The position numbers and the translations under genes were made by a program. A stretch of 64,000 nt of DNA from contig JAKPMO010000002.1 in NCBI GenBank assembly GCA_029548865.1, positions 224,001-288,000 on the forward strand. The letters run 5' to 3'. The first letter of the stretch is position 1; each line of letters starts with the position of its first letter. The DNA is from Caldisericota bacterium (GTDB taxonomy: Bacteria; Caldisericota; Caldisericia; JAAYUI01). Below the pieces are notes generated by a model. It did not search any database. It saw nothing but the letters and a program-made list of their open reading frames with translations, and was not told the origin of the DNA. This document shows positions 1-64,000 of the stretch, piece by piece.

Positions 1-35
1 ACTTTTGCGTTTGAGTTGTTGAAGGCACTGTGGGG

Positions 36-542
36 ATGGAAGATGAATACGAAAAACTTGTTTATCTGGCAAAAGGTGGCGACCAGGAGGCTTTTATCAG
101 GCTTGCCGACTCCTGCAAGGAGAGGGTCGCAAAGATTGCCTTTTATGTCCTTGGAAACAGAGACGAAGCCGAGGATGTCGCGCAGGAGGCTTTTCTTAAG
201 GCCTTTGTCGGAATCCGGAGCCTCAAGGACGGGGTGCCTTTTGACCTCTGGGTTTCCAAGATTTCCAGAAACCTTTCCATTGACAGGCTCAGAAAGAGAA
301 GGCCACAAGCTGACCCTGTTGAGGAGTGGAGCAAAGAAAGCGAGCCAGAGACTATCTTGGACATAAGAAAGGCGATCATGGAACTTCCGGCGTTGTTCAG
401 GCTCCCGTTGACCATGCTTTATTTTGACGACATGCCAACCGATGCAATTGCAAGGGTCCTTGGCGTCCCGCAGGGAACAGTGAAGTCCAGGATACACAAG
501 GCCAAAGAGATGATAAAAAGGAGATTAGGTGGACAATTTTGA
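36..542 (+). CDS. ECF-type RNA polymerase sigma factor
   Basis: Region 2 (AEDVAQEAFLKAF, FDLWVSKISRNLSIDRLRK) and region 4 (IARVLGVPQGTVKSRIHKAK); start is ATG36 or GTG30. Confidence 0.93.
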   Translation: MEDEYEKLVYLAKGGDQEAFIRLADSCKERVAKIAFYVLGNRDEAEDVAQEAFLKAFVGIRSLKDGVPFDLWVSKISRNLSIDRLRKRRPQADPVEEWSKESEPETILDIRKAIMELPALFRLPLTMLYFDDMPTDAIARVLGVPQGTVKSRIHKAKEMIKRRLGGQF

Positions 543-780
543 GAACGAGGTAGGCAATGCTAGGCCGGGAATTGATATTCCAGGCCCATTTTTTATCCCC
601 AGACTGAGGGTCGCACTTAAAAAGATTGCCGACGAAACAGTTGCCAACCCTCTGGGGGCGTGTGCCGGGTGCGCAATGGCAACCATATTGGTTGCGTTTG
701 CTTTTCTTGCGGCAATAGGTCGTCTTGACCTTGTTCCCGACCTTGTCAGGACGATTGGAAATGTGGTGGGGATATCGTGA
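529..780 (+). CDS. Small single-pass membrane protein, possible anti-sigma factor
   Basis: Overlaps the sigma stop; RBS AGGAG; one hydrophobic segment. Confidence 0.6.
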   Translation: MDNFENEVGNARPGIDIPGPFFIPRLRVALKKIADETVANPLGACAGCAMATILVAFAFLAAIGRLDLVPDLVRTIGNVVGIS

Positions 781-1364
781 GGAAGTTTATTGGCCAGGCA
801 AGGACAGCTTTTACTGATTTGACCTCTGCGATATCTAGTTCACCTTCGATTGGCGAGTCAATTGTTATCACACTTTTGCTCCAGATATTTTGTGTCGTCT
901 TGCTTGTGCAGAACGCGCTTGGTCCCGATGCGACATCTGTTTCGCCGTTTCCCAGCCCGGTAGCCTTTTCTCTACCTGCCAGGATTGCTTTTTCTTTTTT
1001 GGTGCAGATTTTGTCGATATTGCTGCCAGTGCTGATTTTTCTTGGAAAAAAGGGGCTGTTGCTGTTTGCAGAAAATCTGGCGCTGATAAACTTTATTGGC
1101 TTTTGTGCTTGTGTTATTGGCCTCATCTACCAGTCGGTTTTCTGGCCAATGTACAAATTACTGCCTTTGACAGGAATTCTTGCAAAAGCAATTTATGAGT
1201 CGGTTTTCCTCGTTTATCCTGTTCTGGTTTTGTTCATTTTCAGGTATGTCCTGCTGTGGATGCTTGCTAAAAAAACCGGAGCCAGTACCTCCCGAATATT
1301 TCTTCTTGCCGGGTCATACCTGCTGATTGCGGCCGTGATGTCATTTGTCGGAGGCCTGATATGA
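777..1364 (+). CDS. Multi-pass membrane protein (Yip1-like topology, uncertain)
   Basis: About 5 hydrophobic helices; GTGA overlap with the upstream gene. Confidence 0.7.
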   Translation: MRKFIGQARTAFTDLTSAISSSPSIGESIVITLLLQIFCVVLLVQNALGPDATSVSPFPSPVAFSLPARIAFSFLVQILSILLPVLIFLGKKGLLLFAENLALINFIGFCACVIGLIYQSVFWPMYKLLPLTGILAKAIYESVFLVYPVLVLFIFRYVLLWMLAKKTGASTSRIFLLAGSYLLIAAVMSFVGGLI

Positions 1365-2878
1365 GAAAAAACTGGTGGGTCCTGCTTGTCGGGCTTGTGG
1401 TTTTTACTGCCGTTTACGCAATCTACTTCCCCCAGAGCCAGAAACCGCTCAGGCTTTCAGTGGATGCCATCTGGAGGGCCAGATGGCCGGCCGAAACTGC
1501 CCTTGCTTCGGCAAAGCCTTTCATTGCAACTGAAAAGGCGGTTTACAAAGTTGATGGCAATACCATTCAAAGGATCGATTATCCTGTGCAGCCCGAACTC
1601 CCTCAAGGGCTGTCTTGGGGAAAACCGAATATCCTGTCCATGAGCGTTTACGATGGTGAACCTGTTTTGCAGCTCAAGAACGGATTTTTGAGGTATTCAA
1701 AGGGTCAATGGACACCCTTTGAACAAACGGAAGATGTGGGAATAAGTGATGGCTGGGAAATTACAGACGGGACAGTAACAATTGGCGGAGAATCGGGGAT
1801 TATTATAGGAAAATCGGGCAGTGGTTTTGTTGAAAAAATTGAGAAGGAGAAAATATTTTTTCAGATCCAGGGCAAAAAATTCGAAGTTGCAGATGACAGA
1901 AACAGCCAGAACAAGGTTTTCTCCCCACCCCTGAGCGATGATGGGGAACTGAGAGGCGTTGTGGTTGGAAAGAACACTTTTATGCCCACAAAAGATGGCA
2001 GGATTTCCATAATGGCCGATGGCAAGGAAACAGGCGTCATTGATCGCGCAAATCTCGGCCTTGATATCGTACCGGCAAAGATTGCCTCTGACGGGGAAAC
2101 AATTTATGTCATGACAAGGGCTATTTATGGGTCTAGCCCCTCTTTCTGGGTGCAGGCGTATGACACCAAGGAGTTTAAATGGAAAGGTGAACTGGTGGCG
2201 TCATCTGGATCAAAGCCAGTATCTGTCGGTTTTTGCTCTGGAATGATTGTTGTTCTTTTTGATGATGGTCTGCTCTCATTCTACAACAAAGAGGGGTTTT
2301 CGCTTTTTAATGAAAAGGTTTGCGATTCACCGCTGGACATGGTTTCAGTTGGCGAAACCATCTATGTTCTCTCGTCAGATTCGCTGCTGTCAATTGCCGT
2401 CACGCAAAAGAGCGCACAAAATAGGATATGGCCAAGAATGGTTGATTTGGGGAATGTTGCTGGAGAGGCACGCTTCAAGGTAGGTGTTGAAGTTAGGGAT
2501 ACTCCAAACCTTGTTACAAAGGGCGATTTTGTAAAACTGGATTCAATCGAGAAAAAAGAAGGGTATTACGCAATCAATCTGGTTGCCAGGACAAAAGGCC
2601 TGGTTTCTTTTGAAGAGTATGAGGCTGACATCATAATTGAATCAGGCATTTTCAGGGAAATTGTGCCGGTAAAAATGGTCGCATCACCCAAAACCACAAA
2701 ACTTGAAGTGTTCGAGGGTGTGGCAATTGATGTTGTTGCTGGAAAATCTTACAAGACAGAGATTGAGGGTGAAACCCTGAAACTCGACATGGAACTGCCA
2801 AAATCAGGCGAAATCATTTATGATCCTCTCACATCCAGTGCTTTTGTCCTTGATGTCAGAAGAGGTTTGAAGCTCTAG
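1361..2878 (+). CDS. Membrane-anchored or secreted beta-rich (propeller-like) hypothetical protein
   Basis: N-terminal signal/TM; beta-strand repeats; ATGA overlap. Confidence 0.75.
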   Translation: MRKNWWVLLVGLVVFTAVYAIYFPQSQKPLRLSVDAIWRARWPAETALASAKPFIATEKAVYKVDGNTIQRIDYPVQPELPQGLSWGKPNILSMSVYDGEPVLQLKNGFLRYSKGQWTPFEQTEDVGISDGWEITDGTVTIGGESGIIIGKSGSGFVEKIEKEKIFFQIQGKKFEVADDRNSQNKVFSPPLSDDGELRGVVVGKNTFMPTKDGRISIMADGKETGVIDRANLGLDIVPAKIASDGETIYVMTRAIYGSSPSFWVQAYDTKEFKWKGELVASSGSKPVSVGFCSGMIVVLFDDGLLSFYNKEGFSLFNEKVCDSPLDMVSVGETIYVLSSDSLLSIAVTQKSAQNRIWPRMVDLGNVAGEARFKVGVEVRDTPNLVTKGDFVKLDSIEKKEGYYAINLVARTKGLVSFEEYEADIIIESGIFREIVPVKMVASPKTTKLEVFEGVAIDVVAGKSYKTEIEGETLKLDMELPKSGEIIYDPLTSSAFVLDVRRGLKL

Positions 2879-3753
2879 ATTTCGAAGGTCATTTTTGGCC
2901 CAAGCACTGAGAGGACAGGTTTTTCGCACTTTATCAGAAAATTGAGCCATATTTTTTCGCCAAGCGGAATGCCTATTTTTGGTGGAAGAGGGCCCCTCAT
3001 TGGTATCTTTTTTCTGGACAACGTGCACTCCCATGGCAGGCCCTCTATCTGTCCGCACCTCATCACCCCAATGTCATCAACCTGCACCATCATGGAGTTG
3101 CCCTCCCTGTCTGCCCCGCAATATTCGCTATAGACTGGCAATTTAAGCAAATTGCACCACTTTTTGTTTTTGTCCAGCAACATCGCCTCGTAGACGTCAA
3201 TGAAGTAGTCGAACCTGTAAAAAGAGGGCAGGCCCTCAGACTCCGTCACTTTCGAGACGACAGTGCCATCCTCATAAAACCAGCACGTCTGCAAGACAGA
3301 AAACGAGTGGTGTGGAACAAAGAGCCCTCCGACGGCAAAACCTTTTGAAAATGGCACAACAAATGGCCCAAGCTTGCACCGTGATCTTGCCAGAATGTAA
3401 TTTTGAGACAGCATTCTGTGGTAGCCAAACATTGTCCCCGAGGAGTCAAGGTAAGCCTGTGTGACTTCAAGACCTTCCTTCTGGCTCACCCTGACCCTCA
3501 CCTTCCATCGTCCCAGCCTTTCCTGGTGGACTGTCGCCCACCTGCCTCCGTCGTCACGCACCATGTTCCCTTTTTTGCCGCATTCCCTGTCATTGCCAGG
3601 CGTGATGCTGTCAAAAAAACTCTCTGCACCACTTATTTTTTCCCCATGTACCGGGTCTTTTGAAAGGCCCCTTCGTAAGACTGAAAGGCAGTGCGAAGCT
3701 ATTCTGCCATTCAGGACGTATTCAAACTCAAAGAGGTTTGAAAGTTTTTCCAT
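2875..3753 (-). CDS. Hypothetical protein
   Basis: Long ORF converging on the upstream gene; probable start ATG3753, 7 nt after TATCAT. Confidence 0.6.
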   Translation of the reverse strand: MEKLSNLFEFEYVLNGRIASHCLSVLRRGLSKDPVHGEKISGAESFFDSITPGNDRECGKKGNMVRDDGGRWATVHQERLGRWKVRVRVSQKEGLEVTQAYLDSSGTMFGYHRMLSQNYILARSRCKLGPFVVPFSKGFAVGGLFVPHHSFSVLQTCWFYEDGTVVSKVTESEGLPSFYRFDYFIDVYEAMLLDKNKKWCNLLKLPVYSEYCGADREGNSMMVQVDDIGVMRCGQIEGLPWECTLSRKKIPMRGPLPPKIGIPLGEKIWLNFLIKCEKPVLSVLGPKMTFEI

Positions 3754-3877
3754 GTGGCAAATGATATTCATGGCATGTGACATCATTTTGTCACACAAAA
3801 AGGATTTTTTGTCGGTTTTATAATTTCGTAGGTTTAATTTGCGAAATTATTTTTTTGTGGGATTTTGGCTGACAAAA

Positions 3878-4336
3878 TCAAGCCAGAAGATTTTCTCTTG
3901 CGGCTATTTCCGAAATGATTTTTTGAAGGGATACTTCAACTTCGAGCGTCATTGTGGCCGAAAATGTCAGCACCTCTGTGACCTCTACCGCGTAGATTGT
4001 GAATCTGTCTGGTATCTTCAGCCCGTGGTTTTTGCCAATTTCAAGTGCTGTTGCAAAATTCACGTCGTGCAGATTGCTTGCGTGCCTTGTTTCCGAAAAA
4101 TCCTGGAGCGAAAAAACCATTAGCGTGCCTGGCGGCACCTGGCCGGTCATGATTGAGTCGATGAGCACGGCCTCGTCAAAGCCCTGCACCATGTCAAGAA
4201 GGGCAAGACCACCGGAGTTTGCCTCCATGAAAGTGGCCCTGCCCTCGTTTTTTGACCTTAAAGCCTCAAGGACCCTCAACCCTACTGCATCATCCGAGAG
4301 GATTGGGTTGCCGAGTCCTATGACAATTTTTGACAA
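3878..4336 (-). CDS. Hydrogenase maturation endopeptidase (HyaD/HybD family)
   Basis: IGLGNPILSDDAVG motif, LIDSI, NLHD; directly after the large subunit. Confidence 0.95.
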   Translation of the reverse strand: MSKIVIGLGNPILSDDAVGLRVLEALRSKNEGRATFMEANSGGLALLDMVQGFDEAVLIDSIMTGQVPPGTLMVFSLQDFSETRHASNLHDVNFATALEIGKNHGLKIPDRFTIYAVEVTEVLTFSATMTLEVEVSLQKIISEIAARENLLA

Positions 4337-5839
4337 TTATTTCCTCAGCGTTTGTGTGATTTCGCCGTTGCTGTTATGAACCCTGACCTCCAGTGGCATC
4401 TGGCCAGGGAGCGAGTGTGTGGCGCATGAGAAGCATGGATCATAGGCCCTGAAGGCCATTTCCACCATGTTGAGGATGCCATCGGAAATCATGCCGTCCT
4501 TTATGAGTCCCCTTGCGGCTTTTGCTGTGTCGATGCATATTGCACCGTGGTTGAAGGCTGTTGCAACAATCATGTTTATTTTTGTGACCATGGCGTTTTC
4601 GTCGGACTCGTAGTGGTGGATGAGTGTTCCCCTTGGTGCCTCGACAATCCCCATCCCGACCCTCTTGTTTGTGGTCGGTATGTTCCTGACTTTTGGGTCA
4701 GTTATCTGGTCGTCGGAGAGCAGTTCAACCAGCCTCTCACAGGCATAGACCAGCTCGATGACCCTTGCCCAGTGGTTTGCAAGGCTGAAATGCACCGGCG
4801 CGCCACCCAGCGTGTCCATGAACCTCTGCCACTCTGCGTTTGCCAGTGGTGTTGCCATTCCCTTCGATACGTTCAGCCTAGAAAGTGGAGCGACCCTTGT
4901 CAGCCCAGATTCTGGGCCGTCTGTCAGGCCTTTCCATCCAATTTTCCTCAGATACGGGAATTTGAGGTAGCTCCATGGCATTACCTGTTCTGCTACTTCC
5001 TCCAGGTAGTTTTTGGCCTCAAATTTGGTGAATTCCTTGCCCTTCGGATCAATGACCCTGACTTTTCCGTCGTAAAAATTCGCGTGGTTGTTTTCGTCCA
5101 CAAGGCCCATGTGGTAGCTTTCGTGGTAATACAAATCTTTGTTGGTTATGATGTCGAGGTATGCCTTGTTGGAAAGAACCACTGCTTCGAGGATTTTGAC
5201 AGTTTTTTTGGCAAACTCCAGCAGTGTTTTTGCCTGTGAGAGCATCTCGGCGCGGTCTTCCTTGGAAATTGGCTTGCTGATTCCGCCTGGAAGCCCGAAG
5301 ACTGGATGGGTCGCTCTTCCGCCGATCCTGGCCTGAATGTCCTGGGCCATGACCCTTGCATGAAGGACCTCTGCGCCGAGTTCCCTGCCAACAGCCTCGA
5401 TTACACCAACAACATTTCTTTTTGATGCCGGTGCTCCAGGGCCGCGAACAAAATCTGGTGCGCCGAGTGCATAGAAGTGGGAGATGTGGGAATGTATATA
5501 ATGTCCGCAATATGCGGCCTCCCTGAGCATCTTGGCCGTTTTTGGTGGGTCGACATTAAACATCATGTCCAGGGCCTTTGATGATGCAAGGTGGTGCGCC
5601 CATGGGCATATTCCGCAAAGCTGGGTCACTATGCGTGGCAGTTCTTCAACCGGCCTGCCTTTGCAAAACTCCTCGAAACCCCTTAATTCCACGATCTGGA
5701 AGAAGCACTCGTCAACATTGCCGAAGCTGTCGAGGAAGATCTCTATCTTTACATGTCCGTCGAGCCTTGTTCCTGGGGAAATTGTTATCTGGTTGGTTTC
5801 AGCCCTGTGTTTTTCATCAAAGATGATTGGTTCTGCCAT
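4337..5839 (-). CDS. mvhA: [NiFe]-hydrogenase large subunit, group 3c
   Basis: L1 LCGICPWAH, EAPRGTLIHHY, L2 YDPCFSCATH followed by a cleavable C-terminal tail. Confidence 0.95.
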   Translation of the reverse strand: MAEPIIFDEKHRAETNQITISPGTRLDGHVKIEIFLDSFGNVDECFFQIVELRGFEEFCKGRPVEELPRIVTQLCGICPWAHHLASSKALDMMFNVDPPKTAKMLREAAYCGHYIHSHISHFYALGAPDFVRGPGAPASKRNVVGVIEAVGRELGAEVLHARVMAQDIQARIGGRATHPVFGLPGGISKPISKEDRAEMLSQAKTLLEFAKKTVKILEAVVLSNKAYLDIITNKDLYYHESYHMGLVDENNHANFYDGKVRVIDPKGKEFTKFEAKNYLEEVAEQVMPWSYLKFPYLRKIGWKGLTDGPESGLTRVAPLSRLNVSKGMATPLANAEWQRFMDTLGGAPVHFSLANHWARVIELVYACERLVELLSDDQITDPKVRNIPTTNKRVGMGIVEAPRGTLIHHYESDENAMVTKINMIVATAFNHGAICIDTAKAARGLIKDGMISDGILNMVEMAFRAYDPCFSCATHSLPGQMPLEVRVHNSNGEITQTLRK

Positions 5840-5844
5840 TTTGC

Positions 5845-6864
5845 TTATTCCTCCGCGTCCTCAACGGCCTCGTTGATGATTGCATTTCCAAAGGTGTATC
5901 TGTAGAAGGTCCCAAGTGGGTCGGGAACCTGTGCAACGATCTTTTCCAGCTCATCATCGGTCATATCCAGCTCGTGGTCAGTCATGTCCAGTATTGACCC
6001 AAGGGCCGAAAGCATTGAAGCACCCTGGTCCAGGACGAGCCCGGTCGGGCCATAGCATCCCCTGCATGGCATGTTGCCGACTTTTGTGCACTGGGCGCCA
6101 CAGCCAGCCCTTGTTGCAACACCAAGGCAGATTATGCCCTGTTCAAGGAAGCACTTTTCAGGATCAAGCTCGATTTCGTAGGGCCTGTTGATCTTCTTGA
6201 TGTTGTATTTTTCAGGTTTTACCCTCGGACACTCTTCGCAAAGGGTCTTTTCTGATGCAATTATTGCACCTTTTGGCGGGAGCGGTGTTCCTTTTGTGAC
6301 GTGGCTGTGCACTGCCCCGACAAAGGTTTTTATGGTTGATACGGCAGGCGGGCAACCAGGAAGGTAGTAGTCAACGTCAATGATTCTGTCCATCGGGACT
6401 ATCTTTTGTTCTGCCTCTGGCAGTGTGAGCGTCCTCCCAAGGGGTGTTTTCCACTTGTGTTGTGGTGTTGCACCCTCTGGGTTGACTGTTGATGCTGTAT
6501 CTTTTCCGTAGACAGTTTGCCATATTTTGCCCATTCCACCTTTTACGGAATTGGCAAGCGATGGTATTCCACCGAATGCTGAACAGGCGCCAAAAGCCAC
6601 CATCAGCTTCGATTTCTTCCTGAGCAGTTTTGCAAGGTGGACGTTTTCTTCATCTCTCATGGAGCCGTGCACCAGTGAAGCAGTGATGTATCCGTCAGGC
6701 ATCTTTTCGAGGTCTTCGTATTTGGTGTCGACGTAGGTCTGGGAGAACACTATGTCGGCTATGTCGAGAAGGTCGAGGAGCATCCCGTCAATGTCGATTA
6801 TGGCCATGTCGCAGCCATCGCATGTGGCAGCAGTGGCAATGGCAAGTCTAATTTTTTCAGACAT
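5845..6864 (-). CDS. mvhG: [NiFe]-hydrogenase small subunit
   Basis: CDGC, FGACSAFGGIP, PGCPP, CFLEQGIICLG, PCRGCYGP; start ATG6864 has an RBS. Confidence 0.93.
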   Translation of the reverse strand: MSEKIRLAIATAATCDGCDMAIIDIDGMLLDLLDIADIVFSQTYVDTKYEDLEKMPDGYITASLVHGSMRDEENVHLAKLLRKKSKLMVAFGACSAFGGIPSLANSVKGGMGKIWQTVYGKDTASTVNPEGATPQHKWKTPLGRTLTLPEAEQKIVPMDRIIDVDYYLPGCPPAVSTIKTFVGAVHSHVTKGTPLPPKGAIIASEKTLCEECPRVKPEKYNIKKINRPYEIELDPEKCFLEQGIICLGVATRAGCGAQCTKVGNMPCRGCYGPTGLVLDQGASMLSALGSILDMTDHELDMTDDELEKIVAQVPDPLGTFYRYTFGNAIINEAVEDAEE

Positions 6865-7315
6865 GGGCCACTTCCTTTCTTTCATTCTCTTCCATGAGCC
6901 TGGTTCTTATTGGCGACATCCCAAGCCTGTCAATCTGGGCGGAGAAGTTTCTCATTGTGTCGGCAAATTTCTGGCCTTCAGATGCAGAAATCCATTCCAG
7001 GGCGAACCTTTTTGGGGATATGCCGATTTGTTTGAGCATCATTTCAAGGAGTTTTATTCTTCTCCTCTCCCTGTAGTTCCCGGATATGTAGTGGCAATCT
7101 CCAGGGTGGCACCCGGCCACTATCACACCATCGGCGCCTTTTGCAAAGGCCTTCAGGACAAGTTCCGGGTCGATTCTTGCGCTACACATTGTTCGAATCA
7201 ACCTGAAATTTGTCGGCATCTGGAACCTTGATACACCTGCAAGGTCGGCACCGGCATAAGTGCACCAGTTGCATGAAAGAACGACAATCAGGGGTTTGTT
7301 TTTTTCTGCGCTCAC
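6857..7315 (-). CDS. mvhD: Hydrogenase [2Fe-2S] delta subunit
   Basis: CNWCTYAGADLAG, MCSARID, GCHPGDCHY. Confidence 0.95.
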   Translation of the reverse strand: MSAEKNKPLIVVLSCNWCTYAGADLAGVSRFQMPTNFRLIRTMCSARIDPELVLKAFAKGADGVIVAGCHPGDCHYISGNYRERRRIKLLEMMLKQIGISPKRFALEWISASEGQKFADTMRNFSAQIDRLGMSPIRTRLMEENERKEVAHV

Positions 7316-10300
7316 TTTACCGCCTCCTCCAAAACTGCATCAATCATGGATGCAAGCTGTTTTGTTGTGAAGCCGAGTTGCTCCATGGCTCCAGATGGGC
7401 AGGCCGCCGCACAGGCGCCACAGCCCTTGCACAGTGCCTCATCGACATTTGCAACCTGTTTCTCGCCAATGTTCTTCAAGTTTATTGCGCTGTATGGGCA
7501 CATTGGAAGGCATATCCTGCAGGCATCGCAGATGTCCTCGTTTACATTGGCAATTGCTGCTTCGGAAAGGAGCTTGTCCTTTGATATTACGGTGAGCGCC
7601 CTTCCTGCGGCGGCACTTGCCTGGGCAAGCGTTTCATCGAGCATCCTTGGGTGGTAGGCCATTCCTGCAAGATAGACTCCGTCTGTTGCGAAGTCCACCG
7701 GGCGGAGCTTGACGTGGGCCTCGAGGAAGAAACCCTCGTCGTTGATTGGTACTTTGAGAATTGTCCCGATGTCCTTGTTGTCGGGATTTGGTTCGACACC
7801 GGATGACAGGATCAGGAGATCTGCGGGTATCTCAAGGGTTGTCTTGAGAACTGGATCATTCACCCTGACAAAGAGCTTGCCATCATGTTTGATGACCTCT
7901 GGTTTGTGGTCCGGGTCCCATCTGACAAAGATTACGCCCTTTTCCCTTGCTTTGTTGTAATAGTGTTCCCTGAACCCGTAGGTGCGGATGTCCCTGTATA
8001 GGATATAAACTTCTGCGTTCGGGTTTTCCTCTTTTGCGAGATTGGCGTTTGCCACTGCCGTTGAACAGCATATACGGGAGCAGTATGGATGCTCGTCGTT
8101 TCTGGAGCCGACGCACTGTATCATTACAATGGATTTTGCGTTCTTGACGCCGTTTCCCTCTATAAGTTTTTTCTCAAACTCAAGCTGGGTGAGTACTTTT
8201 GGATCTTCGCCATAGAGATATTCTTTTGGTTTGTGTTGGTTGGCGCCTGTTGCAACAACTATTGCACCTACGCTTATCTCTTCTTTTTCTCCTGTGGTCG
8301 TATTTTTGAGAATTGGCTTGAAGCTGCCAACTGAGCCGGACAGATCGCCAAGAACAGTGTTCGTCTTGATTGTTATGAGCTTGTTTCTGGTGGCCTCAAA
8401 AATGAGTGATTTGAGATATGCCTGCATGTCGCCAACTTCGTTGGTGTATCTGGCATATTTGAGATTTCCGCCCAACTCGTCCGTTTTTTCAATGAGCGTG
8501 ACGGGGTAGCCATTTCTGGCTATGTCCAGAGCGGCATTCATTCCAGCCGCGCCACCGCCAATCACAAGGGCAGACTGGGTTACCGGCAGCGACCTTCTGG
8601 CGAGTGGCTGGAGCATTCTGGCCTTTGCAACCGCGACTCTTACGAGGTCTCTTGCCTTTTCTGTTGCATTGGCCGGGTCACCCTGGTGTATCCACGAGCA
8701 GTGTTCCCTGATGTTCGCCATCTCAACCAGATACGGGTTTAGCCCTGATTCCCTCAGAGTTTCCTGGAAAAGCGGCTCATGGGTCCTTGGTGTGCAGGAT
8801 GCCACAACCACCCTGTTCAGGTTGTTGTCTTTTATTGATTTGGAAATCAGTTTCTGAGTGTCCTGGGAGCACGTATAGAGATTGTGTTCTGCAACTACAA
8901 CGTTTGGCAATGTCTTTGCGTAGTCCATTACATCGACGACATCGACCGTGTTGGCTATGTTGATGCCGCAATGGCAGATAAAAACTCCAATTCTTGGCTC
9001 TTCGCCAAGGACATCTGTTTGTGGCGGGTACTCTTTCTCCACCAGGCAGGTTGCCCTTCCTGGTGCGCAATCGGCACCAGCTTTGGCTGAAGCCCCGATT
9101 GCCTGCGCCACGGTCTCCGGAATGTCTTTGGGGCCAGAGAAAGCGCCGGCCACATAGATTCCGCTCCTGCTTGTCGAAAGCGGGTTTGTATAGTCGGTTT
9201 TGGCAAAACCATCTTCAGACATTTCCAGTCCGAGGTTGTCTGCAAGTTTTTTTACTGTCTCCGAGGTCTGGAGTCCGACTGATAGCACAACGAGGTCGAA
9301 GGTTTCGGTTTTTTCAGTGCCGTCTTCAGATTCATACCTGAGCGTGAGATCATGTGTTACAGGGTCTTCCATGACTTCCGGGATGCGGGAGCGTATGTAG
9401 CGGATGCCGTATTCATTTTGTGCCCTGTTGTAGTACTGCTCAAACCCTTTGCCCACTGCCCTCATGTCCATGATAAAGATTGTCTGTTCAATGTCTGGGA
9501 CGTGCTCTCTTGTCATGATTGCTTCTTTGGTGGCGTACATGCAGCAGACGGCCGAACAGTAGGGTTTTCCGGCTTTGGGGTCCCTGGAGCCGATGCACTG
9601 GAGCCAGGCGATCTTTTTCGGGATTTTTCCATCAGACGGTCTCAGAACGTGGCCCTGATATGGGCCAGAGGCGTTCAGGACGCGCTCGAACTGTATCGAG
9701 CTGATGACGTTTGGATACCTGCCATAGCCGTATTCAGATTTTAGTTCCGGCCTGAATTCTTCAAAGCCAGGGGCCAGTATGACGGCACCGACATCAAGCG
9801 TTCTTTCCTCTTGCTTGTCGGAGTATTTTACGGCCTTGGCAAGGCAGACGTTTTCGCACATCTGGCAACCTATACATGCGTTCCTGTCGATTGTTGCCAC
9901 GAGTGGTATGGCCTGCGGGAATTCGATGAAGATGGCCTTTTTGCCAGCCAGCCCCTCGTTGAACCCCGATATGCAGTGGACCGGGCAATACTGCATGCAT
10001 GTTCCACAACCGGTGCAGAGTTTTGGGTCAACGTATCTTGGATAAACATTTACGTTGGCCTTGAAATTGCCAGGGCGCCCAGTAACGTGGGTCACCTCGG
10101 CGTTGGTGATTATTTCGATGTTCTGGTTCCTGCCGCATGAGACCAGTTTTGGCGAGAGGATGCACATCGAGCAGTCGTTGGTCGGGAATGTCTTGTCCAG
10201 CTGGGCCATTACGCCACCGATTGCTGGCGAGCTCTCCACCATGTAGACCTTGAAACCCGCTTCGACAAGGTCAAGGGATGTCTGGATTCCTCCGATGCCA

Positions 10301-10356
10301 CCACCCACAACGAGCACCGAACCGAATGTTTTGTCAGTTTTTCCTGTTGTTGTCAT
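7312..10356 (-). CDS. hdrA: Heterodisulfide reductase subunit A, large tandem form (1014 aa)
   Basis: Two FAD motifs (VGGGIGG, IGGGAAG), DKTFPTNDCSMC, two QCxGSR/YCSxxCC modules, ASCTPRTHEPLF, ferredoxin motifs. Confidence 0.95.
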   Translation of the reverse strand: MTTTGKTDKTFGSVLVVGGGIGGIQTSLDLVEAGFKVYMVESSPAIGGVMAQLDKTFPTNDCSMCILSPKLVSCGRNQNIEIITNAEVTHVTGRPGNFKANVNVYPRYVDPKLCTGCGTCMQYCPVHCISGFNEGLAGKKAIFIEFPQAIPLVATIDRNACIGCQMCENVCLAKAVKYSDKQEERTLDVGAVILAPGFEEFRPELKSEYGYGRYPNVISSIQFERVLNASGPYQGHVLRPSDGKIPKKIAWLQCIGSRDPKAGKPYCSAVCCMYATKEAIMTREHVPDIEQTIFIMDMRAVGKGFEQYYNRAQNEYGIRYIRSRIPEVMEDPVTHDLTLRYESEDGTEKTETFDLVVLSVGLQTSETVKKLADNLGLEMSEDGFAKTDYTNPLSTSRSGIYVAGAFSGPKDIPETVAQAIGASAKAGADCAPGRATCLVEKEYPPQTDVLGEEPRIGVFICHCGINIANTVDVVDVMDYAKTLPNVVVAEHNLYTCSQDTQKLISKSIKDNNLNRVVVASCTPRTHEPLFQETLRESGLNPYLVEMANIREHCSWIHQGDPANATEKARDLVRVAVAKARMLQPLARRSLPVTQSALVIGGGAAGMNAALDIARNGYPVTLIEKTDELGGNLKYARYTNEVGDMQAYLKSLIFEATRNKLITIKTNTVLGDLSGSVGSFKPILKNTTTGEKEEISVGAIVVATGANQHKPKEYLYGEDPKVLTQLEFEKKLIEGNGVKNAKSIVMIQCVGSRNDEHPYCSRICCSTAVANANLAKEENPNAEVYILYRDIRTYGFREHYYNKAREKGVIFVRWDPDHKPEVIKHDGKLFVRVNDPVLKTTLEIPADLLILSSGVEPNPDNKDIGTILKVPINDEGFFLEAHVKLRPVDFATDGVYLAGMAYHPRMLDETLAQASAAAGRALTVISKDKLLSEAAIANVNEDICDACRICLPMCPYSAINLKNIGEKQVANVDEALCKGCGACAAACPSGAMEQLGFTTKQLASMIDAVLEEAVK

Positions 10357-10366
10357 GGTGCTCCTT

Positions 10367-11152
10367 TCAAGCCTGGATGTACTGGAAATATCTGCCGGAC
10401 AACCCTGCCTCGTTCACCATTCCGGAGTGCTCAAGTTCCTGTATGAGATTGAACACTTCAGGTTCCGGAAAATTCGACTGTTTTGCGATTTCCGGTATTG
10501 TCATCGGTATCTTGTCAATTTTGCCAAGCACGGCGTAGAGACGATATTTGTGCTTGATCTTGTCAATAATCATCTCGTCAAATTCTTCCTGGGATATCTT
10601 GAGATCGTAGGTGTTGCCTATTTCGGTGAGCTGGTTTTCCTTGCCCACCATCCAGCCTATCTCAGGGTCCTGGGTGACTTTTCTTGCCATCATGAGCTTT
10701 TCCCTGACATCTTCAGGAGTGAAATTCTCAGTTTCTGCCTGGCCAAGCGGCCCAAGTTTCAGGATTTTTTTTCTGAACTGTTCAAGCGGGTCGCTGATGA
10801 GCTGGAGGAAACCCAGCGAAATTTCGACCCTTCCTGGGTCAAACCCTGCAAACTTGAGAAGGTTCTTTGCGAAGTGCATCCTTCTTTTTGCTATGAAATT
10901 TCCGTCCCTGTAGTTGCACTCGTATGAGTCGCACCCGGCCACAAAAACGCCGTCTGAGCCCATCTCCATGGCTTCAAGGACATTGTCTGCCATGACCCTT
11001 CCTGAGCAGAGCACCCTTAGTATTCTTGGTACGCCCCTGTAAGGTGCCCTTATTGGACCGACGAGGTCTCCTGAGGCCGATGAGCACCAGTTGCAGACAA
11101 AAGCGACAATCTTTGGGTTGAATATTCCTCTTTTTGCTGGTTGTTGTTCCAT
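10367..11152 (-). CDS. MvhD/FlpD-like [2Fe-2S] protein with a C-terminal winged-helix-like extension
   Basis: CNWC, LCSGRV, GCDSYECNY; C-terminal MTIPEIAKQSNFPEPEVFNLIQELEHSGMV is HTH-like. Confidence 0.85.
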   Translation of the reverse strand: MEQQPAKRGIFNPKIVAFVCNWCSSASGDLVGPIRAPYRGVPRILRVLCSGRVMADNVLEAMEMGSDGVFVAGCDSYECNYRDGNFIAKRRMHFAKNLLKFAGFDPGRVEISLGFLQLISDPLEQFRKKILKLGPLGQAETENFTPEDVREKLMMARKVTQDPEIGWMVGKENQLTEIGNTYDLKISQEEFDEMIIDKIKHKYRLYAVLGKIDKIPMTIPEIAKQSNFPEPEVFNLIQELEHSGMVNEAGLSGRYFQYIQA

Positions 11153-11160
11153 TTGTCCCC

Positions 11161-11826
11161 CTAGTATGACCTGATGACTTCTTTTATCTGGTCAGAGAGT
11201 TTGTCTGTGGTGTGGTAGTTCATGAATATTGCACCGTAAGGACAGCTTGTCGAACAGAGTGAGCAACCCCTGCAAAGCTCAGAGTTTGTTCTGGCTTTCA
11301 GGCCCCTCTCTGTCTGCACCATGGTGATGGCGCCAAACGGGCACACCTCGACGCAAAGTCCACAACCAACACAAAGATTGTCATCCCTCATCTCGACTTC
11401 TTCGTAGACAAGCGCATCTTTCGGACAGGCGTCTACGCAGGCCGGTATTGGAACATCAAGGCACCTGTCGCATTTGAGCACCTTGGTGTAGTCCTCATTG
11501 GGAAGCACTCCGCCGTATGGGCAGTTCATGACGCACATCCAGCATGCGATGCATTTGTCGTAATCGACATTGACCATTCCTGTTTCCGGGTCAAAGTGCA
11601 TTGCGCCGGTCATGCAGGCCGTTACGCATGGAGCATCGTCACAGTGCCTGCACCTTAACGGGTAGGGCCTGGTTCCGGCAAGCTCCACATGGACCCTCTG
11701 TTTTGAGAGTTGCTTGTCTATTTCGTGGGGTATTTCGGAATCTTCTGGAGTGTGTTTTTTGAGGCAAGCCCTTTCACAAAGCCTGCAACCAACACATTTT
11801 TCGAAGTCCACAAGGATTGTTTTCAT
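11161..11826 (-). CDS. Multi-[4Fe-4S] ferredoxin-like protein (CooF/HydN type plus an extra dicluster domain)
   Basis: CVGCRLCERAC, CRHCDDAPCVTAC, CIACWMCVMNCP, KCDRC...ACP, two more CxxCxxCxxxCP motifs. Confidence 0.92.
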   Translation of the reverse strand: MKTILVDFEKCVGCRLCERACLKKHTPEDSEIPHEIDKQLSKQRVHVELAGTRPYPLRCRHCDDAPCVTACMTGAMHFDPETGMVNVDYDKCIACWMCVMNCPYGGVLPNEDYTKVLKCDRCLDVPIPACVDACPKDALVYEEVEMRDDNLCVGCGLCVEVCPFGAITMVQTERGLKARTNSELCRGCSLCSTSCPYGAIFMNYHTTDKLSDQIKEVIRSY

Positions 11827-11835
11827 TGCGACCTC

Positions 11836-13065
11836 CTAGAAAACCAGCAAGGCAAGCTTGTCTTCGAGGACATCTTCCTTGTGGCCTTTCACGGAAACCT
11901 GTTTTTTGATGAGACCGTTGAGGGTCCCTATCGTTGTTATCTTGCCAACAAACAGGGCGCCTATGACCTTGTCATCCATCAGAATGACCTTTCTGTACAG
12001 GCCCTCCCTGATGTTCTGGTTTATCATTACCTCAAACTGCCCGCCTGTTGGTTTTATGTTGCCTATTGAGATACAGGAGAGGCCGTAGAACTGGAATGAA
12101 TTCATCCAGAACCAGCCCCTGTATTCCCTTGGTATTCCAACCATGTTGAAACCGGCGATGCGGCCCTGCTCAGAGGCCCTTGGCCAGACGAGGTTTGTCG
12201 TTGATCTTCCGAATGATTCCTCAAAGGTCTCTGTGCAGTCGCCTGCGGCCCAGACGTTTGGAATGTTTGTCCTCATGTGGTTGTCAACGATTATGCCCTC
12301 GCCAGTCTTGATCTCGGTATTTTTGAGGAACTTGAGGTCAGGTTTGACGCCTTTTGCGAATATCAGTATGTCACATTCGTGCTCATCACCCGACTCGAGG
12401 ACAACACCTTCAACCTTGTCTTTGCCAAGGACTTCACTTATCGATGTGTTCAGGATGACCCTGATTCCCTTGCGGTCCAGTCTCCTTTTTACGATGGAGG
12501 CCGCCGTTTCGTCGAGCAGCTGTGACATGATCTGGTTTGAGGCTATAACGACCGTTACATCGAGCCCAGCATCGACAAGACCCTGTGCGGCCTTAAGGCC
12601 AACGAGGCCACCCCCGATTACAAAGGCCCTTCTGGCATCTTTTATTTTCTCTTTTATTTTTTGTGTTGTTCCAAGATCGGTGAACGTGTATATGCCATCA
12701 AGATCTTTTCCCGGCATGTCTGGAACCTGAGATTTTCCTCCTGTGGCTATCAGGAGTTTGTCGTAAGAGATTTCCTTGCCATCCTTGAGCGTTAGCCTAT
12801 TTGAGATTGGTTCGAATTTGACAACTGCGTTCCCAAGCTCAAGCTTGATGTCTCTTTTGTCGTACCAGTCCTGTTCGTGGTAGAACATTTTTTCAAGGGT
12901 TGTTTCACCACCAATGTAGTATGAAATGAGGGGCCTTGAATAGCTGAGGAAGGGTTCTTCACTGATCATGCAGATAGTTCCGTCCCTGTCTTCAGACCTT
13001 ATGGTGTCAGCGGCCCTCAAACCCGCTATGCCGTTTCCGACTATCACATATTTGTAGTGTTCCAT
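11836..13065 (-). CDS. FAD-dependent NAD(P)H oxidoreductase (NirB N-terminal / rubredoxin reductase-like)
   Basis: IVGNGIAG, LLIATGG, VIGGGLVG, TNIPNVWAAGD. Confidence 0.92.
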   Translation of the reverse strand: MEHYKYVIVGNGIAGLRAADTIRSEDRDGTICMISEEPFLSYSRPLISYYIGGETTLEKMFYHEQDWYDKRDIKLELGNAVVKFEPISNRLTLKDGKEISYDKLLIATGGKSQVPDMPGKDLDGIYTFTDLGTTQKIKEKIKDARRAFVIGGGLVGLKAAQGLVDAGLDVTVVIASNQIMSQLLDETAASIVKRRLDRKGIRVILNTSISEVLGKDKVEGVVLESGDEHECDILIFAKGVKPDLKFLKNTEIKTGEGIIVDNHMRTNIPNVWAAGDCTETFEESFGRSTTNLVWPRASEQGRIAGFNMVGIPREYRGWFWMNSFQFYGLSCISIGNIKPTGGQFEVMINQNIREGLYRKVILMDDKVIGALFVGKITTIGTLNGLIKKQVSVKGHKEDVLEDKLALLVF

Positions 13066-13961
13066 CAGGCCTCCTTGACTCCAACAGCCAGCCTGTCCAG
13101 TATTGTTTTTGGTTTGACCCTGTTCAGGTTGAAGCCGAGATCTTTTTCATCAATTCCTATCGCCAGTCCGATGACTTGCGGGAGGTAGAGGACGGGCAGA
13201 TCAATCGGTTCGCCTATCTCTTTCTCGGCCTTTTTCTGGTTCCCCTCGTACTGGATATTGCAAAATGGGCAGTGGAGGACCATTCCATCAACATTGCCTC
13301 TGGCCTTGATTCTCTGCAGCTTTCCTGATGCGACCTTGATTGAAGTGGCTTCCCTGATGCCAAGGATTCCACCACCGCAGCATTCATTTCTGTTCATTAT
13401 GATGATGCTGTTTGCACCCGTTGCTTTTATCAGTGCATCAAGAGTTGTTGGTGCCTCGGGATCATCAAAACGTTTGAATGTTTCGCTTGGCTTGAGGTAG
13501 TGGCAACCTGCATGACTTACAAAATTTATGCCTGTTAGGGGTCTTTTTACTGCCTGTGAGATTTTCTCGGGGCCAATCTTTTCATGGAGCAATCTTGTGA
13601 AGTGCCATACCTTTGTGTCGCCGGTGTATGGCCCTGAGCCTGATTTCTCGAGCGTTGTGTTGATTCTTCTCCTGAGTTCCTTATCGTGTGCAAGCTCGAC
13701 TGAGGCTTCGGAGAGAGTTGAATTGCAGGCTGAGCAGAGAGTTACAAGTTCAAGACCCATATCCGAGGCTTTTGCCAGGGTGTTTGCAGACATCGCAAGG
13801 CAGGCATCCCTGTTGACATTGCGCATTGGCATTCCACAGCAGGATGGTTCGTTGATGTCAACAAACTCTATCCCAAAGGCTTCGGCCACTTTCCTTGCGG
13901 AAAGTTCGTAGTTGAGGGCCCTGGCGGGAATTGTGCAACCTGTGAAGAGGGCAAATTTCAT
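13065..13961 (-). CDS. hdrB: Heterodisulfide reductase subunit B
   Basis: Two CCG domains (FTGC..SCCG..CSAC; AGCH..ECCG..CPFC), LPVLYLPQVIGLA. Confidence 0.95.
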   Translation of the reverse strand: MKFALFTGCTIPARALNYELSARKVAEAFGIEFVDINEPSCCGMPMRNVNRDACLAMSANTLAKASDMGLELVTLCSACNSTLSEASVELAHDKELRRRINTTLEKSGSGPYTGDTKVWHFTRLLHEKIGPEKISQAVKRPLTGINFVSHAGCHYLKPSETFKRFDDPEAPTTLDALIKATGANSIIIMNRNECCGGGILGIREATSIKVASGKLQRIKARGNVDGMVLHCPFCNIQYEGNQKKAEKEIGEPIDLPVLYLPQVIGLAIGIDEKDLGFNLNRVKPKTILDRLAVGVKEA

Positions 13962-14470
13962 TGTGCAGCCCCTTTCAGTTCTTCCTTCTCCAGGATCGCA
14001 TTTACAATTTCTTTTGAATTGGACACTGGTGGAAGCCCTATTTTTTCACGTTTTTTGTTATCAAAATCCGTGATTTCGTACATTCTGCCAAAATTTGAAA
14101 GAACACCAATCTGTGCGTTGTATGAAGGGTGCATGTGGCCTTCTCTTGTTGCCATGTTTTTGAGTGCGAACATGAGGTCTGTGATACCAACATCTTGGGG
14201 GCACCTCTCCTGGCATGTGTAGCAGTAGGTACAAAGCCAGATTGCTTCAGATTTCAAGACCTCTTCCTTCATACCAAGAATGACCATTCTGATTATTTTT
14301 CTTGGATTGTAATCTTCGTCAACTGCCCTTATCGGGCACGAAGCAGTGCATGTTCCACATTGGAAACAACTCTTGATTCTTTCACCGCCTACCTCTTTTG
14401 CGACCTGATATTTGAAACTGGGATCAAGCTTGGAGATTGGTAGGGTTGGTCTGTCAGCATTTTGACTCAC
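13958..14470 (-). CDS. hdrC: Heterodisulfide reductase subunit C
   Basis: CFQCGTCTASCP, NPRKIIR, IWLCTYCYTCQERCP. Confidence 0.95.
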   Translation of the reverse strand: MSQNADRPTLPISKLDPSFKYQVAKEVGGERIKSCFQCGTCTASCPIRAVDEDYNPRKIIRMVILGMKEEVLKSEAIWLCTYCYTCQERCPQDVGITDLMFALKNMATREGHMHPSYNAQIGVLSNFGRMYEITDFDNKKREKIGLPPVSNSKEIVNAILEKEELKGAAQ

Positions 14471-14534
14471 ACCAAAGCCCCCTTTCGGATTGATAAAGAT
14501 AAATAAGATTGATTGGAAACATCTTTCACTTGAT

Positions 14535-14562
14535 AGTCTAGGTTCCTTGGGAACTAAGTCAA
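14535..14562 (-). promoter_or_regulatory. Sigma70-type promoter of the hdr-mvh operon
   Basis: TTGACT-16 nt-TAGACT on the minus strand, about 65 nt upstream of hdrC. Confidence 0.55.
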
Positions 14563-14611
14563 TAAGTCATGAAAATTCATTGTGAATTTGTGATACTTAA
14601 TATTCAACCTG

Positions 14612-14629
14612 ATGTGTACAATTTCACAT
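14612..14629. promoter_or_regulatory. Rex/CRP-like palindromic site
   Basis: ATGTGTACAATTTCACAT compared with TTGTGAA-N4-TTCACAA. Confidence 0.35.
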
Positions 14630-14747
14630 TGGTTTTTGGATGGTTGACAAAAAAACCGGTAAAAACTTCAAAGTAAACCAAAGATTAAATACCCATTCTA
14701 AAGGGAGCGAAGTTGACCTTCTGTCCAATTCTTCTAAGATGGTCTAC

Positions 14748-15173
14748 ATGGAAGAGAATGTCCAGAAACAGACGTCCAAACAGGCACCAGAAGAAAATGA
14801 AGTGCTTTATAGTGTGATCGCCCACATATCCCTTGGTATTGTTGGTATTGCAGTGCTATCCGGCATGATTGCTTCTGTAAAAGACAGCAAATTTGCCCAC
14901 GATCACTCTGTGTTTTCGGTTATAAATGGTGTTTTGACCCTTGTTGTGATGTTTTCCTGGTACTATCTTTTTTTGGGTCTAGGTGCGCTCATGGGTCAGC
15001 AAGCAGTCTACGAATGGTACACAATGGGCATGATGTTATTCGTGATAGCATCGTTTGGAGGAGCCCTTTATTCAGCAATCATCGCATCCCTTGGCAAGAT
15101 ACCTTTTGTGCCATGGGTCTATCCGATTGCCAACAGATTTTTCAAGATTGATACACAGAAACCTCAGAGCTGA
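14748..15173 (+). CDS. Membrane protein (DUF4870-like)
   Basis: Three TM helices, terminal GKIPFVPWVYPIA; ATG14748 follows TTGACC-16-TAAGAT. Confidence 0.7.
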   Translation: MEENVQKQTSKQAPEENEVLYSVIAHISLGIVGIAVLSGMIASVKDSKFAHDHSVFSVINGVLTLVVMFSWYYLFLGLGALMGQQAVYEWYTMGMMLFVIASFGGALYSAIIASLGKIPFVPWVYPIANRFFKIDTQKPQS

Positions 15174-15901
15174 TGTTTCTTGGTTGAAATAGTTTTGATA
15201 GCTATATTGCCAATCTTAGTCACCAATTGAAGGAAGCCTGTTCCATTGCCAAGGGTCCCATAGGCCCTGGTTCTTGCATCCTGTTTTGTACCATCCTCTG
15301 ATTCCAGGGTTATTTGTCCGGTCGAGGCTGCTGCATTGAATTTAAGATCCGGGTCTGTGAGCGTTGCTTTTATCGTTCCGGTGAGTGATTCTATTTTGTT
15401 TGGCGAGTCTGTGGACAAAACCCCTAAAAAATCAATATCTCCGGTATAGCTGTATATGGACACGGAACCGCAAAAATCTTTTACAATGCACTCAGCGCCC
15501 GAAAGAAGCATTTTTAGTTTTCCTATGCACTGGGAAACGATCGCCTTGCCAGATCCCACCTGCAGATTGGCAGAACCATCGGTGCCTTCCACAGATAGGG
15601 AACCTGAATATACATTTGCTTTTAGATTGCATTTTTGTGGAACTTTTAGAAGAAGGTTGCCAGTCGGCCACTCTTTTTTTAGAGAATAGCCTATCCATGC
15701 ATATATCCATTGGAACCAGTTTACCTTGTATGAGTAGGACAATATGAGTTTTTCATCTTCTTGTAAGGATTTGAAAGCCATGTTTCTAAAATTTCCAGAT
15801 GCCTCTATGTCCTGTCTGTCCTCACCCTGGATGTAAAGTTTCCCGGAGTCAAGCTTTATGTGTATTTCTTTGTTGAAGGGGAATTTTTCCAGTTGTTCCA
15901 T
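15164..15901 (-). CDS. DUF4097/adhesin-like beta-strand repeat protein
   Basis: Repeated xSGxIxI-type motifs, LLLKVPQKCNL, final LVTKIGNIAI. Confidence 0.8.
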   Translation of the reverse strand: MEQLEKFPFNKEIHIKLDSGKLYIQGEDRQDIEASGNFRNMAFKSLQEDEKLILSYSYKVNWFQWIYAWIGYSLKKEWPTGNLLLKVPQKCNLKANVYSGSLSVEGTDGSANLQVGSGKAIVSQCIGKLKMLLSGAECIVKDFCGSVSIYSYTGDIDFLGVLSTDSPNKIESLTGTIKATLTDPDLKFNAAASTGQITLESEDGTKQDARTRAYGTLGNGTGFLQLVTKIGNIAIKTISTKKHQL

Positions 15902-15994
15902 AGTTTAAGGCTAACCATTAGAAGAATGTTCACAAGGTTTTATAGTTGAAATTGGGGTTCAACTATTGGCGGTGTTGTGCTCTAAGCATTACGA

Positions 15995-16951
15995 TCAATC
16001 GTGAAGCTGGTAGGCCAGTTTGAGCAATTCCTCATCGGGTTTTTTCAATTTACCAATGACCAGGTTGGATGGGGTGAAGGCCGGTTTGCCATCAATAAAG
16101 CCCACTACACAATCAGCGCGCCCTTCCAATGCAGCATCAACAGCCAGTGAGCCAAGTTTTGAGGCGTGCAATCTGTCAAATGATGTTGGGCTTCCGCCTC
16201 GCTGGATGTAACCAAGGATTGAGACATAGGGATCTATGCCGGTCCGTTCCGCAATTTCCAGCGCTAGCCATTTTGCATGGCCGGCTCCCTCGGCAAGCAC
16301 GATTATATGGTGGTGTTTCTTCTTGTCCCTGCTTTTTATGACCCTCAAAGCCACTTCATTCAGATCAACCTTGTATTCTGGAACAAGGATGGTGTCTGCG
16401 CCACAGGAAAGGCCGCTATAAAGTGCCAGGAAACCAGAGTCTCTTCCCATGACTTCGACGATAAAGGTTCTTTCGTGCGATGTGGCTGTGATCCTGATTT
16501 TGTCTATCGCCCAAACGGCAGTGTTCACTGCGGTATCAAAACCAATGGTAAAGTCTGTTCCCACGAGGTCATTATCGATTGTTGAAGGTATGCCAATTGT
16601 TTTTACGCCCTGCATTGCCAGTGCATGGAGGCCTGTTTGAGTGCCATTTCCACCGACAGCAAACACGTAGTCGATGCCTCTTTCCATAATGTTGCTGGCG
16701 GCCTTTTTTTGAAATTCTTCTGACTTGAATTCTTCGGAACGGCTGGAACGTAATATTGTTCCGCCCATTTCCAGTATTCCGCCTACATCTCTTGCCTGGA
16801 GTGGCTCAATGCAGCCATCAAGTAAGCCCTTGTATCCGTACTTTATTCCAAAAACTTCATGGCCAAGAGAAAGAGCCTTTCTTGTGACCGCTCTTACTGC
16901 AGCATTCATCCCTGGGGCGTCCCCGCCCGATGTTAAAATGGCAATCTTCAT
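15995..16951 (-). CDS. pfkA: 6-phosphofructokinase
   Basis: MKIAILTSGGDAPGMNAA, TIDND, VEVMGR, LGYIQRGGSP. Confidence 0.96.
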   Translation of the reverse strand: MKIAILTSGGDAPGMNAAVRAVTRKALSLGHEVFGIKYGYKGLLDGCIEPLQARDVGGILEMGGTILRSSRSEEFKSEEFQKKAASNIMERGIDYVFAVGGNGTQTGLHALAMQGVKTIGIPSTIDNDLVGTDFTIGFDTAVNTAVWAIDKIRITATSHERTFIVEVMGRDSGFLALYSGLSCGADTILVPEYKVDLNEVALRVIKSRDKKKHHHIIVLAEGAGHAKWLALEIAERTGIDPYVSILGYIQRGGSPTSFDRLHASKLGSLAVDAALEGRADCVVGFIDGKPAFTPSNLVIGKLKKPDEELLKLAYQLHD

Positions 16952-17916
16952 TCGATATTGTCCTTTGTTTTTGTCGTGGCAATATAAATCATGAGGACAA
17001 TATTTGCAAGTAACAGTGACCATATCTCGCTAAAGGGCAGCGCATATACTCCTGAAGATGTTTGTGCTATCGGGACAAGGCTGCCACCAAAAAGAAACAG
17101 CCTGATAAAAAGGCTTGTCAGGGTCGTTACAACGAGGCTTCCTGATGCCTTGAACAAGAGCCCCAATGCGATGCCAAAAAGGAACCACTGGAGCAAAAGC
17201 ATCCATGTCTCGCCAATCCCAACCGGATGCCAGATCCAGATCAGTGTAGTGACATTAAAGAGCATGAAGAGAATGGCTTGGATGATTATTGAAACGGGGG
17301 TGCCAAAAAGTCCTTTGATTTTTGTCTGTATGTAACCCCTGAAAAAGATTTCGGATGCAAAACTGACCAGTACCAAGTAAAGCAAGGAGAACAACAAATC
17401 CATATCGAGTGCAGGGAAAGACATTCCAAAACCCATGACCCTTGCACCCATTATGATCGGGCCAAAAATACCAGCAAGTATGAAGCAACCCCAGAAGGTT
17501 GCTATTGATATGGTCGAACCAAGGATTTGTCTTCCAAAATTCCTTATTGTGAGGCCGAATGACCTGAGCGAGTATCTTTCACACAAGGCAATAATCAGAA
17601 TGATAAACGAGGCTGTTATCGCATCGCCCCATTCACCGCCAGAGAACCATTTTATTGCCGTTCTTTGGATGAGGATGATCAAGAAATAGAAGCTTATAAA
17701 AACGATTTGTCTAATGTTCGGGCTGGGCTTGAATCCCACAAGCGTCATGAATGCAGATTGCGCATAAACCAGATATGCGCTTCCCAGCAGGACCGAGTAG
17801 GAAAAAAGAACGCTTATCCATTCATTTCTGGAAAAAGACACCAGCAGGGCAAGAACTGATGCAAGAGCAAAAACCAAAAGGGATGACTTGAATCTTCTTT
17901 CAGGGGAAAAGCTCAT
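16948..17916 (-). CDS. CPBP/CAAX-family intramembrane protease homolog with degenerate active site
   Basis: Multi-TM; SEIFFRGYIQ; the His motifs are absent. Confidence 0.75.
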   Translation of the reverse strand: MSFSPERRFKSSLLVFALASVLALLVSFSRNEWISVLFSYSVLLGSAYLVYAQSAFMTLVGFKPSPNIRQIVFISFYFLIILIQRTAIKWFSGGEWGDAITASFIILIIALCERYSLRSFGLTIRNFGRQILGSTISIATFWGCFILAGIFGPIIMGARVMGFGMSFPALDMDLLFSLLYLVLVSFASEIFFRGYIQTKIKGLFGTPVSIIIQAILFMLFNVTTLIWIWHPVGIGETWMLLLQWFLFGIALGLLFKASGSLVVTTLTSLFIRLFLFGGSLVPIAQTSSGVYALPFSEIWSLLLANIVLMIYIATTKTKDNIE

Positions 17917-19118
17917 TGATTGTCCGCCCTTTTCTTTGATTTCTTGCCTACAAATTTGGATTCTTCCCCAATCCTTGTGACCCTCTTGCCTCTGAATCTT
18001 TTTTTCACTTCGGGATGCTCGATGTTTTTTTCTTCGGTATTTGTTGAAACAGCAGGTGTTGAATCAACCATTTTTTTGACCGTTTTGATGATTTTTGTGG
18101 TTTCGTGTTTTTGGTGCCTTTGAGTTCCGTATTCCTTGGAGAGACGCACAAGGAGCATAAGGAAAGCTATAACAACAAAAACACTTATTAAGCAAAGTAT
18201 CCACCATGCCATGTCCCTTATTCTGCAAACCTTCAGTTCCCCGGAGAGCTCCCCAAGCGTTGCCTTTAGCTCGCTTGTGTTGCCTCTTGCGATCTGGAAA
18301 ATTACAATGTTTACTTCGTCCATGTGGGATTGCAGACTTATTTGGTCGCCTGGGACTTTATTTTTGGGGGGCATGCAGGAGTATTCGGAGTAGTCTTTGA
18401 CGAGGTTGACAAGTTCTTCCCTGCCTGTTTTGGGGGGCAATGGGAGCTGTGCTGATCTTACAAAACTTCGCAGATTGTCTCCGTAAAGCTGCGTTATCGC
18501 CTTGTCTATCCCGTCCTTGACGCATATCTGGAGAAATTCTAAAAGTCTTGCCTGGGACTCGTTTTGTCCAATATTTTGAATTCTTGCGGCTGCCCTTGCC
18601 ATGATCTGAAGCGAGATTTCTTTTGCTTCCGCAGAAACCGGGATTTCTTCTTCAGCAAAAACTATCCTGCAAAGTGACGCAAAAGATTGCAGGTTTATTT
18701 TTTGGTAAATTGATGAAAAATAGAAAGAAAGTATCCTTTTTGTCTGCTCCAGACAATTTGGATAGAGTATTGAAAGGATTTCATAAAAAATGGGTTTTGT
18801 GGAACCTGTTTTTTTGAGGTAATCTGGCGTGACGACGACCCTTATTGTGTCAGAGTCAATAAATTTGGCCTGTTTGGCCAAAATGGACTGGTAGCTTGGA
18901 AAAACGTCAACATTCAACTTGGTATTGGAGTGTCCAAGGTTGTCCTGTACCAGCTTGAATTGAGTTACAATATCGGCCTCGATTGTTGTTTTCTGGTAGC
19001 CAGTGGTTGAAAACCCGCTCGAAAAAGACACTTGTATATCTTTGAGTGCGAATACACCCGAAAATGGGACCAGCACTACAAAAAACGCAATCAAAGCCGA
19101 TACTGCTTTTCTTATCAT
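17913..19118 (-). CDS. Hypothetical exported protein with C-terminal TM and basic tail
   Basis: Signal peptide; TM near residues 305-325; ATGA overlaps on both sides. Confidence 0.75.
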   Translation of the reverse strand: MIRKAVSALIAFFVVLVPFSGVFALKDIQVSFSSGFSTTGYQKTTIEADIVTQFKLVQDNLGHSNTKLNVDVFPSYQSILAKQAKFIDSDTIRVVVTPDYLKKTGSTKPIFYEILSILYPNCLEQTKRILSFYFSSIYQKINLQSFASLCRIVFAEEEIPVSAEAKEISLQIMARAAARIQNIGQNESQARLLEFLQICVKDGIDKAITQLYGDNLRSFVRSAQLPLPPKTGREELVNLVKDYSEYSCMPPKNKVPGDQISLQSHMDEVNIVIFQIARGNTSELKATLGELSGELKVCRIRDMAWWILCLISVFVVIAFLMLLVRLSKEYGTQRHQKHETTKIIKTVKKMVDSTPAVSTNTEEKNIEHPEVKKRFRGKRVTRIGEESKFVGKKSKKRADNQ

Positions 19119-20215
19119 TTAACTAGCTCAACCATCCTGATGACCCAATTTGCTGATGCCTCAAGATCTGAAATTCGTAAAAATTCATCTTTTGAATGTG
19201 GATTTTCAAAACCGACACCAACAACAACGGATGCAAGCCCTTTGGCATTGAAGATATTGGAAACTGATCCGCCACCAGAGCGCACAAATTGGGGTTTTAG
19301 ACCAACATCTTTGGCGGCTTGGGCGACAAGGGACGGAAGCGGGTCTGTTTCGCTAAATTTATATCCCATAAAAACCCGTTCCTTTGAGACTTCTATTGTA
19401 GCGCCAACTTTTTTGGCCTCTTCTTCAAACCTGTCAAGCATGTGCTTGGTTTGGGCGTTCAGTTTAGCTTCGTCCCTTGATCTTGCTTCCATTTCAACTT
19501 TGCATTCCTCGGGGACGATGTTATTGGCCTTGCCGCCACTTATGATGCCAACGTTTGAAGTTGTTTCGTCATCAATTTTGCCGAGCTTCATTGACGCTAT
19601 TGCTTTTGAAGCAATGACAATGGCTGAGATGCCCTTTTCAGGAGCGATTCCTGCATGTGATGGTTTGCCCTTGATCGTAATCTTGCAAACATCTTGGTAT
19701 GGGGCAGCAATGTTTATTCTTCCGGGTGCACCATCAACATCCAAGATTACCGAATATTTGCTTTCCAGTTTTGACGTATCAAACTGTGCGGCGCCCCTTA
19801 GGCCTACCTCTTCGCAGATATCAAAGACAACCTCTATTGTTGGGTGTGGTTTGTCTTTGATGCATTCAAACATTTCCAGGATGCAGGCTAAACCGGCCTT
19901 GTCATCGGCACCGAGGATTGTTGTTCCATCTGAGCGTATTATTCCATCAGCAATTTGTGGTTTTATGCCAATGCCAGGAACAACTGTGTCCTGGTGTGAT
20001 GAGAACGCTATGGAACCAGGCAGGCTCCCTTTGAGCCTGCCCATGATGTTTCCACTGTTGGACCCGATTTTACTTCCGGCATCGTCTACCCACACTTCAA
20101 GGCCCAGTGATCTCAACTTGGCCACGAGGTAGTCGGTCACCGGCTTTTCTTTTCCTGATTCAGACGGGATCTGGACAAGGTCGAGAAAAGTTTTGAGGAG
20201 TCTTTTGCTATCCAT
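19115..20215 (-). CDS. M20 peptidase T-like metallopeptidase
   Basis: SSHQDTV, LGADDKAG, ICEEVGLRGA, NPHS; start ATG20215 overlaps the upstream stop. Confidence 0.92.
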   Translation of the reverse strand: MDSKRLLKTFLDLVQIPSESGKEKPVTDYLVAKLRSLGLEVWVDDAGSKIGSNSGNIMGRLKGSLPGSIAFSSHQDTVVPGIGIKPQIADGIIRSDGTTILGADDKAGLACILEMFECIKDKPHPTIEVVFDICEEVGLRGAAQFDTSKLESKYSVILDVDGAPGRINIAAPYQDVCKITIKGKPSHAGIAPEKGISAIVIASKAIASMKLGKIDDETTSNVGIISGGKANNIVPEECKVEMEARSRDEAKLNAQTKHMLDRFEEEAKKVGATIEVSKERVFMGYKFSETDPLPSLVAQAAKDVGLKPQFVRSGGGSVSNIFNAKGLASVVVGVGFENPHSKDEFLRISDLEASANWVIRMVELVK

Positions 20216-20753
20216 TGATGTCAAAATTGAGGCCTGCATCGAGGACTTGCAGGTTGATTGGCAGATATTTTGCCTTTGCTTCACCAAGGGTTTGCTTGAT
20301 AGCTTCTTTTGTTGATTCCACCTTGACTGCGCCAGTTGCCTTGACCACAATGCCAAGAATAACTATGTTTGCGGCCTTTGCCATTCCTGCTTTTTCAGCT
20401 ATTTCGTTTGCAGGAACATAGATCGTCTTTATGTCGGTCCTTTTGGCTTTTTCTTTTATGAGGGAGGAGTTGACGATGAGGATTCCGCCTGGGGCAACGA
20501 GGGGTTCAAAAGTCTTGAGCGACGGAAGGTTCATTACCACGCACACCTTTGGATGTGGGAGTACCGGGGAAGCGATTGGTTCATTGGAGATGACTATTGC
20601 GCAATTTGCTGTTCCACCCCTCATGGCCGGGCCATAGGAAGGAAGAAATGTGGCATAATTGCCTTCAAGAACGCCCGCTTCGGCAAAGAGCTTGCCAAGC
20701 ATCATTATTCCCTGTCCGCCAAATCCGGCGGCGACAAGTTCGTGTTGTGCCAT
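20208..20753 (-). CDS. 2-oxoacid:ferredoxin oxidoreductase gamma subunit
   Basis: AGFGGQG, PSYGPAMRGGTANC. Confidence 0.93.
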   Translation of the reverse strand: MAQHELVAAGFGGQGIMMLGKLFAEAGVLEGNYATFLPSYGPAMRGGTANCAIVISNEPIASPVLPHPKVCVVMNLPSLKTFEPLVAPGGILIVNSSLIKEKAKRTDIKTIYVPANEIAEKAGMAKAANIVILGIVVKATGAVKVESTKEAIKQTLGEAKAKYLPINLQVLDAGLNFDING

Positions 20754-21496
20754 CAGAGTCCCTCCGCAACTTTGAATTCACCGAGAGGATAATACTTCAT
20801 TGTTTCCTCTTTGACCCTCTTGAGTGCATCAACTGGGGTCATTCCCCAGTTTGTCGGGCAGGTGGAGAGAATTTCAACTATAGAATAGCCAAGGCCCTTG
20901 ACCTGTGCAGTAAAGGCTTTTTTGATTGCAGCCTTTGTTTTGTTGATTCCAGGAACAGAAACAACATCTGTTCTGGCTATATAGGCTGGACCATTGAGCT
21001 GGGCGAGCATCTCGGAAACCCTGATTGGATAACCATTTGCCTGTGCCGTTCTTCCGTACGGGGAAGTCTCGGTTTTCCAGCCCATCAGTGAGGTTGGGGC
21101 CATCTGTCCGCCGGTCATTCCATAAATGCCGTTGTTGACGAAAATGGTGGTGATGAGTTCACCCCTGGTGGCTGCGTGGACCATCTCGGCGGCGCCGATT
21201 GAAGCGAGGTCACCATCTCCCTGATAGGTCATTACAAACCTGTCCGGGAGGGCTCTTTTGACGCCAGTGGCAACGGCCGGTGCACGACCATGGGCCGACT
21301 GGACTGAGTCAAAAGCGAAATAATCGACTGCAAGTGTGGAGCAACCGACTGGAAGAACGATGATTGCCTTCTGGAGGAGATCCATCTCTTCGATTACTTC
21401 GGCAACGAGTCTGTGGATAATGCCATGTGTACATCCTGGGCAATAGCTCCTCGGGATGTCCATGAGTGGAGTCGGCATGTGATTGAGCTGTTCCAT
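20753..21496 (-). CDS. 2-oxoacid:ferredoxin oxidoreductase beta (TPP-binding) subunit
   Basis: YCPGCTHG, HGRAPAVATG, QGDGDL...NNGIYGMTGGQ, CPTNW. Confidence 0.93.
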   Translation of the reverse strand: MEQLNHMPTPLMDIPRSYCPGCTHGIIHRLVAEVIEEMDLLQKAIIVLPVGCSTLAVDYFAFDSVQSAHGRAPAVATGVKRALPDRFVMTYQGDGDLASIGAAEMVHAATRGELITTIFVNNGIYGMTGGQMAPTSLMGWKTETSPYGRTAQANGYPIRVSEMLAQLNGPAYIARTDVVSVPGINKTKAAIKKAFTAQVKGLGYSIVEILSTCPTNWGMTPVDALKRVKEETMKYYPLGEFKVAEGL

Positions 21497-22569
21497 TACT
21501 TTGCCTCCTTCATAAGTTTAAGCATTACTTCGGAGATCTCGTTTGGTTCTGGCAGCATGCCACCCTGGCGACCATAGAAATGGACCGGTTTCTTGAATTC
21601 TGTTGAGAGTTTGACATCTTCGATCATCTGGCCAAAGCTCAGCTCAACATCAAGGAAGAACTTTACTCTTGGGTTTTCGGCCAGAGCAAGGAGCTGTTTC
21701 TTGGGGAACGGGTAAAGGGTGATTGGTCTTATGAGGCCAACTTTGTGTCCCTTTGAACGGAGGTCCTTGATTACGGTCTTGATGATACGGGCAACGGTGC
21801 CGTATGCCACAAAAACGTATTCTGCATCGGCTGTTTCGACCTCTTCAAACTTTACTTCGTTCTTTTCGACATCGGCGTATTTTGCCCACATCTTCTTGTT
21901 CATCACTTCCAGGCCTTCTGGAAGAAGGTCGAATGAATTAACAAGGTTCCTGGACCTCTTGCCTTGCATGCTGTCGGCTGCCCATGGTTTCTTGGGGAGC
22001 TTTTCGATGTCAACAAAACCTGGGAATTCCACTGCTTCCATCATCTGTCCCAAGAGACCGTCGGAGAGCATCATTACCGGGTTGCGATACTTGTCGGCAA
22101 GATCGAAAGCTAACTGCATCAAATCAATACTTTCCTGGACGGTTGATGGTGCGAGGACTATGAGATGATAGTCTCCGTGTCCGCCGCCTTTTACGGCCTG
22201 GAAATAATCGCCCTGTGCTGGTGCAATATCGCCAAGACCTGGGCCGCCTCTAACAACATTCATCACTACCACTGGCAATTCTGAGCCTGCTATGTAAGAA
22301 AGTCCTTCCTGCATGAGTGAGATGCCTGGTGAGGATGATGTTGTAATGACTCTTTTGCCTGCAGCTGCGCATCCATAGAGCATATTAATGGCTGCAACTT
22401 CTGATTCTGCCTGCAAAAATGTTCCATTTACCTCTGGAAGACGCCTTGCCATGTATGCTGGCGCTTCATTTTGTGGGGTGATTGGATAGCCAAAAAAATG
22501 ACGGCAACCTGCCCTTATGGCAGCTTCACCGATAGCTTCGGCACCCTTCATTAAAAGTTTTTCGCCCAT
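21496..22569 (-). CDS. vorB: 2-oxoacid (2-ketoisovalerate-type) ferredoxin oxidoreductase alpha subunit
   Basis: FGYPITPQ, QAESEVAA, SSSPGISL, RGGPGLG, KGGGHGDY. Confidence 0.9.
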   Translation of the reverse strand: MGEKLLMKGAEAIGEAAIRAGCRHFFGYPITPQNEAPAYMARRLPEVNGTFLQAESEVAAINMLYGCAAAGKRVITTSSSPGISLMQEGLSYIAGSELPVVVMNVVRGGPGLGDIAPAQGDYFQAVKGGGHGDYHLIVLAPSTVQESIDLMQLAFDLADKYRNPVMMLSDGLLGQMMEAVEFPGFVDIEKLPKKPWAADSMQGKRSRNLVNSFDLLPEGLEVMNKKMWAKYADVEKNEVKFEEVETADAEYVFVAYGTVARIIKTVIKDLRSKGHKVGLIRPITLYPFPKKQLLALAENPRVKFFLDVELSFGQMIEDVKLSTEFKKPVHFYGRQGGMLPEPNEISEVMLKLMKEAK

Positions 22570-22578
22570 TTATAAAAC

Positions 22579-23631
22579 CTACTTTCCTGAGAATTCCAGA
22601 GAGACTGGCTCTGTTGTGTAGACATGTGAGACGCCTTTCTGGTTGTCGAAGAGTGAGAGACCAAACAGATAAAAGCCTCCATCTTCAAGTTTGTGCGCAA
22701 ACTGGACCTGAGTCGGGTTTGCTGTTACGAGTTTCCTTTTAAACTCGACTGTCCAGGCTTTAGCCTGATCATCATATTTTGCCTGGCAAGCAACATCGCC
22801 TGTGCCAGGATTTTTTATGTAATATGGAACCATGAGACCCGCTGGCAGTCCTGTAGTGTCGGCGGGTACTTCAACCATTTTTGAAAGATCGCCAATAGTC
22901 ATCAGAGAGTATGGGATTGTAAGTCTCTGCATAAATTCAGGGGACCTGGCATTGCGTTTGTTTATATAAAGCGAGCCTGGGAAATATGAGTAGGCGCTTG
23001 TAGTTTCGAAGGTTTCTCCCTTTGGATCAACAGAGTTTGCCAATGGACCCACCACGTAATCATTTGCAGTGCCAAGTTGACCTGATTCTGCTGACATCCA
23101 TGTCCAGATATCGATGAATTCACCTTTGTCATTGGTGGCCATGTAGGAGTTATCATGGCAAAGCACTGAACAGCCCTGCTTTGTAAATTCTTTTATCGGT
23201 GATGCTTCAAAGCCGAGAGCGAACATGTCTTGTTTTGGGAGTGAAGTTCCTGATTTGAACGTTCCGCCTTCCCTGACCTCCCATGGTTTCCCACCGATGT
23301 CCATGGACTCATCTGCCCATGATGCAAGAAGGAAGAAATTTTCATCATCAAAAGCTGCTTTGAGAGTAACTTCATAGGTGTTTGCGCTATCCGAGACCTT
23401 GACGATGGTTGATTGGGCATTTGCCCAGGCCTCGTCGAGTTCTGAAGCAACTCCGTCAATCCTTGGCGCCAGCTCTGTGTACTCTGCAGTCACAACAGTG
23501 CCTGTTGGGGCTGATTCATAGGGTGCCGGAACGCTTGATGAAACGCTGACCGGCACAGAACCGCCACAACCTGCGGAAAAGGCGATTGCTACAAGGGCGA
23601 TGCACGAAATGATAATGCTGGTTTTCCTCAT
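22579..23631 (-). CDS. Lipoprotein with an ethylbenzene-dehydrogenase-related (DOMON-like heme-binding) domain
   Basis: Lipobox FSAGC; APRIDG, GCSVLCH, DIWTW, WTVEFKRKL, FGLSLFD. Confidence 0.75.
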   Translation of the reverse strand: MRKTSIIISCIALVAIAFSAGCGGSVPVSVSSSVPAPYESAPTGTVVTAEYTELAPRIDGVASELDEAWANAQSTIVKVSDSANTYEVTLKAAFDDENFFLLASWADESMDIGGKPWEVREGGTFKSGTSLPKQDMFALGFEASPIKEFTKQGCSVLCHDNSYMATNDKGEFIDIWTWMSAESGQLGTANDYVVGPLANSVDPKGETFETTSAYSYFPGSLYINKRNARSPEFMQRLTIPYSLMTIGDLSKMVEVPADTTGLPAGLMVPYYIKNPGTGDVACQAKYDDQAKAWTVEFKRKLVTANPTQVQFAHKLEDGGFYLFGLSLFDNQKGVSHVYTTEPVSLEFSGK

Positions 23632-23803
23632 TGACCTCTCCTTTGGTTACATTAAAAAAGCCCTCTCCATAAAATATCATTAAGAAGAAGGCTCATGTTT
23701 CTCACATCAATTTTTTATCACGCAGAAAAATAAGAGTCAAGGAGCCTTCTGGCTTGACAATACAAAGGTTTAACATAATTTCAATAATGCAGGAGGTTTA
23801 AAA

Positions 23804-25081
23804 ATGAAAAGGTTTTTGTGCTTCGCGTCCTTGATCGTTATCCTCGCCTCATGTGGCGGAGAGGTTGAAGAAAAGATAGATACTACGCTGTGGGCAGGTT
23901 CTGGTGGGGACACCATGAGATCGTCCCTCGCGGCAGGTGAAATTGTAGCTCCCTTTGGCAAGATGTGGGAGACGGAAATCAATGGGCTTGGAGTGAGCTC
24001 TGTTGCTGTGGCGCTTGTCCCTCCTGAGGAAGAAAAGGGTCGCCTGACCGCAGTCTACAGGCTGGTAATTGCCTCAGGAAATGATGGCGCTGTCTATGGT
24101 ATTGATTTTGACACCGGCATGAAGATGTGGGAAAAGAGACTTGAAGGCATGACGGGTAACCCCCTCTACTACAGTGGCAAGGTCTTTATTTCAACCACAA
24201 AAGGTTTCTGGCATTGCCTCAGTGCATGGACAGGGGATGAGATATGGTCGGCAAGATACTCCGAGAAGGAACTTGAAAGACCAGACAATGCAACAGCTGT
24301 GGTCTATTCTGGAAAGCTGTATTGTGCCCATTCGAATGGCGTACTTTTCTGTTTTGATACAAATAAGGGAACCGAGTTGTGGAAAAAAGTTTTCAAGGAC
24401 TCGATACAGTGTTCTCCAGTTGTGGTTGAGGACAAAATTATCCTTTCCACTTACGAGATGAACGTTATTGCCCTTGACCCCAATAATGGCAACGAGCTTT
24501 GGAACTCAAAGATAGAAAGTCCTGTCACAACCACGCTTATTTCGGATGGAAAGCTGGTATTTGCTCCGCAAGCTTTTGGCGTAGTCTCTGCATTTGATGT
24601 AGTAGATGGTAAAGAAGCCTGGAAAATAAAAGCCTGTGAAACAATAGCTTATTCGCCATGCCTCACCAAAAGTGGATTAATGGCTATTCCCGATAAAAAA
24701 GCAGGAAAAATAGTTTTTGTCAGGTTGTCCGGCGGGACTGTGGATTCAGAAGTAAAGGTCCCATGGCCATCATCGGGGCTTGTGGCGGCAGGCGAGATGG
24801 TCTGCTTTGCAGCGGAAGATGGGAAGGTTTACACCGTTGATGCTGCAAAAAAACAGGCCATAGAGTCTTTCGATTTTGGAACAAAGGGTGCTGATAACAG
24901 GTACAAAAAGTTTGGAGACCCCTGCATTATACAGGGGAGACTCTTTATATCCGATGGCGCATCCAAACTTTACATGTTTGTGCCCAAGGGTTTTGAGCCA
25001 ACAAAGATTGAGAATGGAAACACAATAATTCCCAGCAACAACCAGCCAAAAGAGATAGTGCCACCAAAAAACAATCCCTAG
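23804..25081 (+). CDS. PQQ-like beta-propeller lipoprotein (BamB-like repeats)
   Basis: Lipobox LASC; repeated xDxxxGxxxW motifs; RBS AGGAGG. Confidence 0.88.
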   Translation: MKRFLCFASLIVILASCGGEVEEKIDTTLWAGSGGDTMRSSLAAGEIVAPFGKMWETEINGLGVSSVAVALVPPEEEKGRLTAVYRLVIASGNDGAVYGIDFDTGMKMWEKRLEGMTGNPLYYSGKVFISTTKGFWHCLSAWTGDEIWSARYSEKELERPDNATAVVYSGKLYCAHSNGVLFCFDTNKGTELWKKVFKDSIQCSPVVVEDKIILSTYEMNVIALDPNNGNELWNSKIESPVTTTLISDGKLVFAPQAFGVVSAFDVVDGKEAWKIKACETIAYSPCLTKSGLMAIPDKKAGKIVFVRLSGGTVDSEVKVPWPSSGLVAAGEMVCFAAEDGKVYTVDAAKKQAIESFDFGTKGADNRYKKFGDPCIIQGRLFISDGASKLYMFVPKGFEPTKIENGNTIIPSNNQPKEIVPPKNNP

Positions 25082-25732
25082 CGGTTTTTTGATATTTCCT
25101 GCAGGATTTTTCTTGGCCCTATTGCAATCAGCAGGTCGTCACTATCGAGAGTTTGCATTGGATCGGGGGGGGATGAGTACCTCGTCCCCCCTTCTGATTG
25201 CTATTATGGTAGTCTGTTTCTCTTTCCTTAAATCCAGGTCAAGGATCTTCTTCCCCACCATGTAGTTTGGTGCCTGAAATTCGTATATTGCATACTCGTC
25301 GGAGATTTCTATGAAATCCAGGAACGAAGTTCCCGTTATCCTATTGGCTATCCTGACGGCCATGTCCTGCTCCGGGAAGAAGATGTCGTCTGCCCCAATT
25401 TTTTGCAGGACCCTGGCATGGATGGCACTTTCCGCTCTGGCAATGATGAAGCCGACTCCAAGGTCCTTTAGCGTTTGTGTCAGGAGGATGTTTGATTCGA
25501 TGTTTTTTGCAAAACCGATTACTGCAACATCGCATTGGGTCACACCTGAGTCCCTGAGTTCCTGCTCGTTGATTGTGTGCAATCTGATTGCACTGGAAAC
25601 AAGTCCTTCAATCTGGTTTACCTTTTCAGGGTCGGTGTCAACCGCAAGTACCCCGTAGCCCTTTCTTTCAACTTCTGTGGCCAGGGCCATTCCAAACCGG
25701 CCAAGCCCGAACACTGCAACCTGAAGACCCAT
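25078..25732 (-). pseudogene. trkA: TrkA/KtrA potassium-uptake regulatory subunit, frameshifted at a G8 run (possibly a sequencing error)
   Basis: VFGLGRFG, KIGADDIFFPE. Deleting one base of G8 (25165-25172) restores IPPDPMQTLDSDDLLIAIGPRKILQEISKNR with a stop at 25078. Confidence 0.85.
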
Positions 25733-25765
25733 AAGGCACCTCCATTGCCAAATATAACACAATCC

Positions 25766-25793
25766 TTGACAGCATAAAGGGGGCATTTACAAT
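25766..25793 (+). promoter_or_regulatory. Sigma70-type promoter of the SCIFF operon
   Basis: TTGACA-16 nt-TACAAT, then RBS GGAGG and ATG25813. Confidence 0.7.
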
Positions 25794-25812
25794 GCTTCCG
25801 GAGGTAACAAGA

Positions 25813-25974
25813 ATGCGTATTAAAATAATTGCAAAGAAACCTGCCTGCAGCAACATTGATGACGAAAACTGCAGGGAATGCCAGACCCCGTGCAAATCAG
25901 CAGCCAAAACTGCAAACACAATTTCAAACCAGATTTGTGAGGCCAAGGGGGCAAATTCTCCCTGGATACTCTAG
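25813..25974 (+). CDS. scfA: Divergent SCIFF/ranthipeptide precursor (53 aa)
   Basis: CRECQTPCKSAAKTANTISNQICE is colinear with the SCIFF core; directly upstream of an rSAM/SPASM gene. Confidence 0.85.
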   Translation: MRIKIIAKKPACSNIDDENCRECQTPCKSAAKTANTISNQICEAKGANSPWIL

Positions 25975-27266
25975 GTAAAATCCACGCTTTCAAGTTTAAC
26001 GAAAAGACCCTGCTTTATGATTGCCAAGCGGGGTCTTTGCTTTTATTGGACGATGAGGCCCACGATCTTTTTACAAAAATAGAAGAGGGTTTTGATCCGT
26101 TTAGTTTGCCTCCCGGCGAGGCCAGGGAAATGGTTTTAGGGCTGATCAGTGAAGGCATAATTCTTTCCAAGGTTGATTATCCGAAGCCACAGAAGTTGTC
26201 CCCAAAGTCTTTGTGTCTCATAGTTTCTCATGCCTGCAACATGGCGTGCACCTATTGTTCCCTCTCCAAGGCTACCATTGAGGGCAAGCTGATGTCTCCT
26301 GAAACAGCAATCAAGGCCATGAAATGGCTGATTGATAATGCCCCTGGGACCAAGGTTGATGTGGACTTTTTTGGTGGAGAGCCCACGCTTGCCTGGAAAA
26401 CTGTCAAAGCGGTGGTCGATTTTTCCAAGGAATATTCAAAAACCAAGAGCAAAACGGTGCGTTTTTCCATGTCCACAAATGCGCTGGGTCTCACTGACGA
26501 GATGCTTGATTATTGCGATGAAAATTACATATCGCTCATTCTAAGTCTTGATGGCCCGAAAGCTGAAAATGACAGATGCAGGGTACTAAAAGATGGCAGG
26601 CCATCTTTTGATACTGTTTTGCCCAATATCATGAAGGTTGCCCAAAGAAGGCAAAGAGGGTGGTATGTAAGGGGTACATATTCAAAAGAAACCATCAACT
26701 TTTCTGATTCTGTCATTGCCCTTCACAAGATGGGCATCAACAACCTGGCTTTTGAGCCGGTTGTAAGCAACGACCCAAAAGTTGCTTTTTCGGAAAAAGA
26801 CATCCCTGCAATCAGAGAAGAATATGAAAAATTGGCCAGATATTATGTTGAGTGCAAAAAAACTGACATGCCAATAAAGTTTTACCACTTTGAAATGGAC
26901 CTGGAAAATGGCCCCTGTGCAAGAAAGTCTGCTGGTGGTTGTGGCGCCGGCGCAGAGTATCTGGCGGTATCGCCTGATGAGAAGATTTGGCCATGCCACC
27001 AGTTTGACACCGAAGAGGGTTTTTGCCTTGGAACGCTTGATAACCCACCCACACAGGCCATTTATGACGAATATACCATCAAAAACCATCTGACTGAAAA
27101 AAGAGAATGCCCTGACTGTTGGGCCTCATATCTTTGTTCTGGTGGCTGTATTGCCTCAAACAAATTGCAAGAGGGCGACGTTCTCCTGCCCTACAAAATG
27201 GGTTGCCTCATCCAAAAGATAAGGCTGGAAGCCGCCCTCTGGGTTTATTCTGAACTCAGGGAGTAA
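25962..27266 (+). CDS. scfB: Radical SAM/SPASM ranthipeptide maturase (CteB/ScfB-like), probable CTG start
   Basis: CNMACTYC, VDFFGGEP, SLDG, SPASM (CGAG..PCHQF..CPDCWASYLCSGGC). The N-terminal IHAFKFNEKTLLYD segment lies upstream of the ORF-track start. Confidence 0.9.
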   Translation: MDTLGKIHAFKFNEKTLLYDCQAGSLLLLDDEAHDLFTKIEEGFDPFSLPPGEAREMVLGLISEGIILSKVDYPKPQKLSPKSLCLIVSHACNMACTYCSLSKATIEGKLMSPETAIKAMKWLIDNAPGTKVDVDFFGGEPTLAWKTVKAVVDFSKEYSKTKSKTVRFSMSTNALGLTDEMLDYCDENYISLILSLDGPKAENDRCRVLKDGRPSFDTVLPNIMKVAQRRQRGWYVRGTYSKETINFSDSVIALHKMGINNLAFEPVVSNDPKVAFSEKDIPAIREEYEKLARYYVECKKTDMPIKFYHFEMDLENGPCARKSAGGCGAGAEYLAVSPDEKIWPCHQFDTEEGFCLGTLDNPPTQAIYDEYTIKNHLTEKRECPDCWASYLCSGGCIASNKLQEGDVLLPYKMGCLIQKIRLEAALWVYSELRE

Positions 27267-27645
27267 AAACCTCTTTTACAAGCACCTCAAGCTCGTCCAT
27301 CGTTTTGTCCAGCTCGTAGGTCGTTGTTGCTTCAGTCTGGTTGGAAGGGTCCTGGACCATTTTTCTTCTGGCAATCCACCCGGATTCGAACGAGGATGCA
27401 AGTTCTTTTATCCTGGCAACTTTTTCCGGTGTGGCATTTTTATATTTTCCAGATAACAAATCACCCATGTCCTGTATGAGCTTCAGATCATCACTGATGG
27501 CAAAATACCTTTTGTCCAGGTCACCCATTGCTGACCGTTTTTCTTTTTGTATCCTGTCCATAACAGACTTTTTAGTGAAGTAAAGTATTACTCCAAGTAG
27601 AATGCCTGCAACAACAGCGCCGAGTAAAAACAGCAATACATTCAT
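27256..27645 (-). CDS. Single-pass membrane protein coupled to pspA
   Basis: N-terminal TM; start overlaps the pspA stop. Confidence 0.75.
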   Translation of the reverse strand: MNVLLFLLGAVVAGILLGVILYFTKKSVMDRIQKEKRSAMGDLDKRYFAISDDLKLIQDMGDLLSGKYKNATPEKVARIKELASSFESGWIARRKMVQDPSNQTEATTTYELDKTMDELEVLVKEVFTP

Positions 27646-28304
27646 TATTTGCCTTTCAGTTGCTGGAGCCTCTTGTTGATTTCATCCTCCTCGTTTATCG
27701 AGGCGATCTCGTCATCAAGCGAATCGGCTGCAGAACCGAGTTCTGCCAGGGCCGCAACCTTGTTTTCTTTCTTGATGACCCTCTGCTCAAGCTCGTTGAA
27801 TGTTGTGCCAATGTCGGCAACATTGATGTTCCCCATTGTTTTGACGACCTTCTCTTGCGCTTTTGCCGCTTTGTTCCTGGCTATGAGCTCATCCATTTTT
27901 ACCTCAGCCTCTTCGATTTTGGCCTTGAGGGCGGCGATGACATCTTTGAGCTTTGCGTTCAGCTCAACTTGCCTGACATGTGACTCTTCTGCGCTCTTTT
28001 GCTGTTTCTCGAGCGTCAATACTCTGGCCATACATTTTTTTGCAAGCTCTTCCTTGCTTGCGGAAAGTGCCTGTTGCGCTGCATCATTGTACTTTTTGAG
28101 ATCAAACTTGATATCAGCGAGTCTCATTTCGGTCTGTTTTGAAACAGCCATCGACTCGGCGGCCGCATCAGTGGCTTCCACCAGGTCCTGCTTCATCTGG
28201 TCGATTTTGAGGGGAAGCATTTTCTCCGGGTCTTCCATCTTTGTCAACCAATCATTAACGTTTGATTGCAATATATCGCTGATTCTTTGCCAAAAACCTG
28301 CCAT
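27645..28304 (-). CDS. pspA: PspA/IM30 family protein
   Basis: MAGFWQRISDILQSNVN..EDPEKML, long coiled coil. Confidence 0.92.
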   Translation of the reverse strand: MAGFWQRISDILQSNVNDWLTKMEDPEKMLPLKIDQMKQDLVEATDAAAESMAVSKQTEMRLADIKFDLKKYNDAAQQALSASKEELAKKCMARVLTLEKQQKSAEESHVRQVELNAKLKDVIAALKAKIEEAEVKMDELIARNKAAKAQEKVVKTMGNINVADIGTTFNELEQRVIKKENKVAALAELGSAADSLDDEIASINEEDEINKRLQQLKGK

Positions 28305-28317
28305 TTAACACCTCCTT

Positions 28318-28358
28318 GGTATTGATTGTAACGTAATAAGCTGGTTACAATCAATACC
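28318..28358. promoter_or_regulatory. Perfect 15-bp inverted repeat, operator-like, between the divergent pspA and ABC genes
   Basis: GGTATTGATTGTAAC-11 nt-GTTACAATCAATACC. Confidence 0.7.
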
Positions 28359-28403
28359 CTTATACACTTGATACCAAAAAGTATTTGTGGCAATATTTGC
28401 CCC

Positions 28404-30158
28404 GTGACTACATTCCAATATTATTCTAGATTGCTTAAGCCATACAGATGGAAATATGTTTTGGCCATGATCGGCGTTTTGGTGAACACCTCAGACATGC
28501 TTGTTCCAATGTTTATTTCAACAAGCATTGATGCTGCATATCTTAAGAAACCAGATGCAAAATATATAATTTTGTCGGCTTTGCTTTGGGTTGTTGGCAT
28601 TGCTGTTGTGAGGTCCTTTACGTTTGTAGCCAGCAGGTACACACTTGTTGGTGTATCAAGACACACAGCTTATGATCTGAGAAACACCATCTATGATAAA
28701 ATCTTGAGATTGCCTGACAAATTTTTTGTCGGGATGTCTACAGGTGAAATAATGAACAGGGCATCTTCTGATGTCCAGTCTATCACGATGTTTCTTGGTA
28801 TGGGTGGAAATCTTTTCCCAAACGCTGTTTTGAGAACAGTACTTGGTACGATATTGATGATATCAATATCATGGAAGCTTGCCATACCAATTTTACTTTT
28901 TGTGCCGGTACTCTTCTTCATCGAATATCTTTTTGGAAAAAAGATATTCAAGCTTTACAAGATTCTTCAGGACTATTCTGACAAAGTTGTAAGCAGAGTG
29001 CAGGAAAACTACTCTGGTGCCAGAACTGTAAGATCGTACAACCAGGGAGATCATGAGAAGAGGATGTACAAGGGAATGATGGACAAATACGTTCAGACCA
29101 TCAAACCTCTCAATATAATGGATGCCCTCTTCTGGCCTGTCCTGAACATGGCAAGCTGGATGCCAATACTGGTAATCCTTTGGTATGGTGGTGTTTTATA
29201 TATGAAAGGCCAGTTGACCCTTGGTGGTCTGTCTGCCTTTATCGCCTATGTCAGTCTCATGATCTGGCCAATCATCAATCTTGGATGGGTAACAAATCTT
29301 TACCAAAGGTCAAATGCTTCGCTCAAGAGGATTGTTGAGATCACAGAAGTTGTTCCTGATATCAAATCTCCACAAAACCCATACAAACCAGAAACCATTG
29401 AGGGAAACATAGAGCTGAAAGATGTCAAATTGTCTTATGGTACAAACATCAACTCCATAGACGGAATCTCCATTACTATTCCAAAGGGGCAGGTTGTGGG
29501 TGTTGTTGGCCCGGTTGGTTCGGGGAAAAGCTCTTTTGGAAAACTTTTGCTTAGAGTCTGGGACTCTGATTCTGGCGAAGTGAGCATTGATGGTGTTGAT
29601 ATAAAAAAGTGGGACCTCAAGATGCTCAGGAAATCTTTTGGCTATGTTCCGCAAGACAATTTCCTTTTCTCCACTTCAATTGGAGAAAACATAGCTTTTG
29701 CTAAACCTGATGCCACCAAAGAAGAAATCGAAAAAGTGGCAGAGATGGTCCAGATAAAGGACGAGATCGAGAAGTTCCCACAAAGCTTTGATACAGTGGT
29801 TGGTGAAAGGGGAGTAACGCTTTCTGGTGGACAAAGGCAAAGAGTCGCTATTGCAAGAGCACTGCTTCTTGATCCACCGATGATGCTTCTGGATGATCCT
29901 TTGTCTGCGGTCGATACTTCGACTGAGGACGCAATCATTGATACGCTTAAACCGATAATAAAGGGCAGAACAACAATAATAATCGCCCACAGGGTAAGCG
30001 CAATGAGGCTTGCCGATAGGATCGTTGTTCTTGACAAGGGAAGGATTGTGGAGGATGGCACTCACCAGGAGTTGATGACAAAAGGCGGTTATTACGCTGA
30101 TCTTGTTGAAAAACAGAGACTGGCCACTCAGATAGGCCAGGAGGGCATCGATGCCTGA
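28404..30158 (+). CDS. Heterodimeric ABC exporter subunit 1 (TMD+NBD)
   Basis: GPVGSGKS, LSGGQRQR, degenerate Walker B LLDD; probable start GTG28404. Confidence 0.93.
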   Translation: MTTFQYYSRLLKPYRWKYVLAMIGVLVNTSDMLVPMFISTSIDAAYLKKPDAKYIILSALLWVVGIAVVRSFTFVASRYTLVGVSRHTAYDLRNTIYDKILRLPDKFFVGMSTGEIMNRASSDVQSITMFLGMGGNLFPNAVLRTVLGTILMISISWKLAIPILLFVPVLFFIEYLFGKKIFKLYKILQDYSDKVVSRVQENYSGARTVRSYNQGDHEKRMYKGMMDKYVQTIKPLNIMDALFWPVLNMASWMPILVILWYGGVLYMKGQLTLGGLSAFIAYVSLMIWPIINLGWVTNLYQRSNASLKRIVEITEVVPDIKSPQNPYKPETIEGNIELKDVKLSYGTNINSIDGISITIPKGQVVGVVGPVGSGKSSFGKLLLRVWDSDSGEVSIDGVDIKKWDLKMLRKSFGYVPQDNFLFSTSIGENIAFAKPDATKEEIEKVAEMVQIKDEIEKFPQSFDTVVGERGVTLSGGQRQRVAIARALLLDPPMMLLDDPLSAVDTSTEDAIIDTLKPIIKGRTTIIIAHRVSAMRLADRIVVLDKGRIVEDGTHQELMTKGGYYADLVEKQRLATQIGQEGIDA

Positions 30159-31935
30159 GTATATACACGAAGAAGAAGCCCTTGGAAAAGCTTATGATTC
30201 AAGGCTCATAAAAAGACTTCTAAAATATCTGAAGCCATACGTCGGCAAAACAATTCTTTCTTTGCTAATGCTCGTTTTCTGGACGGCCCTGAGGCTTGCT
30301 TCGCCGATAATTATGAAGCTTGCTCTTGATAAATACATTAGCAAAGGGGACATCAAAGGCCTAGGAATTCTTATGCTTGCGATGTTTACCCTGATTATCT
30401 TCCAGTCCATTGTCAGGTATTATCAGATCCTTATCATGTCTTTCATTGGTCAGTATCTCATGAGGGACATGAGGCGCCAGATTTTTGACAAATTGCAAGA
30501 CATTCAGATGTCATTTTTTGACCACAATCCAGTTGGAAGGCTTATCACCAGAATAACATCAGATGTTGACGCGATTTACGAGTTTCTGACTCAGGGCATA
30601 ATAACCCTCATAACAGACGTGACGATCGTTATCGGTTCTACAATAATGCTCTTCATCCTCCAGCCAACACTTGCGCTTATCGCTGTTTCGATTATGCCCC
30701 CAATGATGGTTGCGGCAGTGGTATTCAAGAATCTGGCAACCAAGTTTTACAGGGAGGTCAGGGTCAAAACAGCAAAGGTCAATGCTTTCCTACAGGAGAG
30801 CATCACTGGTGTTCGTACTATCCAGTGGAGTGGCAGGGAAGACATAAACAAAGGCATGTTTGCCAAAATTTCCGGAGAGCTCAAAGGCAGCCAGCTCAAG
30901 GCTGTTCTTAACTATACAGTTTTCTTCCAGGCAATTGACCTGTTCGAAACAGTTGCAACGGGTTTTGTTGTCTGGTATGGAAGCTTACTGGTACTCAAGG
31001 TGGCAATAACTGTCGGACTTCTTGTGGCTTTTACATCGTACCTGAAGGAATTCTATGCCTCGATGTATGATATATCTGACCATTTCAACACCATGCAGGA
31101 AGCGATGACCTCTTCAGAGAGAATATTCAAGCTTCTTGATGAACCCGTTGTCATAAAAGAAAAAGTTGATGCCATCTGGCCGGAAGAACCAATCAATGGC
31201 CATGTTGAATTTCAGGATGTACAACTGGAATATCAGCCCGGTCAGCCTGTCCTTAAGGGCGTGTCGTTTGAAGTAAAACCAGGCCAGAAAGTGGCCGTTG
31301 TCGGGCCAACTGGTGCCGGTAAGTCCAGTATAATCAGTCTTCTCTCAAGACTGTATGACATCCAGGGCGGGGACATAAAGATAGATGGCCACTCAATATA
31401 CAACCTCAAACTAGGCTATCTGAGGAGCCAGATTTCTGTTGTGCTTCAGGACCCATTCATCTTTTCAGGCCCAATCATTGACAATATAACTCTCCTCTCG
31501 CCTATCAGCAGGGAAAGAGCCAGAGAAGCAGCCAGGCTTGTCGGCGCCGAAGATTTCATCCTTAAACTGCCTGAAGGGTATGACTATGTTCTGACCGAAA
31601 GAGGGGCAACACTCTCTGTTGGTCAGCGTCAGCTCCTTTCATTCGCCAGGGCAATTGCCCATGACCCAAGAATACTTGTCCTAGATGAGGCGACAAGCTC
31701 TATCGACACGGCCTCTGAAACGCTGATCCAGGAGGCCATGAAAAACATGATGGCTGGCAGGACCTCGATTGTTGTGGCCCACAGACTCTCAACCATCAAG
31801 GATGCCGATCTTGTGCTGGTTATCTCTGATGGAAAGATTGCAGAGAGCGGATCACACGATGAGCTTTTGAAAAGGGGTGGAATGTACAAGACCCTTTATG
31901 AGCTCCAGTTCAAGGCCCAGGAAAGAAACTCATAA
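30151..31935 (+). CDS. Heterodimeric ABC exporter subunit 2 (TMD+NBD)
   Basis: GPTGAGKS, LSVGQRQL, VLDEATS, AHRLSTI. Confidence 0.95.
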   Translation: MPEYIHEEEALGKAYDSRLIKRLLKYLKPYVGKTILSLLMLVFWTALRLASPIIMKLALDKYISKGDIKGLGILMLAMFTLIIFQSIVRYYQILIMSFIGQYLMRDMRRQIFDKLQDIQMSFFDHNPVGRLITRITSDVDAIYEFLTQGIITLITDVTIVIGSTIMLFILQPTLALIAVSIMPPMMVAAVVFKNLATKFYREVRVKTAKVNAFLQESITGVRTIQWSGREDINKGMFAKISGELKGSQLKAVLNYTVFFQAIDLFETVATGFVVWYGSLLVLKVAITVGLLVAFTSYLKEFYASMYDISDHFNTMQEAMTSSERIFKLLDEPVVIKEKVDAIWPEEPINGHVEFQDVQLEYQPGQPVLKGVSFEVKPGQKVAVVGPTGAGKSSIISLLSRLYDIQGGDIKIDGHSIYNLKLGYLRSQISVVLQDPFIFSGPIIDNITLLSPISRERAREAARLVGAEDFILKLPEGYDYVLTERGATLSVGQRQLLSFARAIAHDPRILVLDEATSSIDTASETLIQEAMKNMMAGRTSIVVAHRLSTIKDADLVLVISDGKIAESGSHDELLKRGGMYKTLYELQFKAQERNS

Positions 31936-31943
31936 CAAAGTAA

Positions 31944-31970
31944 AACAGCCCCTCTCTTGGAGGGGCTGTT
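31944..31970 (+). terminator. Stem-loop after the ABC operon
   Basis: AACAGCCCCTC-TCTTG-GAGGGGCTGTT, 11-bp stem. Confidence 0.6.
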
Positions 31971-32009
31971 GGAAAACGAATGCCAAATTTTTTCTTCAGA
32001 GAGTAAACA

Positions 32010-32140
32010 AAACTATTCAGATCGTTCCCTTTCTTGGTAAATGGAAAGCCACTCGAATCCTTCTCTCTCCAAGCAGATGAGAAATTACTCAAATCCTTCC
32101 CCCTCCTCAGAGCAAGTAGGAAATCACTCAGATCCTTCTC
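32010..32140 (+). repeat. Four degenerate tandem repeats (period 36, 36, 39 bp)
   Basis: AAACTATTCAGATCG at 32010, AAGCCACTCGAATCC at 32046, AAATTACTCAAATCC at 32082, AAATCACTCAGATCC at 32121. Confidence 0.6.
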
Positions 32141-32235
32141 CCGAAGGGAGAAGGAAAAAGGATGAGGGGGTTTTAAAAACCTTCAAAACCACCCAAAAAC
32201 CACCTCACCCGAACCCTCTCCTGGAAGGAGAGGGG
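32134..32235. repeat. Inverted pair of REP-like palindromic elements (PHPNPLxxGEG type)
   Basis: CCTTCTCCC-GAA-GGGAGAAGG..GGATGAGGGG and CCTCACCCGAACCCTCTCCT-GGA-AGGAGAGGG. Confidence 0.7.
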
Positions 32236-32278
32236 CAAAAATGGGAGCCTTTTTCCTGAAAAAAGGGTTTGTATTTAA

Positions 32279-32590
32279 TCAGATGAGCGTGACCACAAAA
32301 CCTATAACTGCCCCGCCAACTGCACCTGTTCCGATGATTGGCGCATAGACCCTTGTGATTATTGCAGATGGAAGGCTGAGCACGAGGCCCACCAGAAAAC
32401 CTGTCAGGATTGGGTTGATGCCCAATTCCAGGTTTGGGATGATAAATCCGATTGCAAAGCGGTCAATGAAAGCTGAAGAGATGGCCTCTGCTTTGCGGCG
32501 CGCATCTGGATATTTCATTGGCAGCATGACGATGATGTCCAGGAGGCCAAAAACCAGTCCGCATAATAATCCCAAGTATATTTTGTTCAT
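32279..32590 (-). CDS. Small four-TM membrane protein
   Basis: Hydrophobic, Gly-rich helices; AFIDRFAIGFII. Confidence 0.75.
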   Translation of the reverse strand: MNKIYLGLLCGLVFGLLDIIVMLPMKYPDARRKAEAISSAFIDRFAIGFIIPNLELGINPILTGFLVGLVLSLPSAIITRVYAPIIGTGAVGGAVIGFVVTLI

Positions 32591-32770
32591 GTTTTGATTA
32601 TGGCTGGCTTGTTTTCAAAATACAACAATCTGGATTTTTTGTGCAAGTTTGTTTTGGGAACTTCCAATGCCCTGGTAGTACAAATTTGAGTAATAGTTAA
32701 GAGAGAACCTTGGATAAATTTCTAAGATTATTCCAAATCCTCAGCATTTTTGAGATTGATTTTTCAAATA

Positions 32771-32801
32771 AAAAAGCCGGAGGCGAAACCTCCGGCTTTT
32801 T
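32771..32801 (-). terminator. Rho-independent terminator of the por operon (bidirectional shape)
   Basis: AAAAAGCCGGAGG-CGAAA-CCTCCGGCTTTTT. Confidence 0.88.
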
Positions 32802-32821
32802 GGTTCTCTGAAGAGAGGCTA

Positions 32822-33721
32822 TCAGACAAGCCCGAATTTTTCGATGTTTGCGTCGGCAATTACCTGAATTTGTGCGATGACCTTTTTGCCTTCGTCTGAT
32901 TTGAGCAGGTGCCTGAAACGGCTCTGGGTCTTGAGGTAGTCTTCCACTGGGACTTTTTTGGCGATTTTCTGGACTTTTACAAGCTGCCCGTCTTCGTATT
33001 CGATGACAGGGAAAAGACCTGTATTTACAGCAAGTTTTGCGATCTCGACTGCTTTGTCCGAATCAAAACCCCAACCAAGTGGGCATGGGGCGTGGAAATG
33101 GATGTAGGACGGGCCGACTGTTTCGACAGCCTTTTTCACCTTGCGCTCAAGGTCCTTCGGGTTGGCAAGGCTCACTGTGGCTACATATTTGACCCTGTGT
33201 GCGTTGGCAATAGCGATCATGTCTTTTTTGAGGGTTTGGTTGCCCATGGACTCCGAGCCGGATGGGGAGGTGGTTGTGCTTGCATTGAATGGGGTTTGCG
33301 AGGAGCGCTGGATGCCTGTGTTCATGTATGCCTCGTTGTCCAGGCAGACGTAAAGAATATTGTGTCCCCTCTCCCACATTCCGGAGATGCAGCCTATTCC
33401 AATGTCGGCTGTTGCGCCATCGCCGCCCATTGCCACGACCTTGATGCCGGTTTTGCCTCTTGCTTTGAGGGCTACCTCTACACCAGATGCGATTGCGGAG
33501 CTGTTCTCAAAGAGCGAATGCACCCACGGCACTTCCCAGGCGGACTGTGGATATTTTGAGGTGAAAATCTCGGAACAACCCGTTGCGTTGGCAACTATAC
33601 AGTTTGGGCCGATTGCATCGATAATCAGCCTCATGCCTAGTGCTTCACCGCAACCTGCACAGGCGGTGTGGCCAGGGGCCAGAAGGTGCTTTTTCATCAG
33701 TTTTTGCTTAAGGTCTTCCAT
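32822..33721 (-). CDS. porB: Pyruvate:ferredoxin oxidoreductase beta subunit
   Basis: GHTACAGCG, NATGC, GGDGATADIG, DNEAYMNTGIQRS, PCPLGW. Confidence 0.95.
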   Translation of the reverse strand: MEDLKQKLMKKHLLAPGHTACAGCGEALGMRLIIDAIGPNCIVANATGCSEIFTSKYPQSAWEVPWVHSLFENSSAIASGVEVALKARGKTGIKVVAMGGDGATADIGIGCISGMWERGHNILYVCLDNEAYMNTGIQRSSQTPFNASTTTSPSGSESMGNQTLKKDMIAIANAHRVKYVATVSLANPKDLERKVKKAVETVGPSYIHFHAPCPLGWGFDSDKAVEIAKLAVNTGLFPVIEYEDGQLVKVQKIAKKVPVEDYLKTQSRFRHLLKSDEGKKVIAQIQVIADANIEKFGLV

Positions 33722-34893
33722 TATTCCTCCAGAAGGTCCGGCCTGAGCCCGACCCATTCGGAATGGTGGGTCCCGGGGTTTGGCCTGTTGATCATTCCGA
33801 TTATCTCGTCTTCATGGATGTCCCTGCCACCGAGGCCGTAGATAAAGCTGTCAATTGCTGGCGGATTGGATATTCCATAAAGGGCGGCCCTGATTTCTGA
33901 GCCAAGGATTTCTCCATAACCTGCGGACATTGCTCTGTCCATGACAATGACGTGCTTCTTTCCAGAAAGGGCTTCCTTGACTTTTTCGGTCGGGAATGGT
34001 CTGAAGGTCTTGATCTTGAGGAGGCCAACTTTTTGGCCTTTGCCCCTGAGCGTGTCAACAGCTTCTTCGGCAAGACCAGTGATTGAGCCCATGGCAACAA
34101 CGACAGTATCGGCATCATCAAGCTTGTAGCTTCTTATGAGACCGCCCGACGGCCTTCCAAATTTCTTCTCAAATGATGCAGCAACTTCCTCGATTACCTT
34201 TGTGGATTCGAGGTTGGCCTTGTGCATCTGGTATCTGACGTCCATGTGGTATGCTGGCTCGGTGAAGCAACCCATTGTTATTGGGTTGGCCGGGTCGAGC
34301 ACCTGGAATGGCTTGTAGGAGCCAAGATATTCATCAACAAGTTTCTGGTCCGGAATGTTTACTGGTTCGAAGGTGTGGGTGATGAGGAAACCATCAACGT
34401 TGACCATGTATGGTAGCTGGACCCTCTCGTCTTCGGCTATCTTGTAACCCATGATGTGAAGATCAAGCGATTCTTGTGCGTCTTCGGCAAATCCCATGAT
34501 AAAACCGCTGTCGCGCATGAGCATTGCATCCTGCTGGTCGGACCAGATGGAAAGCGGTGCTGAAAGCGACCTATTTGCGCAGCACATTACGAGTGGAAGT
34601 CTCATTCCAGCGCAGTTGTAAAGCACCTCGAGCATGAGTGCCAGGCCCTGGGATGTTGTTGCAGTGTAGGCCCTGGAGCCGCCTGCAAGAGCACCAAGAA
34701 CGACTGATGCGGCACCAAACTCGGACTCGGTGTTGACGAATTCGGTTTTGAGCTGACCATCGGCGACCATTTTGGCGAGGTCCTCGACTATGTGCGTCTG
34801 TGGGGTGATTGGATATGCAGAGATGACACCTGGCCTGCAAAGAGCGGCGCCGTGGGCTATTGCCAAGCTTCCTTCGATGAGTTCAATTGCCAT
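33721..34893 (-). CDS. porA: Pyruvate:ferredoxin oxidoreductase alpha subunit
   Basis: SAYPITPQT, ESEF, TATTSQGL, NRSLSAPLSIWSD, GLGGRD. Confidence 0.95.
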   Translation of the reverse strand: MAIELIEGSLAIAHGAALCRPGVISAYPITPQTHIVEDLAKMVADGQLKTEFVNTESEFGAASVVLGALAGGSRAYTATTSQGLALMLEVLYNCAGMRLPLVMCCANRSLSAPLSIWSDQQDAMLMRDSGFIMGFAEDAQESLDLHIMGYKIAEDERVQLPYMVNVDGFLITHTFEPVNIPDQKLVDEYLGSYKPFQVLDPANPITMGCFTEPAYHMDVRYQMHKANLESTKVIEEVAASFEKKFGRPSGGLIRSYKLDDADTVVVAMGSITGLAEEAVDTLRGKGQKVGLLKIKTFRPFPTEKVKEALSGKKHVIVMDRAMSAGYGEILGSEIRAALYGISNPPAIDSFIYGLGGRDIHEDEIIGMINRPNPGTHHSEWVGLRPDLLEE

Positions 34894-35159
34894 TATCTCA
34901 CCTCCAGGAGCATTTCAATGCATTTTACTGGGCAAATGTTTGCACAAATTCCGCAACCTTTGCAATAATCGAGATCTGCATCGTATTTGTGTTCTTTGTC
35001 CCCAAAAATTATCCCTTCTGGGCAGTATGTTTCGCATGTTCCGCATGCGATACACTTTGCATGGTCAAATTTTGGGTAATAGTTGCGCCAAGAGCCGGTT
35101 TTGTTTTCTTTTGATGTTCCGGGCTTGACATTAATTCCTGGTTTCAACATCTTGCTCAT
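34893..35159 (-). CDS. porD: Pyruvate:ferredoxin oxidoreductase delta subunit
   Basis: KTGSWR, CIACGTCETYCP, DYCKGCGICANICP. Confidence 0.95.
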   Translation of the reverse strand: MSKMLKPGINVKPGTSKENKTGSWRNYYPKFDHAKCIACGTCETYCPEGIIFGDKEHKYDADLDYCKGCGICANICPVKCIEMLLEVR

Positions 35160-35701
35160 TTGGCCTCCTTTGCCGCATTGTAGGCCTTTCTGCAGGCCTT
35201 GGCGTTCTTTTCGCCAAGCTCGCCTGGGAACCTTTCCTTAACGGCCTTTTCGACCGATTCGATTTTAATGAGCCCTGTGGCTCCGGCAAATGCACCGATC
35301 ATTACGGTGTTCGGAATTGGTCTGCCAATTTCTTCTACGGCAATTTCCAGTGCCGGGACAGTTATTACTCTGGCCTTTGTCTTGAGGCCAAGCTCTTCCG
35401 GTTTTTTTGCCGTATTGACGATCACGAGGCCATCTTCCTTGAGTCCGAACAGAAGATCGACAACACCGATCAAAGTTGGGTCCTGGATGATCAGGAAATC
35501 TGGATGAAGGATCTGGGCCCTTGTCCTGATTTTCTTGTCAGAAATTCTGGCGAAGGCCTGAATGGGCGCACCTTTGCGCTCGGAACCGAAGCTTGGGAAT
35601 GCCTGGGAGTTCTGTCCGTCCAGGAATGCCGCAACAGCAAGGATTTCCGAAGCGGTGACGCACCCTTGACCTCCGCGGCCGTGAATGCGTATCTCTTTCA
35701 T
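35156..35701 (-). CDS. porC: Pyruvate:ferredoxin oxidoreductase gamma subunit
   Basis: EIRIHGRGGQG, FPSFGSERKGAP, PNTVMIGA. Confidence 0.95.
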   Translation of the reverse strand: MKEIRIHGRGGQGCVTASEILAVAAFLDGQNSQAFPSFGSERKGAPIQAFARISDKKIRTRAQILHPDFLIIQDPTLIGVVDLLFGLKEDGLVIVNTAKKPEELGLKTKARVITVPALEIAVEEIGRPIPNTVMIGAFAGATGLIKIESVEKAVKERFPGELGEKNAKACRKAYNAAKEAK

Positions 35702-35784
35702 TTTTTCTCACCTTTCCAATTGTATTATGAGCCACGGTGGATTATAAACACAAAGGCACTTTATCAAAGGGTGGTATGGTAAAC

Positions 35785-36519
35785 ATGGACGAAATAAAAA
35801 ATGCCGTTGATTTGCTGTTAAAAGCTGGCAGGGTTTCGGCCCTTACGGGGGCTGGGATGTCTGCCGAGAGTGGAATACAGACTTTCCGTGACAAAGATGG
35901 CGTCTGGACAAAGATGGATCCGATGAAATGGGCAACCAGAGAGGGCTATCTTGAAAATCCGAAACTAGTGTGGGAATGGTATGAAGCAAGAAGAAACCAG
36001 GTGAAGAACTCAAAGCCGAATGATGGACATTGTGCAATGGCAGAATTTGAGAACATTTTCGGTCATTTTTCGGTTGCTACACAAAATATAGATGGATTTC
36101 ACAAGCTCTCTGGTTCAAAAAACGTGCATGAGCTTCATGGCAATATATTCAGGAACAAGTGCTTTGATGAAGACAAAATGCTTGAAGAACTTGATGAAAC
36201 AAGCATTCCACCAAGATGCCCATATTGTGGCGCTTTGGCCAGGCCTGATGTGGTGTGGTTTGGGGAGATACTACCGCAAGAAGTTTGGGAGGCTGCTTTT
36301 GATGATGCAAAAAACTCTGATTTCTACATGGTGGTTGGTACTTCGGGAACTGTCTATCCTGCCGCTGGCCTTGCCGGGATTGCAAAAAAGAATGGCGCAA
36401 AAGTGATAATTATAAATCCTGAAGACTCCGAGATTGATTTGCTGGCAGATGTTTTAATAAAGGGCAAGTCGGGAGAAGTTCTGCCAGAAATTCTCAGAGG
36501 GCTCCAGACCAGTAAATAG
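35785..36519 (+). CDS. cobB: NAD-dependent protein deacylase (sirtuin)
   Basis: LTGAGMSAESGIQTFR, WYEARR, TQNIDG, ELHGN, RPDVVWFGE, VGTS. Confidence 0.95.
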   Translation: MDEIKNAVDLLLKAGRVSALTGAGMSAESGIQTFRDKDGVWTKMDPMKWATREGYLENPKLVWEWYEARRNQVKNSKPNDGHCAMAEFENIFGHFSVATQNIDGFHKLSGSKNVHELHGNIFRNKCFDEDKMLEELDETSIPPRCPYCGALARPDVVWFGEILPQEVWEAAFDDAKNSDFYMVVGTSGTVYPAAGLAGIAKKNGAKVIIINPEDSEIDLLADVLIKGKSGEVLPEILRGLQTSK

Positions 36520-36642
36520 CCAGGATTACCCATAAAGGTTTCAAAGGGATTTTTCTGCTCTCTACCAACTTTTGGCAAAAGATTGACAAAGCCTTCTTTT
36601 GGAAATAACTTAATTACAATCTGATATTGCCAGGAGGACGGG

Positions 36643-37572
36643 ATGAAAAGGGTTATTTTTGCAGTCTTTTTGATATCGGTTATGGCCATTTTGTTTGTTG
36701 GCCCTGTTTTCTCGCAGGAAAACAAGAATTCACCACCACCAACAACTATTACAGGCGTTCCATCCACGCCAGACGAGATAATGGCCGCCCAGAAAAGAAA
36801 TTATGTCCAGTTTCCAATTTTGAATGGTAAATATGGCCAGATATGGCTGATTCCCAAGGGAGAGGCAAAAATAACCGCCAGGAACATAAAAGGGCTCATT
36901 GCAGGTGACGTCATCGAGGTTGACAATGATGGAACAAGTGCCTGTTCAATTGATTTTGACAACTTTACCTCGGTCTATCTCAAATCGGATAGTGCCATCG
37001 AGTTTGTCGACACTACACCAACAAAAATGAAAATAAAACTTTTGAAAGGTGACATGCTCTTTGCTTCAAAGAAGTCCTCAGGGATCGAGCTTGTCCAGGA
37101 CGGCTGGGCAACCCAGGGGCTTGAAGGAACGTTCACCTTTTCAGTGACCAGAGACAGCTCCGAGATGAGCGTTGTTGAAGGCACGACTGCATTCAAAATA
37201 GAAAAATCGGGGTCCGTTTACAAAATAGACGCAGGCAACACTGCAATAATAACAAAGGATGGCATTGGCGAGATTGACCCGGCTGGCATATCGCCGTTGC
37301 GTTTCTGGGATGACACCATATCAAACCTGAACCCGACACTGCCAAAATCAAAAGAAGCTGTTGAGCCATCGACCGCTTTTTCGCTTGGCGCAATTTTGCT
37401 GATTGTTGTTGCGGCAATCATTGTTGGTTTGCTTGTTTACGTTGTATACAGGACAATCAACAAGAGGCCAAAGGTTGAGATTGAGAAAGTTGATGAGCCG
37501 AAGCCGCGCACAGAAGATATTGTTGCATCCGAGATCGAGGAGATCACCACTGACGAGACGATAATAAAATAA
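36643..37572 (+). CDS. Exported FecR-like domain protein with C-terminal TM anchor
   Basis: Signal peptide; GDVIEV, LLKGDM, GTFTF, SVVEG pattern; C-terminal TM. Confidence 0.7.
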   Translation: MKRVIFAVFLISVMAILFVGPVFSQENKNSPPPTTITGVPSTPDEIMAAQKRNYVQFPILNGKYGQIWLIPKGEAKITARNIKGLIAGDVIEVDNDGTSACSIDFDNFTSVYLKSDSAIEFVDTTPTKMKIKLLKGDMLFASKKSSGIELVQDGWATQGLEGTFTFSVTRDSSEMSVVEGTTAFKIEKSGSVYKIDAGNTAIITKDGIGEIDPAGISPLRFWDDTISNLNPTLPKSKEAVEPSTAFSLGAILLIVVAAIIVGLLVYVVYRTINKRPKVEIEKVDEPKPRTEDIVASEIEEITTDETIIK

Positions 37573-37587
37573 GAGAGGAAATTACAT

Positions 37588-38520
37588 ATGGTGAGCTGCA
37601 ATTATTTCTATATGCCTATTTTGAAAACCCTGTCTGATGGCAAGGAATGGAACAAGAAGGATATATTTGAATCTGTAGCAAAAATATTGAATTTAAGTGA
37701 AGAGGAAAAAAATGAGAGAATACCATCCGGCCCACTAAAATACCAAAAAAGGATGGAATTATCTTTCTTTTATTTAGTAAAAGCTGGTCTTATCGAAAGA
37801 ACTAAACTTGCCAATCTCCTTATTACTGAGGAAGGTAGAAAATTATTGAAGGAAAACCCTCCAATTATTGATAACAATTTTTTACAAAAAAGATATGTTC
37901 AATATGCTGAGTGGTTAAAAAGTTATAGGCATGAATATCAAGGCCCAAAAGACAATTATCCTAGACAAACAGAGGGTATTGTTGATTGTGGGTCTATAAC
38001 CCCCGAAGAAGAGATAGATCAGGCCTTTAGAGATTTGAGGGAAAATCTTGTAGACGAGTTACTTGAAACAGTAAAGAGGGTCGATCCGTCATTTTTTGAA
38101 AAACTTGTTATCGATCTGCTCTTGAAGATGGGTTATGGTGGTTCGAGGGCCGAGGCTGGCAGGGTGGTTGGAAAAACTGGCGACGGTGGGATTGATGGTG
38201 TAATTGATGAAGACAAGCTTGGCTTGGACAAGATTTATATTCAGGCCAAGAGATGGGAAAATACCGTTGGAAGACCGATTGTTCAAGCTTTTGTGGGCAG
38301 TCTGGCTAGCAATCACTCAAAAAAAGGCATTTTTATCACTACATCCGATTTCACAAAAGATGCCAGGGAATACATAGAAAAAATTGACAGCCGGATTTCG
38401 CTTGTTGACGGCAGAAAGCTCGTTGAGTTGATGATTGATCACGGGCTTGGTGTCAGCACGAGCAACACATACGAGATCAAAAAAGTCGACAGGGACTATT
38501 TCCCTGAAGACCTATTCTAG
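37588..38520 (+). CDS. mrr: Mrr-family type IV (modification-dependent) restriction endonuclease
   Basis: N-terminal Mrr winged helix; FFEKLVIDLLLKMGYG, GDGGIDG, IQAKRW, FITTS. Confidence 0.95.
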   Translation: MVSCNYFYMPILKTLSDGKEWNKKDIFESVAKILNLSEEEKNERIPSGPLKYQKRMELSFFYLVKAGLIERTKLANLLITEEGRKLLKENPPIIDNNFLQKRYVQYAEWLKSYRHEYQGPKDNYPRQTEGIVDCGSITPEEEIDQAFRDLRENLVDELLETVKRVDPSFFEKLVIDLLLKMGYGGSRAEAGRVVGKTGDGGIDGVIDEDKLGLDKIYIQAKRWENTVGRPIVQAFVGSLASNHSKKGIFITTSDFTKDAREYIEKIDSRISLVDGRKLVELMIDHGLGVSTSNTYEIKKVDRDYFPEDLF

Positions 38521-39096
38521 TTCATCCTGGTCTTTTGGTACAAAATTGAACTTGTTGCCGGCCGCCTGGTAACCTTCCTCTATTAGGAAAAGGCAAGCCT
38601 GTGCGGCTTTTTTTATTGCCTCTCCTAGTCCTTCATCCTTCGTCCTTGAAAGGACAAAATCAACTACCTCATCTTTTGTCTCCGGCCTTCCGACGCCTAT
38701 TTTGATCCTGTAAAAATCCGATTTTCCAGTTTCTTGTATTATGGATGCAATTCCCTTGTGTCCGCCATTTGATCCGCTTTTCCTGATCCTGAGGGCCCCT
38801 GACGGGAGGTCTATGTCGTCATGGATGATTATCCAGTGGTCGGAAGGCACCTCGTTAGCATTTGCAAGACACCCGACTGGCCCACCAGACAGGTTCATGA
38901 AAGAAAGAGGTTTTGCAATCACAAATTTCATTTCATCAAATTCCAGCCTGGCAATTTTTGCCCCGCAGGACATCCTTGAAATCCTTGTTTTCAGCGATTT
39001 TGCGAGGGCATCCACAGCATCAAAACCCACATTGTGCCGTGTGTGTGCGTATTTGAGTCCGGGATTTCCAAGTCCCACTATGAGCCATTTTTCCAT
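38512..39096 (-). CDS. pth: Peptidyl-tRNA hydrolase
   Basis: LIVGLGNPG, TRHNVGF, KPLSFMNLSG, HDDIDLP, GGHKG. Confidence 0.96.
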   Translation of the reverse strand: MEKWLIVGLGNPGLKYAHTRHNVGFDAVDALAKSLKTRISRMSCGAKIARLEFDEMKFVIAKPLSFMNLSGGPVGCLANANEVPSDHWIIIHDDIDLPSGALRIRKSGSNGGHKGIASIIQETGKSDFYRIKIGVGRPETKDEVVDFVLSRTKDEGLGEAIKKAAQACLFLIEEGYQAAGNKFNFVPKDQDELE

Positions 39097-39167
39097 ACGG
39101 AAACATTATCTACAAAAAACTCCGGCAGTCACGATTAAAATATTTACACAAATTGCAATTTGCGACC

Positions 39168-39205
39168 AAATAAAAAACGGCCCTTTTGGGGGCCGTTTTT
39201 TATTT
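39168..39205 (-). terminator. Rho-independent terminator of the serine operon
   Basis: AAATAAAAAACGGCCC-loop-GGGCCGTTTTTTATTT. Confidence 0.88.
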
Positions 39206-39222
39206 GTCTGGTTAATATTTGG

Positions 39223-40563
39223 CTATTTTACAGTCTCTTTGTCTGGGAAGTACTGAATTACAAGCCCTGACTGGACCTTCGGGAAGTAGTCCGTCGATTT
39301 CTGCGGCATTGTCTCGAAGTGTTTTGTTACATCCTCAACCTGGGTTGTGAGTGTCGGATTCATGAGGAAGACGCACTGGTGAGTGCCCTTGGCCACAGGT
39401 TCGACCGCTTCCGGAACATACCTTTCATAGTCAACGTTTGTCTGGGCAGCAAGCTTTGCATCGTCAATCCCCAGCTGTTTTTCAAGTATCAGCTTGTGGA
39501 GGATTGTTACATCCAGCCTCTTCCAGTCATTGGATTTTTCAACCGGAATGGAATCGGCGATTGACAGGTCCTTGAGAGTCAGCATGTACATCTTTTTTGA
39601 ACCCTTCGGGAAGTATCCGAAGGCGTGCTTGTCCACGTTTTTGCCCATCATTTCAACCAGTTTCCTTGCGGCATCGACTGCTGATCCGGAAACTTCAACC
39701 TCTGCTACATCAAAATTGCCCTTGAGCTGTTCAAGCAGTTTTGCGCCATCAAAATTTGGGACATCACGGACCAGCCTGTGGGTTGGGAAAACGTAAAGGT
39801 TTGGATCGGCCATGTTGACATAGGCGATCATCCTGTAGTTCCAGCCTTCTTTGCCAGTGAAACCCGGATTCTTTTCCCTCATCTCGTTGCGATAATTGAG
39901 GGCGGTTTCGTACCTGTGGTGGCCATCACAGATGATGGTTATTTTTGGGTCCATCAGGTCCTGCACCTTTTTTATTGTTGCCGGGTCGCTAATTTTCCAG
40001 ATTTTGTGGTGGGTCTTGTATTCGTCCACAGCATCAAAGAGGGGCCCCGAGCCGGTTTTCCCGGAGAGCACCTTGTTGATTGCGTCCTCATTGTCTCTGT
40101 AGAACATCAGGACGAGGCCAGTATTTGTTTTTGTTGACCTCATGAGCATGAGTCTGTCCTGCTTGGGGCCAGAAAGTGTGTGCTCGTGCGGATAGACAAT
40201 CTTTTCCGAATACTCGTGGAGTTTGCCTAGTGCTATGAAGCTCATGCGGGTAACGGTCTTGCCAGTATCAGGATGGATATATTCCTGGTTGTAGACGTAG
40301 ATGCACGGCTCTTGGTCGCGCTCAAAAATGTTCTCGGCCATCCACAGCTTTGTGTACCATTCTGCCCTGACATACTTGTTGTAGTTCTCGTCGTCCCCCT
40401 GGAGGTCCTTTCCCAGCTCAACGCGGATGGCGTTGTAAGGCGAGGTCTTATAGTATTCCTCCTGCATTTTTGGGGTGATTTTGTCGTATGGCTGGGTGAT
40501 CAGGTCCTGTATGTTACCAGCCTGTTTGCTGTAGTGGACTCCTTTAAAGGGGAGTATTTCCAT
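39223..40563 (-). CDS. DUF1015 family protein
   Basis: PYD, PHEHT, ICDGHHRYETA, PTHR, MPQKSTDYFPK. Confidence 0.9.
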   Translation of the reverse strand: MEILPFKGVHYSKQAGNIQDLITQPYDKITPKMQEEYYKTSPYNAIRVELGKDLQGDDENYNKYVRAEWYTKLWMAENIFERDQEPCIYVYNQEYIHPDTGKTVTRMSFIALGKLHEYSEKIVYPHEHTLSGPKQDRLMLMRSTKTNTGLVLMFYRDNEDAINKVLSGKTGSGPLFDAVDEYKTHHKIWKISDPATIKKVQDLMDPKITIICDGHHRYETALNYRNEMREKNPGFTGKEGWNYRMIAYVNMADPNLYVFPTHRLVRDVPNFDGAKLLEQLKGNFDVAEVEVSGSAVDAARKLVEMMGKNVDKHAFGYFPKGSKKMYMLTLKDLSIADSIPVEKSNDWKRLDVTILHKLILEKQLGIDDAKLAAQTNVDYERYVPEAVEPVAKGTHQCVFLMNPTLTTQVEDVTKHFETMPQKSTDYFPKVQSGLVIQYFPDKETVK

Positions 40564-40569
40564 CGATTT

Positions 40570-41484
40570 CTATTTTCCTTCCTTGAAGAATTCGGCGATC
40601 TTTTCTGCCAGTTGAACGCCAGCCCTTGTTTGACCTTCTTCGGTGGCGGCTCCAATATGTGGAGTAAGGGCAACATTCGGCAGGGAAGCCAGCTTGTTTA
40701 CTCCTTCCGGTGGCTCCTTCTCGAAGACATCGATACCGGCCGCGAAGAGTTTTCCTTCTTTTAGCGCATTGTAGAGCGCCTCTTCGTTGACAGTACCGCC
40801 CCTTGCGCAATTTACGAGCACAAGGCCTTTCTTGCACTTGTCAAAGTCCTGCTTATCCAGAATGTTTTTTGTTTCAGGGGTAAGCGGAATATGGAGCGAG
40901 ATGAAATCTGCTTTTGCAAGCAATTCATCTTTGCTTACCATGTGTATGCCCTGCATGCCTGGATCGGAAACGTATGGATCAAAAGCAATAACTTCCATTC
41001 CAAATGCCATTGCCCTCTTAGCTGTTTCCCTGCCGATTCTTCCAACACCAATGAGTCCCAGTGTTTTTCCGTAGAGCTCCACGCCTTCCATGACCTTCTT
41101 TTCCCACTTGCCCTCTTTCATGGTGGCTGTTCCGTAGCCGATCCAGCGGGAAGCGGCAAGCATGTGGCCAATTGCCAGCTCTGCAACACTGATTGATGTT
41201 GCTGCCGGGGTATTTACGACCTTGATCCCCTTTTCTTTTGCAGCATTGGAGTCAACATTGTCCAGACCAACACCGGCCCTTCCGATGATCCTCAGTTTTG
41301 AACCGGCCTTTATTACGTCAGCAGTGACCTTTGTGGCCGACCTGACGATGATGGCATCATAGTCCCCGATTGAACTGACAAGCTCCTCGGGCGTCATTTT
41401 TTTGACAACGACCTCATGTCCTTCTTTTTGCAGAAGGTCCACTCCTGCTTTTGCTATTGGATCAGAAATCAATATTTTGGCCAT
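40570..41484 (-). CDS. serA: D-3-phosphoglycerate dehydrogenase-like 2-hydroxyacid dehydrogenase (short form)
   Basis: VRSATKVT, GRAGVGLDNVD, GVGRIG, NCARG, TPHIGA. Confidence 0.85.
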   Translation of the reverse strand: MAKILISDPIAKAGVDLLQKEGHEVVVKKMTPEELVSSIGDYDAIIVRSATKVTADVIKAGSKLRIIGRAGVGLDNVDSNAAKEKGIKVVNTPAATSISVAELAIGHMLAASRWIGYGTATMKEGKWEKKVMEGVELYGKTLGLIGVGRIGRETAKRAMAFGMEVIAFDPYVSDPGMQGIHMVSKDELLAKADFISLHIPLTPETKNILDKQDFDKCKKGLVLVNCARGGTVNEEALYNALKEGKLFAAGIDVFEKEPPEGVNKLASLPNVALTPHIGAATEEGQTRAGVQLAEKIAEFFKEGK

Positions 41485-41504
41485 AAAAACACCCCCTTTT
41501 GGAT

Positions 41505-42650
41505 TTATTCCTGTGCCATCTCCTTCATAAAGGCAGAGACGCCAGAACCGATTTCAAATTTGTGTCCAAGCTCTTTGAGTGTAAGCTCCAGGGCTGCGAG
41601 GCAGGCTAGCTCGGAGTACATGTCCATATATCCCATGTGACCAAGCCTGAAGATTTTGCCTGAGAAGTCGCCCTGACCACCGGCGATTGTTATGCCGTAC
41701 TTGTCCCTTATGACTGAGGTTACCTTTTTGCCGTCAACGCCATCCGGGATCTTGACTGTTGTTACTGCATCGCCCGGGCATTTTGCAAACAGCTCGAGGT
41801 TCATTGCTTTCATGGCAGTTCTGATGCCTTTGGCGAGCTTTGTTGATCTGGCCCAGACGTTTTCAAGCCCTTCGGCCTTCATCATCTCGAAAGCTTTGTC
41901 GGCTTGGTAAATGATCCCGATTGGTGGTGTCCACGGGGTTTCGTTGTCAACAAGTTTCTTCTGGAACAGCTTGAGGTCAAAATAGAACTTGTGCTGTTTG
42001 TTGTTTTCAACGAGCTTCCATGCTTTTTCGTTCATGCAGATGAAAGCCATTCCTGGTGGAAGCATCATGCCTTTCTGGGAACCACCGACTACCACATCAA
42101 CGTTCCACTCGTCCATCTTGAGTGGCACAACGCCGATGCCTGAAACGCCATCAACCACGAGTATTGCGTTGGTTTTGCTGACTATTTTTGCGAAACCTGC
42201 AGTGTCAGAGCATGCGCCGGTCGATGTTTCGGAGAGCTGGCAGAAAACAGCAACTGTATCCGGATTTTCTTTAATCACTGCTTCAAGCTCTGCTGGGGTT
42301 GCCATGTCGCCCCAGTCTTTTTTAATTTCGATAACATTTGCACCGTAGGCCTTATTGATCTTCACCCATCTTCCACCAAAGTTTCCGGCATTGATTACAA
42401 TGACTTTGTCTCCAGTGTTGACAAGGTTCTGGACGGCTGTTTCCATGGCGCCTGATCCCGATGAGGCCAGGAGATAGGAGTCATACTTGGTCCCAAGGAG
42501 CCATTTCATGTCGTCCGTCACCTTGCGGAACATCTTCTTGGCGACTGGATGCTTGTGGTGCGTTATTTCCCTTGCGCCCTCAAGCCTTACCTCTTCTGGA
42601 AGCGGGGTTGGACCCGGTGCGAGCAAAAATTTGTACAATGTTTTCATCAA
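41505..42650 (-). CDS. Class V PLP aminotransferase (serine-pyruvate / phosphoserine type)
   Basis: LAPGPTP, SGSGAME, SETSTG, VDGVS, GSQKGMMLPPG, FRLGHMG. Confidence 0.92.
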   Translation of the reverse strand: MMKTLYKFLLAPGPTPLPEEVRLEGAREITHHKHPVAKKMFRKVTDDMKWLLGTKYDSYLLASSGSGAMETAVQNLVNTGDKVIVINAGNFGGRWVKINKAYGANVIEIKKDWGDMATPAELEAVIKENPDTVAVFCQLSETSTGACSDTAGFAKIVSKTNAILVVDGVSGIGVVPLKMDEWNVDVVVGGSQKGMMLPPGMAFICMNEKAWKLVENNKQHKFYFDLKLFQKKLVDNETPWTPPIGIIYQADKAFEMMKAEGLENVWARSTKLAKGIRTAMKAMNLELFAKCPGDAVTTVKIPDGVDGKKVTSVIRDKYGITIAGGQGDFSGKIFRLGHMGYMDMYSELACLAALELTLKELGHKFEIGSGVSAFMKEMAQE

Positions 42651-42665
42651 AAAACTCCTTTCGGT

Positions 42666-42887
42666 TTATTGTGGCCGGGGCGGTGTTCCGCCGCGGTTAA
42701 CTGCATGGTTTTGCGTCAAAAGCTCTATGTTATTTTGTGTCCGGGTTTTTTTGATATGAGGATACTTACGAGGCGATTCTTTTCTGTTTGAAGCGCTGTT
42801 CCCATGCCAATCGCGGTTGCATTTTGGGTCTGGTAAGATGCCCCTGCCCAAAGGGAAAGCGCTTGAGAGCGATATTATTTCAATCAC
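42666..42887 (-). other. Putative leader uORF (73 codons) within the structured 5' leader of the serine operon
   Basis: RBS AAGGAG before GTG; Ser at codons 6, 8 and 9; overlaps a three-way junction at 42791-42864. Confidence 0.35.
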
Positions 42888-42908
42888 TTCACTCCTTCCG
42901 GGCCTCCT

Positions 42909-42936
42909 ATTGTAATAACCGATTTTTTGTTTTCAA
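42909..42936 (-). promoter_or_regulatory. Sigma70-type promoter of the serine operon leader
   Basis: TTGAAA-16 nt-TACAAT. Confidence 0.6.
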
Positions 42937-43084
42937 GCGTTGCCCACCAAAGTGGGCCAAACTGATTATAACAAGTATATTTTTATTGGAGAAACAATGA
43001 CCAAATCAGGCACCAACAACTATGCCGCTATCCAATAATAGCAGATTTCGCCAATATAAAATGGACAAAATTATTTGAGTGCTT

Positions 43085-43459
43085 CTATGGTTTTGTAGGT
43101 GGTTGCAGCCAGTAAAAGGCACCAATCGTGTTGAAATACCCGAACAGATTGGTAATAAAAACATATATTCCCACCCAGAATGCTATTTTCATCCAGAGAG
43201 GGAGCTTAAAGAAGGAAAGATTTTTTCTGGTTATTTCGAGATACACGCAGAGAACTATAACAACCATTCCGGCCAGTGTTACCCAAAAATTCCAGATTAT
43301 TGAACGTGGATTCATGACAACAAGCAGATTTCCAAATATTGCCATCGCGGATGCTGCTATTACTGCCAATATCGTGTATAAATCAAGTTTATTTGAAACT
43401 ATGGTTATTTTCTCGGTGCTACCAGGCCCTTCGATAACTCTTCCGTCGTTTTCTTCCAT
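43085..43459 (-). CDS. Hypothetical three-TM membrane protein
   Basis: RBS AAGGAG before ATG43459; three hydrophobic helices. Confidence 0.7.
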   Translation of the reverse strand: MEENDGRVIEGPGSTEKITIVSNKLDLYTILAVIAASAMAIFGNLLVVMNPRSIIWNFWVTLAGMVVIVLCVYLEITRKNLSFFKLPLWMKIAFWVGIYVFITNLFGYFNTIGAFYWLQPPTKP

Positions 43460-43546
43460 TTTTTCAGCTCCTTCGTTGAGAATGGTACATAAATACACAT
43501 GTTTTTGTCAATAGGTAAAAAATTATTAAGTAGAAGGTGAAACCAT

Positions 43547-43825
43547 GCTAGGTAGCTAGTGTATCAGTATATGTGCCTGGCAAGTCATGTTTGTGAGTAG
43601 AAAGAAAAGAAGAGAATTAAAAAAGAAGAAATGCTTGCTAACAGGCCGCTAATATTGAGGGACTAGTATCTAGCCACCAAAAAATTGAAAGGAGAAAGTA
43701 TATGGACCAGTTTATGTTTGCTGAAATGCTGATAGAGAACATCGTTAATAACTACGGTTGCGAAGACGGACACGATTGCAACCAGAATGAGCTCTAGTTT
43801 ACATGAACATGACTTGCCAAGGCAC
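43547..43825 (+). ncRNA. Candidate structured RNA / small-ORF mRNA with two long-range stems
   Basis: 43547-43560 pairs with 43662-43674; 43573-43595 pairs with 43802-43825; G-U pairs favour the plus strand. Confidence 0.45.
43702..43797 (+). CDS. Small ORF, 31 aa: MDQFMFAEMLIENIVNNYGCEDGHDCNQNEL
   Basis: Strong RBS AAAGGAG upstream of ATG; below the ORF-track size cutoff. Confidence 0.5.
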   Translation: MDQFMFAEMLIENIVNNYGCEDGHDCNQNEL

Positions 43826-43841
43826 TGGAAAACTTTATAAT
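43814..43841 (+). promoter_or_regulatory. Promoter of tRNA-Gly
   Basis: TTGCCA-16 nt-TATAAT, 11 nt before the tRNA. Confidence 0.65.
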
Positions 43842-43852
43842 CCCAACTGGTT

Positions 43853-43927
43853 GCGGGAATAGCTCAGTGGTAGAGCGTCGGCTTCCCAAGCCGGATGTCG
43901 CGGGTTCAAATCCCGTTTCCCGCTCCA
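43853..43927 (+). tRNA. tRNA-Gly(CCC)
   Basis: Cloverleaf with GCGGGAA/TTCCCGC acceptor stem, anticodon loop TT-CCC-AA, encoded CCA. Confidence 0.97.
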
Positions 43928-43956
43928 GTGCCACACCAACAAGGAAGAATGAGGCG

Positions 43957-43984
43957 AGGTCCGAAAGGGCCTTTTTTTATTTTT
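43957..43984 (+). terminator. Terminator after tRNA-Gly
   Basis: AGGTCC-GAAA-GGGCCT followed by a T-run. Confidence 0.8.
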
Positions 43985-44057
43985 GTCGTTACTTGTTTTT
44001 TTAGGCTAAACCCTGGTACTTGTCACAGGCCATCTTTTTGTTATAAATAACTTGCGC

Positions 44058-44132
44058 GGCGACGTAGCCAAGTGGTAAGGCGAAGGTCTGCAAAACCTTT
44101 ATCCAGGGGTTCGATTCCCCTCGTCGCCTCCA
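44058..44132 (+). tRNA. tRNA-Cys(GCA)
   Basis: GGCGACG/CGTCGCC acceptor stem, anticodon GCA, U73 discriminator, CCA; promoter TTGTCA-16-TATAAA at 44020-44047. Confidence 0.97.
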
Positions 44133-44144
44133 GTCAGAAAAAAA

Positions 44145-45032
44145 TTACCCAAGCCTTTCAACATCAACCCCGTCTTTTTGGGCTTTTACATTTTCTTTGC
44201 TAGATAAAACCGTATACATGGCCACATCAACAATAATAATTCCAAGGATCCCAGCCTGTTGGCCTAGTGTTGCAATCATGGGAATATTTCTTGTTATTCT
44301 TGACAGTAACATGGCGCCAGAAACAATCGTTGCCATCACGAAAATAATAAGCCAGAAATTGCCCCTTGTCAGATGCATTGCATATTTAAATGAATCAATC
44401 AGCGATTCCGAAGATTCGCATCGGATGTAGGGAAGATAGGTCAATCTTATAAAAAGAACTGATAGTGCAATCACAGATGCCGAGACGGCAAAGGACCAAC
44501 CCACATAGGATGGAGAATCATGGATGATTGTTGGTGTTGCCTCGAGAATTGTCATTATGAGGCCTATCAAACCTGCTATGGACAATACTATCAGATTTAT
44601 TGAAAGCCCGCCGATATATCTTGCAATTGCTCTAAATTGTCTAAAAGCTGATGAGAGTTGCGCTCTTCCTCTTCGTGCAACTTCTAGCACAAAAAAGGCT
44701 GCAATGCCAGCAAGAACAGACAGGAGGAGTACATAAATTATAAATTCAGCCAGAGCGCCCAATCCCTTTATTGCGACTACGCTCTCCCCGATCCTTGATA
44801 TTTCTGAGAGTCCTTTTTGTGTTATTTTTTCTATAATTTGTGACCACTCCTGGCTTGGTGCCCCCTGCATTGACCAGCCATTGCCTGCAATAAGTGATGA
44901 AATCCTGGGCAAGAGTTGGTTTATCAAATAGGCGCATGCGGTCATGGAGAAGAGCAGGACGGTCAACTTTGTTAGCGACGTGCGTACTATTTGGTCTATT
45001 TTTCCGAAAATTTTTCCTATTTTTTCAAGCAT
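44145..45032 (-). CDS. Multi-pass membrane protein (DUF975/GDPD membrane-anchor-like), paralog 1
   Basis: About 6 TM; RLTYLPY..IDSFKYAMHLTRGNFW motif. Confidence 0.75.
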   Translation of the reverse strand: MLEKIGKIFGKIDQIVRTSLTKLTVLLFSMTACAYLINQLLPRISSLIAGNGWSMQGAPSQEWSQIIEKITQKGLSEISRIGESVVAIKGLGALAEFIIYVLLLSVLAGIAAFFVLEVARRGRAQLSSAFRQFRAIARYIGGLSINLIVLSIAGLIGLIMTILEATPTIIHDSPSYVGWSFAVSASVIALSVLFIRLTYLPYIRCESSESLIDSFKYAMHLTRGNFWLIIFVMATIVSGAMLLSRITRNIPMIATLGQQAGILGIIIVDVAMYTVLSSKENVKAQKDGVDVERLG

Positions 45033-45828
45033 TCTCCATCTTCCTGTTTATTGCTTCGGTATAAATGGGAAGCAAAAGCGTTAACGTTACGACAGTTTCC
45101 AGTGCTATAAAAAATTCAGTCAGCCCAATAAGCCTGCCAGTGAGACCGGATATGGCGAAAAAGGCAATGGAAACCAAAAAAGACAAGCCTGCTATCACCC
45201 AGAAAAACGGTGCCGATATTTCGTATGACGAGACGAGTGTTTCCATAACCGGTTTTTTTGTCAGCGCGAACCCGTATGGTGCAAGCTGGAGCCTGATGAT
45301 GAAAAATACCATTACGAGAGCTGATATTGCAACGAAAAAAATTGCAGCAGGAGAAACAAATATTCCAATAAGTATACCTATCATGAGAATGAAAAACATG
45401 AATACAAATTCCAAGAGAAACATTGTAATCATCCTTGGCAAGAGTGCGAAACCTTTTGAAAAGAAAATCGACAGCCTTTCTTTAAGTGCCCCGCCATTTG
45501 TGGCCATATTTATGAATCCACCCATAAAGAAAGAAGAAAGGAGTATTGTTCCTACAAAATATATCGCAATTGAAAAGCCGAGGATTCTGAGCTCCTGAGC
45601 GGATAGTGATCGGGCCAAAGTAGAACCTGATTCCATACTCTTTAAACCTGTCGTGATGATTGATGATATTGAATCCCCCGGTGGTACAATCTGATCAGTT
45701 ATGGCTATTATTGGTATACTCAGGATTATCAGCAATATTGTGTAAACAATTGCTGCTATGGCAAAATCGGCCAGGTGTTCTTTTATGGTTTTTGCGAAGG
45801 TTACGAATGCGTTTTCCGATGTGGTCAT
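45025..45828 (-). CDS. Multi-pass membrane protein, same family, paralog 2
   Basis: RLQLAPY..METLVSSYEISAPFFW; ATG45828 follows TTGACT-16-TATACT. Confidence 0.75.
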   Translation of the reverse strand: MTTSENAFVTFAKTIKEHLADFAIAAIVYTILLIILSIPIIAITDQIVPPGDSISSIITTGLKSMESGSTLARSLSAQELRILGFSIAIYFVGTILLSSFFMGGFINMATNGGALKERLSIFFSKGFALLPRMITMFLLEFVFMFFILMIGILIGIFVSPAAIFFVAISALVMVFFIIRLQLAPYGFALTKKPVMETLVSSYEISAPFFWVIAGLSFLVSIAFFAISGLTGRLIGLTEFFIALETVVTLTLLLPIYTEAINRKMENA

Positions 45829-45905
45829 GAAAGCAAGTATAGTAAAGACATACACACAGTCAACGCTTGACGCGGAGTCTTTTTATACAATAATTTAGAA
45901 AGCAC

Positions 45906-45988
45906 GCCGGAGTGGCGAAATGGTAGACGCACGGGACTTAAAATCCTGCGGTGGTGACACTGTGCCGGTTCAAGTCCGGCCTCCGGCA
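45906..45988 (+). tRNA. tRNA-Leu(TAA), CCA not encoded
   Basis: GCCGGAG/CTCCGGC acceptor stem, anticodon TAA, long variable arm, A73. Confidence 0.96.
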
Positions 45989-46016
45989 GTTTTTTATTTC
46001 ATTGGTGGATAAAGAC

Positions 46017-46721
46017 ATGAAATCAAAACCATCTTTAGTTGTGTTGCATGGGCTTGGAGCGAGCTCCGAGTGGATGGGGATGTATAAAAAATCCTTTTCC
46101 GATAACTACAACGTAATTATCCCAGATATGCCCTATTCGCCTGATTCCGGCCCGCATTGCGGCAGGAGTATTACAGGTTATGTGGACTATGTGTACGAAT
46201 TATTAAAAGACACTATCAGAGTAGAAGGGTCTATCCTAATTGGAGAATCTCTCGGTGGTGCTGTTGCGATGATGCTTTGTCAAAAAATATCCTTTAAAAA
46301 ACTGGTTCTCATTGCACCAAGCCTTGGAATTGAAAAGGGTTTTATATCAACATATTTGAGGATGTTGCTTGTTCCCGTTGACATTCTTGCAGAGCCTGTA
46401 GCAGAAAAGATTGCCAAATCTGATCCGGAGTTGGGGGTACTTTCCAAGAAGATCATGGTTTCAACACCCAAATACAAAATGTTAAATCCGCTTGTTGCCA
46501 TGAAAAGATTTAGCGCTTTTGATTTGGGATCAGACTGTCTCCCAGAATTACTTGTTATCGGAGGAAAGTACGACAAGGTTGTCCCAGAAGATAAACTCAG
46601 GTTGTTTGCAAGCAAACATGGCGCCAATTTGTACATAAATAATGAATCAGGCCACCATGTTGCTGTGAACAGGTGGCCTGATGTCGAGGCTAGGATAAAA
46701 GAATTTATTCCATATCTTTAG
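46017..46721 (+). CDS. Alpha/beta hydrolase
   Basis: VLHGLG, GESLGG nucleophile elbow, GKYDKVVP, SGH. Confidence 0.9.
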   Translation: MKSKPSLVVLHGLGASSEWMGMYKKSFSDNYNVIIPDMPYSPDSGPHCGRSITGYVDYVYELLKDTIRVEGSILIGESLGGAVAMMLCQKISFKKLVLIAPSLGIEKGFISTYLRMLLVPVDILAEPVAEKIAKSDPELGVLSKKIMVSTPKYKMLNPLVAMKRFSAFDLGSDCLPELLVIGGKYDKVVPEDKLRLFASKHGANLYINNESGHHVAVNRWPDVEARIKEFIPYL

Positions 46722-47586
46722 TTTCGTAATCGTAGTCATGTTGCTTGATGTACACTTCAAGATACCTGAGGTCCCTGTCAAAGAATTGTGGTGAAATGAT
46801 TGGCAGATTGCGCTCTTCTTCCCATTCCTGGAGTCCTCTTATCATTATGAATTCCTCAAATCCAAGAGACATCAGGAAAAAGTATGGCCAGAGGCTCATG
46901 GAAGGGGTCACGGTAAAGTTTGTAAAATAGACAATCAGCACTGGGAAAATAGAAATGAACAGTATAAGGAGCCTTATTCCAAAGATTGCCCAGAACCTTC
47001 TGGATGTTGCCACCCATGAGCGCTTCAATGCCCCGAAAATGCCTTCTCCCGAGATGATCAACACCGGAGCGTATGAAAATTTGGTCAAAACCATGTATGC
47101 CAGTATCAGCATGACGAGGTATATCCAATTGATGGCAATTTGTGGAACAAAGATCGCTTCCATAAGGATTTGCAATCCGTACATTGCGCCAAGGAAAAGT
47201 GAGAAAAGAAGGACAAGAAAACTTGTGTAAGAAAGCATCCTTTTTGTATAGAATACTATTCCATTGATGAATGTTCTCTGTGCAATGTGCTTGGGGTCGA
47301 CCGTTCCTATGAGAAACCTGTATGCGCCAGCAAGAGCTGGTGCCGCTATGAACATCCAGAAGACCAGAAACAGCGCTACTGTAATGATGTTTGGTACACT
47401 CGGCCAGTAGATAAAAGAAAGGATGCTTTTGGTAAGGCTTGGAGGGTTTTTGAAAGAGAGGGCCATTATTATTTCAGACAGGAAGAGCGAGAAATAGATT
47501 GAGACTACGAATGCAGCTCCGACACCAAGAAGCCCTGCCACATGCCTTAGCATTTTCTGCCATGTTCTGGTCCAAAAATTGTTCAT
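46705..47586 (-). CDS. Multi-pass membrane protein, same family, paralog 3
   Basis: KFSYAPVLI..FGALKRSWVATSRRFW; RBS AAGGAG before ATG47586. Confidence 0.78.
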   Translation of the reverse strand: MNNFWTRTWQKMLRHVAGLLGVGAAFVVSIYFSLFLSEIIMALSFKNPPSLTKSILSFIYWPSVPNIITVALFLVFWMFIAAPALAGAYRFLIGTVDPKHIAQRTFINGIVFYTKRMLSYTSFLVLLFSLFLGAMYGLQILMEAIFVPQIAINWIYLVMLILAYMVLTKFSYAPVLIISGEGIFGALKRSWVATSRRFWAIFGIRLLILFISIFPVLIVYFTNFTVTPSMSLWPYFFLMSLGFEEFIMIRGLQEWEEERNLPIISPQFFDRDLRYLEVYIKQHDYDYETKDME

Positions 47587-47599
47587 GATGCTCCTTTCA

Positions 47600-48469
47600 T
47601 TATGAGACGGCACTTTCTGTTTCTTGCCCCCCCGAAACCATCCTGAACGCGGAAGCTGTTGCAACAATAGAGAACGTGAAGGCCGACCATGTCACTAAAC
47701 TCAAAAAAACGAAAAATATTTTATCAAGGCCAAGTTGCAGTGGTAAGAATGAAATCAATACACCAATCAAGCTGCAAAAGGAGCCGAGTACCAATTGTAC
47801 AGCGAAAAGTTCAAAGTACCATGGCCAGATTGACCTTGTTGATGCCAGGAGCGACTCCATAAAAGACTGGCCATTAAAATAATAAAAAGGTGCAAAAAGC
47901 AGTGGTGTTATAACTATACAAACTACAGTAAAGGCGACCATTTCAAACAAAAAAAATGTCCATGGCGACCAACTCTCTGCTACCCATGGAAGAGCAATTG
48001 AAACAAACGCTGCCAAACCGTGAATTGCCAGAACAATTGGGAAAATCTGTGCCTGATAACCTACCATTCTGGCGCCTTTTTTGATTATCCCACCTTCAAA
48101 TTTCTGGCTTGAATTACCGTGTGTGAATCCACCAAGGATTAAGTTTAAGATTCCACCCTGAAGGAAACCTGTAGCAAGAACATTTATTACCACACCCAGG
48201 CCTATTGTCAGCCATTTTGTCATAGAATCCGGGATAACAAAAATCAATTTTGCAAGATAGCCTGAGGTTTCAAGAAATGTTGGTTTTGAAAATATTTCAT
48301 GTGAAATTACAGGGAGATCATTATTGCCCGGGAATATGACGAAAAGTATGGTACACATGAGAGCAAGGATAATAAATGGAACCAGCCTGTACATTGTTCC
48401 AAAGCCAGCCAGGGCTATATAATTCGCCTTTATTGCCAGAAAAGTGTTTTTCCAGAATTTCCTTTTCAC
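47600..48469 (-). CDS. Multi-pass membrane protein, same family, paralog 4
   Basis: PLLFAPFY..MESLLASTRSIWPWYF; start is GTG48469 or ATG48478. Confidence 0.72.
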   Translation of the reverse strand: MKRKFWKNTFLAIKANYIALAGFGTMYRLVPFIILALMCTILFVIFPGNNDLPVISHEIFSKPTFLETSGYLAKLIFVIPDSMTKWLTIGLGVVINVLATGFLQGGILNLILGGFTHGNSSQKFEGGIIKKGARMVGYQAQIFPIVLAIHGLAAFVSIALPWVAESWSPWTFFLFEMVAFTVVCIVITPLLFAPFYYFNGQSFMESLLASTRSIWPWYFELFAVQLVLGSFCSLIGVLISFLPLQLGLDKIFFVFLSLVTWSAFTFSIVATASAFRMVSGGQETESAVS

Positions 48470-48499
48470 TGCCACCATTATATCATTGCCATTCCCAAA

Positions 48500-50053
48500 T
48501 TAAAATGTATCCGGAACAAGGATGGATCTCTTCATTGAGGGGTGTGGTTTGAGTCCAAGGAGGTAGAGAATCAGCCCTGTAACATCTGACAGACTCCCGC
48601 CTTCACCAAACTCCCATGGTTTCCTGCCCTCACTCGGAATAAAGATGCAGGGCACAAGATTTGTCGAGTGGGCAGTCTCCTTGTTTCCATTCTCGTCAAG
48701 TAACTGCTCTGCATTGCCGTGGTCTGATATGATTACCACATCATAACTATGCTCATGCGCCGCATTGACTATCTTTCCGGTTGATTCATCGACCTGTTTT
48801 ATGGTTTTGATTGTTGCGTCAATGTTGCCAGTGTGACCTACCATGTCAGGGTTTGCCAGATTGCAGACAATAAAGCTGTGCTTCTCGGTTTTGATGTCTT
48901 CCACAAGTTTTTCTTCAACCTGCGGGCATGACATTTCCGGCTGTAAATCGTAAGTGGGGACCTTTGGCGATGGCACAAGGACCCTGTCTTCGCCCTTGTA
49001 AGTCTCCTCCCTACCTCCGTTGAGAAAATATGTAACATGGGCGTATTTTTCAGTTTCTGCGATGCGAAGCTGGGAGAGTCCTGCATCGGAAACAATTTTG
49101 CCAAGGGTGGTTTCGATGTCCTGTTTCAAAAGCTCTTCTGTAAAAATTATTGGAAGAGTAAACGTTTCATCATACATTGCGAAACATGTGTAGCTTATCT
49201 TTGGTAATTTGTCCCTTTCAAATCCTGTAAAATCCTTTTCGGTAAGAGCTTTTGTGAGCTCCCTTGCCCTGTCAGGCCTGTAATTGAAGTGTATGAATGA
49301 GTCGCCGTCTTCAATCAGTGCCAGTGGTTTGTCACCATCCATTATGATCGTAGGTGTTACAAATTCATCTGTCTCGCCCAGCAGATAGGCCTGGTCAACG
49401 GCTTCAATTGCTGATCTGGCATGTCTCCCTTTTCCAGCTGTCAGGCAATCGTAGGCTATTTTTACCCTGTCCCAGCGGTTGTCCCTGTCCATGCTGAAGT
49501 ATCTTCCCTGAACGGTTGCTATTTTTCCACAGCCGATTTCCTTTAGTTTGCCCTCAATTTCGGCGATATATTTTTTGGCGGATTGTGGTGGTGTGTCCCT
49601 TCCATCAAGAAAGGCATGCACAAATACGTTTTCAACCCCGCATGATTTTGCTGTTTTGACTATTTCGTAGAGGTGCTCCAGAACCGAATGGACACCACCA
49701 TCAGAGCATAACCCAGCCAGATGGAGTTTGCCTTTTTTGCCATCCTCTATTGCTTTCAGCAATGTCGGATTTTTTTGGAACATTCCATCTTCAATGGATT
49801 TGTTGATTAGCGTCAGTTTCTGGTAAACGATCCTTCCTGCGCCAAGATTGAGGTGCCCGACTTCCGAATTCCCCATTTGTCCCTTTGGGAGTCCAACGGC
49901 CAGTCCTGATGCCTCAAGGAGTGTGTGCGGATATTTTCTCTGGAGCTCGTCAATGTTGGGTGTTCCGGCCAGAGTAATGGCATTTCCTGGGCCAGGTGGT
50001 GCCACCCCGAAACCATCCAGTATAAGAAGTAAAACTTTGTTGCCTGTTTTCAC
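48500..50053 (-). CDS. gpmI: 2,3-bisphosphoglycerate-independent phosphoglycerate mutase
   Basis: LILDGFG, MGNSEVGH, DGRDTPP, AETEKYAHVT, NPDMVGHTG, DHGNAE. Confidence 0.97.
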   Translation of the reverse strand: MKTGNKVLLLILDGFGVAPPGPGNAITLAGTPNIDELQRKYPHTLLEASGLAVGLPKGQMGNSEVGHLNLGAGRIVYQKLTLINKSIEDGMFQKNPTLLKAIEDGKKGKLHLAGLCSDGGVHSVLEHLYEIVKTAKSCGVENVFVHAFLDGRDTPPQSAKKYIAEIEGKLKEIGCGKIATVQGRYFSMDRDNRWDRVKIAYDCLTAGKGRHARSAIEAVDQAYLLGETDEFVTPTIIMDGDKPLALIEDGDSFIHFNYRPDRARELTKALTEKDFTGFERDKLPKISYTCFAMYDETFTLPIIFTEELLKQDIETTLGKIVSDAGLSQLRIAETEKYAHVTYFLNGGREETYKGEDRVLVPSPKVPTYDLQPEMSCPQVEEKLVEDIKTEKHSFIVCNLANPDMVGHTGNIDATIKTIKQVDESTGKIVNAAHEHSYDVVIISDHGNAEQLLDENGNKETAHSTNLVPCIFIPSEGRKPWEFGEGGSLSDVTGLILYLLGLKPHPSMKRSILVPDTF

Positions 50054-50163
50054 GCAATCAAGTTTACTTCAACACCAAAACGCTTCAAGTACCACGATTA
50101 TTAGCGTCCGATTTTGCCAAAACATTGACAAAAGCACATCCATACTTACAATCTTCTAGCAAT

Positions 50164-50967
50164 ATGGGAAGATCTATCGTTGTTACTTCAGGAAAAGGAG
50201 GCGTTGGAAAAACAACGCTAACCGCAAACCTTGGGTATGGGCTGTCGCTTGAAGGGAAAAAAGTCGTCCTGGTTGATACGGACATAGGTCTTAGAAATCT
50301 TGATGTCATACTGGGTCTTGAAAACAGGGTTGTCTATGATGTTGTAAATGTCGCAGAGGGAACCTGTGAACTTCAGCAGGCCCTTGTCAAAGACAAAAGG
50401 CTTGGCTCCAGCCTGTTTTTGCTGCCTGCCGCCCAGACCAGAAGAAAAGAAGATATATCAAATGACCAGCTGAAGCAGATTGTAACAGCGCTCAAAGGTG
50501 CGTTTGACTATGTAATTCTGGATTGTCCTGCAGGCATCGAGCATGGTTTCAACAATGCGGTCAATTCTGCGGACGAGGCGGTTGTTGTTGTAACACCCGA
50601 AGTCTCATCCGTAAGGGACGCAGACAGGGTCATAGGCCTTTTGGAATCAGCAGGAGTGAATGACATCTCACTTGTCGTAAACAGGATCAAACCAGAAATG
50701 GTCTCCTCTGGAGAGATGATGAGTGTCGAGGACGTGCTTGACATACTCGCTGTCAGACTTTTGGGTGTCATCCCGGAGGACAGACAGGTAATTGTCTCAA
50801 CAAACAAGGGAGAGCCAATAATTCTTAACGAAAAATCACTGGCCACTTCGGCCATAAAAGCCATCGTTGACAGGCTTGAAGGCAGGGAGGTCCCAATCCC
50901 AACTTTTGGCAAGAGGGGTTTCTGGGCAAGACTCTCTGATGCAATAACCGGCAGGAGGAAACAATGA
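50164..50967 (+). CDS. minD: Septum site-determining ATPase MinD
   Basis: TSGKGGVGKTT, DIGLRNLD, DCPAGIE, SVRDADR, C-terminal amphipathic helix. Confidence 0.97.
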   Translation: MGRSIVVTSGKGGVGKTTLTANLGYGLSLEGKKVVLVDTDIGLRNLDVILGLENRVVYDVVNVAEGTCELQQALVKDKRLGSSLFLLPAAQTRRKEDISNDQLKQIVTALKGAFDYVILDCPAGIEHGFNNAVNSADEAVVVVTPEVSSVRDADRVIGLLESAGVNDISLVVNRIKPEMVSSGEMMSVEDVLDILAVRLLGVIPEDRQVIVSTNKGEPIILNEKSLATSAIKAIVDRLEGREVPIPTFGKRGFWARLSDAITGRRKQ

Positions 50968-51218
50968 GCTTTTTTTTCAGGGCCAAACCATCGGCCAGCA
51001 TGGCCAAGGAACGGCTAAGAATGGTTTTGATACAGGACAGGTCGCTGCTTTCTCCCGGGATGCTTGACAGCATGAGAAAAGATATGATAGAGGTGCTCAA
51101 CAAATATTTTGTCGTTGACAATGAAGGCATTGAAATTGACATAGACAGCAAGGACACCTCGACAATGCTTGTGGCAAACATCCCGATCATCCAGACCAAA
51201 AGAAGAACTAATCAGTAG
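50964..51218 (+). CDS. minE: Cell division topological specificity factor MinE
   Basis: SASMAKERLRMVLIQDR, LVANIPI. Confidence 0.95.
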   Translation: MSFFFRAKPSASMAKERLRMVLIQDRSLLSPGMLDSMRKDMIEVLNKYFVVDNEGIEIDIDSKDTSTMLVANIPIIQTKRRTNQ

Positions 51219-51789
51219 CCTGTTCTAGCGTTTCTTCCAGAGAGACCTCTTCAAAGAGGCCTTCTTCACCTGTTTCCTCGTCTGTCGTCAGAAAAGTAAC
51301 ATGGGCTTTCATCTCTTCGATTCCCGAAACCCCGGCCATTTGCCTGAATTTGTCAGTCACAATATATGAGACCTTTCTCTTCTTTGTAACAGAGGGTTTT
51401 TCTATTCTTTCAAGGAGCCCCTTTTTCACTAGTCCCTGAATTGTCATTTCAGAGGGTTTGCCTCTGTATTTTGAAATTTGAGGGCAAGAGGCCTCTCCTT
51501 TGCTTGCAACAATGGCAAGCACTTCAATTGCGGCAGAAGTCATCTTCCTTTTAGTGGCCCTTGAAACAAGTGGTTTTATGAATTCCTCATACTCCGGGTT
51601 TGTGAGCAACTGGGCATGGCCATTGGTGATTTTGAGGAAGATGCCGCTGTCCCTGTACCTGATTGCCAGGTAGCCCAGCGCCTGGTTTACCTCGCTTTGA
51701 TCGCATTTTGCCAGGTGGGCGATTCGCTTGATTGCCAAAGGTTTGTTTGAGGCAAAAAGAATGGCCTCGATAGTATTCTGTATGTTCAT
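51208..51789 (-). CDS. scpB: Segregation and condensation protein B
   Basis: IEAILFAS, AAIEVLAIVA, YIVTDKF. Confidence 0.88.
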   Translation of the reverse strand: MNIQNTIEAILFASNKPLAIKRIAHLAKCDQSEVNQALGYLAIRYRDSGIFLKITNGHAQLLTNPEYEEFIKPLVSRATKRKMTSAAIEVLAIVASKGEASCPQISKYRGKPSEMTIQGLVKKGLLERIEKPSVTKKRKVSYIVTDKFRQMAGVSGIEEMKAHVTFLTTDEETGEEGLFEEVSLEETLEQATD

Positions 51790-52481
51790 GCCTTGTCGAT
51801 GTATATTGGCCCGAATGGTTCCTCCTGATAGAGGAGGACACGTTTTCTTTTTGCAAGCTCGAGTATGGCCAGGAGATTTGTTATCACGTCAAACCTTGTA
51901 GAGTTTTTGGTCAGGAGCAGCGAAAAAAGGAGCTGGATGCCCTTCTTCAGACGGTCCATTATTTCGCCCATCGCCGCCCTCAGATCGATTGTTTTTCTTC
52001 TAACGATAATTGGGGTCTGGTCGACTTCGCGCTTTTTTGCCAATCTGGCGATTATTGCTACCAACCTCTTGCTGGTTGGGACCGATATTTCTTCTGAGCA
52101 CACGACTTCTGGGGAAGGCCTTGGAAAGCTGCCCGCATCGAGCTCGAAATTTCTTTTTATGAGATCTTTGAGCTGGCACAGTGCGTTAAAATTACCCTCA
52201 AGCCTGCCCTCGAATTCGCCGGTTTCAAACACGGAAGGCTTTGTTTTTTCAATAAACCTTCCACCATTTGCCACGAACTCTGATTTCATGAGTAACAGGC
52301 TTGCAACCTTGTCAAGCGCTTCAAGCTGTGAAGCCGTTACGCCGTCTGACTGCACGATTATTTCTAGAAGTTTTTCAGTTATTACAGCAAGCCTGATGTT
52401 GTATGGTGAAACTTTCCCGGCCCTGGCCGACTGGATAATCAGCCCAAGGCTGTTTGGATTTACAACATTGTCAATAGGCAA
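51786..52481 (-). CDS. scpA: Segregation and condensation protein A (divergent)
   Basis: ASLLLMKS; LLAILELAK..YQEEPFGPIYI; lies between trpS and scpB. Confidence 0.85.
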   Translation of the reverse strand: MPIDNVVNPNSLGLIIQSARAGKVSPYNIRLAVITEKLLEIIVQSDGVTASQLEALDKVASLLLMKSEFVANGGRFIEKTKPSVFETGEFEGRLEGNFNALCQLKDLIKRNFELDAGSFPRPSPEVVCSEEISVPTSKRLVAIIARLAKKREVDQTPIIVRRKTIDLRAAMGEIMDRLKKGIQLLFSLLLTKNSTRFDVITNLLAILELAKRKRVLLYQEEPFGPIYIDKA

Positions 52482-53451
52482 GGCCCATCCTCTCTTTTAC
52501 CTCATTCCAGATCGGCGTTGTGAATTCGTTTGCCTTTCTGGAGCCTTCATTCAGGATTTCCCAAACCATTTTTGGATTTGATTCGTATCCGGCCCTTTTT
52601 TCCCTGAGCGGGGCAATGATCCCGTCCATGAAAGCGGCAAGCTCTTTCTTGCATGCGACACAACCAAGCTCTCCCTTTTTGCAACCTTCGGCCCTGTCTT
52701 TAAGGTTAGGCGTTTTGAGGATCTTGTGGAAATCATATACCGAGCAGATGTCTGGGTGGCCCGGGTCAGCTTTTCTTATCTTCTCCGGGTCAGTGACCAT
52801 TTGCGAAATCTTTTGCTGTATTTCTTGTGGGCCATCGGAAAGGAAGATAGCATTGTCGAGACTTTTGCTCATTTTCCTGCAATCTGTACCTGGTATTAAT
52901 GGGTAGTCCCTCAGGAATTCTTGTGGCTCCGGGAATGTCTCGCCATACATCGAATTGAACCTTCTGGCAATTTCCCTTGAAATCTCAAGGTGTGGCCTCT
53001 GGTCTTTTCCTATGGGGACAAGGTTGGCCTTGTAGGCGAGTATGTCCGCGGCCTGGAGCACAGGATAGCCAAGCAATCCATGCCCAACGCTGTCCTGGAG
53101 GTTCATGTCCCTGACCATGTCCTTTACTGTCGGGTTTCTCTCGAGCCATCCTGTTGGGGTCAGCATTGAAAGCACAAGGTAGAGATTGTAGTGTATAGGG
53201 ACTTCCGACTGGACGAGGACAGCCGATTTCTGTGGATCTATTCCTGCCGCGAACCAGTCACAGGCCATCTGGAAAATGTTTTCCTTTATCTCTGAAGTTT
53301 TGTCAGCACTTGTTGTCAGGACGTGAAGGTCTGCAACAAGGAAAAAACATTCGTGCTGGTGCTGCATTTCGACATAAGAAAGCAGAACTGAAAGGTAGTG
53401 TCCGATGTGCATGCGGCCTGTTGGCCTCATGCCAGAGAGTACTCTAGCCAT
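52471..53451 (-). CDS. trpS: Tryptophan--tRNA ligase
   Basis: SGMRPTGRMHIGH, YPVLQAADIL, GKDQ, KMSKS. Confidence 0.97.
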   Translation of the reverse strand: MARVLSGMRPTGRMHIGHYLSVLLSYVEMQHQHECFFLVADLHVLTTSADKTSEIKENIFQMACDWFAAGIDPQKSAVLVQSEVPIHYNLYLVLSMLTPTGWLERNPTVKDMVRDMNLQDSVGHGLLGYPVLQAADILAYKANLVPIGKDQRPHLEISREIARRFNSMYGETFPEPQEFLRDYPLIPGTDCRKMSKSLDNAIFLSDGPQEIQQKISQMVTDPEKIRKADPGHPDICSVYDFHKILKTPNLKDRAEGCKKGELGCVACKKELAAFMDGIIAPLREKRAGYESNPKMVWEILNEGSRKANEFTTPIWNEVKERMGLAY

Positions 53452-54119
53452 CAAAATCCTCCAATAAATGGTGTGAAATAAGCAAAATAGGGTCTTCCTA
53501 TCATGCCGAACAGCTTGAGAAAGACGCTCGAAGCTGAAATCAGCCATGAAAGAAGTGGTGTCAAGATTATCAGTATGACGATGAGTGTCCACCCCATGTA
53601 GGTTATGGCCATGGAGTCATAGACCCCTTGCGGCTTGTGGTATAGAAGTCCAACAAGCAGTTTGAAGCCCGGCAATTGCGGTATGGGGAGAAGATTGAAC
53701 AGGGCAAAAAATATATTGAAGGCACAGAAAAATTCTACTGCAGATTTTATGGTCCTCAAATCGAGGTTTGTGACTGGCTCGAGCCATTTGAGCAGCAAAT
53801 AGACGAGTCCACCAGCAATCCACATGGCAAGGTTTGCCCCAATGCCTGACAGTTCGATAAGCAGGGGTGCGTAGCGTTTTTGCCCGAGGTCGTTGAAATT
53901 GTATTCCATCGGCTTCATCCAGCCCACATAAAAAATCAGCAGTGATGCACTTCCAAAAATATCGAGATGGTGGAGCGGATTCCAGGAAAATCTTCCCTGT
54001 ATCTTTGTTTGCCTGTCACCAAGCCTGTAGGCCACCCATGCCCTGGTGTAGCAGTTTACGAGGCCGCACCCTACAAAAAGAATCAGGAGCGGAAACATTT
54101 TTATCAGATAATCATTCAC
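53451..54119 (-). CDS. Site-2 protease (M50) homolog lacking catalytic residues
   Basis: LGD..GRFSWNPLHHLD, GWMKP, FNLLPIP; HExxH replaced by NCYTR and PLDG by QLPG. Confidence 0.85.
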   Translation of the reverse strand: MNDYLIKMFPLLILFVGCGLVNCYTRAWVAYRLGDRQTKIQGRFSWNPLHHLDIFGSASLLIFYVGWMKPMEYNFNDLGQKRYAPLLIELSGIGANLAMWIAGGLVYLLLKWLEPVTNLDLRTIKSAVEFFCAFNIFFALFNLLPIPQLPGFKLLVGLLYHKPQGVYDSMAITYMGWTLIVILIILTPLLSWLISASSVFLKLFGMIGRPYFAYFTPFIGGF

Positions 54120-56709
54120 TGGCTATCCTCCTGGCAAGTTCTAATTCCTGTATATATCCAGAAACCAGCCCAGCCACTTTTTGTTCCAGGACCTGGTCGA
54201 TGATGGCCTTGAAGTTTTTTGTCTTCTTTAGCCCGTTTGAAATGAGGTCCTCTCCGGTTATTTCAAGCCTGATATTGCGTATTTTACCCACCAGGTCGAG
54301 GTTTTTCAAGTTTTCAGGCAGTTTGCCACCCATGCAGGCAAAGACAACCGCAGAATCATTGAGGTTTTTTAGCGACCTGAATATCTCCAGGCGATCACCC
54401 CTGCCAATTGCCTGGGAGAGCACCAGAGAACCTTCCTTGGATACTTCAACTGTGTCAATGAATTTGCCAGACATTCTTATTCTTGAGAGGCACTCCCTCA
54501 GTGCGCCCTTGTCAATTGCCATCCCGAGAACAAGGCACCTCAGGACCCTCAAATCGGGCTTGAAGCCTTTTCTTGCGGTAATTGCTGCTAGCCTGTCAGC
54601 CTTGAGAAGGAGCTGGTGGAGGCCATCCGGCAACTGCCCAAAGATGACCGTGAGTCCGTCCATCTGCTCCAGAAGGTAGAGCATTTCGGAACCCTTTTCG
54701 TGCCTTAGTATCTTTTCAAACTCCTGTGCCGTCCTCTCATTCTTGGCTGTGGCAAGGAGGCCGGTCTTTATGGCGTCTACCGCGAGACGCTTTGTCTCTT
54801 TTTCCAGCGTAAAGTTCAATATTTTTGAATAGTATGCGGCCCTCAGAATCCTGGTTGGGTCTTCTACAAAAGAGAGATTATGCAAAACTCTTACTTTCTT
54901 CGTTGCTATGTCGTCGAACCCTCCGCAATAATCGAGGATTTTGTCCTTGTTTGGGCCATTGAGCGAGAGGGCGAGGGCGTTTATTGTAAAATCTCTTCTC
55001 ATCAGGTCTTCCCTGATTGAGCTCTGGATCACATTCGGATACGCACCAGGTTCGGTGTAGTATTCTGTCCTTGCCGTGGCAAAATCGTATTGTATCCCAT
55101 CCAGCAGCATTCTTGCCGTGCCGAACCTCTCATGGGTCGTTATTTTACCACCCAATTCCTCTGCAGCTGATTTAGCAAGATTGACTGCATCACCCTCTAC
55201 AAGGATGTCCAGATCGGTAGGCTCTTTGTCCATGATGCTGTCCCTTACGGCGCCACCAACGAGATAGAGGTTGTGTCCCAGTTCGTTGGCTATCCTCACA
55301 AATACGTCTATTTTTTCCTGAATGCTGGCTGGCACCTTTTGCTGGAGCTCTCTAGTTTGGGTTTTGTCGATGAATGTTGGTGGAGGGAATGGCCCGATGT
55401 CTTGCCCCCTGTGCCAGAAAGAGGCCTTGAGGACGTCCGAACGGGTTACAATGCCAACTACCCTACCACTTGAGACAACTGGCAATCTTCCAAGCGACTT
55501 CTTCATCATGAGTCTTCTGGCTTCAACGATGGACGCACCTGCATCTATTGTAACAACGTTTGTTGTCATGTAACGCTTGACCGGCCTGTGCTGGTATTCG
55601 TCGGGGACTCTGTCCAGGTCGCGCCTTGTGATGATCCCTATCAACCTGTCTTCATTGACGACAGGCAGCCCGCCATGTCCAAATCTTTGCACCTGTTTTA
55701 GTGCTTCACTTACCGGTACCTCTGGGCCAACGGTTTTGACCGGTGAGCTCATGATCGAAGTGATTGTTGGCGGTGGGACAATTTCTTCTTCGCAGACTTT
55801 TCTGATTCTGTAGAATGCAAGTTTTGGGTCGAGCTCACCTTTTATTTTTGCGGCCGATGCAGTTTTATGGCCACCCCCGCCAAAATGGCTAAGCACCTTT
55901 GCGGAGTCAACCAGCCTGTCATCAAGCGACCTGCCCACAAAATATGTGTTTCCGGTCATGGAGCAGGCCGTAAATATTGCGTCTGCCTCAACCAGGTCAA
56001 AGAGCTTGTGGGTTATGAAAGCGAGATTTTCAACATAATCCTTGTATTTGACGCATGAAATGGCGATAAGGATGCCGCCCATCGGGACAACCTCAATATT
56101 GTCCAGGAATTGCTTGAGTATGTCTTTTCCTCGCTGGTCCAGCGCAGTAGAGAGAAATCTCCTGACGACCTGGAGGCTTGCACCAAGCGACAGCAGGTAT
56201 GCCGCGACCTCAAGGTCCTGCGGGGTTGTTGTCGGCGATATGAGGTTGGCGGTGTCCTCATAGACACCTGTCAGCATGACGGTCGCTTCCTGGGGTGAAA
56301 TGTAAACTTTTCTAAGTTTGAGAAGGGGCAGGAGCATCGTAGTGGTTGATCCGACCTCTTTTTGGACGAGCCTGCAATTGGCGTGTCCCCTTGAGGCCGT
56401 GTGATGGTCAAAAATAATACAACGCTGGAGATTTTTGAAACTTGCCACAAAATCCCAGACTTTTTTTGAAGGCCTGGTGTCAACAATAAAAAGTTCCCTT
56501 ATTGAATCAGGGTCGTACTCCTCAAAGTCTTCGAGCCTTATGAAGTCCTTGTATATACCCAGAAACATCTGGACTGGTCTCTCTACTCCGGAAATTTTTA
56601 CAGGAATCACCCCTGGGTACAGCTTTGATATGCAAAGGGAGGCCGCCAGAGCATCGAAGTCTATGGACGACAGGCATGTGACGATTCTGGATGTTGTTTT
56701 TTTGGCCAT
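54112..56709 (-). CDS. cca: tRNA nucleotidyltransferase with N-terminal DHH/DHHA1 and CBS domains
   Basis: DFDALA, FDHH, GGGGH, CBS pair, VGGAVRD, DLD, ARTEYY, EDLMRRDFTINA, EDPTRILR. Confidence 0.93.
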   Translation of the reverse strand: MAKKTTSRIVTCLSSIDFDALAASLCISKLYPGVIPVKISGVERPVQMFLGIYKDFIRLEDFEEYDPDSIRELFIVDTRPSKKVWDFVASFKNLQRCIIFDHHTASRGHANCRLVQKEVGSTTTMLLPLLKLRKVYISPQEATVMLTGVYEDTANLISPTTTPQDLEVAAYLLSLGASLQVVRRFLSTALDQRGKDILKQFLDNIEVVPMGGILIAISCVKYKDYVENLAFITHKLFDLVEADAIFTACSMTGNTYFVGRSLDDRLVDSAKVLSHFGGGGHKTASAAKIKGELDPKLAFYRIRKVCEEEIVPPPTITSIMSSPVKTVGPEVPVSEALKQVQRFGHGGLPVVNEDRLIGIITRRDLDRVPDEYQHRPVKRYMTTNVVTIDAGASIVEARRLMMKKSLGRLPVVSSGRVVGIVTRSDVLKASFWHRGQDIGPFPPPTFIDKTQTRELQQKVPASIQEKIDVFVRIANELGHNLYLVGGAVRDSIMDKEPTDLDILVEGDAVNLAKSAAEELGGKITTHERFGTARMLLDGIQYDFATARTEYYTEPGAYPNVIQSSIREDLMRRDFTINALALSLNGPNKDKILDYCGGFDDIATKKVRVLHNLSFVEDPTRILRAAYYSKILNFTLEKETKRLAVDAIKTGLLATAKNERTAQEFEKILRHEKGSEMLYLLEQMDGLTVIFGQLPDGLHQLLLKADRLAAITARKGFKPDLRVLRCLVLGMAIDKGALRECLSRIRMSGKFIDTVEVSKEGSLVLSQAIGRGDRLEIFRSLKNLNDSAVVFACMGGKLPENLKNLDLVGKIRNIRLEITGEDLISNGLKKTKNFKAIIDQVLEQKVAGLVSGYIQELELARRIASE

Positions 56710-56797
56710 CAATGCGAGATTACACTCACGGTTCCTAGCTGTCAATTACTTGAACAAACTTTACCATCAGATATATTGTTTGCGGAAAGGACCGGAC

Positions 56798-58087
56798 ATG
56801 AGAATACTTGCAAAAGACGCAGTCAACCATATTGGCGAAGAAATAACGCTTGAAGGCTGGATACACAATCTCAGGGAGCTCCCCGAATTCAGCTTCATTG
56901 TTTTGAGAGACAGAACGGGAACTGTACAGGGGATCCTTGAAAATCCCGACTTTGAGGTCCCGCAAATTGGAAACGAATATGTGATAAGGATGAAGGGCAA
57001 TTGCGTAAAATCCGAAATCGCAAAGGCAGGTTTTGAGATAAAAGTAACCGGAATTGAAGTCCTCTCAAAAGTTGTTGATGAATTGCCCACCCAGATCAAC
57101 AAGAAAAATCCGGTTGAGCATCTGGACAGGCTCCTTGATTACAGGTATTTTTCACTCAGACACCCAAAGCTTGCCGCAGTTTTCAAAGTACAATCCTGCA
57201 TATCAAGAGGATTCAGGGAGTACCTTTCTTCGCAAGAATTTACCGAAATACACACACCGAAAATTGTTGCCTCTGGGACCGAGGGTGGCGCAAACCTCTT
57301 CAAGGTGGACTATTTTGGCCGTCCGGCATATCTGGCCCAGTCGCCGCAATTCTACAAACAGATGATGGTTGGCGTGTTTGAGAGGGTTTTTGAGGTTGCC
57401 CCAGTCTTCAGGGCAGAACCACACAACACCAGCAGGCACGTCAACGAATACACGTCCCTTGATTTCGAGATGGGCTACATCAAGGACGAGAATGACATAA
57501 TGGACATGGAAGAGGCAGTTCTCCAGTATGTTGTAGGGCTGGTCAATGAAACATGCCAGGCCGAACTGGAACTGCTTGGCGCCAAAGTCTCAATCCCCTC
57601 CAAAATTCCGAGGATGAGGATGACAGAGGTACATGAAATCCTTGAAAAGAAATACAAAATAAAGTATCCGCAAGGATTTGACATCGATCCTGAGGGCGAA
57701 AGGGCCATTTGCGAGTATGTCCAGAAAGAAACTGGCTCGGAGTTTGTTTTCATTGATGGCTACCCGATCGAGGCAAGGCCAATGTATACAATGCCTGACC
57801 TGGAGCACCCTGGTGACACAAGAGGGTTTGACCTCATCTACAGGGGCATGGAAATAACAACTGGTGGCCAGAGGATACACGGGTTTGACATGCTGGTGGA
57901 CAACATCCGCAAATTCAAGTGCAATCCCGATGACTTTACCTTCTATACCGACGTGTTCAAATATGGCATGCCGCCGCATGGAGGGTTGGCAATCGGACTG
58001 GAGAGGATAACCTGCCAGATGCTCGGACTGAAAAACATAAGGGAGGGGACGCTCTTCCCAAGGGACCTGGACAGGCTCACACCTTAA
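56798..58087 (+). CDS. aspS: Archaeal-type (probably non-discriminating) aspartyl-tRNA synthetase
   Basis: About 430 aa; LAQSPQFYKQ, FRAEPHNTSRH, GGQRIH, GMPPHGG, FPRD; RBS before ATG56798. Confidence 0.92.
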   Translation: MRILAKDAVNHIGEEITLEGWIHNLRELPEFSFIVLRDRTGTVQGILENPDFEVPQIGNEYVIRMKGNCVKSEIAKAGFEIKVTGIEVLSKVVDELPTQINKKNPVEHLDRLLDYRYFSLRHPKLAAVFKVQSCISRGFREYLSSQEFTEIHTPKIVASGTEGGANLFKVDYFGRPAYLAQSPQFYKQMMVGVFERVFEVAPVFRAEPHNTSRHVNEYTSLDFEMGYIKDENDIMDMEEAVLQYVVGLVNETCQAELELLGAKVSIPSKIPRMRMTEVHEILEKKYKIKYPQGFDIDPEGERAICEYVQKETGSEFVFIDGYPIEARPMYTMPDLEHPGDTRGFDLIYRGMEITTGGQRIHGFDMLVDNIRKFKCNPDDFTFYTDVFKYGMPPHGGLAIGLERITCQMLGLKNIREGTLFPRDLDRLTP

Positions 58088-59349
58088 TGTCATCTTTCTG
58101 TTTTTTGACAATCGGTTGTCAAATGAATGTTTCTGATTCAGAGTTCTATTCGAGCATCCTGCTTGAGTCAGGGTTCGTTGAGGCCCCTGAGGAAGAAGCG
58201 GACATTATTTTCATAAACACCTGTGCAGTCAGGGAAGGCTCAGTTCACAAACTGGATTCGAAACTTGGCGAACTCTACAAGAGGAAAAGGCAGACAGGCC
58301 TTCCAAAAATAGGGGTTGTTGGGTGTGTTCCGGCTATAGACCTGAAGAGTTTCAAAAAAAGGCACAAACAGGTTGATTTTGTCCTGGGCACATACCATGA
58401 CAGGGAATCAATGCAGGGTGCTCTGGAAGAAGCCTTGGGATTTGAGCTCGAGCATGGCATTTCTCCGAGGGCGTCTTCAGTTTCGGCGTTTGTACCTATA
58501 ACAACTGGTTGTGACAGCTTCTGTACCTATTGCATTGTCCCGTACACGAGGGGCAGGCTTGTTTCCAGAGAGATTGAAGAAATCCTTTCTGAGGCAAAAT
58601 CATATATTGAATCCGGGGCCAAAGAAATTGTCCTTCTTGGCCAGAATGTGAATGCCTATGGTTTGGACAAAGGCAAAAAGGACGCTTTTGTCGATCTGGT
58701 ACGTAGAGTGTCAGAACTTCCAGGCGTTCTCAGGGTCAGATTCATAACTTCCCATCCAAAAGACATGGATAAAGAGACCCTTTTGAAACTGAGGGAAATA
58801 AAAAACCTTGCCTGGTTTTTCCATCTTCCCATACAGGCTGGCTCGGATGAAGTCCTCTCAAGGATGAACAGGCGCTATACTGTAGAGGACTACAGGAAGC
58901 TTGTTGAAAATGTGAGAAAAATATTCCCAGGGGCCGGCGTGACAACCGATGTTATTGTCGGTTTCCCTGGCGAAACTGAAGAGCAATTCGAGCAGACGAT
59001 GGCACTTTTCAGGGAGCTCCGTTTTGAACAGGCATACATGGCGATGTACTCGCAAAGGCCAAAGACCCCTGCGGCCAATTTCTCCGGCCAGGTTGACAGG
59101 GAGGAATTGCACCGAAGGGTAAGCACCATTGTGGAGCAGCAAAAGAGGATTGCCGAACAGGTTGGCGCGGACTATGTTGGCAGGGTCCTTAGCGTGCTGG
59201 TCGAAAATGTTGAAGATGGGCATTCTTTTGGGCTCTCGGAGACCGGCAGGCTTGTCAAGATAAAGGGCCAGTTTGAAAAAGGGACAATTGTAAAGGTAAA
59301 AATAAGCAAGCCTGGTATGAGGAGTCTGGAGGGTGAACCTGTCCAATGA
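58087..59349 (+). CDS. miaB: tRNA methylthiotransferase
   Basis: GCQMNVSDSE, NTCAVRE, GCDSFCTYC, LLGQNVNAYG, IVGFPGET, TRAM-like tail. Confidence 0.9.
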   Translation: MSSFCFLTIGCQMNVSDSEFYSSILLESGFVEAPEEEADIIFINTCAVREGSVHKLDSKLGELYKRKRQTGLPKIGVVGCVPAIDLKSFKKRHKQVDFVLGTYHDRESMQGALEEALGFELEHGISPRASSVSAFVPITTGCDSFCTYCIVPYTRGRLVSREIEEILSEAKSYIESGAKEIVLLGQNVNAYGLDKGKKDAFVDLVRRVSELPGVLRVRFITSHPKDMDKETLLKLREIKNLAWFFHLPIQAGSDEVLSRMNRRYTVEDYRKLVENVRKIFPGAGVTTDVIVGFPGETEEQFEQTMALFRELRFEQAYMAMYSQRPKTPAANFSGQVDREELHRRVSTIVEQQKRIAEQVGADYVGRVLSVLVENVEDGHSFGLSETGRLVKIKGQFEKGTIVKVKISKPGMRSLEGEPVQ

Positions 59350-60575
59350 ACCCGACAACTTATTTGTCAAAATGCGAGAGCGAGCTTTCTGGCCATTTTG
59401 CCCGAATTGACAGCATGGCTGACAGAAGGCTCATGGGAATTGTTGAAGCCTACAGAAAGGTCGGCCTCACAAATTCTGATCTGTGTGGTTCAACTGGCTA
59501 TGGGCTTGGGGATTCCTCGAGAGACAAGCTCGAAGAGGTGTACTCGATTGTTTTTGGTGGAGAGTCTGCACTCGTGAGGCCGCAGATTGCCAGCGGCACC
59601 CATGCCCTCGCGTGCGTCCTGTTTGGCCTGTCGAGGCCAGGGGACAGGATCGTTTCGATAACGGGCACCCCTTATGAGACTTTGCAGGAAGTGATTGGCA
59701 TCAGGCAATCTGTTGGTTCGCTTTCAGAATTTGGTGTTTCCTACGCTCAAACGGACTGGCGGGCTGATGGGCCAAAAGATTTTGATTTGCTGGCCCCACC
59801 GACAAAAATCGTCATGATACAGCGTTCACCCGGATACAAAACGGGGCGGCCGGTAACGATAGACAACATTGGGGAATGGGTGGAAGTCATCAGAAAAGCC
59901 GGCAGTGAAGCGGCCATAATGGTGGACAACTGCTATTGTGAATTTTGTTCCGAGAAGGAACCATGCCATGCTGGTGCCGATCTTTCGGTTGGATCACTGA
60001 TAAAAAATCCGGGTGGCGGGTTGGCCTTTACGGGTGGGTATGTTGTTGGTAAAAGTGACCTCATTTCCAGAATTGCCACAAGGGTCACGGCACCAGGCAT
60101 CGGGGCTGAGGTCGGGGCAACGTGGGGTTTCATGCTGGATGCTTTCAGGGGGCTTTTTGCTGCCCCTTCACTTTCATCCTCTGCGCTCAAAGGGGCGCTT
60201 TTGTGGGCCAAATGTTTTGCCGGCCTTGGTTTTGAGGTGAACCCAAAGCATGATGAGGAGCACGCAGATGTTGTGGTTTCAATAAAGCTTGATTCAAGAG
60301 AACTCTTCATGGCTTTTGGAAAGGCCATTCAGGAGGTATCGCCAATTGCTTCAGGTGCAACACCCGTCCCATTTGACCAGGGTGGGTATGACGCACCAGT
60401 GATGCTGGCCGGGGGAGGTTTCATATCCGGAGGTACATCAGATCTTTCCTGTGACGGCCTTGATAAACCCCCTTACTGGGTTTACGTTCAGGGAGGAGCC
60501 AACATGAACCACATAAGGCTGGGAATTTTGAATGTTCTTTCTTCTTTTGAAAGGATGGGGTTTTTTGGCGCATAG
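59346..60575 (+). CDS. ynbB: YnbB / methionine gamma-lyase family (aluminium resistance) PLP enzyme
   Basis: STGYG..RD, SGTHA, VDNCY, GSLIKNPGGG, YVQGG. Confidence 0.88.
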   Translation: MNPTTYLSKCESELSGHFARIDSMADRRLMGIVEAYRKVGLTNSDLCGSTGYGLGDSSRDKLEEVYSIVFGGESALVRPQIASGTHALACVLFGLSRPGDRIVSITGTPYETLQEVIGIRQSVGSLSEFGVSYAQTDWRADGPKDFDLLAPPTKIVMIQRSPGYKTGRPVTIDNIGEWVEVIRKAGSEAAIMVDNCYCEFCSEKEPCHAGADLSVGSLIKNPGGGLAFTGGYVVGKSDLISRIATRVTAPGIGAEVGATWGFMLDAFRGLFAAPSLSSSALKGALLWAKCFAGLGFEVNPKHDEEHADVVVSIKLDSRELFMAFGKAIQEVSPIASGATPVPFDQGGYDAPVMLAGGGFISGGTSDLSCDGLDKPPYWVYVQGGANMNHIRLGILNVLSSFERMGFFGA

Positions 60576-60960
60576 GCTCACGGTCAGGACACCAAAGAGA
60601 AACGCCTTTGTCGATATAACAAGGCTTGTCCAGGATTTTGTCTCGGTTTCAGGTTTCATTGACTGTACAGTCAGTATTTTTTGTCCCCACACAACATGTG
60701 CTGTGACCATCAATGAGAACTCTGATCCAGACGTTGTTTCTGACGCACTCAACTTCTTCTCTGCAATGGTGCCAAAAAACAGCGGTTTTTCCCATTCCGA
60801 AGGCAACTCTGATGCACACATAAAAACAATGCTTTTTGGCAATTCAGTCAGCGTTTTTGTTGAAGGTGGCAAGCTTTTATTGGGCACATGGCAGGCAATC
60901 TATCTTGCCGAGTTTGACGGGCCAAGGGAAAGGCAAATATGGCTGAAAATAACAAAGTAG
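60565..60960 (+). CDS. yjbQ: YjbQ/UPF0047 secondary thiamine-phosphate synthase family
   Basis: PHTTCAVTINE, HSEGNSDAHIK, LGTWQAIY, EFDGPRER. Confidence 0.93.
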   Translation: MAHRLTVRTPKRNAFVDITRLVQDFVSVSGFIDCTVSIFCPHTTCAVTINENSDPDVVSDALNFFSAMVPKNSGFSHSEGNSDAHIKTMLFGNSVSVFVEGGKLLLGTWQAIYLAEFDGPRERQIWLKITK

Positions 60961-61544
60961 TACTCGGCGTGCTCTCTGCCTGTTCCCCGCAATATGTTTT
61001 CGTAGGGAAGGGCAAAAAAGTCCTTTCGAGTCTGGAAATAAATTATTCCAACGGTGGCAATAAAACCTTGCCTGCCGTTGCCTCGTGCCTTGAGCAGGCA
61101 AAAATGACAATACAAGATGTCGATTTTTTTCTTGCGCTCTCAGGGCCAGGAAGTTTGACTGGAATAAGGACTGGTCTTTCGCCAATAAGGGCGTGGGGTT
61201 ATGCGCTGAACAAACCGGTGATGGCACTTCCAACATGCGATGTTATGACCCATGGAATAATAAGGCCCGTTGTGGCAATCATTCCTTCAAGGACAAATGA
61301 ATACTGGGTGCAAACGTTCACAGACAACATGAGTGAAGTACCTATGATTATCAATGCCAGCTCTCTTGATGCTTATGATATCGAAGGATATACGTGGATG
61401 TCCCCAAAAGAACTTTCACCGACCAACGCGAGCTTTGTGCTGTCCTCTCCAAAACCGGAGCAAGCGCTTGAGCTTTCTATGGAAACACAGGCCCAGTCAT
61501 GGATGAGGGCCTTGCCAAAATACCTTTTCGAGATGGAAGTATGA
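60939..61544 (+). CDS. tsaB: t6A biosynthesis protein TsaB (divergent)
   Basis: GPGSLTGIRTG; context with rimI and tsaD. Confidence 0.85.
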   Translation: MAENNKVVLGVLSACSPQYVFVGKGKKVLSSLEINYSNGGNKTLPAVASCLEQAKMTIQDVDFFLALSGPGSLTGIRTGLSPIRAWGYALNKPVMALPTCDVMTHGIIRPVVAIIPSRTNEYWVQTFTDNMSEVPMIINASSLDAYDIEGYTWMSPKELSPTNASFVLSSPKPEQALELSMETQAQSWMRALPKYLFEMEV

Positions 61545-61984
61545 TAGAGATAAGAAGGGCCAAGCCGCTTGATTTTGAAAAGGTCTATGAGATCGAGTGC
61601 CTTGTAAAAAAACAGCCATGGGGGATGCTGGATTTTTATGATGATTTCATCAACAATCCCAGGTCCATATGGTATATTGCAGAAAAAAACGGGGAAATAA
61701 TTGGCTTTGGCGGCATGTGGAGGGGTGTGGACGAGTTTCACATTGTTAATCTGGCAATAACCAATCCGGAGCGTGGAAAAGGCTACGGTAAAGAGCTTGT
61801 AAAGAAGATGCTTGAGGACGCCATGTCTGAAAAACCGAACATGGTCTTGCTTGAAGTCAGGGCGAGCAACGCCGTTGCAAAAGGCCTTTACATCCAGTTT
61901 GGTTTCAGGGAGCTCTATGTGAGAAAAAATTACTACCAGGAAGATGGCGAAGACGGGATCATCATGGTACTGGAGAGCAAATGA
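61541..61984 (+). CDS. rimI: Ribosomal protein N-acetyltransferase
   Basis: RGKGYG, LEVRASN, LYxxFGF, RKNYY. Confidence 0.92.
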   Translation: MIEIRRAKPLDFEKVYEIECLVKKQPWGMLDFYDDFINNPRSIWYIAEKNGEIIGFGGMWRGVDEFHIVNLAITNPERGKGYGKELVKKMLEDAMSEKPNMVLLEVRASNAVAKGLYIQFGFRELYVRKNYYQEDGEDGIIMVLESK

Positions 61985-62979
61985 TATCACTAGGGATTGA
62001 AACGTCATGCGATGATACCTCTGTCGGCATTGTGGACCAGTCTGGCAAGATTCTTGCGCAGATAAGGGCCTCACAGGACAGGGTGCACCAAGTCTGGGGT
62101 GGAATAGTGCCAGAACTCGCCTCGAGGGCCCACCTTGAAAACATCCTCCCAGTTGTTGACATGGCCTTCAGGGAATCAATGATCCATCCTGATGATGTTG
62201 ATATTATCACCTGTGCCTATGGGCCAGGTCTTGTGGGGAGCCTTCTGGTGGGCATAGAGACGGCAAAGGCCCTTTCTCTGGCATGGAACAAACCACTTAT
62301 TGGCGTCAATCATCTGAGGGGCCACCTGGCTGCTGTAATGCTTGCGTGTCCAGAAATGGCGATGCCGTCGCTTGGTCTCCTTGTTTCCGGTGGGCATTCA
62401 GAAGTCATTTATATTGAACCGGATTCTACTGTCAAAATGCTTGGAGAAACCAGGGATGATGCCGCCGGTGAAACACTCGACAAGTTTGGAAGAGTGCTTG
62501 GTCTTACCTATCCAGCCGGCCCTGAAATAGACAGGATGACCTTTATTGGCGATCAGAATGCGATACAGTTTCCTGTGACGAAACTGAAAGACGGAAGCAT
62601 GGATTTCAGTTTTTCCGGTCTCAAGACTGCAGGTGTGAGGGCCATAGAAAAACACCCTGAAATGTCAAAGGAAGATTTGGCTTCATCTTTTATGAAGGCT
62701 GTTGTTGACCAGCTACTCGACAGATTGCTTCTGGCAATTGAAAAAACAGAGGCAAAATCAATCTTTATAGTCGGAGGCGTTGCTTCAAGCGCATACCTGA
62801 AAGAGCGTGTGACCAAACTTGGTGACTCAGTCGGACTTCCGGTTTTTGTTCCCCCCCCCTCCCTTTGCACCGATAATGGATCAATGATAGCCTATTGCGG
62901 GTTTCTCTATCAACAGTTCGGGAGAAAATCCGGGCTCGATCTCCAGCCACAATCCAGATTGCCGATCACGGCCATGTGA
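61981..62979 (+). CDS. tsaD: tRNA N6-threonylcarbamoyltransferase
   Basis: GIETSCDDT, GGIVPELASRAH, NHLRGH, SGGH, DDAAGE, FSFSGLKT, CTDN. Confidence 0.97.
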   Translation: MISLGIETSCDDTSVGIVDQSGKILAQIRASQDRVHQVWGGIVPELASRAHLENILPVVDMAFRESMIHPDDVDIITCAYGPGLVGSLLVGIETAKALSLAWNKPLIGVNHLRGHLAAVMLACPEMAMPSLGLLVSGGHSEVIYIEPDSTVKMLGETRDDAAGETLDKFGRVLGLTYPAGPEIDRMTFIGDQNAIQFPVTKLKDGSMDFSFSGLKTAGVRAIEKHPEMSKEDLASSFMKAVVDQLLDRLLLAIEKTEAKSIFIVGGVASSAYLKERVTKLGDSVGLPVFVPPPSLCTDNGSMIAYCGFLYQQFGRKSGLDLQPQSRLPITAM

Positions 62980-62983
62980 TTCG

Positions 62984-63011
62984 TTGACAAGTTAAATCCG
63001 AAGGTTAAAAT
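62984..63011 (+). promoter_or_regulatory. Sigma70-type promoter of the two-component operon
   Basis: TTGACA-16 nt-TAAAAT, RBS AAGGAGG. Confidence 0.7.
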
Positions 63012-63032
63012 GATTTTGACCAAGGAGGTTAA

Positions 63033-63770
63033 ATGAGTAATCAAGTGCCGCCAAACAAGAAGAAAATTCTGGTTATAGACGATGAACACAGGATCGTCGA
63101 GACCATAACATACAACCTGAGGGCTGAAGGCTATACGGTTTTTACAGCTGCAACAGCTGAAGAAGGTCTTGAGCAGCTCAGGAGGAGACAGCCTGATCTG
63201 GTTGTCCTTGACCTCATGCTTCCTGGAATGAGTGGCACCGATTTTTTACGCATAATACGTCAGGAGTCACAGGTCCCTGTTATCATTCTTACTGCAAAAA
63301 CATCTGAAATAGACAAAGTTGTCAATCTGAAGATGGGTTCTGACGACTACATGACAAAGCCGTACTCGTTTGCAGAGCTTCTTGCAAGGATTGAAGCCCT
63401 ATTGAGACGCACCAACCAGGCCCCAAAGATTGCCGAGGAGAGGGCACCCGAAGAGATCAGGGTTGGCGACCTCTACATGAACTACTCGAAGAGGGAATGC
63501 GTCATAAACGGCAAACCGGTCAACCTTGGTTATAAGGAATTTGAAATACTGTGGTTCCTTGCAAGCAATCCGGACAAGGTTTTCAGAAGAGATGACATTA
63601 TGAGCAAGGTCTGGGGTATCGAGGGCATTCCGCTTGATACGAAGACGGTTGATGTGCATATCCGCTGGATCCGCAAAAAAATTGAGCCAGAGCCAGAGAA
63701 TCCAAAGTACATAGAAACTGTGAGGGGCGTGGGCTACAAATTCTCCACGCACAAGGCATCTGAAAATTGA
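63033..63770 (+). CDS. OmpR/PhoB-family response regulator
   Basis: VIDDE, LDLMLPG, LTAK, TKPYS, TVDVHIRWIRKKIE, TVRGVGY. Confidence 0.96.
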   Translation: MSNQVPPNKKKILVIDDEHRIVETITYNLRAEGYTVFTAATAEEGLEQLRRRQPDLVVLDLMLPGMSGTDFLRIIRQESQVPVIILTAKTSEIDKVVNLKMGSDDYMTKPYSFAELLARIEALLRRTNQAPKIAEERAPEEIRVGDLYMNYSKRECVINGKPVNLGYKEFEILWFLASNPDKVFRRDDIMSKVWGIEGIPLDTKTVDVHIRWIRKKIEPEPENPKYIETVRGVGYKFSTHKASEN

Positions 63771-64000
63771 ACCTTTGGGTTAGGCTATTTCTAACCTTCC
63801 TTATCTGCCTTTCGCTGACCCTCTCGATGTTGGGGGTCTTTTTTGCGTTGACCTTCAGGGATTACTACGAAACAGAACTCTTCAATAGGATGCTCTTTCA
63901 AGCTGATGTTTTAGAGCCGCGCCTAAAATCATTTATTTTGAGCGGCAACCCTTTTGGGGTTAGTGATTTTCTCAAGGAAGAATCAAACAAATTCCCTTTG
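63767..64000 (+). CDS. Probable sensor histidine kinase, N-terminal part only (runs off the window)
   Basis: TTG overlaps the regulator stop; MNLWVRLFLTFLICLSLTLSMLGVFF TM; frame open to the window end. Confidence 0.65.
   Translation, partial: MNLWVRLFLTFLICLSLTLSMLGVFFALTFRDYYETELFNRMLFQADVLEPRLKSFILSGNPFGVSDFLKEESNKFPL

What the first reader, a model, noticed from the sequence alone, without database searches (positions are those of the whole stretch)
43545..43841. Unannotated structured RNA with two crossing long-range stems enclosing a 31-aa ORF
Seen: stem A, GCTAGGTA-G-CTAGT (43547-60) with ACTAGTATCTAGC (43662-74), 13 bp. Stem B, GTGCC-TGGCAAGTCATGTTTGTG (43573-95) with CATGAACATGACTTGCCA-A-GGCAC (43802-25), 23 bp with a 14-bp perfect core. 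G-U pairs in both point to a plus-strand RNA. The stems cross, so they are alternative folds or a pseudoknot. Between them lie a purine-rich unpaired tract, a strong RBS and MDQFMFAEMLIENIVNNYGCEDGHDCNQNEL, which has an internal hairpin (43756-83). A 4-codon uORF (MLGS, 43545) overlaps stem A, and the 3' arm of B covers the tRNA-Gly -35 box. Established: metastable versus 5'-3' long-distance folds control type I toxin mRNAs such as hok and aapA. This peptide is acidic with C-x5-C/His, not a TM toxin. Inference: a new switchable small-protein or dual-function RNA system, possibly metal or redox related.
Basis: partly seen in the sequence, partly recalled or inferred. Interest (0 to 1): 0.72.

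Follow-up and report, generated by a model that had tools for sequence, protein, structure and literature searches.

The report
Phosphate-starvation small protein beside tRNA-Gly
A short reading frame for a 31-amino-acid acidic peptide, kept in four related sludge bacteria, sits behind the same DNA repeat that marks their phosphate-uptake genes, so it is likely a new small protein made in phosphate starvation rather than an RNA folding switch.

Summary
The stems, ORF and ribosome site are in the sequence as stated, but the A/B folding switch is not supported. Stem A, whose arms coincide with promoter DNA, is lost in one of four congeneric genomes and never forms in full-length folds; the uORF is in 2 of 4. 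Stem B is the genome's strongest 60-500-nt duplex and is conserved, without covariation. The strict repeat has five hits in this genome: phoP, pstS, a Na/Pi cotransporter, this ORF and one unrelated site. A matrix trained on other genera's pstS promoters ranks this site first. Best reading: a likely PhoP-activated promoter (start ~43676) drives a new, genus-restricted 31-aa soluble acidic protein, read through into tRNA-Gly(CCC). A second upstream promoter likely makes a longer RNA clamped by stem B, possibly cut by RNase III at 43584, where three of six RNA assemblies begin. Not 6S, tmRNA, RNase P RNA, any Rfam family or a type I toxin. Translation, PhoP binding and peptide function are untested.

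The parts
43085..43456 (-). Divergent neighbour: 123-aa membrane protein gene, no Pfam family over cut-off
43482..43511 (-). sigma70-type promoter candidate of the divergent gene (TTGACA-18-TACCAT)
43505..43532 (+). Upstream promoter candidate 1, housekeeping type TTGTCA-16-TAAG(TA/TG/CT); would start ~43539 (inferred)
   Evidence: in register in 4 of 4 genomes; its -35 overlaps the divergent promoter, which alone could explain part of the conservation
43538..43565 (+). Upstream promoter candidate 2, ECF-like TGAAAC-16-TGTATC; would start ~43572, at the first base of stem B (inferred)
   Evidence: boxes 8/8 and 14/14 identical in G002 while the spacer is 2/13; resembles B. subtilis sigmaW TGAAAC/CGTA (PMC5758882 passages); 5 ECF-like sigma genes present, but no such motif near them and no spacing enrichment
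43545..43562 (+).
   Evidence: 7 bp, one double change in G001, 4 of 7 pairs left in G002; uORF in 2 of 4
43573..43595 (+). Stem B 5' arm; predicted RNase III cut between 43583 and 43584
   Evidence: 21-23 of 23 identical amid divergent flanks; RNA contigs start at 43584 in 3 runs and 43588 in 1; RNase III gene present
43596..43632 (+). Purine/A-rich tract with indels; likely upstream (UP-like) promoter DNA, and an unpaired loop in the long RNA
   Evidence: 16-30 of 37 identical; unpaired in folds
43637..43654 (+). Pho-box-type direct repeat GCTAACA-N4-GCTAAYA, 11-bp period
   Evidence: units 13-14 of 14 identical
   Evidence: same 9-nt spacing in 5 pstS promoters of the two other genera
43689..43694 (+). 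Shine-Dalgarno AAGGAG, 7 nt before ATG
   Evidence: 43689-704 identical 16/16 in all four genomes
43702..43797 (+). 31-codon ORF (P0001): pI 4.05, charge about -7, predicted helix 3-17, invariant C20, H24, C26
43756..43783 (+). Hairpin inside the ORF, 7 invariant pairs
43802..43825 (+). Stem B 3' arm, overlapping the tRNA promoter -35
   Evidence: 24/24 identical in all four
43814..43841 (+). tRNA-Gly promoter TTGCCA-16-TATAAT
43853..43927 (+). tRNA-Gly(CCC); no terminator found between the ORF and it
   Evidence: RNA contigs run from the element into it
43956..43973 (+). Intrinsic terminator candidate after tRNA-Gly

Best explanation
This is a conserved 31-codon reading frame that likely encodes a small soluble acidic protein and is likely switched on in phosphate starvation by the cell's PhoP/PhoB regulator, which is predicted to bind the direct repeat 48-65 nt upstream of the start codon. 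SHOWN: repeat, -10 box, ribosome site, ORF and stem B are conserved in four genomes; the same repeat sits before phoP, pstS and a Na/Pi cotransporter; RNA-library contigs cover the region and run into tRNA-Gly. INFERRED mechanism: (1) In low phosphate PhoR phosphorylates PhoP; PhoP~P binds 43637-54 in place of a -35 box and starts a short mRNA at ~43676 with a 26-nt leader. It lacks the 5' arm, so stem B cannot form, and RNase P frees it from tRNA-Gly at 43853. (2) An upstream promoter (ECF-like, start ~43572, or housekeeping, start ~43539) gives a longer basal or stress RNA in which stem B clamps the two ends around the ORF. RNase III likely cuts this 23-bp stem in its middle (43583/84 and 43815/16), setting the RNA's stability. 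The switch is therefore between promoters, not between folds A and B. (3) The peptide (amphipathic helix plus acidic Cys/His tail) most likely binds a protein of the phosphate response, such as PhoR, PhoU, PhoP or the Pst transporter, and tunes it, by analogy only (about 25%; metal buffering about 15%).
For: Repeat: one exact GCTAAYA-N4-GCTAAYA in the genome, and one near match, which lies before pstS. That locus is phoP-phoR-pstSCAB-phoU. pstS promoters of the family share CT(A/C)A(C/T)A repeats at an 11-bp period with a TAnnnT 9 nt later. This fits the Pho box definition (two 11-nt units, PMC4415409 passages; B. subtilis TT(A/T/C)ACA at 11-bp period, PMC11870197 passages). A matrix trained only on 5 promoters of two other genera ranks this site 1st in G000 (19.2 bits; pstS 2nd, phoP 5th), with 19.2-20.6 bits in G001-G003. 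Strict tandem hits: G000 5 (phoP, pstS, Na/Pi cotransporter, ours, one unrelated), G001 4 of 4 at ours plus those three phosphate genes. The control pattern's rate gives p about 3e-4 for a given 100-nt window, before counting the -10 box. Full box+N9+(-10) pattern: 14 hits in 11 family genomes, 4 ours and 7 of the other 10 at pstS or phoP. ORF: start, stop, length and SD invariant, three conservative residue swaps, no indels while the leader has indels. RNA: 6 of 6 laid RNA runs have a contig over the ORF, while 44137-45102 has no cover in 4 of 4 runs. In X18 the contig spans only 43663-43847 at depth 134, against 4.2 for a contig just downstream (weak hint of a short induced RNA). Stem B; 22-bp need of RNase III (PMC1540722 passages).
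Against: No binding, start-site or translation data. At genome scale the matrix score alone is not beyond chance: 5 of 10 shuffled genomes have a top hit of 19.2 or more, and the reversed control pattern gives as many hits as the real one (10, 15, 4, 5 against 5, 4, 8, 5). The site was found after looking at the alignment. The regulator scores below the PhoB cut-off (244 against 296 bits) and PhoR below its cut-offs, so their identity rests on best hit plus gene order. Only two repeat units here, against four at pstS. The X18 contig starts 13 nt before the predicted start, one base after a position that varies between species, so it may be a graph break; contigs cannot show ends, strand or level. 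Four genomes only; divergence to G002 is patchy (69-99% across genes), so recent exchange could explain the near-invariant ORF and 3' arm. Stem B has no covariation and 2 broken pairs. The upstream promoter is not settled.
Confidence: 0.62

Rival explanations
1. The RNA is the main product: a stable ~250-nt end-clamped non-coding or dual-function RNA, with the ORF secondary or untranslated.
For: Stem B is the strongest long-range duplex of the genome. Synonymous sites of the ORF changed little (2 of 26 against 38-50% in the flanking genes of G002). Local hairpins P1 and P3 (43644-78) show 3 double changes (16 of 500 shuffles).
Against: Perfect invariant SD and ATG, conserved stop and frame. 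The high identity continues through the tRNA promoter and on to 44180, as an exchanged tract would. P3 pairing probability is 0-0.06 in 3 of 4 genomes. The housekeeping RNAs it could stand in for are elsewhere or absent.
Confidence: 0.12
2. The repeat is bound by another OmpR-family regulator or is chance, so the small protein is not phosphate controlled.
For: Shuffled genomes reach the same top score in 5 of 10 trials; only two units; one of five strict hits has no phosphate link.
Against: The other strict hits are phosphate genes in G000 and G001, and spacing to a -10 box equals that of the family's pstS promoters.
Confidence: 0.1
3. Stem B is a DNA-level inverted repeat (paired operator, inversion site or remnant of a miniature mobile element), not an RNA helix.
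For: No covariation; two G002 changes break pairs; the 3' arm is constrained anyway as tRNA promoter.
Against: Invariant G-U pairs favour the plus-strand RNA (-38.9 against -34.4). Single copy, and the 11-nt core occurs exactly only here. No target duplication, same orientation in 4 of 4 genomes, no strand-changing joint in 2 DNA runs, no recombinase among the neighbouring ORFs examined.
Confidence: 0.07
4. One reading: a metastable stem A forms during transcription and is replaced by stem B, switching translation of the peptide, as in hok or aapA.
For: If the RNA starts at ~43539, nascent RNA folds stem A with probability 0.96 (G000) and 0.70 (G003) before the 3' arm appears. G001 keeps 12 of 13 pairs with one double change.
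Against: Probability 0.00 in G001 and G002; 7 of 13 pairs broken in G002; covariation no better than shuffles (205 of 500); ribosome-site access is the same in both folds; uORF in 2 of 4.
Confidence: 0.06
5. Type I toxin-antitoxin locus with an undetected antisense RNA.
For: Small ORF inside a 5'-3' paired mRNA.
Against: Peptide not hydrophobic (best 19-residue window 0.24, charge -7). SD not sequestered. No antisense promoter shared by the four genomes and no minus-strand terminator in the element. Single copy.
Confidence: 0.03

Closest known systems
Pho boxes and Pho-regulon promoters (E. coli PhoB; B. subtilis PhoP)
   Same: Two direct-repeat units at an 11-bp period upstream of a -10 box with no good -35; same repeat before pstS, phoP and a phosphate transporter; unit CTAA(C/T)A is one base from B. 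subtilis TT(A/T/C)ACA (PMC4415409, PMC11870197 passages).
   Different: Lineage-specific unit; 9 nt to the -10 box; two units only; binding untested; target is an unknown peptide gene read into a tRNA.
E. coli YoaI (34 aa, PhoB-induced, activates EnvZ; PMC11429745 passages)
   Same: Unannotated-size protein under Pho control; acidic residues could contact a kinase.
   Different: YoaI is a membrane protein; this peptide is predicted soluble and strongly acidic; no family or search hit links them (no direct alignment was run).
Small DUF1127 proteins that bind PhoR (PMC12501420 abstract)
   Same: Proteins under 50 aa tied to phosphate control; model for the proposed action.
   Different: No DUF1127 or any Pfam match; binding to PhoR not tested here.
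Type I toxin mRNAs hok and aapA1 (PMC8594479 passages; PMC5416894 and PMC6733600 seen in listing only)
   Same: Small ORF in an mRNA with a 5'-3' long-distance helix.
   Different: No hydrophobic toxin, no SD sequestration, no antisense gene, no conserved metastable fold.
RNase III processing stems
   Same: About 22-23 bp helix formed by distant arms, with an RNA end at its middle.
   Different: Here it brackets a 31-codon ORF; the end is known only from assembly contigs; proximal and distal box rules were not tested.

Membership tests
Pho regulon promoter | Tandem 7+4-nt direct repeats at 11-bp period | tested here: met
   43637-54, conserved in 4 of 4
Pho regulon promoter | Same motif as at the organism's pstS and other phosphate genes | tested here: met
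   pstS, phoP, Na/Pi cotransporter; rank 1 with a matrix from other genera, though 5 of 10 shuffles reach the score
Pho regulon promoter | -10 box at fixed spacing downstream | tested here: met
   TAnnnT 9 nt after the last unit, as in 5 pstS promoters of two other genera
Pho regulon promoter | PhoR-PhoP/PhoB pair in the genome | tested here: met
   Best hits PhoB and PnpS/PhoR, both under the cut-off, directly upstream of pstSCAB-phoU
Pho regulon promoter | PhoP~P binding and induction in low phosphate | not testable with these tools
   Only a weak hint: one RNA run with a short deep contig
Small protein gene | Conserved SD, start, stop and frame | tested here: met
Small protein gene | Coding-type selection (synonymous excess) | tested here: inconclusive
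   3 synonymous and 3 conservative changes in all; too few, patchy divergence
Small protein gene | Translation shown | not testable with these tools
   No Ribo-seq or MS data
Type I toxin-antitoxin | Small hydrophobic toxin | tested here: not met
   GRAVY -0.5, best 19-residue window 0.24, pI 4.05
Type I toxin-antitoxin | SD sequestered by an anti-SD | tested here: not met
   SD mostly unpaired in the folds examined
Type I toxin-antitoxin | Antisense RNA gene | tested here: inconclusive
   No shared minus-strand promoter, no terminator; no stranded reads available
Type I toxin-antitoxin | 5'-3' long-distance pairing | tested here: met
   Stem B, predicted
6S RNA | Rfam RF00013 match or stand-in for a missing 6S | tested here: not met
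   No match; the genome's own 6S-like RNA is at the locus syntenic with relatives' 6S
tmRNA / RNase P RNA / SRP RNA | Model match or stand-in for a missing gene | tested here: not met
   tmRNA and RNase P RNA lie elsewhere; SRP RNA not found in 0 of 11 family genomes and Ffh not found in G000
Invertible element / MITE | Both orientations, multiple copies or target duplication | tested here: not met
RNase III substrate | About 22 bp helix with an RNA end 11 bp from the helix end | tested here: inconclusive
   Geometry fits 43584; contig ends are a weak hint; 3' cut not seen
ECF sigma promoter | AAC-type -35 and CGT-type -10, shared with a regulon | tested here: inconclusive
   TGAAAC met, -10 is TGTA; no enrichment or autoregulatory copy

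The most novel reading that the evidence does not exclude
A two-promoter small-protein module in which phosphate status picks the RNA form. A long stress RNA is clamped end to end and processed by RNase III, and a PhoP-driven short RNA escapes the clamp. The 31-aa acidic Cys/His peptide is a new soluble feedback regulator of PhoR/PhoU signalling, or a metal-phosphate link, in a lineage whose strict Pho regulon appears to be only four promoters.
Probability: 0.2. Interest if true: 0.62.

Novelty: new member of a known kind. Interest (0 to 1): 0.38.

Why it matters
It gives a Pho box consensus and a minimal Pho regulon (phoPR, pstSCAB-phoU, a Na/Pi cotransporter) for an unstudied Caldisericia lineage of sludge bacteria, and adds one unknown member with one of the strongest boxes. 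A cell with so few Pho targets that keeps a 31-aa protein among them probably uses it in phosphate control, which makes it a directly testable candidate regulator beside YoaI and DUF1127 proteins. It is confined to one genus and its function is unproven, so the reach is modest.

Tried and rejected
6S RNA: tempting because RF00013 hit 7 of 7 family genomes outside the genus and 0 of 4 inside; rejected when a 6S-like RNA was found at the syntenic locus of G000. SRP RNA stand-in: rejected. tRNA-like or two-piece tmRNA from the CCACCA at 43674-79: no T-arm seen; a normal tmRNA exists. 'Stem C', the 3' arm folding on codons 3-8 in the short RNA: predicted (ribosome-site opening 8.5-9.1 against 3.8-5.5 kcal/mol) but no stronger than chance (p 0.41 shuffled, 0.75 synonymous recoding), so not used. 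Remote homolog in G006 (32-aa ORF before tRNA-Gly, similar upstream motif): peptide p 0.13, DNA 5-6 of 150 shuffles, no Pho box, no stem; left open. Homolog searches found nothing outside the genus: full-length DNA in 4 of 41 and 4 of 11 genomes; peptide strongly in 4 of 93 (the profile search added only its own G006 input); 1.84 billion representatives gave one congeneric copy and one repeat-protein false hit; the metagenome pattern gave 3 loci, 2 congeneric and 1 unrelated long ORF, and the viral pattern 1 unrelated locus; the arm pattern gave only G001-G003; no hit in plasmids, phages, Pfam, NCBIfam or PADLOC; Atlas hits all under 0.9. Two protein search tools need longer queries, so they could not be used for the peptide. 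An ECF regulon could not be shown. No RNA contig covers 43465-43583 in six runs; as a hole this proves nothing. No complex prediction was run, since co-regulation alone does not justify a binding claim. Literature: 'Caldisericia' with 'small RNA' gave one unrelated paper; two searches showed no report of this locus; the library lacks most subscription journals and no supplements were read.

Full report
Setting. The element lies between a divergent membrane-protein gene and tRNA-Gly(CCC). Related records are titled Caldisericia, and the runs that hold it are mostly sludge and biofilm metagenomes. It is single-copy and found full-length only in the four genomes of its genus: 4 of 41 and 4 of 11 searched by DNA, 4 of 93 by peptide. 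Rfam finds only tRNAs.

The observation. A 14-bp perfect repeat at this distance is common (6 in the genome, 0-6 per shuffle). The whole of stem B, however, is the best of 252 long-range duplexes (-38.9 kcal/mol), matched in 1 of 6 shuffled genomes. Its 5' arm is an island of conservation (21-23 of 23) between a 2-of-13 spacer and a 16-of-37 purine tract in G002. It has no covariation and two broken outer pairs in G002. Stem A fails as a conserved structure. G002 breaks 7 of 13 pairs, and 205 of 500 shuffles reach its covariation score. Its probability is 0.000 in all full-length folds; in nascent RNA it is 0.96 and 0.70 in two genomes and 0.00 in the other two, without effect on the ribosome site. 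Both its arms are local palindromes, which is why they can cross-pair. The uORF exists in 2 of 4 genomes.

What was missed. The alignment shows a conserved direct repeat, GCTAACA-N4-GCTAAYA, at 43637-54. Its only near match in the genome lies between a histidine kinase and a pstS gene, in a phoP-phoR-pstSCAB-phoU locus; the Pst genes and phoU pass their cut-offs, the regulator pair are best hits under cut-off. Across the family, pstS promoters carry CT(A/C)A(C/T)A units at an 11-bp period, and in five promoters of the two other genera a TAnnnT follows 9 nt after the last unit. Our site has TAGTAT (G002 TATTGT) at exactly that place. This matches the published Pho box layout (PMC4415409 passages; PMC11870197 passages). 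A matrix trained on the other genera ranks the site first in G000, ahead of pstS (2nd) and phoP (5th); 5 of 10 shuffled genomes reach that score somewhere, so position and company carry the argument, not score. The strict tandem has 5 hits in G000: phoP, pstS, a Na/Pi cotransporter, ours and one site with no phosphate link. In G001 all 4 hits are ours and those three genes. G002 has 8 hits (the same four, and 4 not examined); G003 has 5 (ours, phoP, the unrelated site, and 2 not examined that equal the cotransporter's 17-mer). The reversed control gives 10, 15, 4 and 5 hits, or about 3e-4 for a given 100-nt window.

RNA evidence. All six RNA runs laid (the six that hold the stretch) have a contig over the ORF, and a neighbouring kilobase is bare in 4 of 4. 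Contigs begin at 43584 in three runs, at 43588, 43611 and 43663 in the others; five run on into tRNA-Gly; two DNA runs pass through without joints inside the element. Several of the runs may be one campaign. Since four contigs begin well upstream of the Pho box, a second promoter is likely. Candidates are an ECF-like TGAAAC-16-TGTATC that would start at stem B's first base and a housekeeping TTGTCA-16-TAAG; neither is proven. Position 43584 is 11 bp into the 23-bp stem, where RNase III would cut (PMC1540722 passages; gene present). The X18 contig (43663-43847, depth 134 against 4.2 nearby) fits a short induced RNA, but it starts 13 nt early and may be a graph break. These are weak hints: contigs do not show ends, strand or level.

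The peptide. SD, start, stop and length are invariant, with three conservative swaps. It is acidic (pI 4.05), not transmembrane, with a predicted helix 3-17 at modest confidence (pLDDT 68) and invariant C20, H24 and C26. It has no family or outside homolog. Its very low synonymous change could reflect RNA constraint or recent exchange, since G002 divergence is patchy. Function is inferred only by analogy with YoaI (PMC11429745 passages) and DUF1127 proteins (PMC12501420 abstract): binding to a phosphate-response protein is the leading guess.

Mechanism and verdict. Low phosphate likely activates PhoP, which starts a short mRNA at ~43676 that cannot form stem B. An upstream promoter likely gives a longer RNA clamped by stem B and cut by RNase III. 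Both read into tRNA-Gly and would be released by RNase P. It shares a 5'-3' helix with type I toxin mRNAs (PMC8594479 passages) but fails their defining features. It is best filed as a new small-protein member of a Pho regulon with an unusual clamped long transcript.

Noticed in passing
G000:C18 about 13170-13355, minus strand: A 6S-like RNA at the locus syntenic with relatives' 6S genes, with a TTGATA-16-TATAAT promoter; missed by Rfam in all four genomes of the genus.
   Followed up: partly
G000 and family f1 genomes: No SRP RNA found in 11 of 11 family genomes and no Ffh M-domain in G000 (93% complete): possible loss of the SRP pathway in this family.
   Followed up: partly
L136 (G000:C5:79250, 81815) and L169 (G000:C23:123024): Lineage Pho box CT(A/C/T)A(C/T)A-N5-CT(A/C/T)A(C/T)A before phoP, pstS and a Na/Pi cotransporter; defines a small Pho regulon.
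   Followed up: yes
L014:1238-1336 (G006): Another unannotated 32-aa ORF with a strong ribosome site, own hairpin and AAAC-16-TGTATAAGTA motif directly upstream of tRNA-Gly(CCC); absent at that place in 6 other family genomes; homology not significant.
   Followed up: partly
L164:1501-1760 (G009): Pho-box-plus--10 pattern before an unannotated 60-aa ORF; possibly another small Pho-regulon protein.
   Followed up: no
L122 (G002:C38) against window 35700-51000: Identity to G002 swings from 99% to 68% between neighbouring genes, suggesting patchy recombination between species or a mixed assembly.
   Followed up: no
window 44145-48478: Four minus-strand membrane-protein genes of 276-320 aa around tRNA-Leu and an alpha/beta hydrolase; only one weak Pfam hint (GPDPase membrane domain, under cut-off).
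   Followed up: no
L015 (G009:C1, upstream of tRNA-Gly): Repeated copies of the tRNA-Gly 5' end and upstream stretch around an N gap: tandem repeat or assembly artefact.
   Followed up: no
G000 tRNA set: ARAGORN finds no tRNA-Thr(GGT) and only two CAT tRNAs, probably assembly gaps.
   Followed up: no
G000:C19 about 252366, minus strand (window about 28370): Long perfect hairpin between a TGTATAAG motif and a ribosome site in a leader.
   Followed up: no
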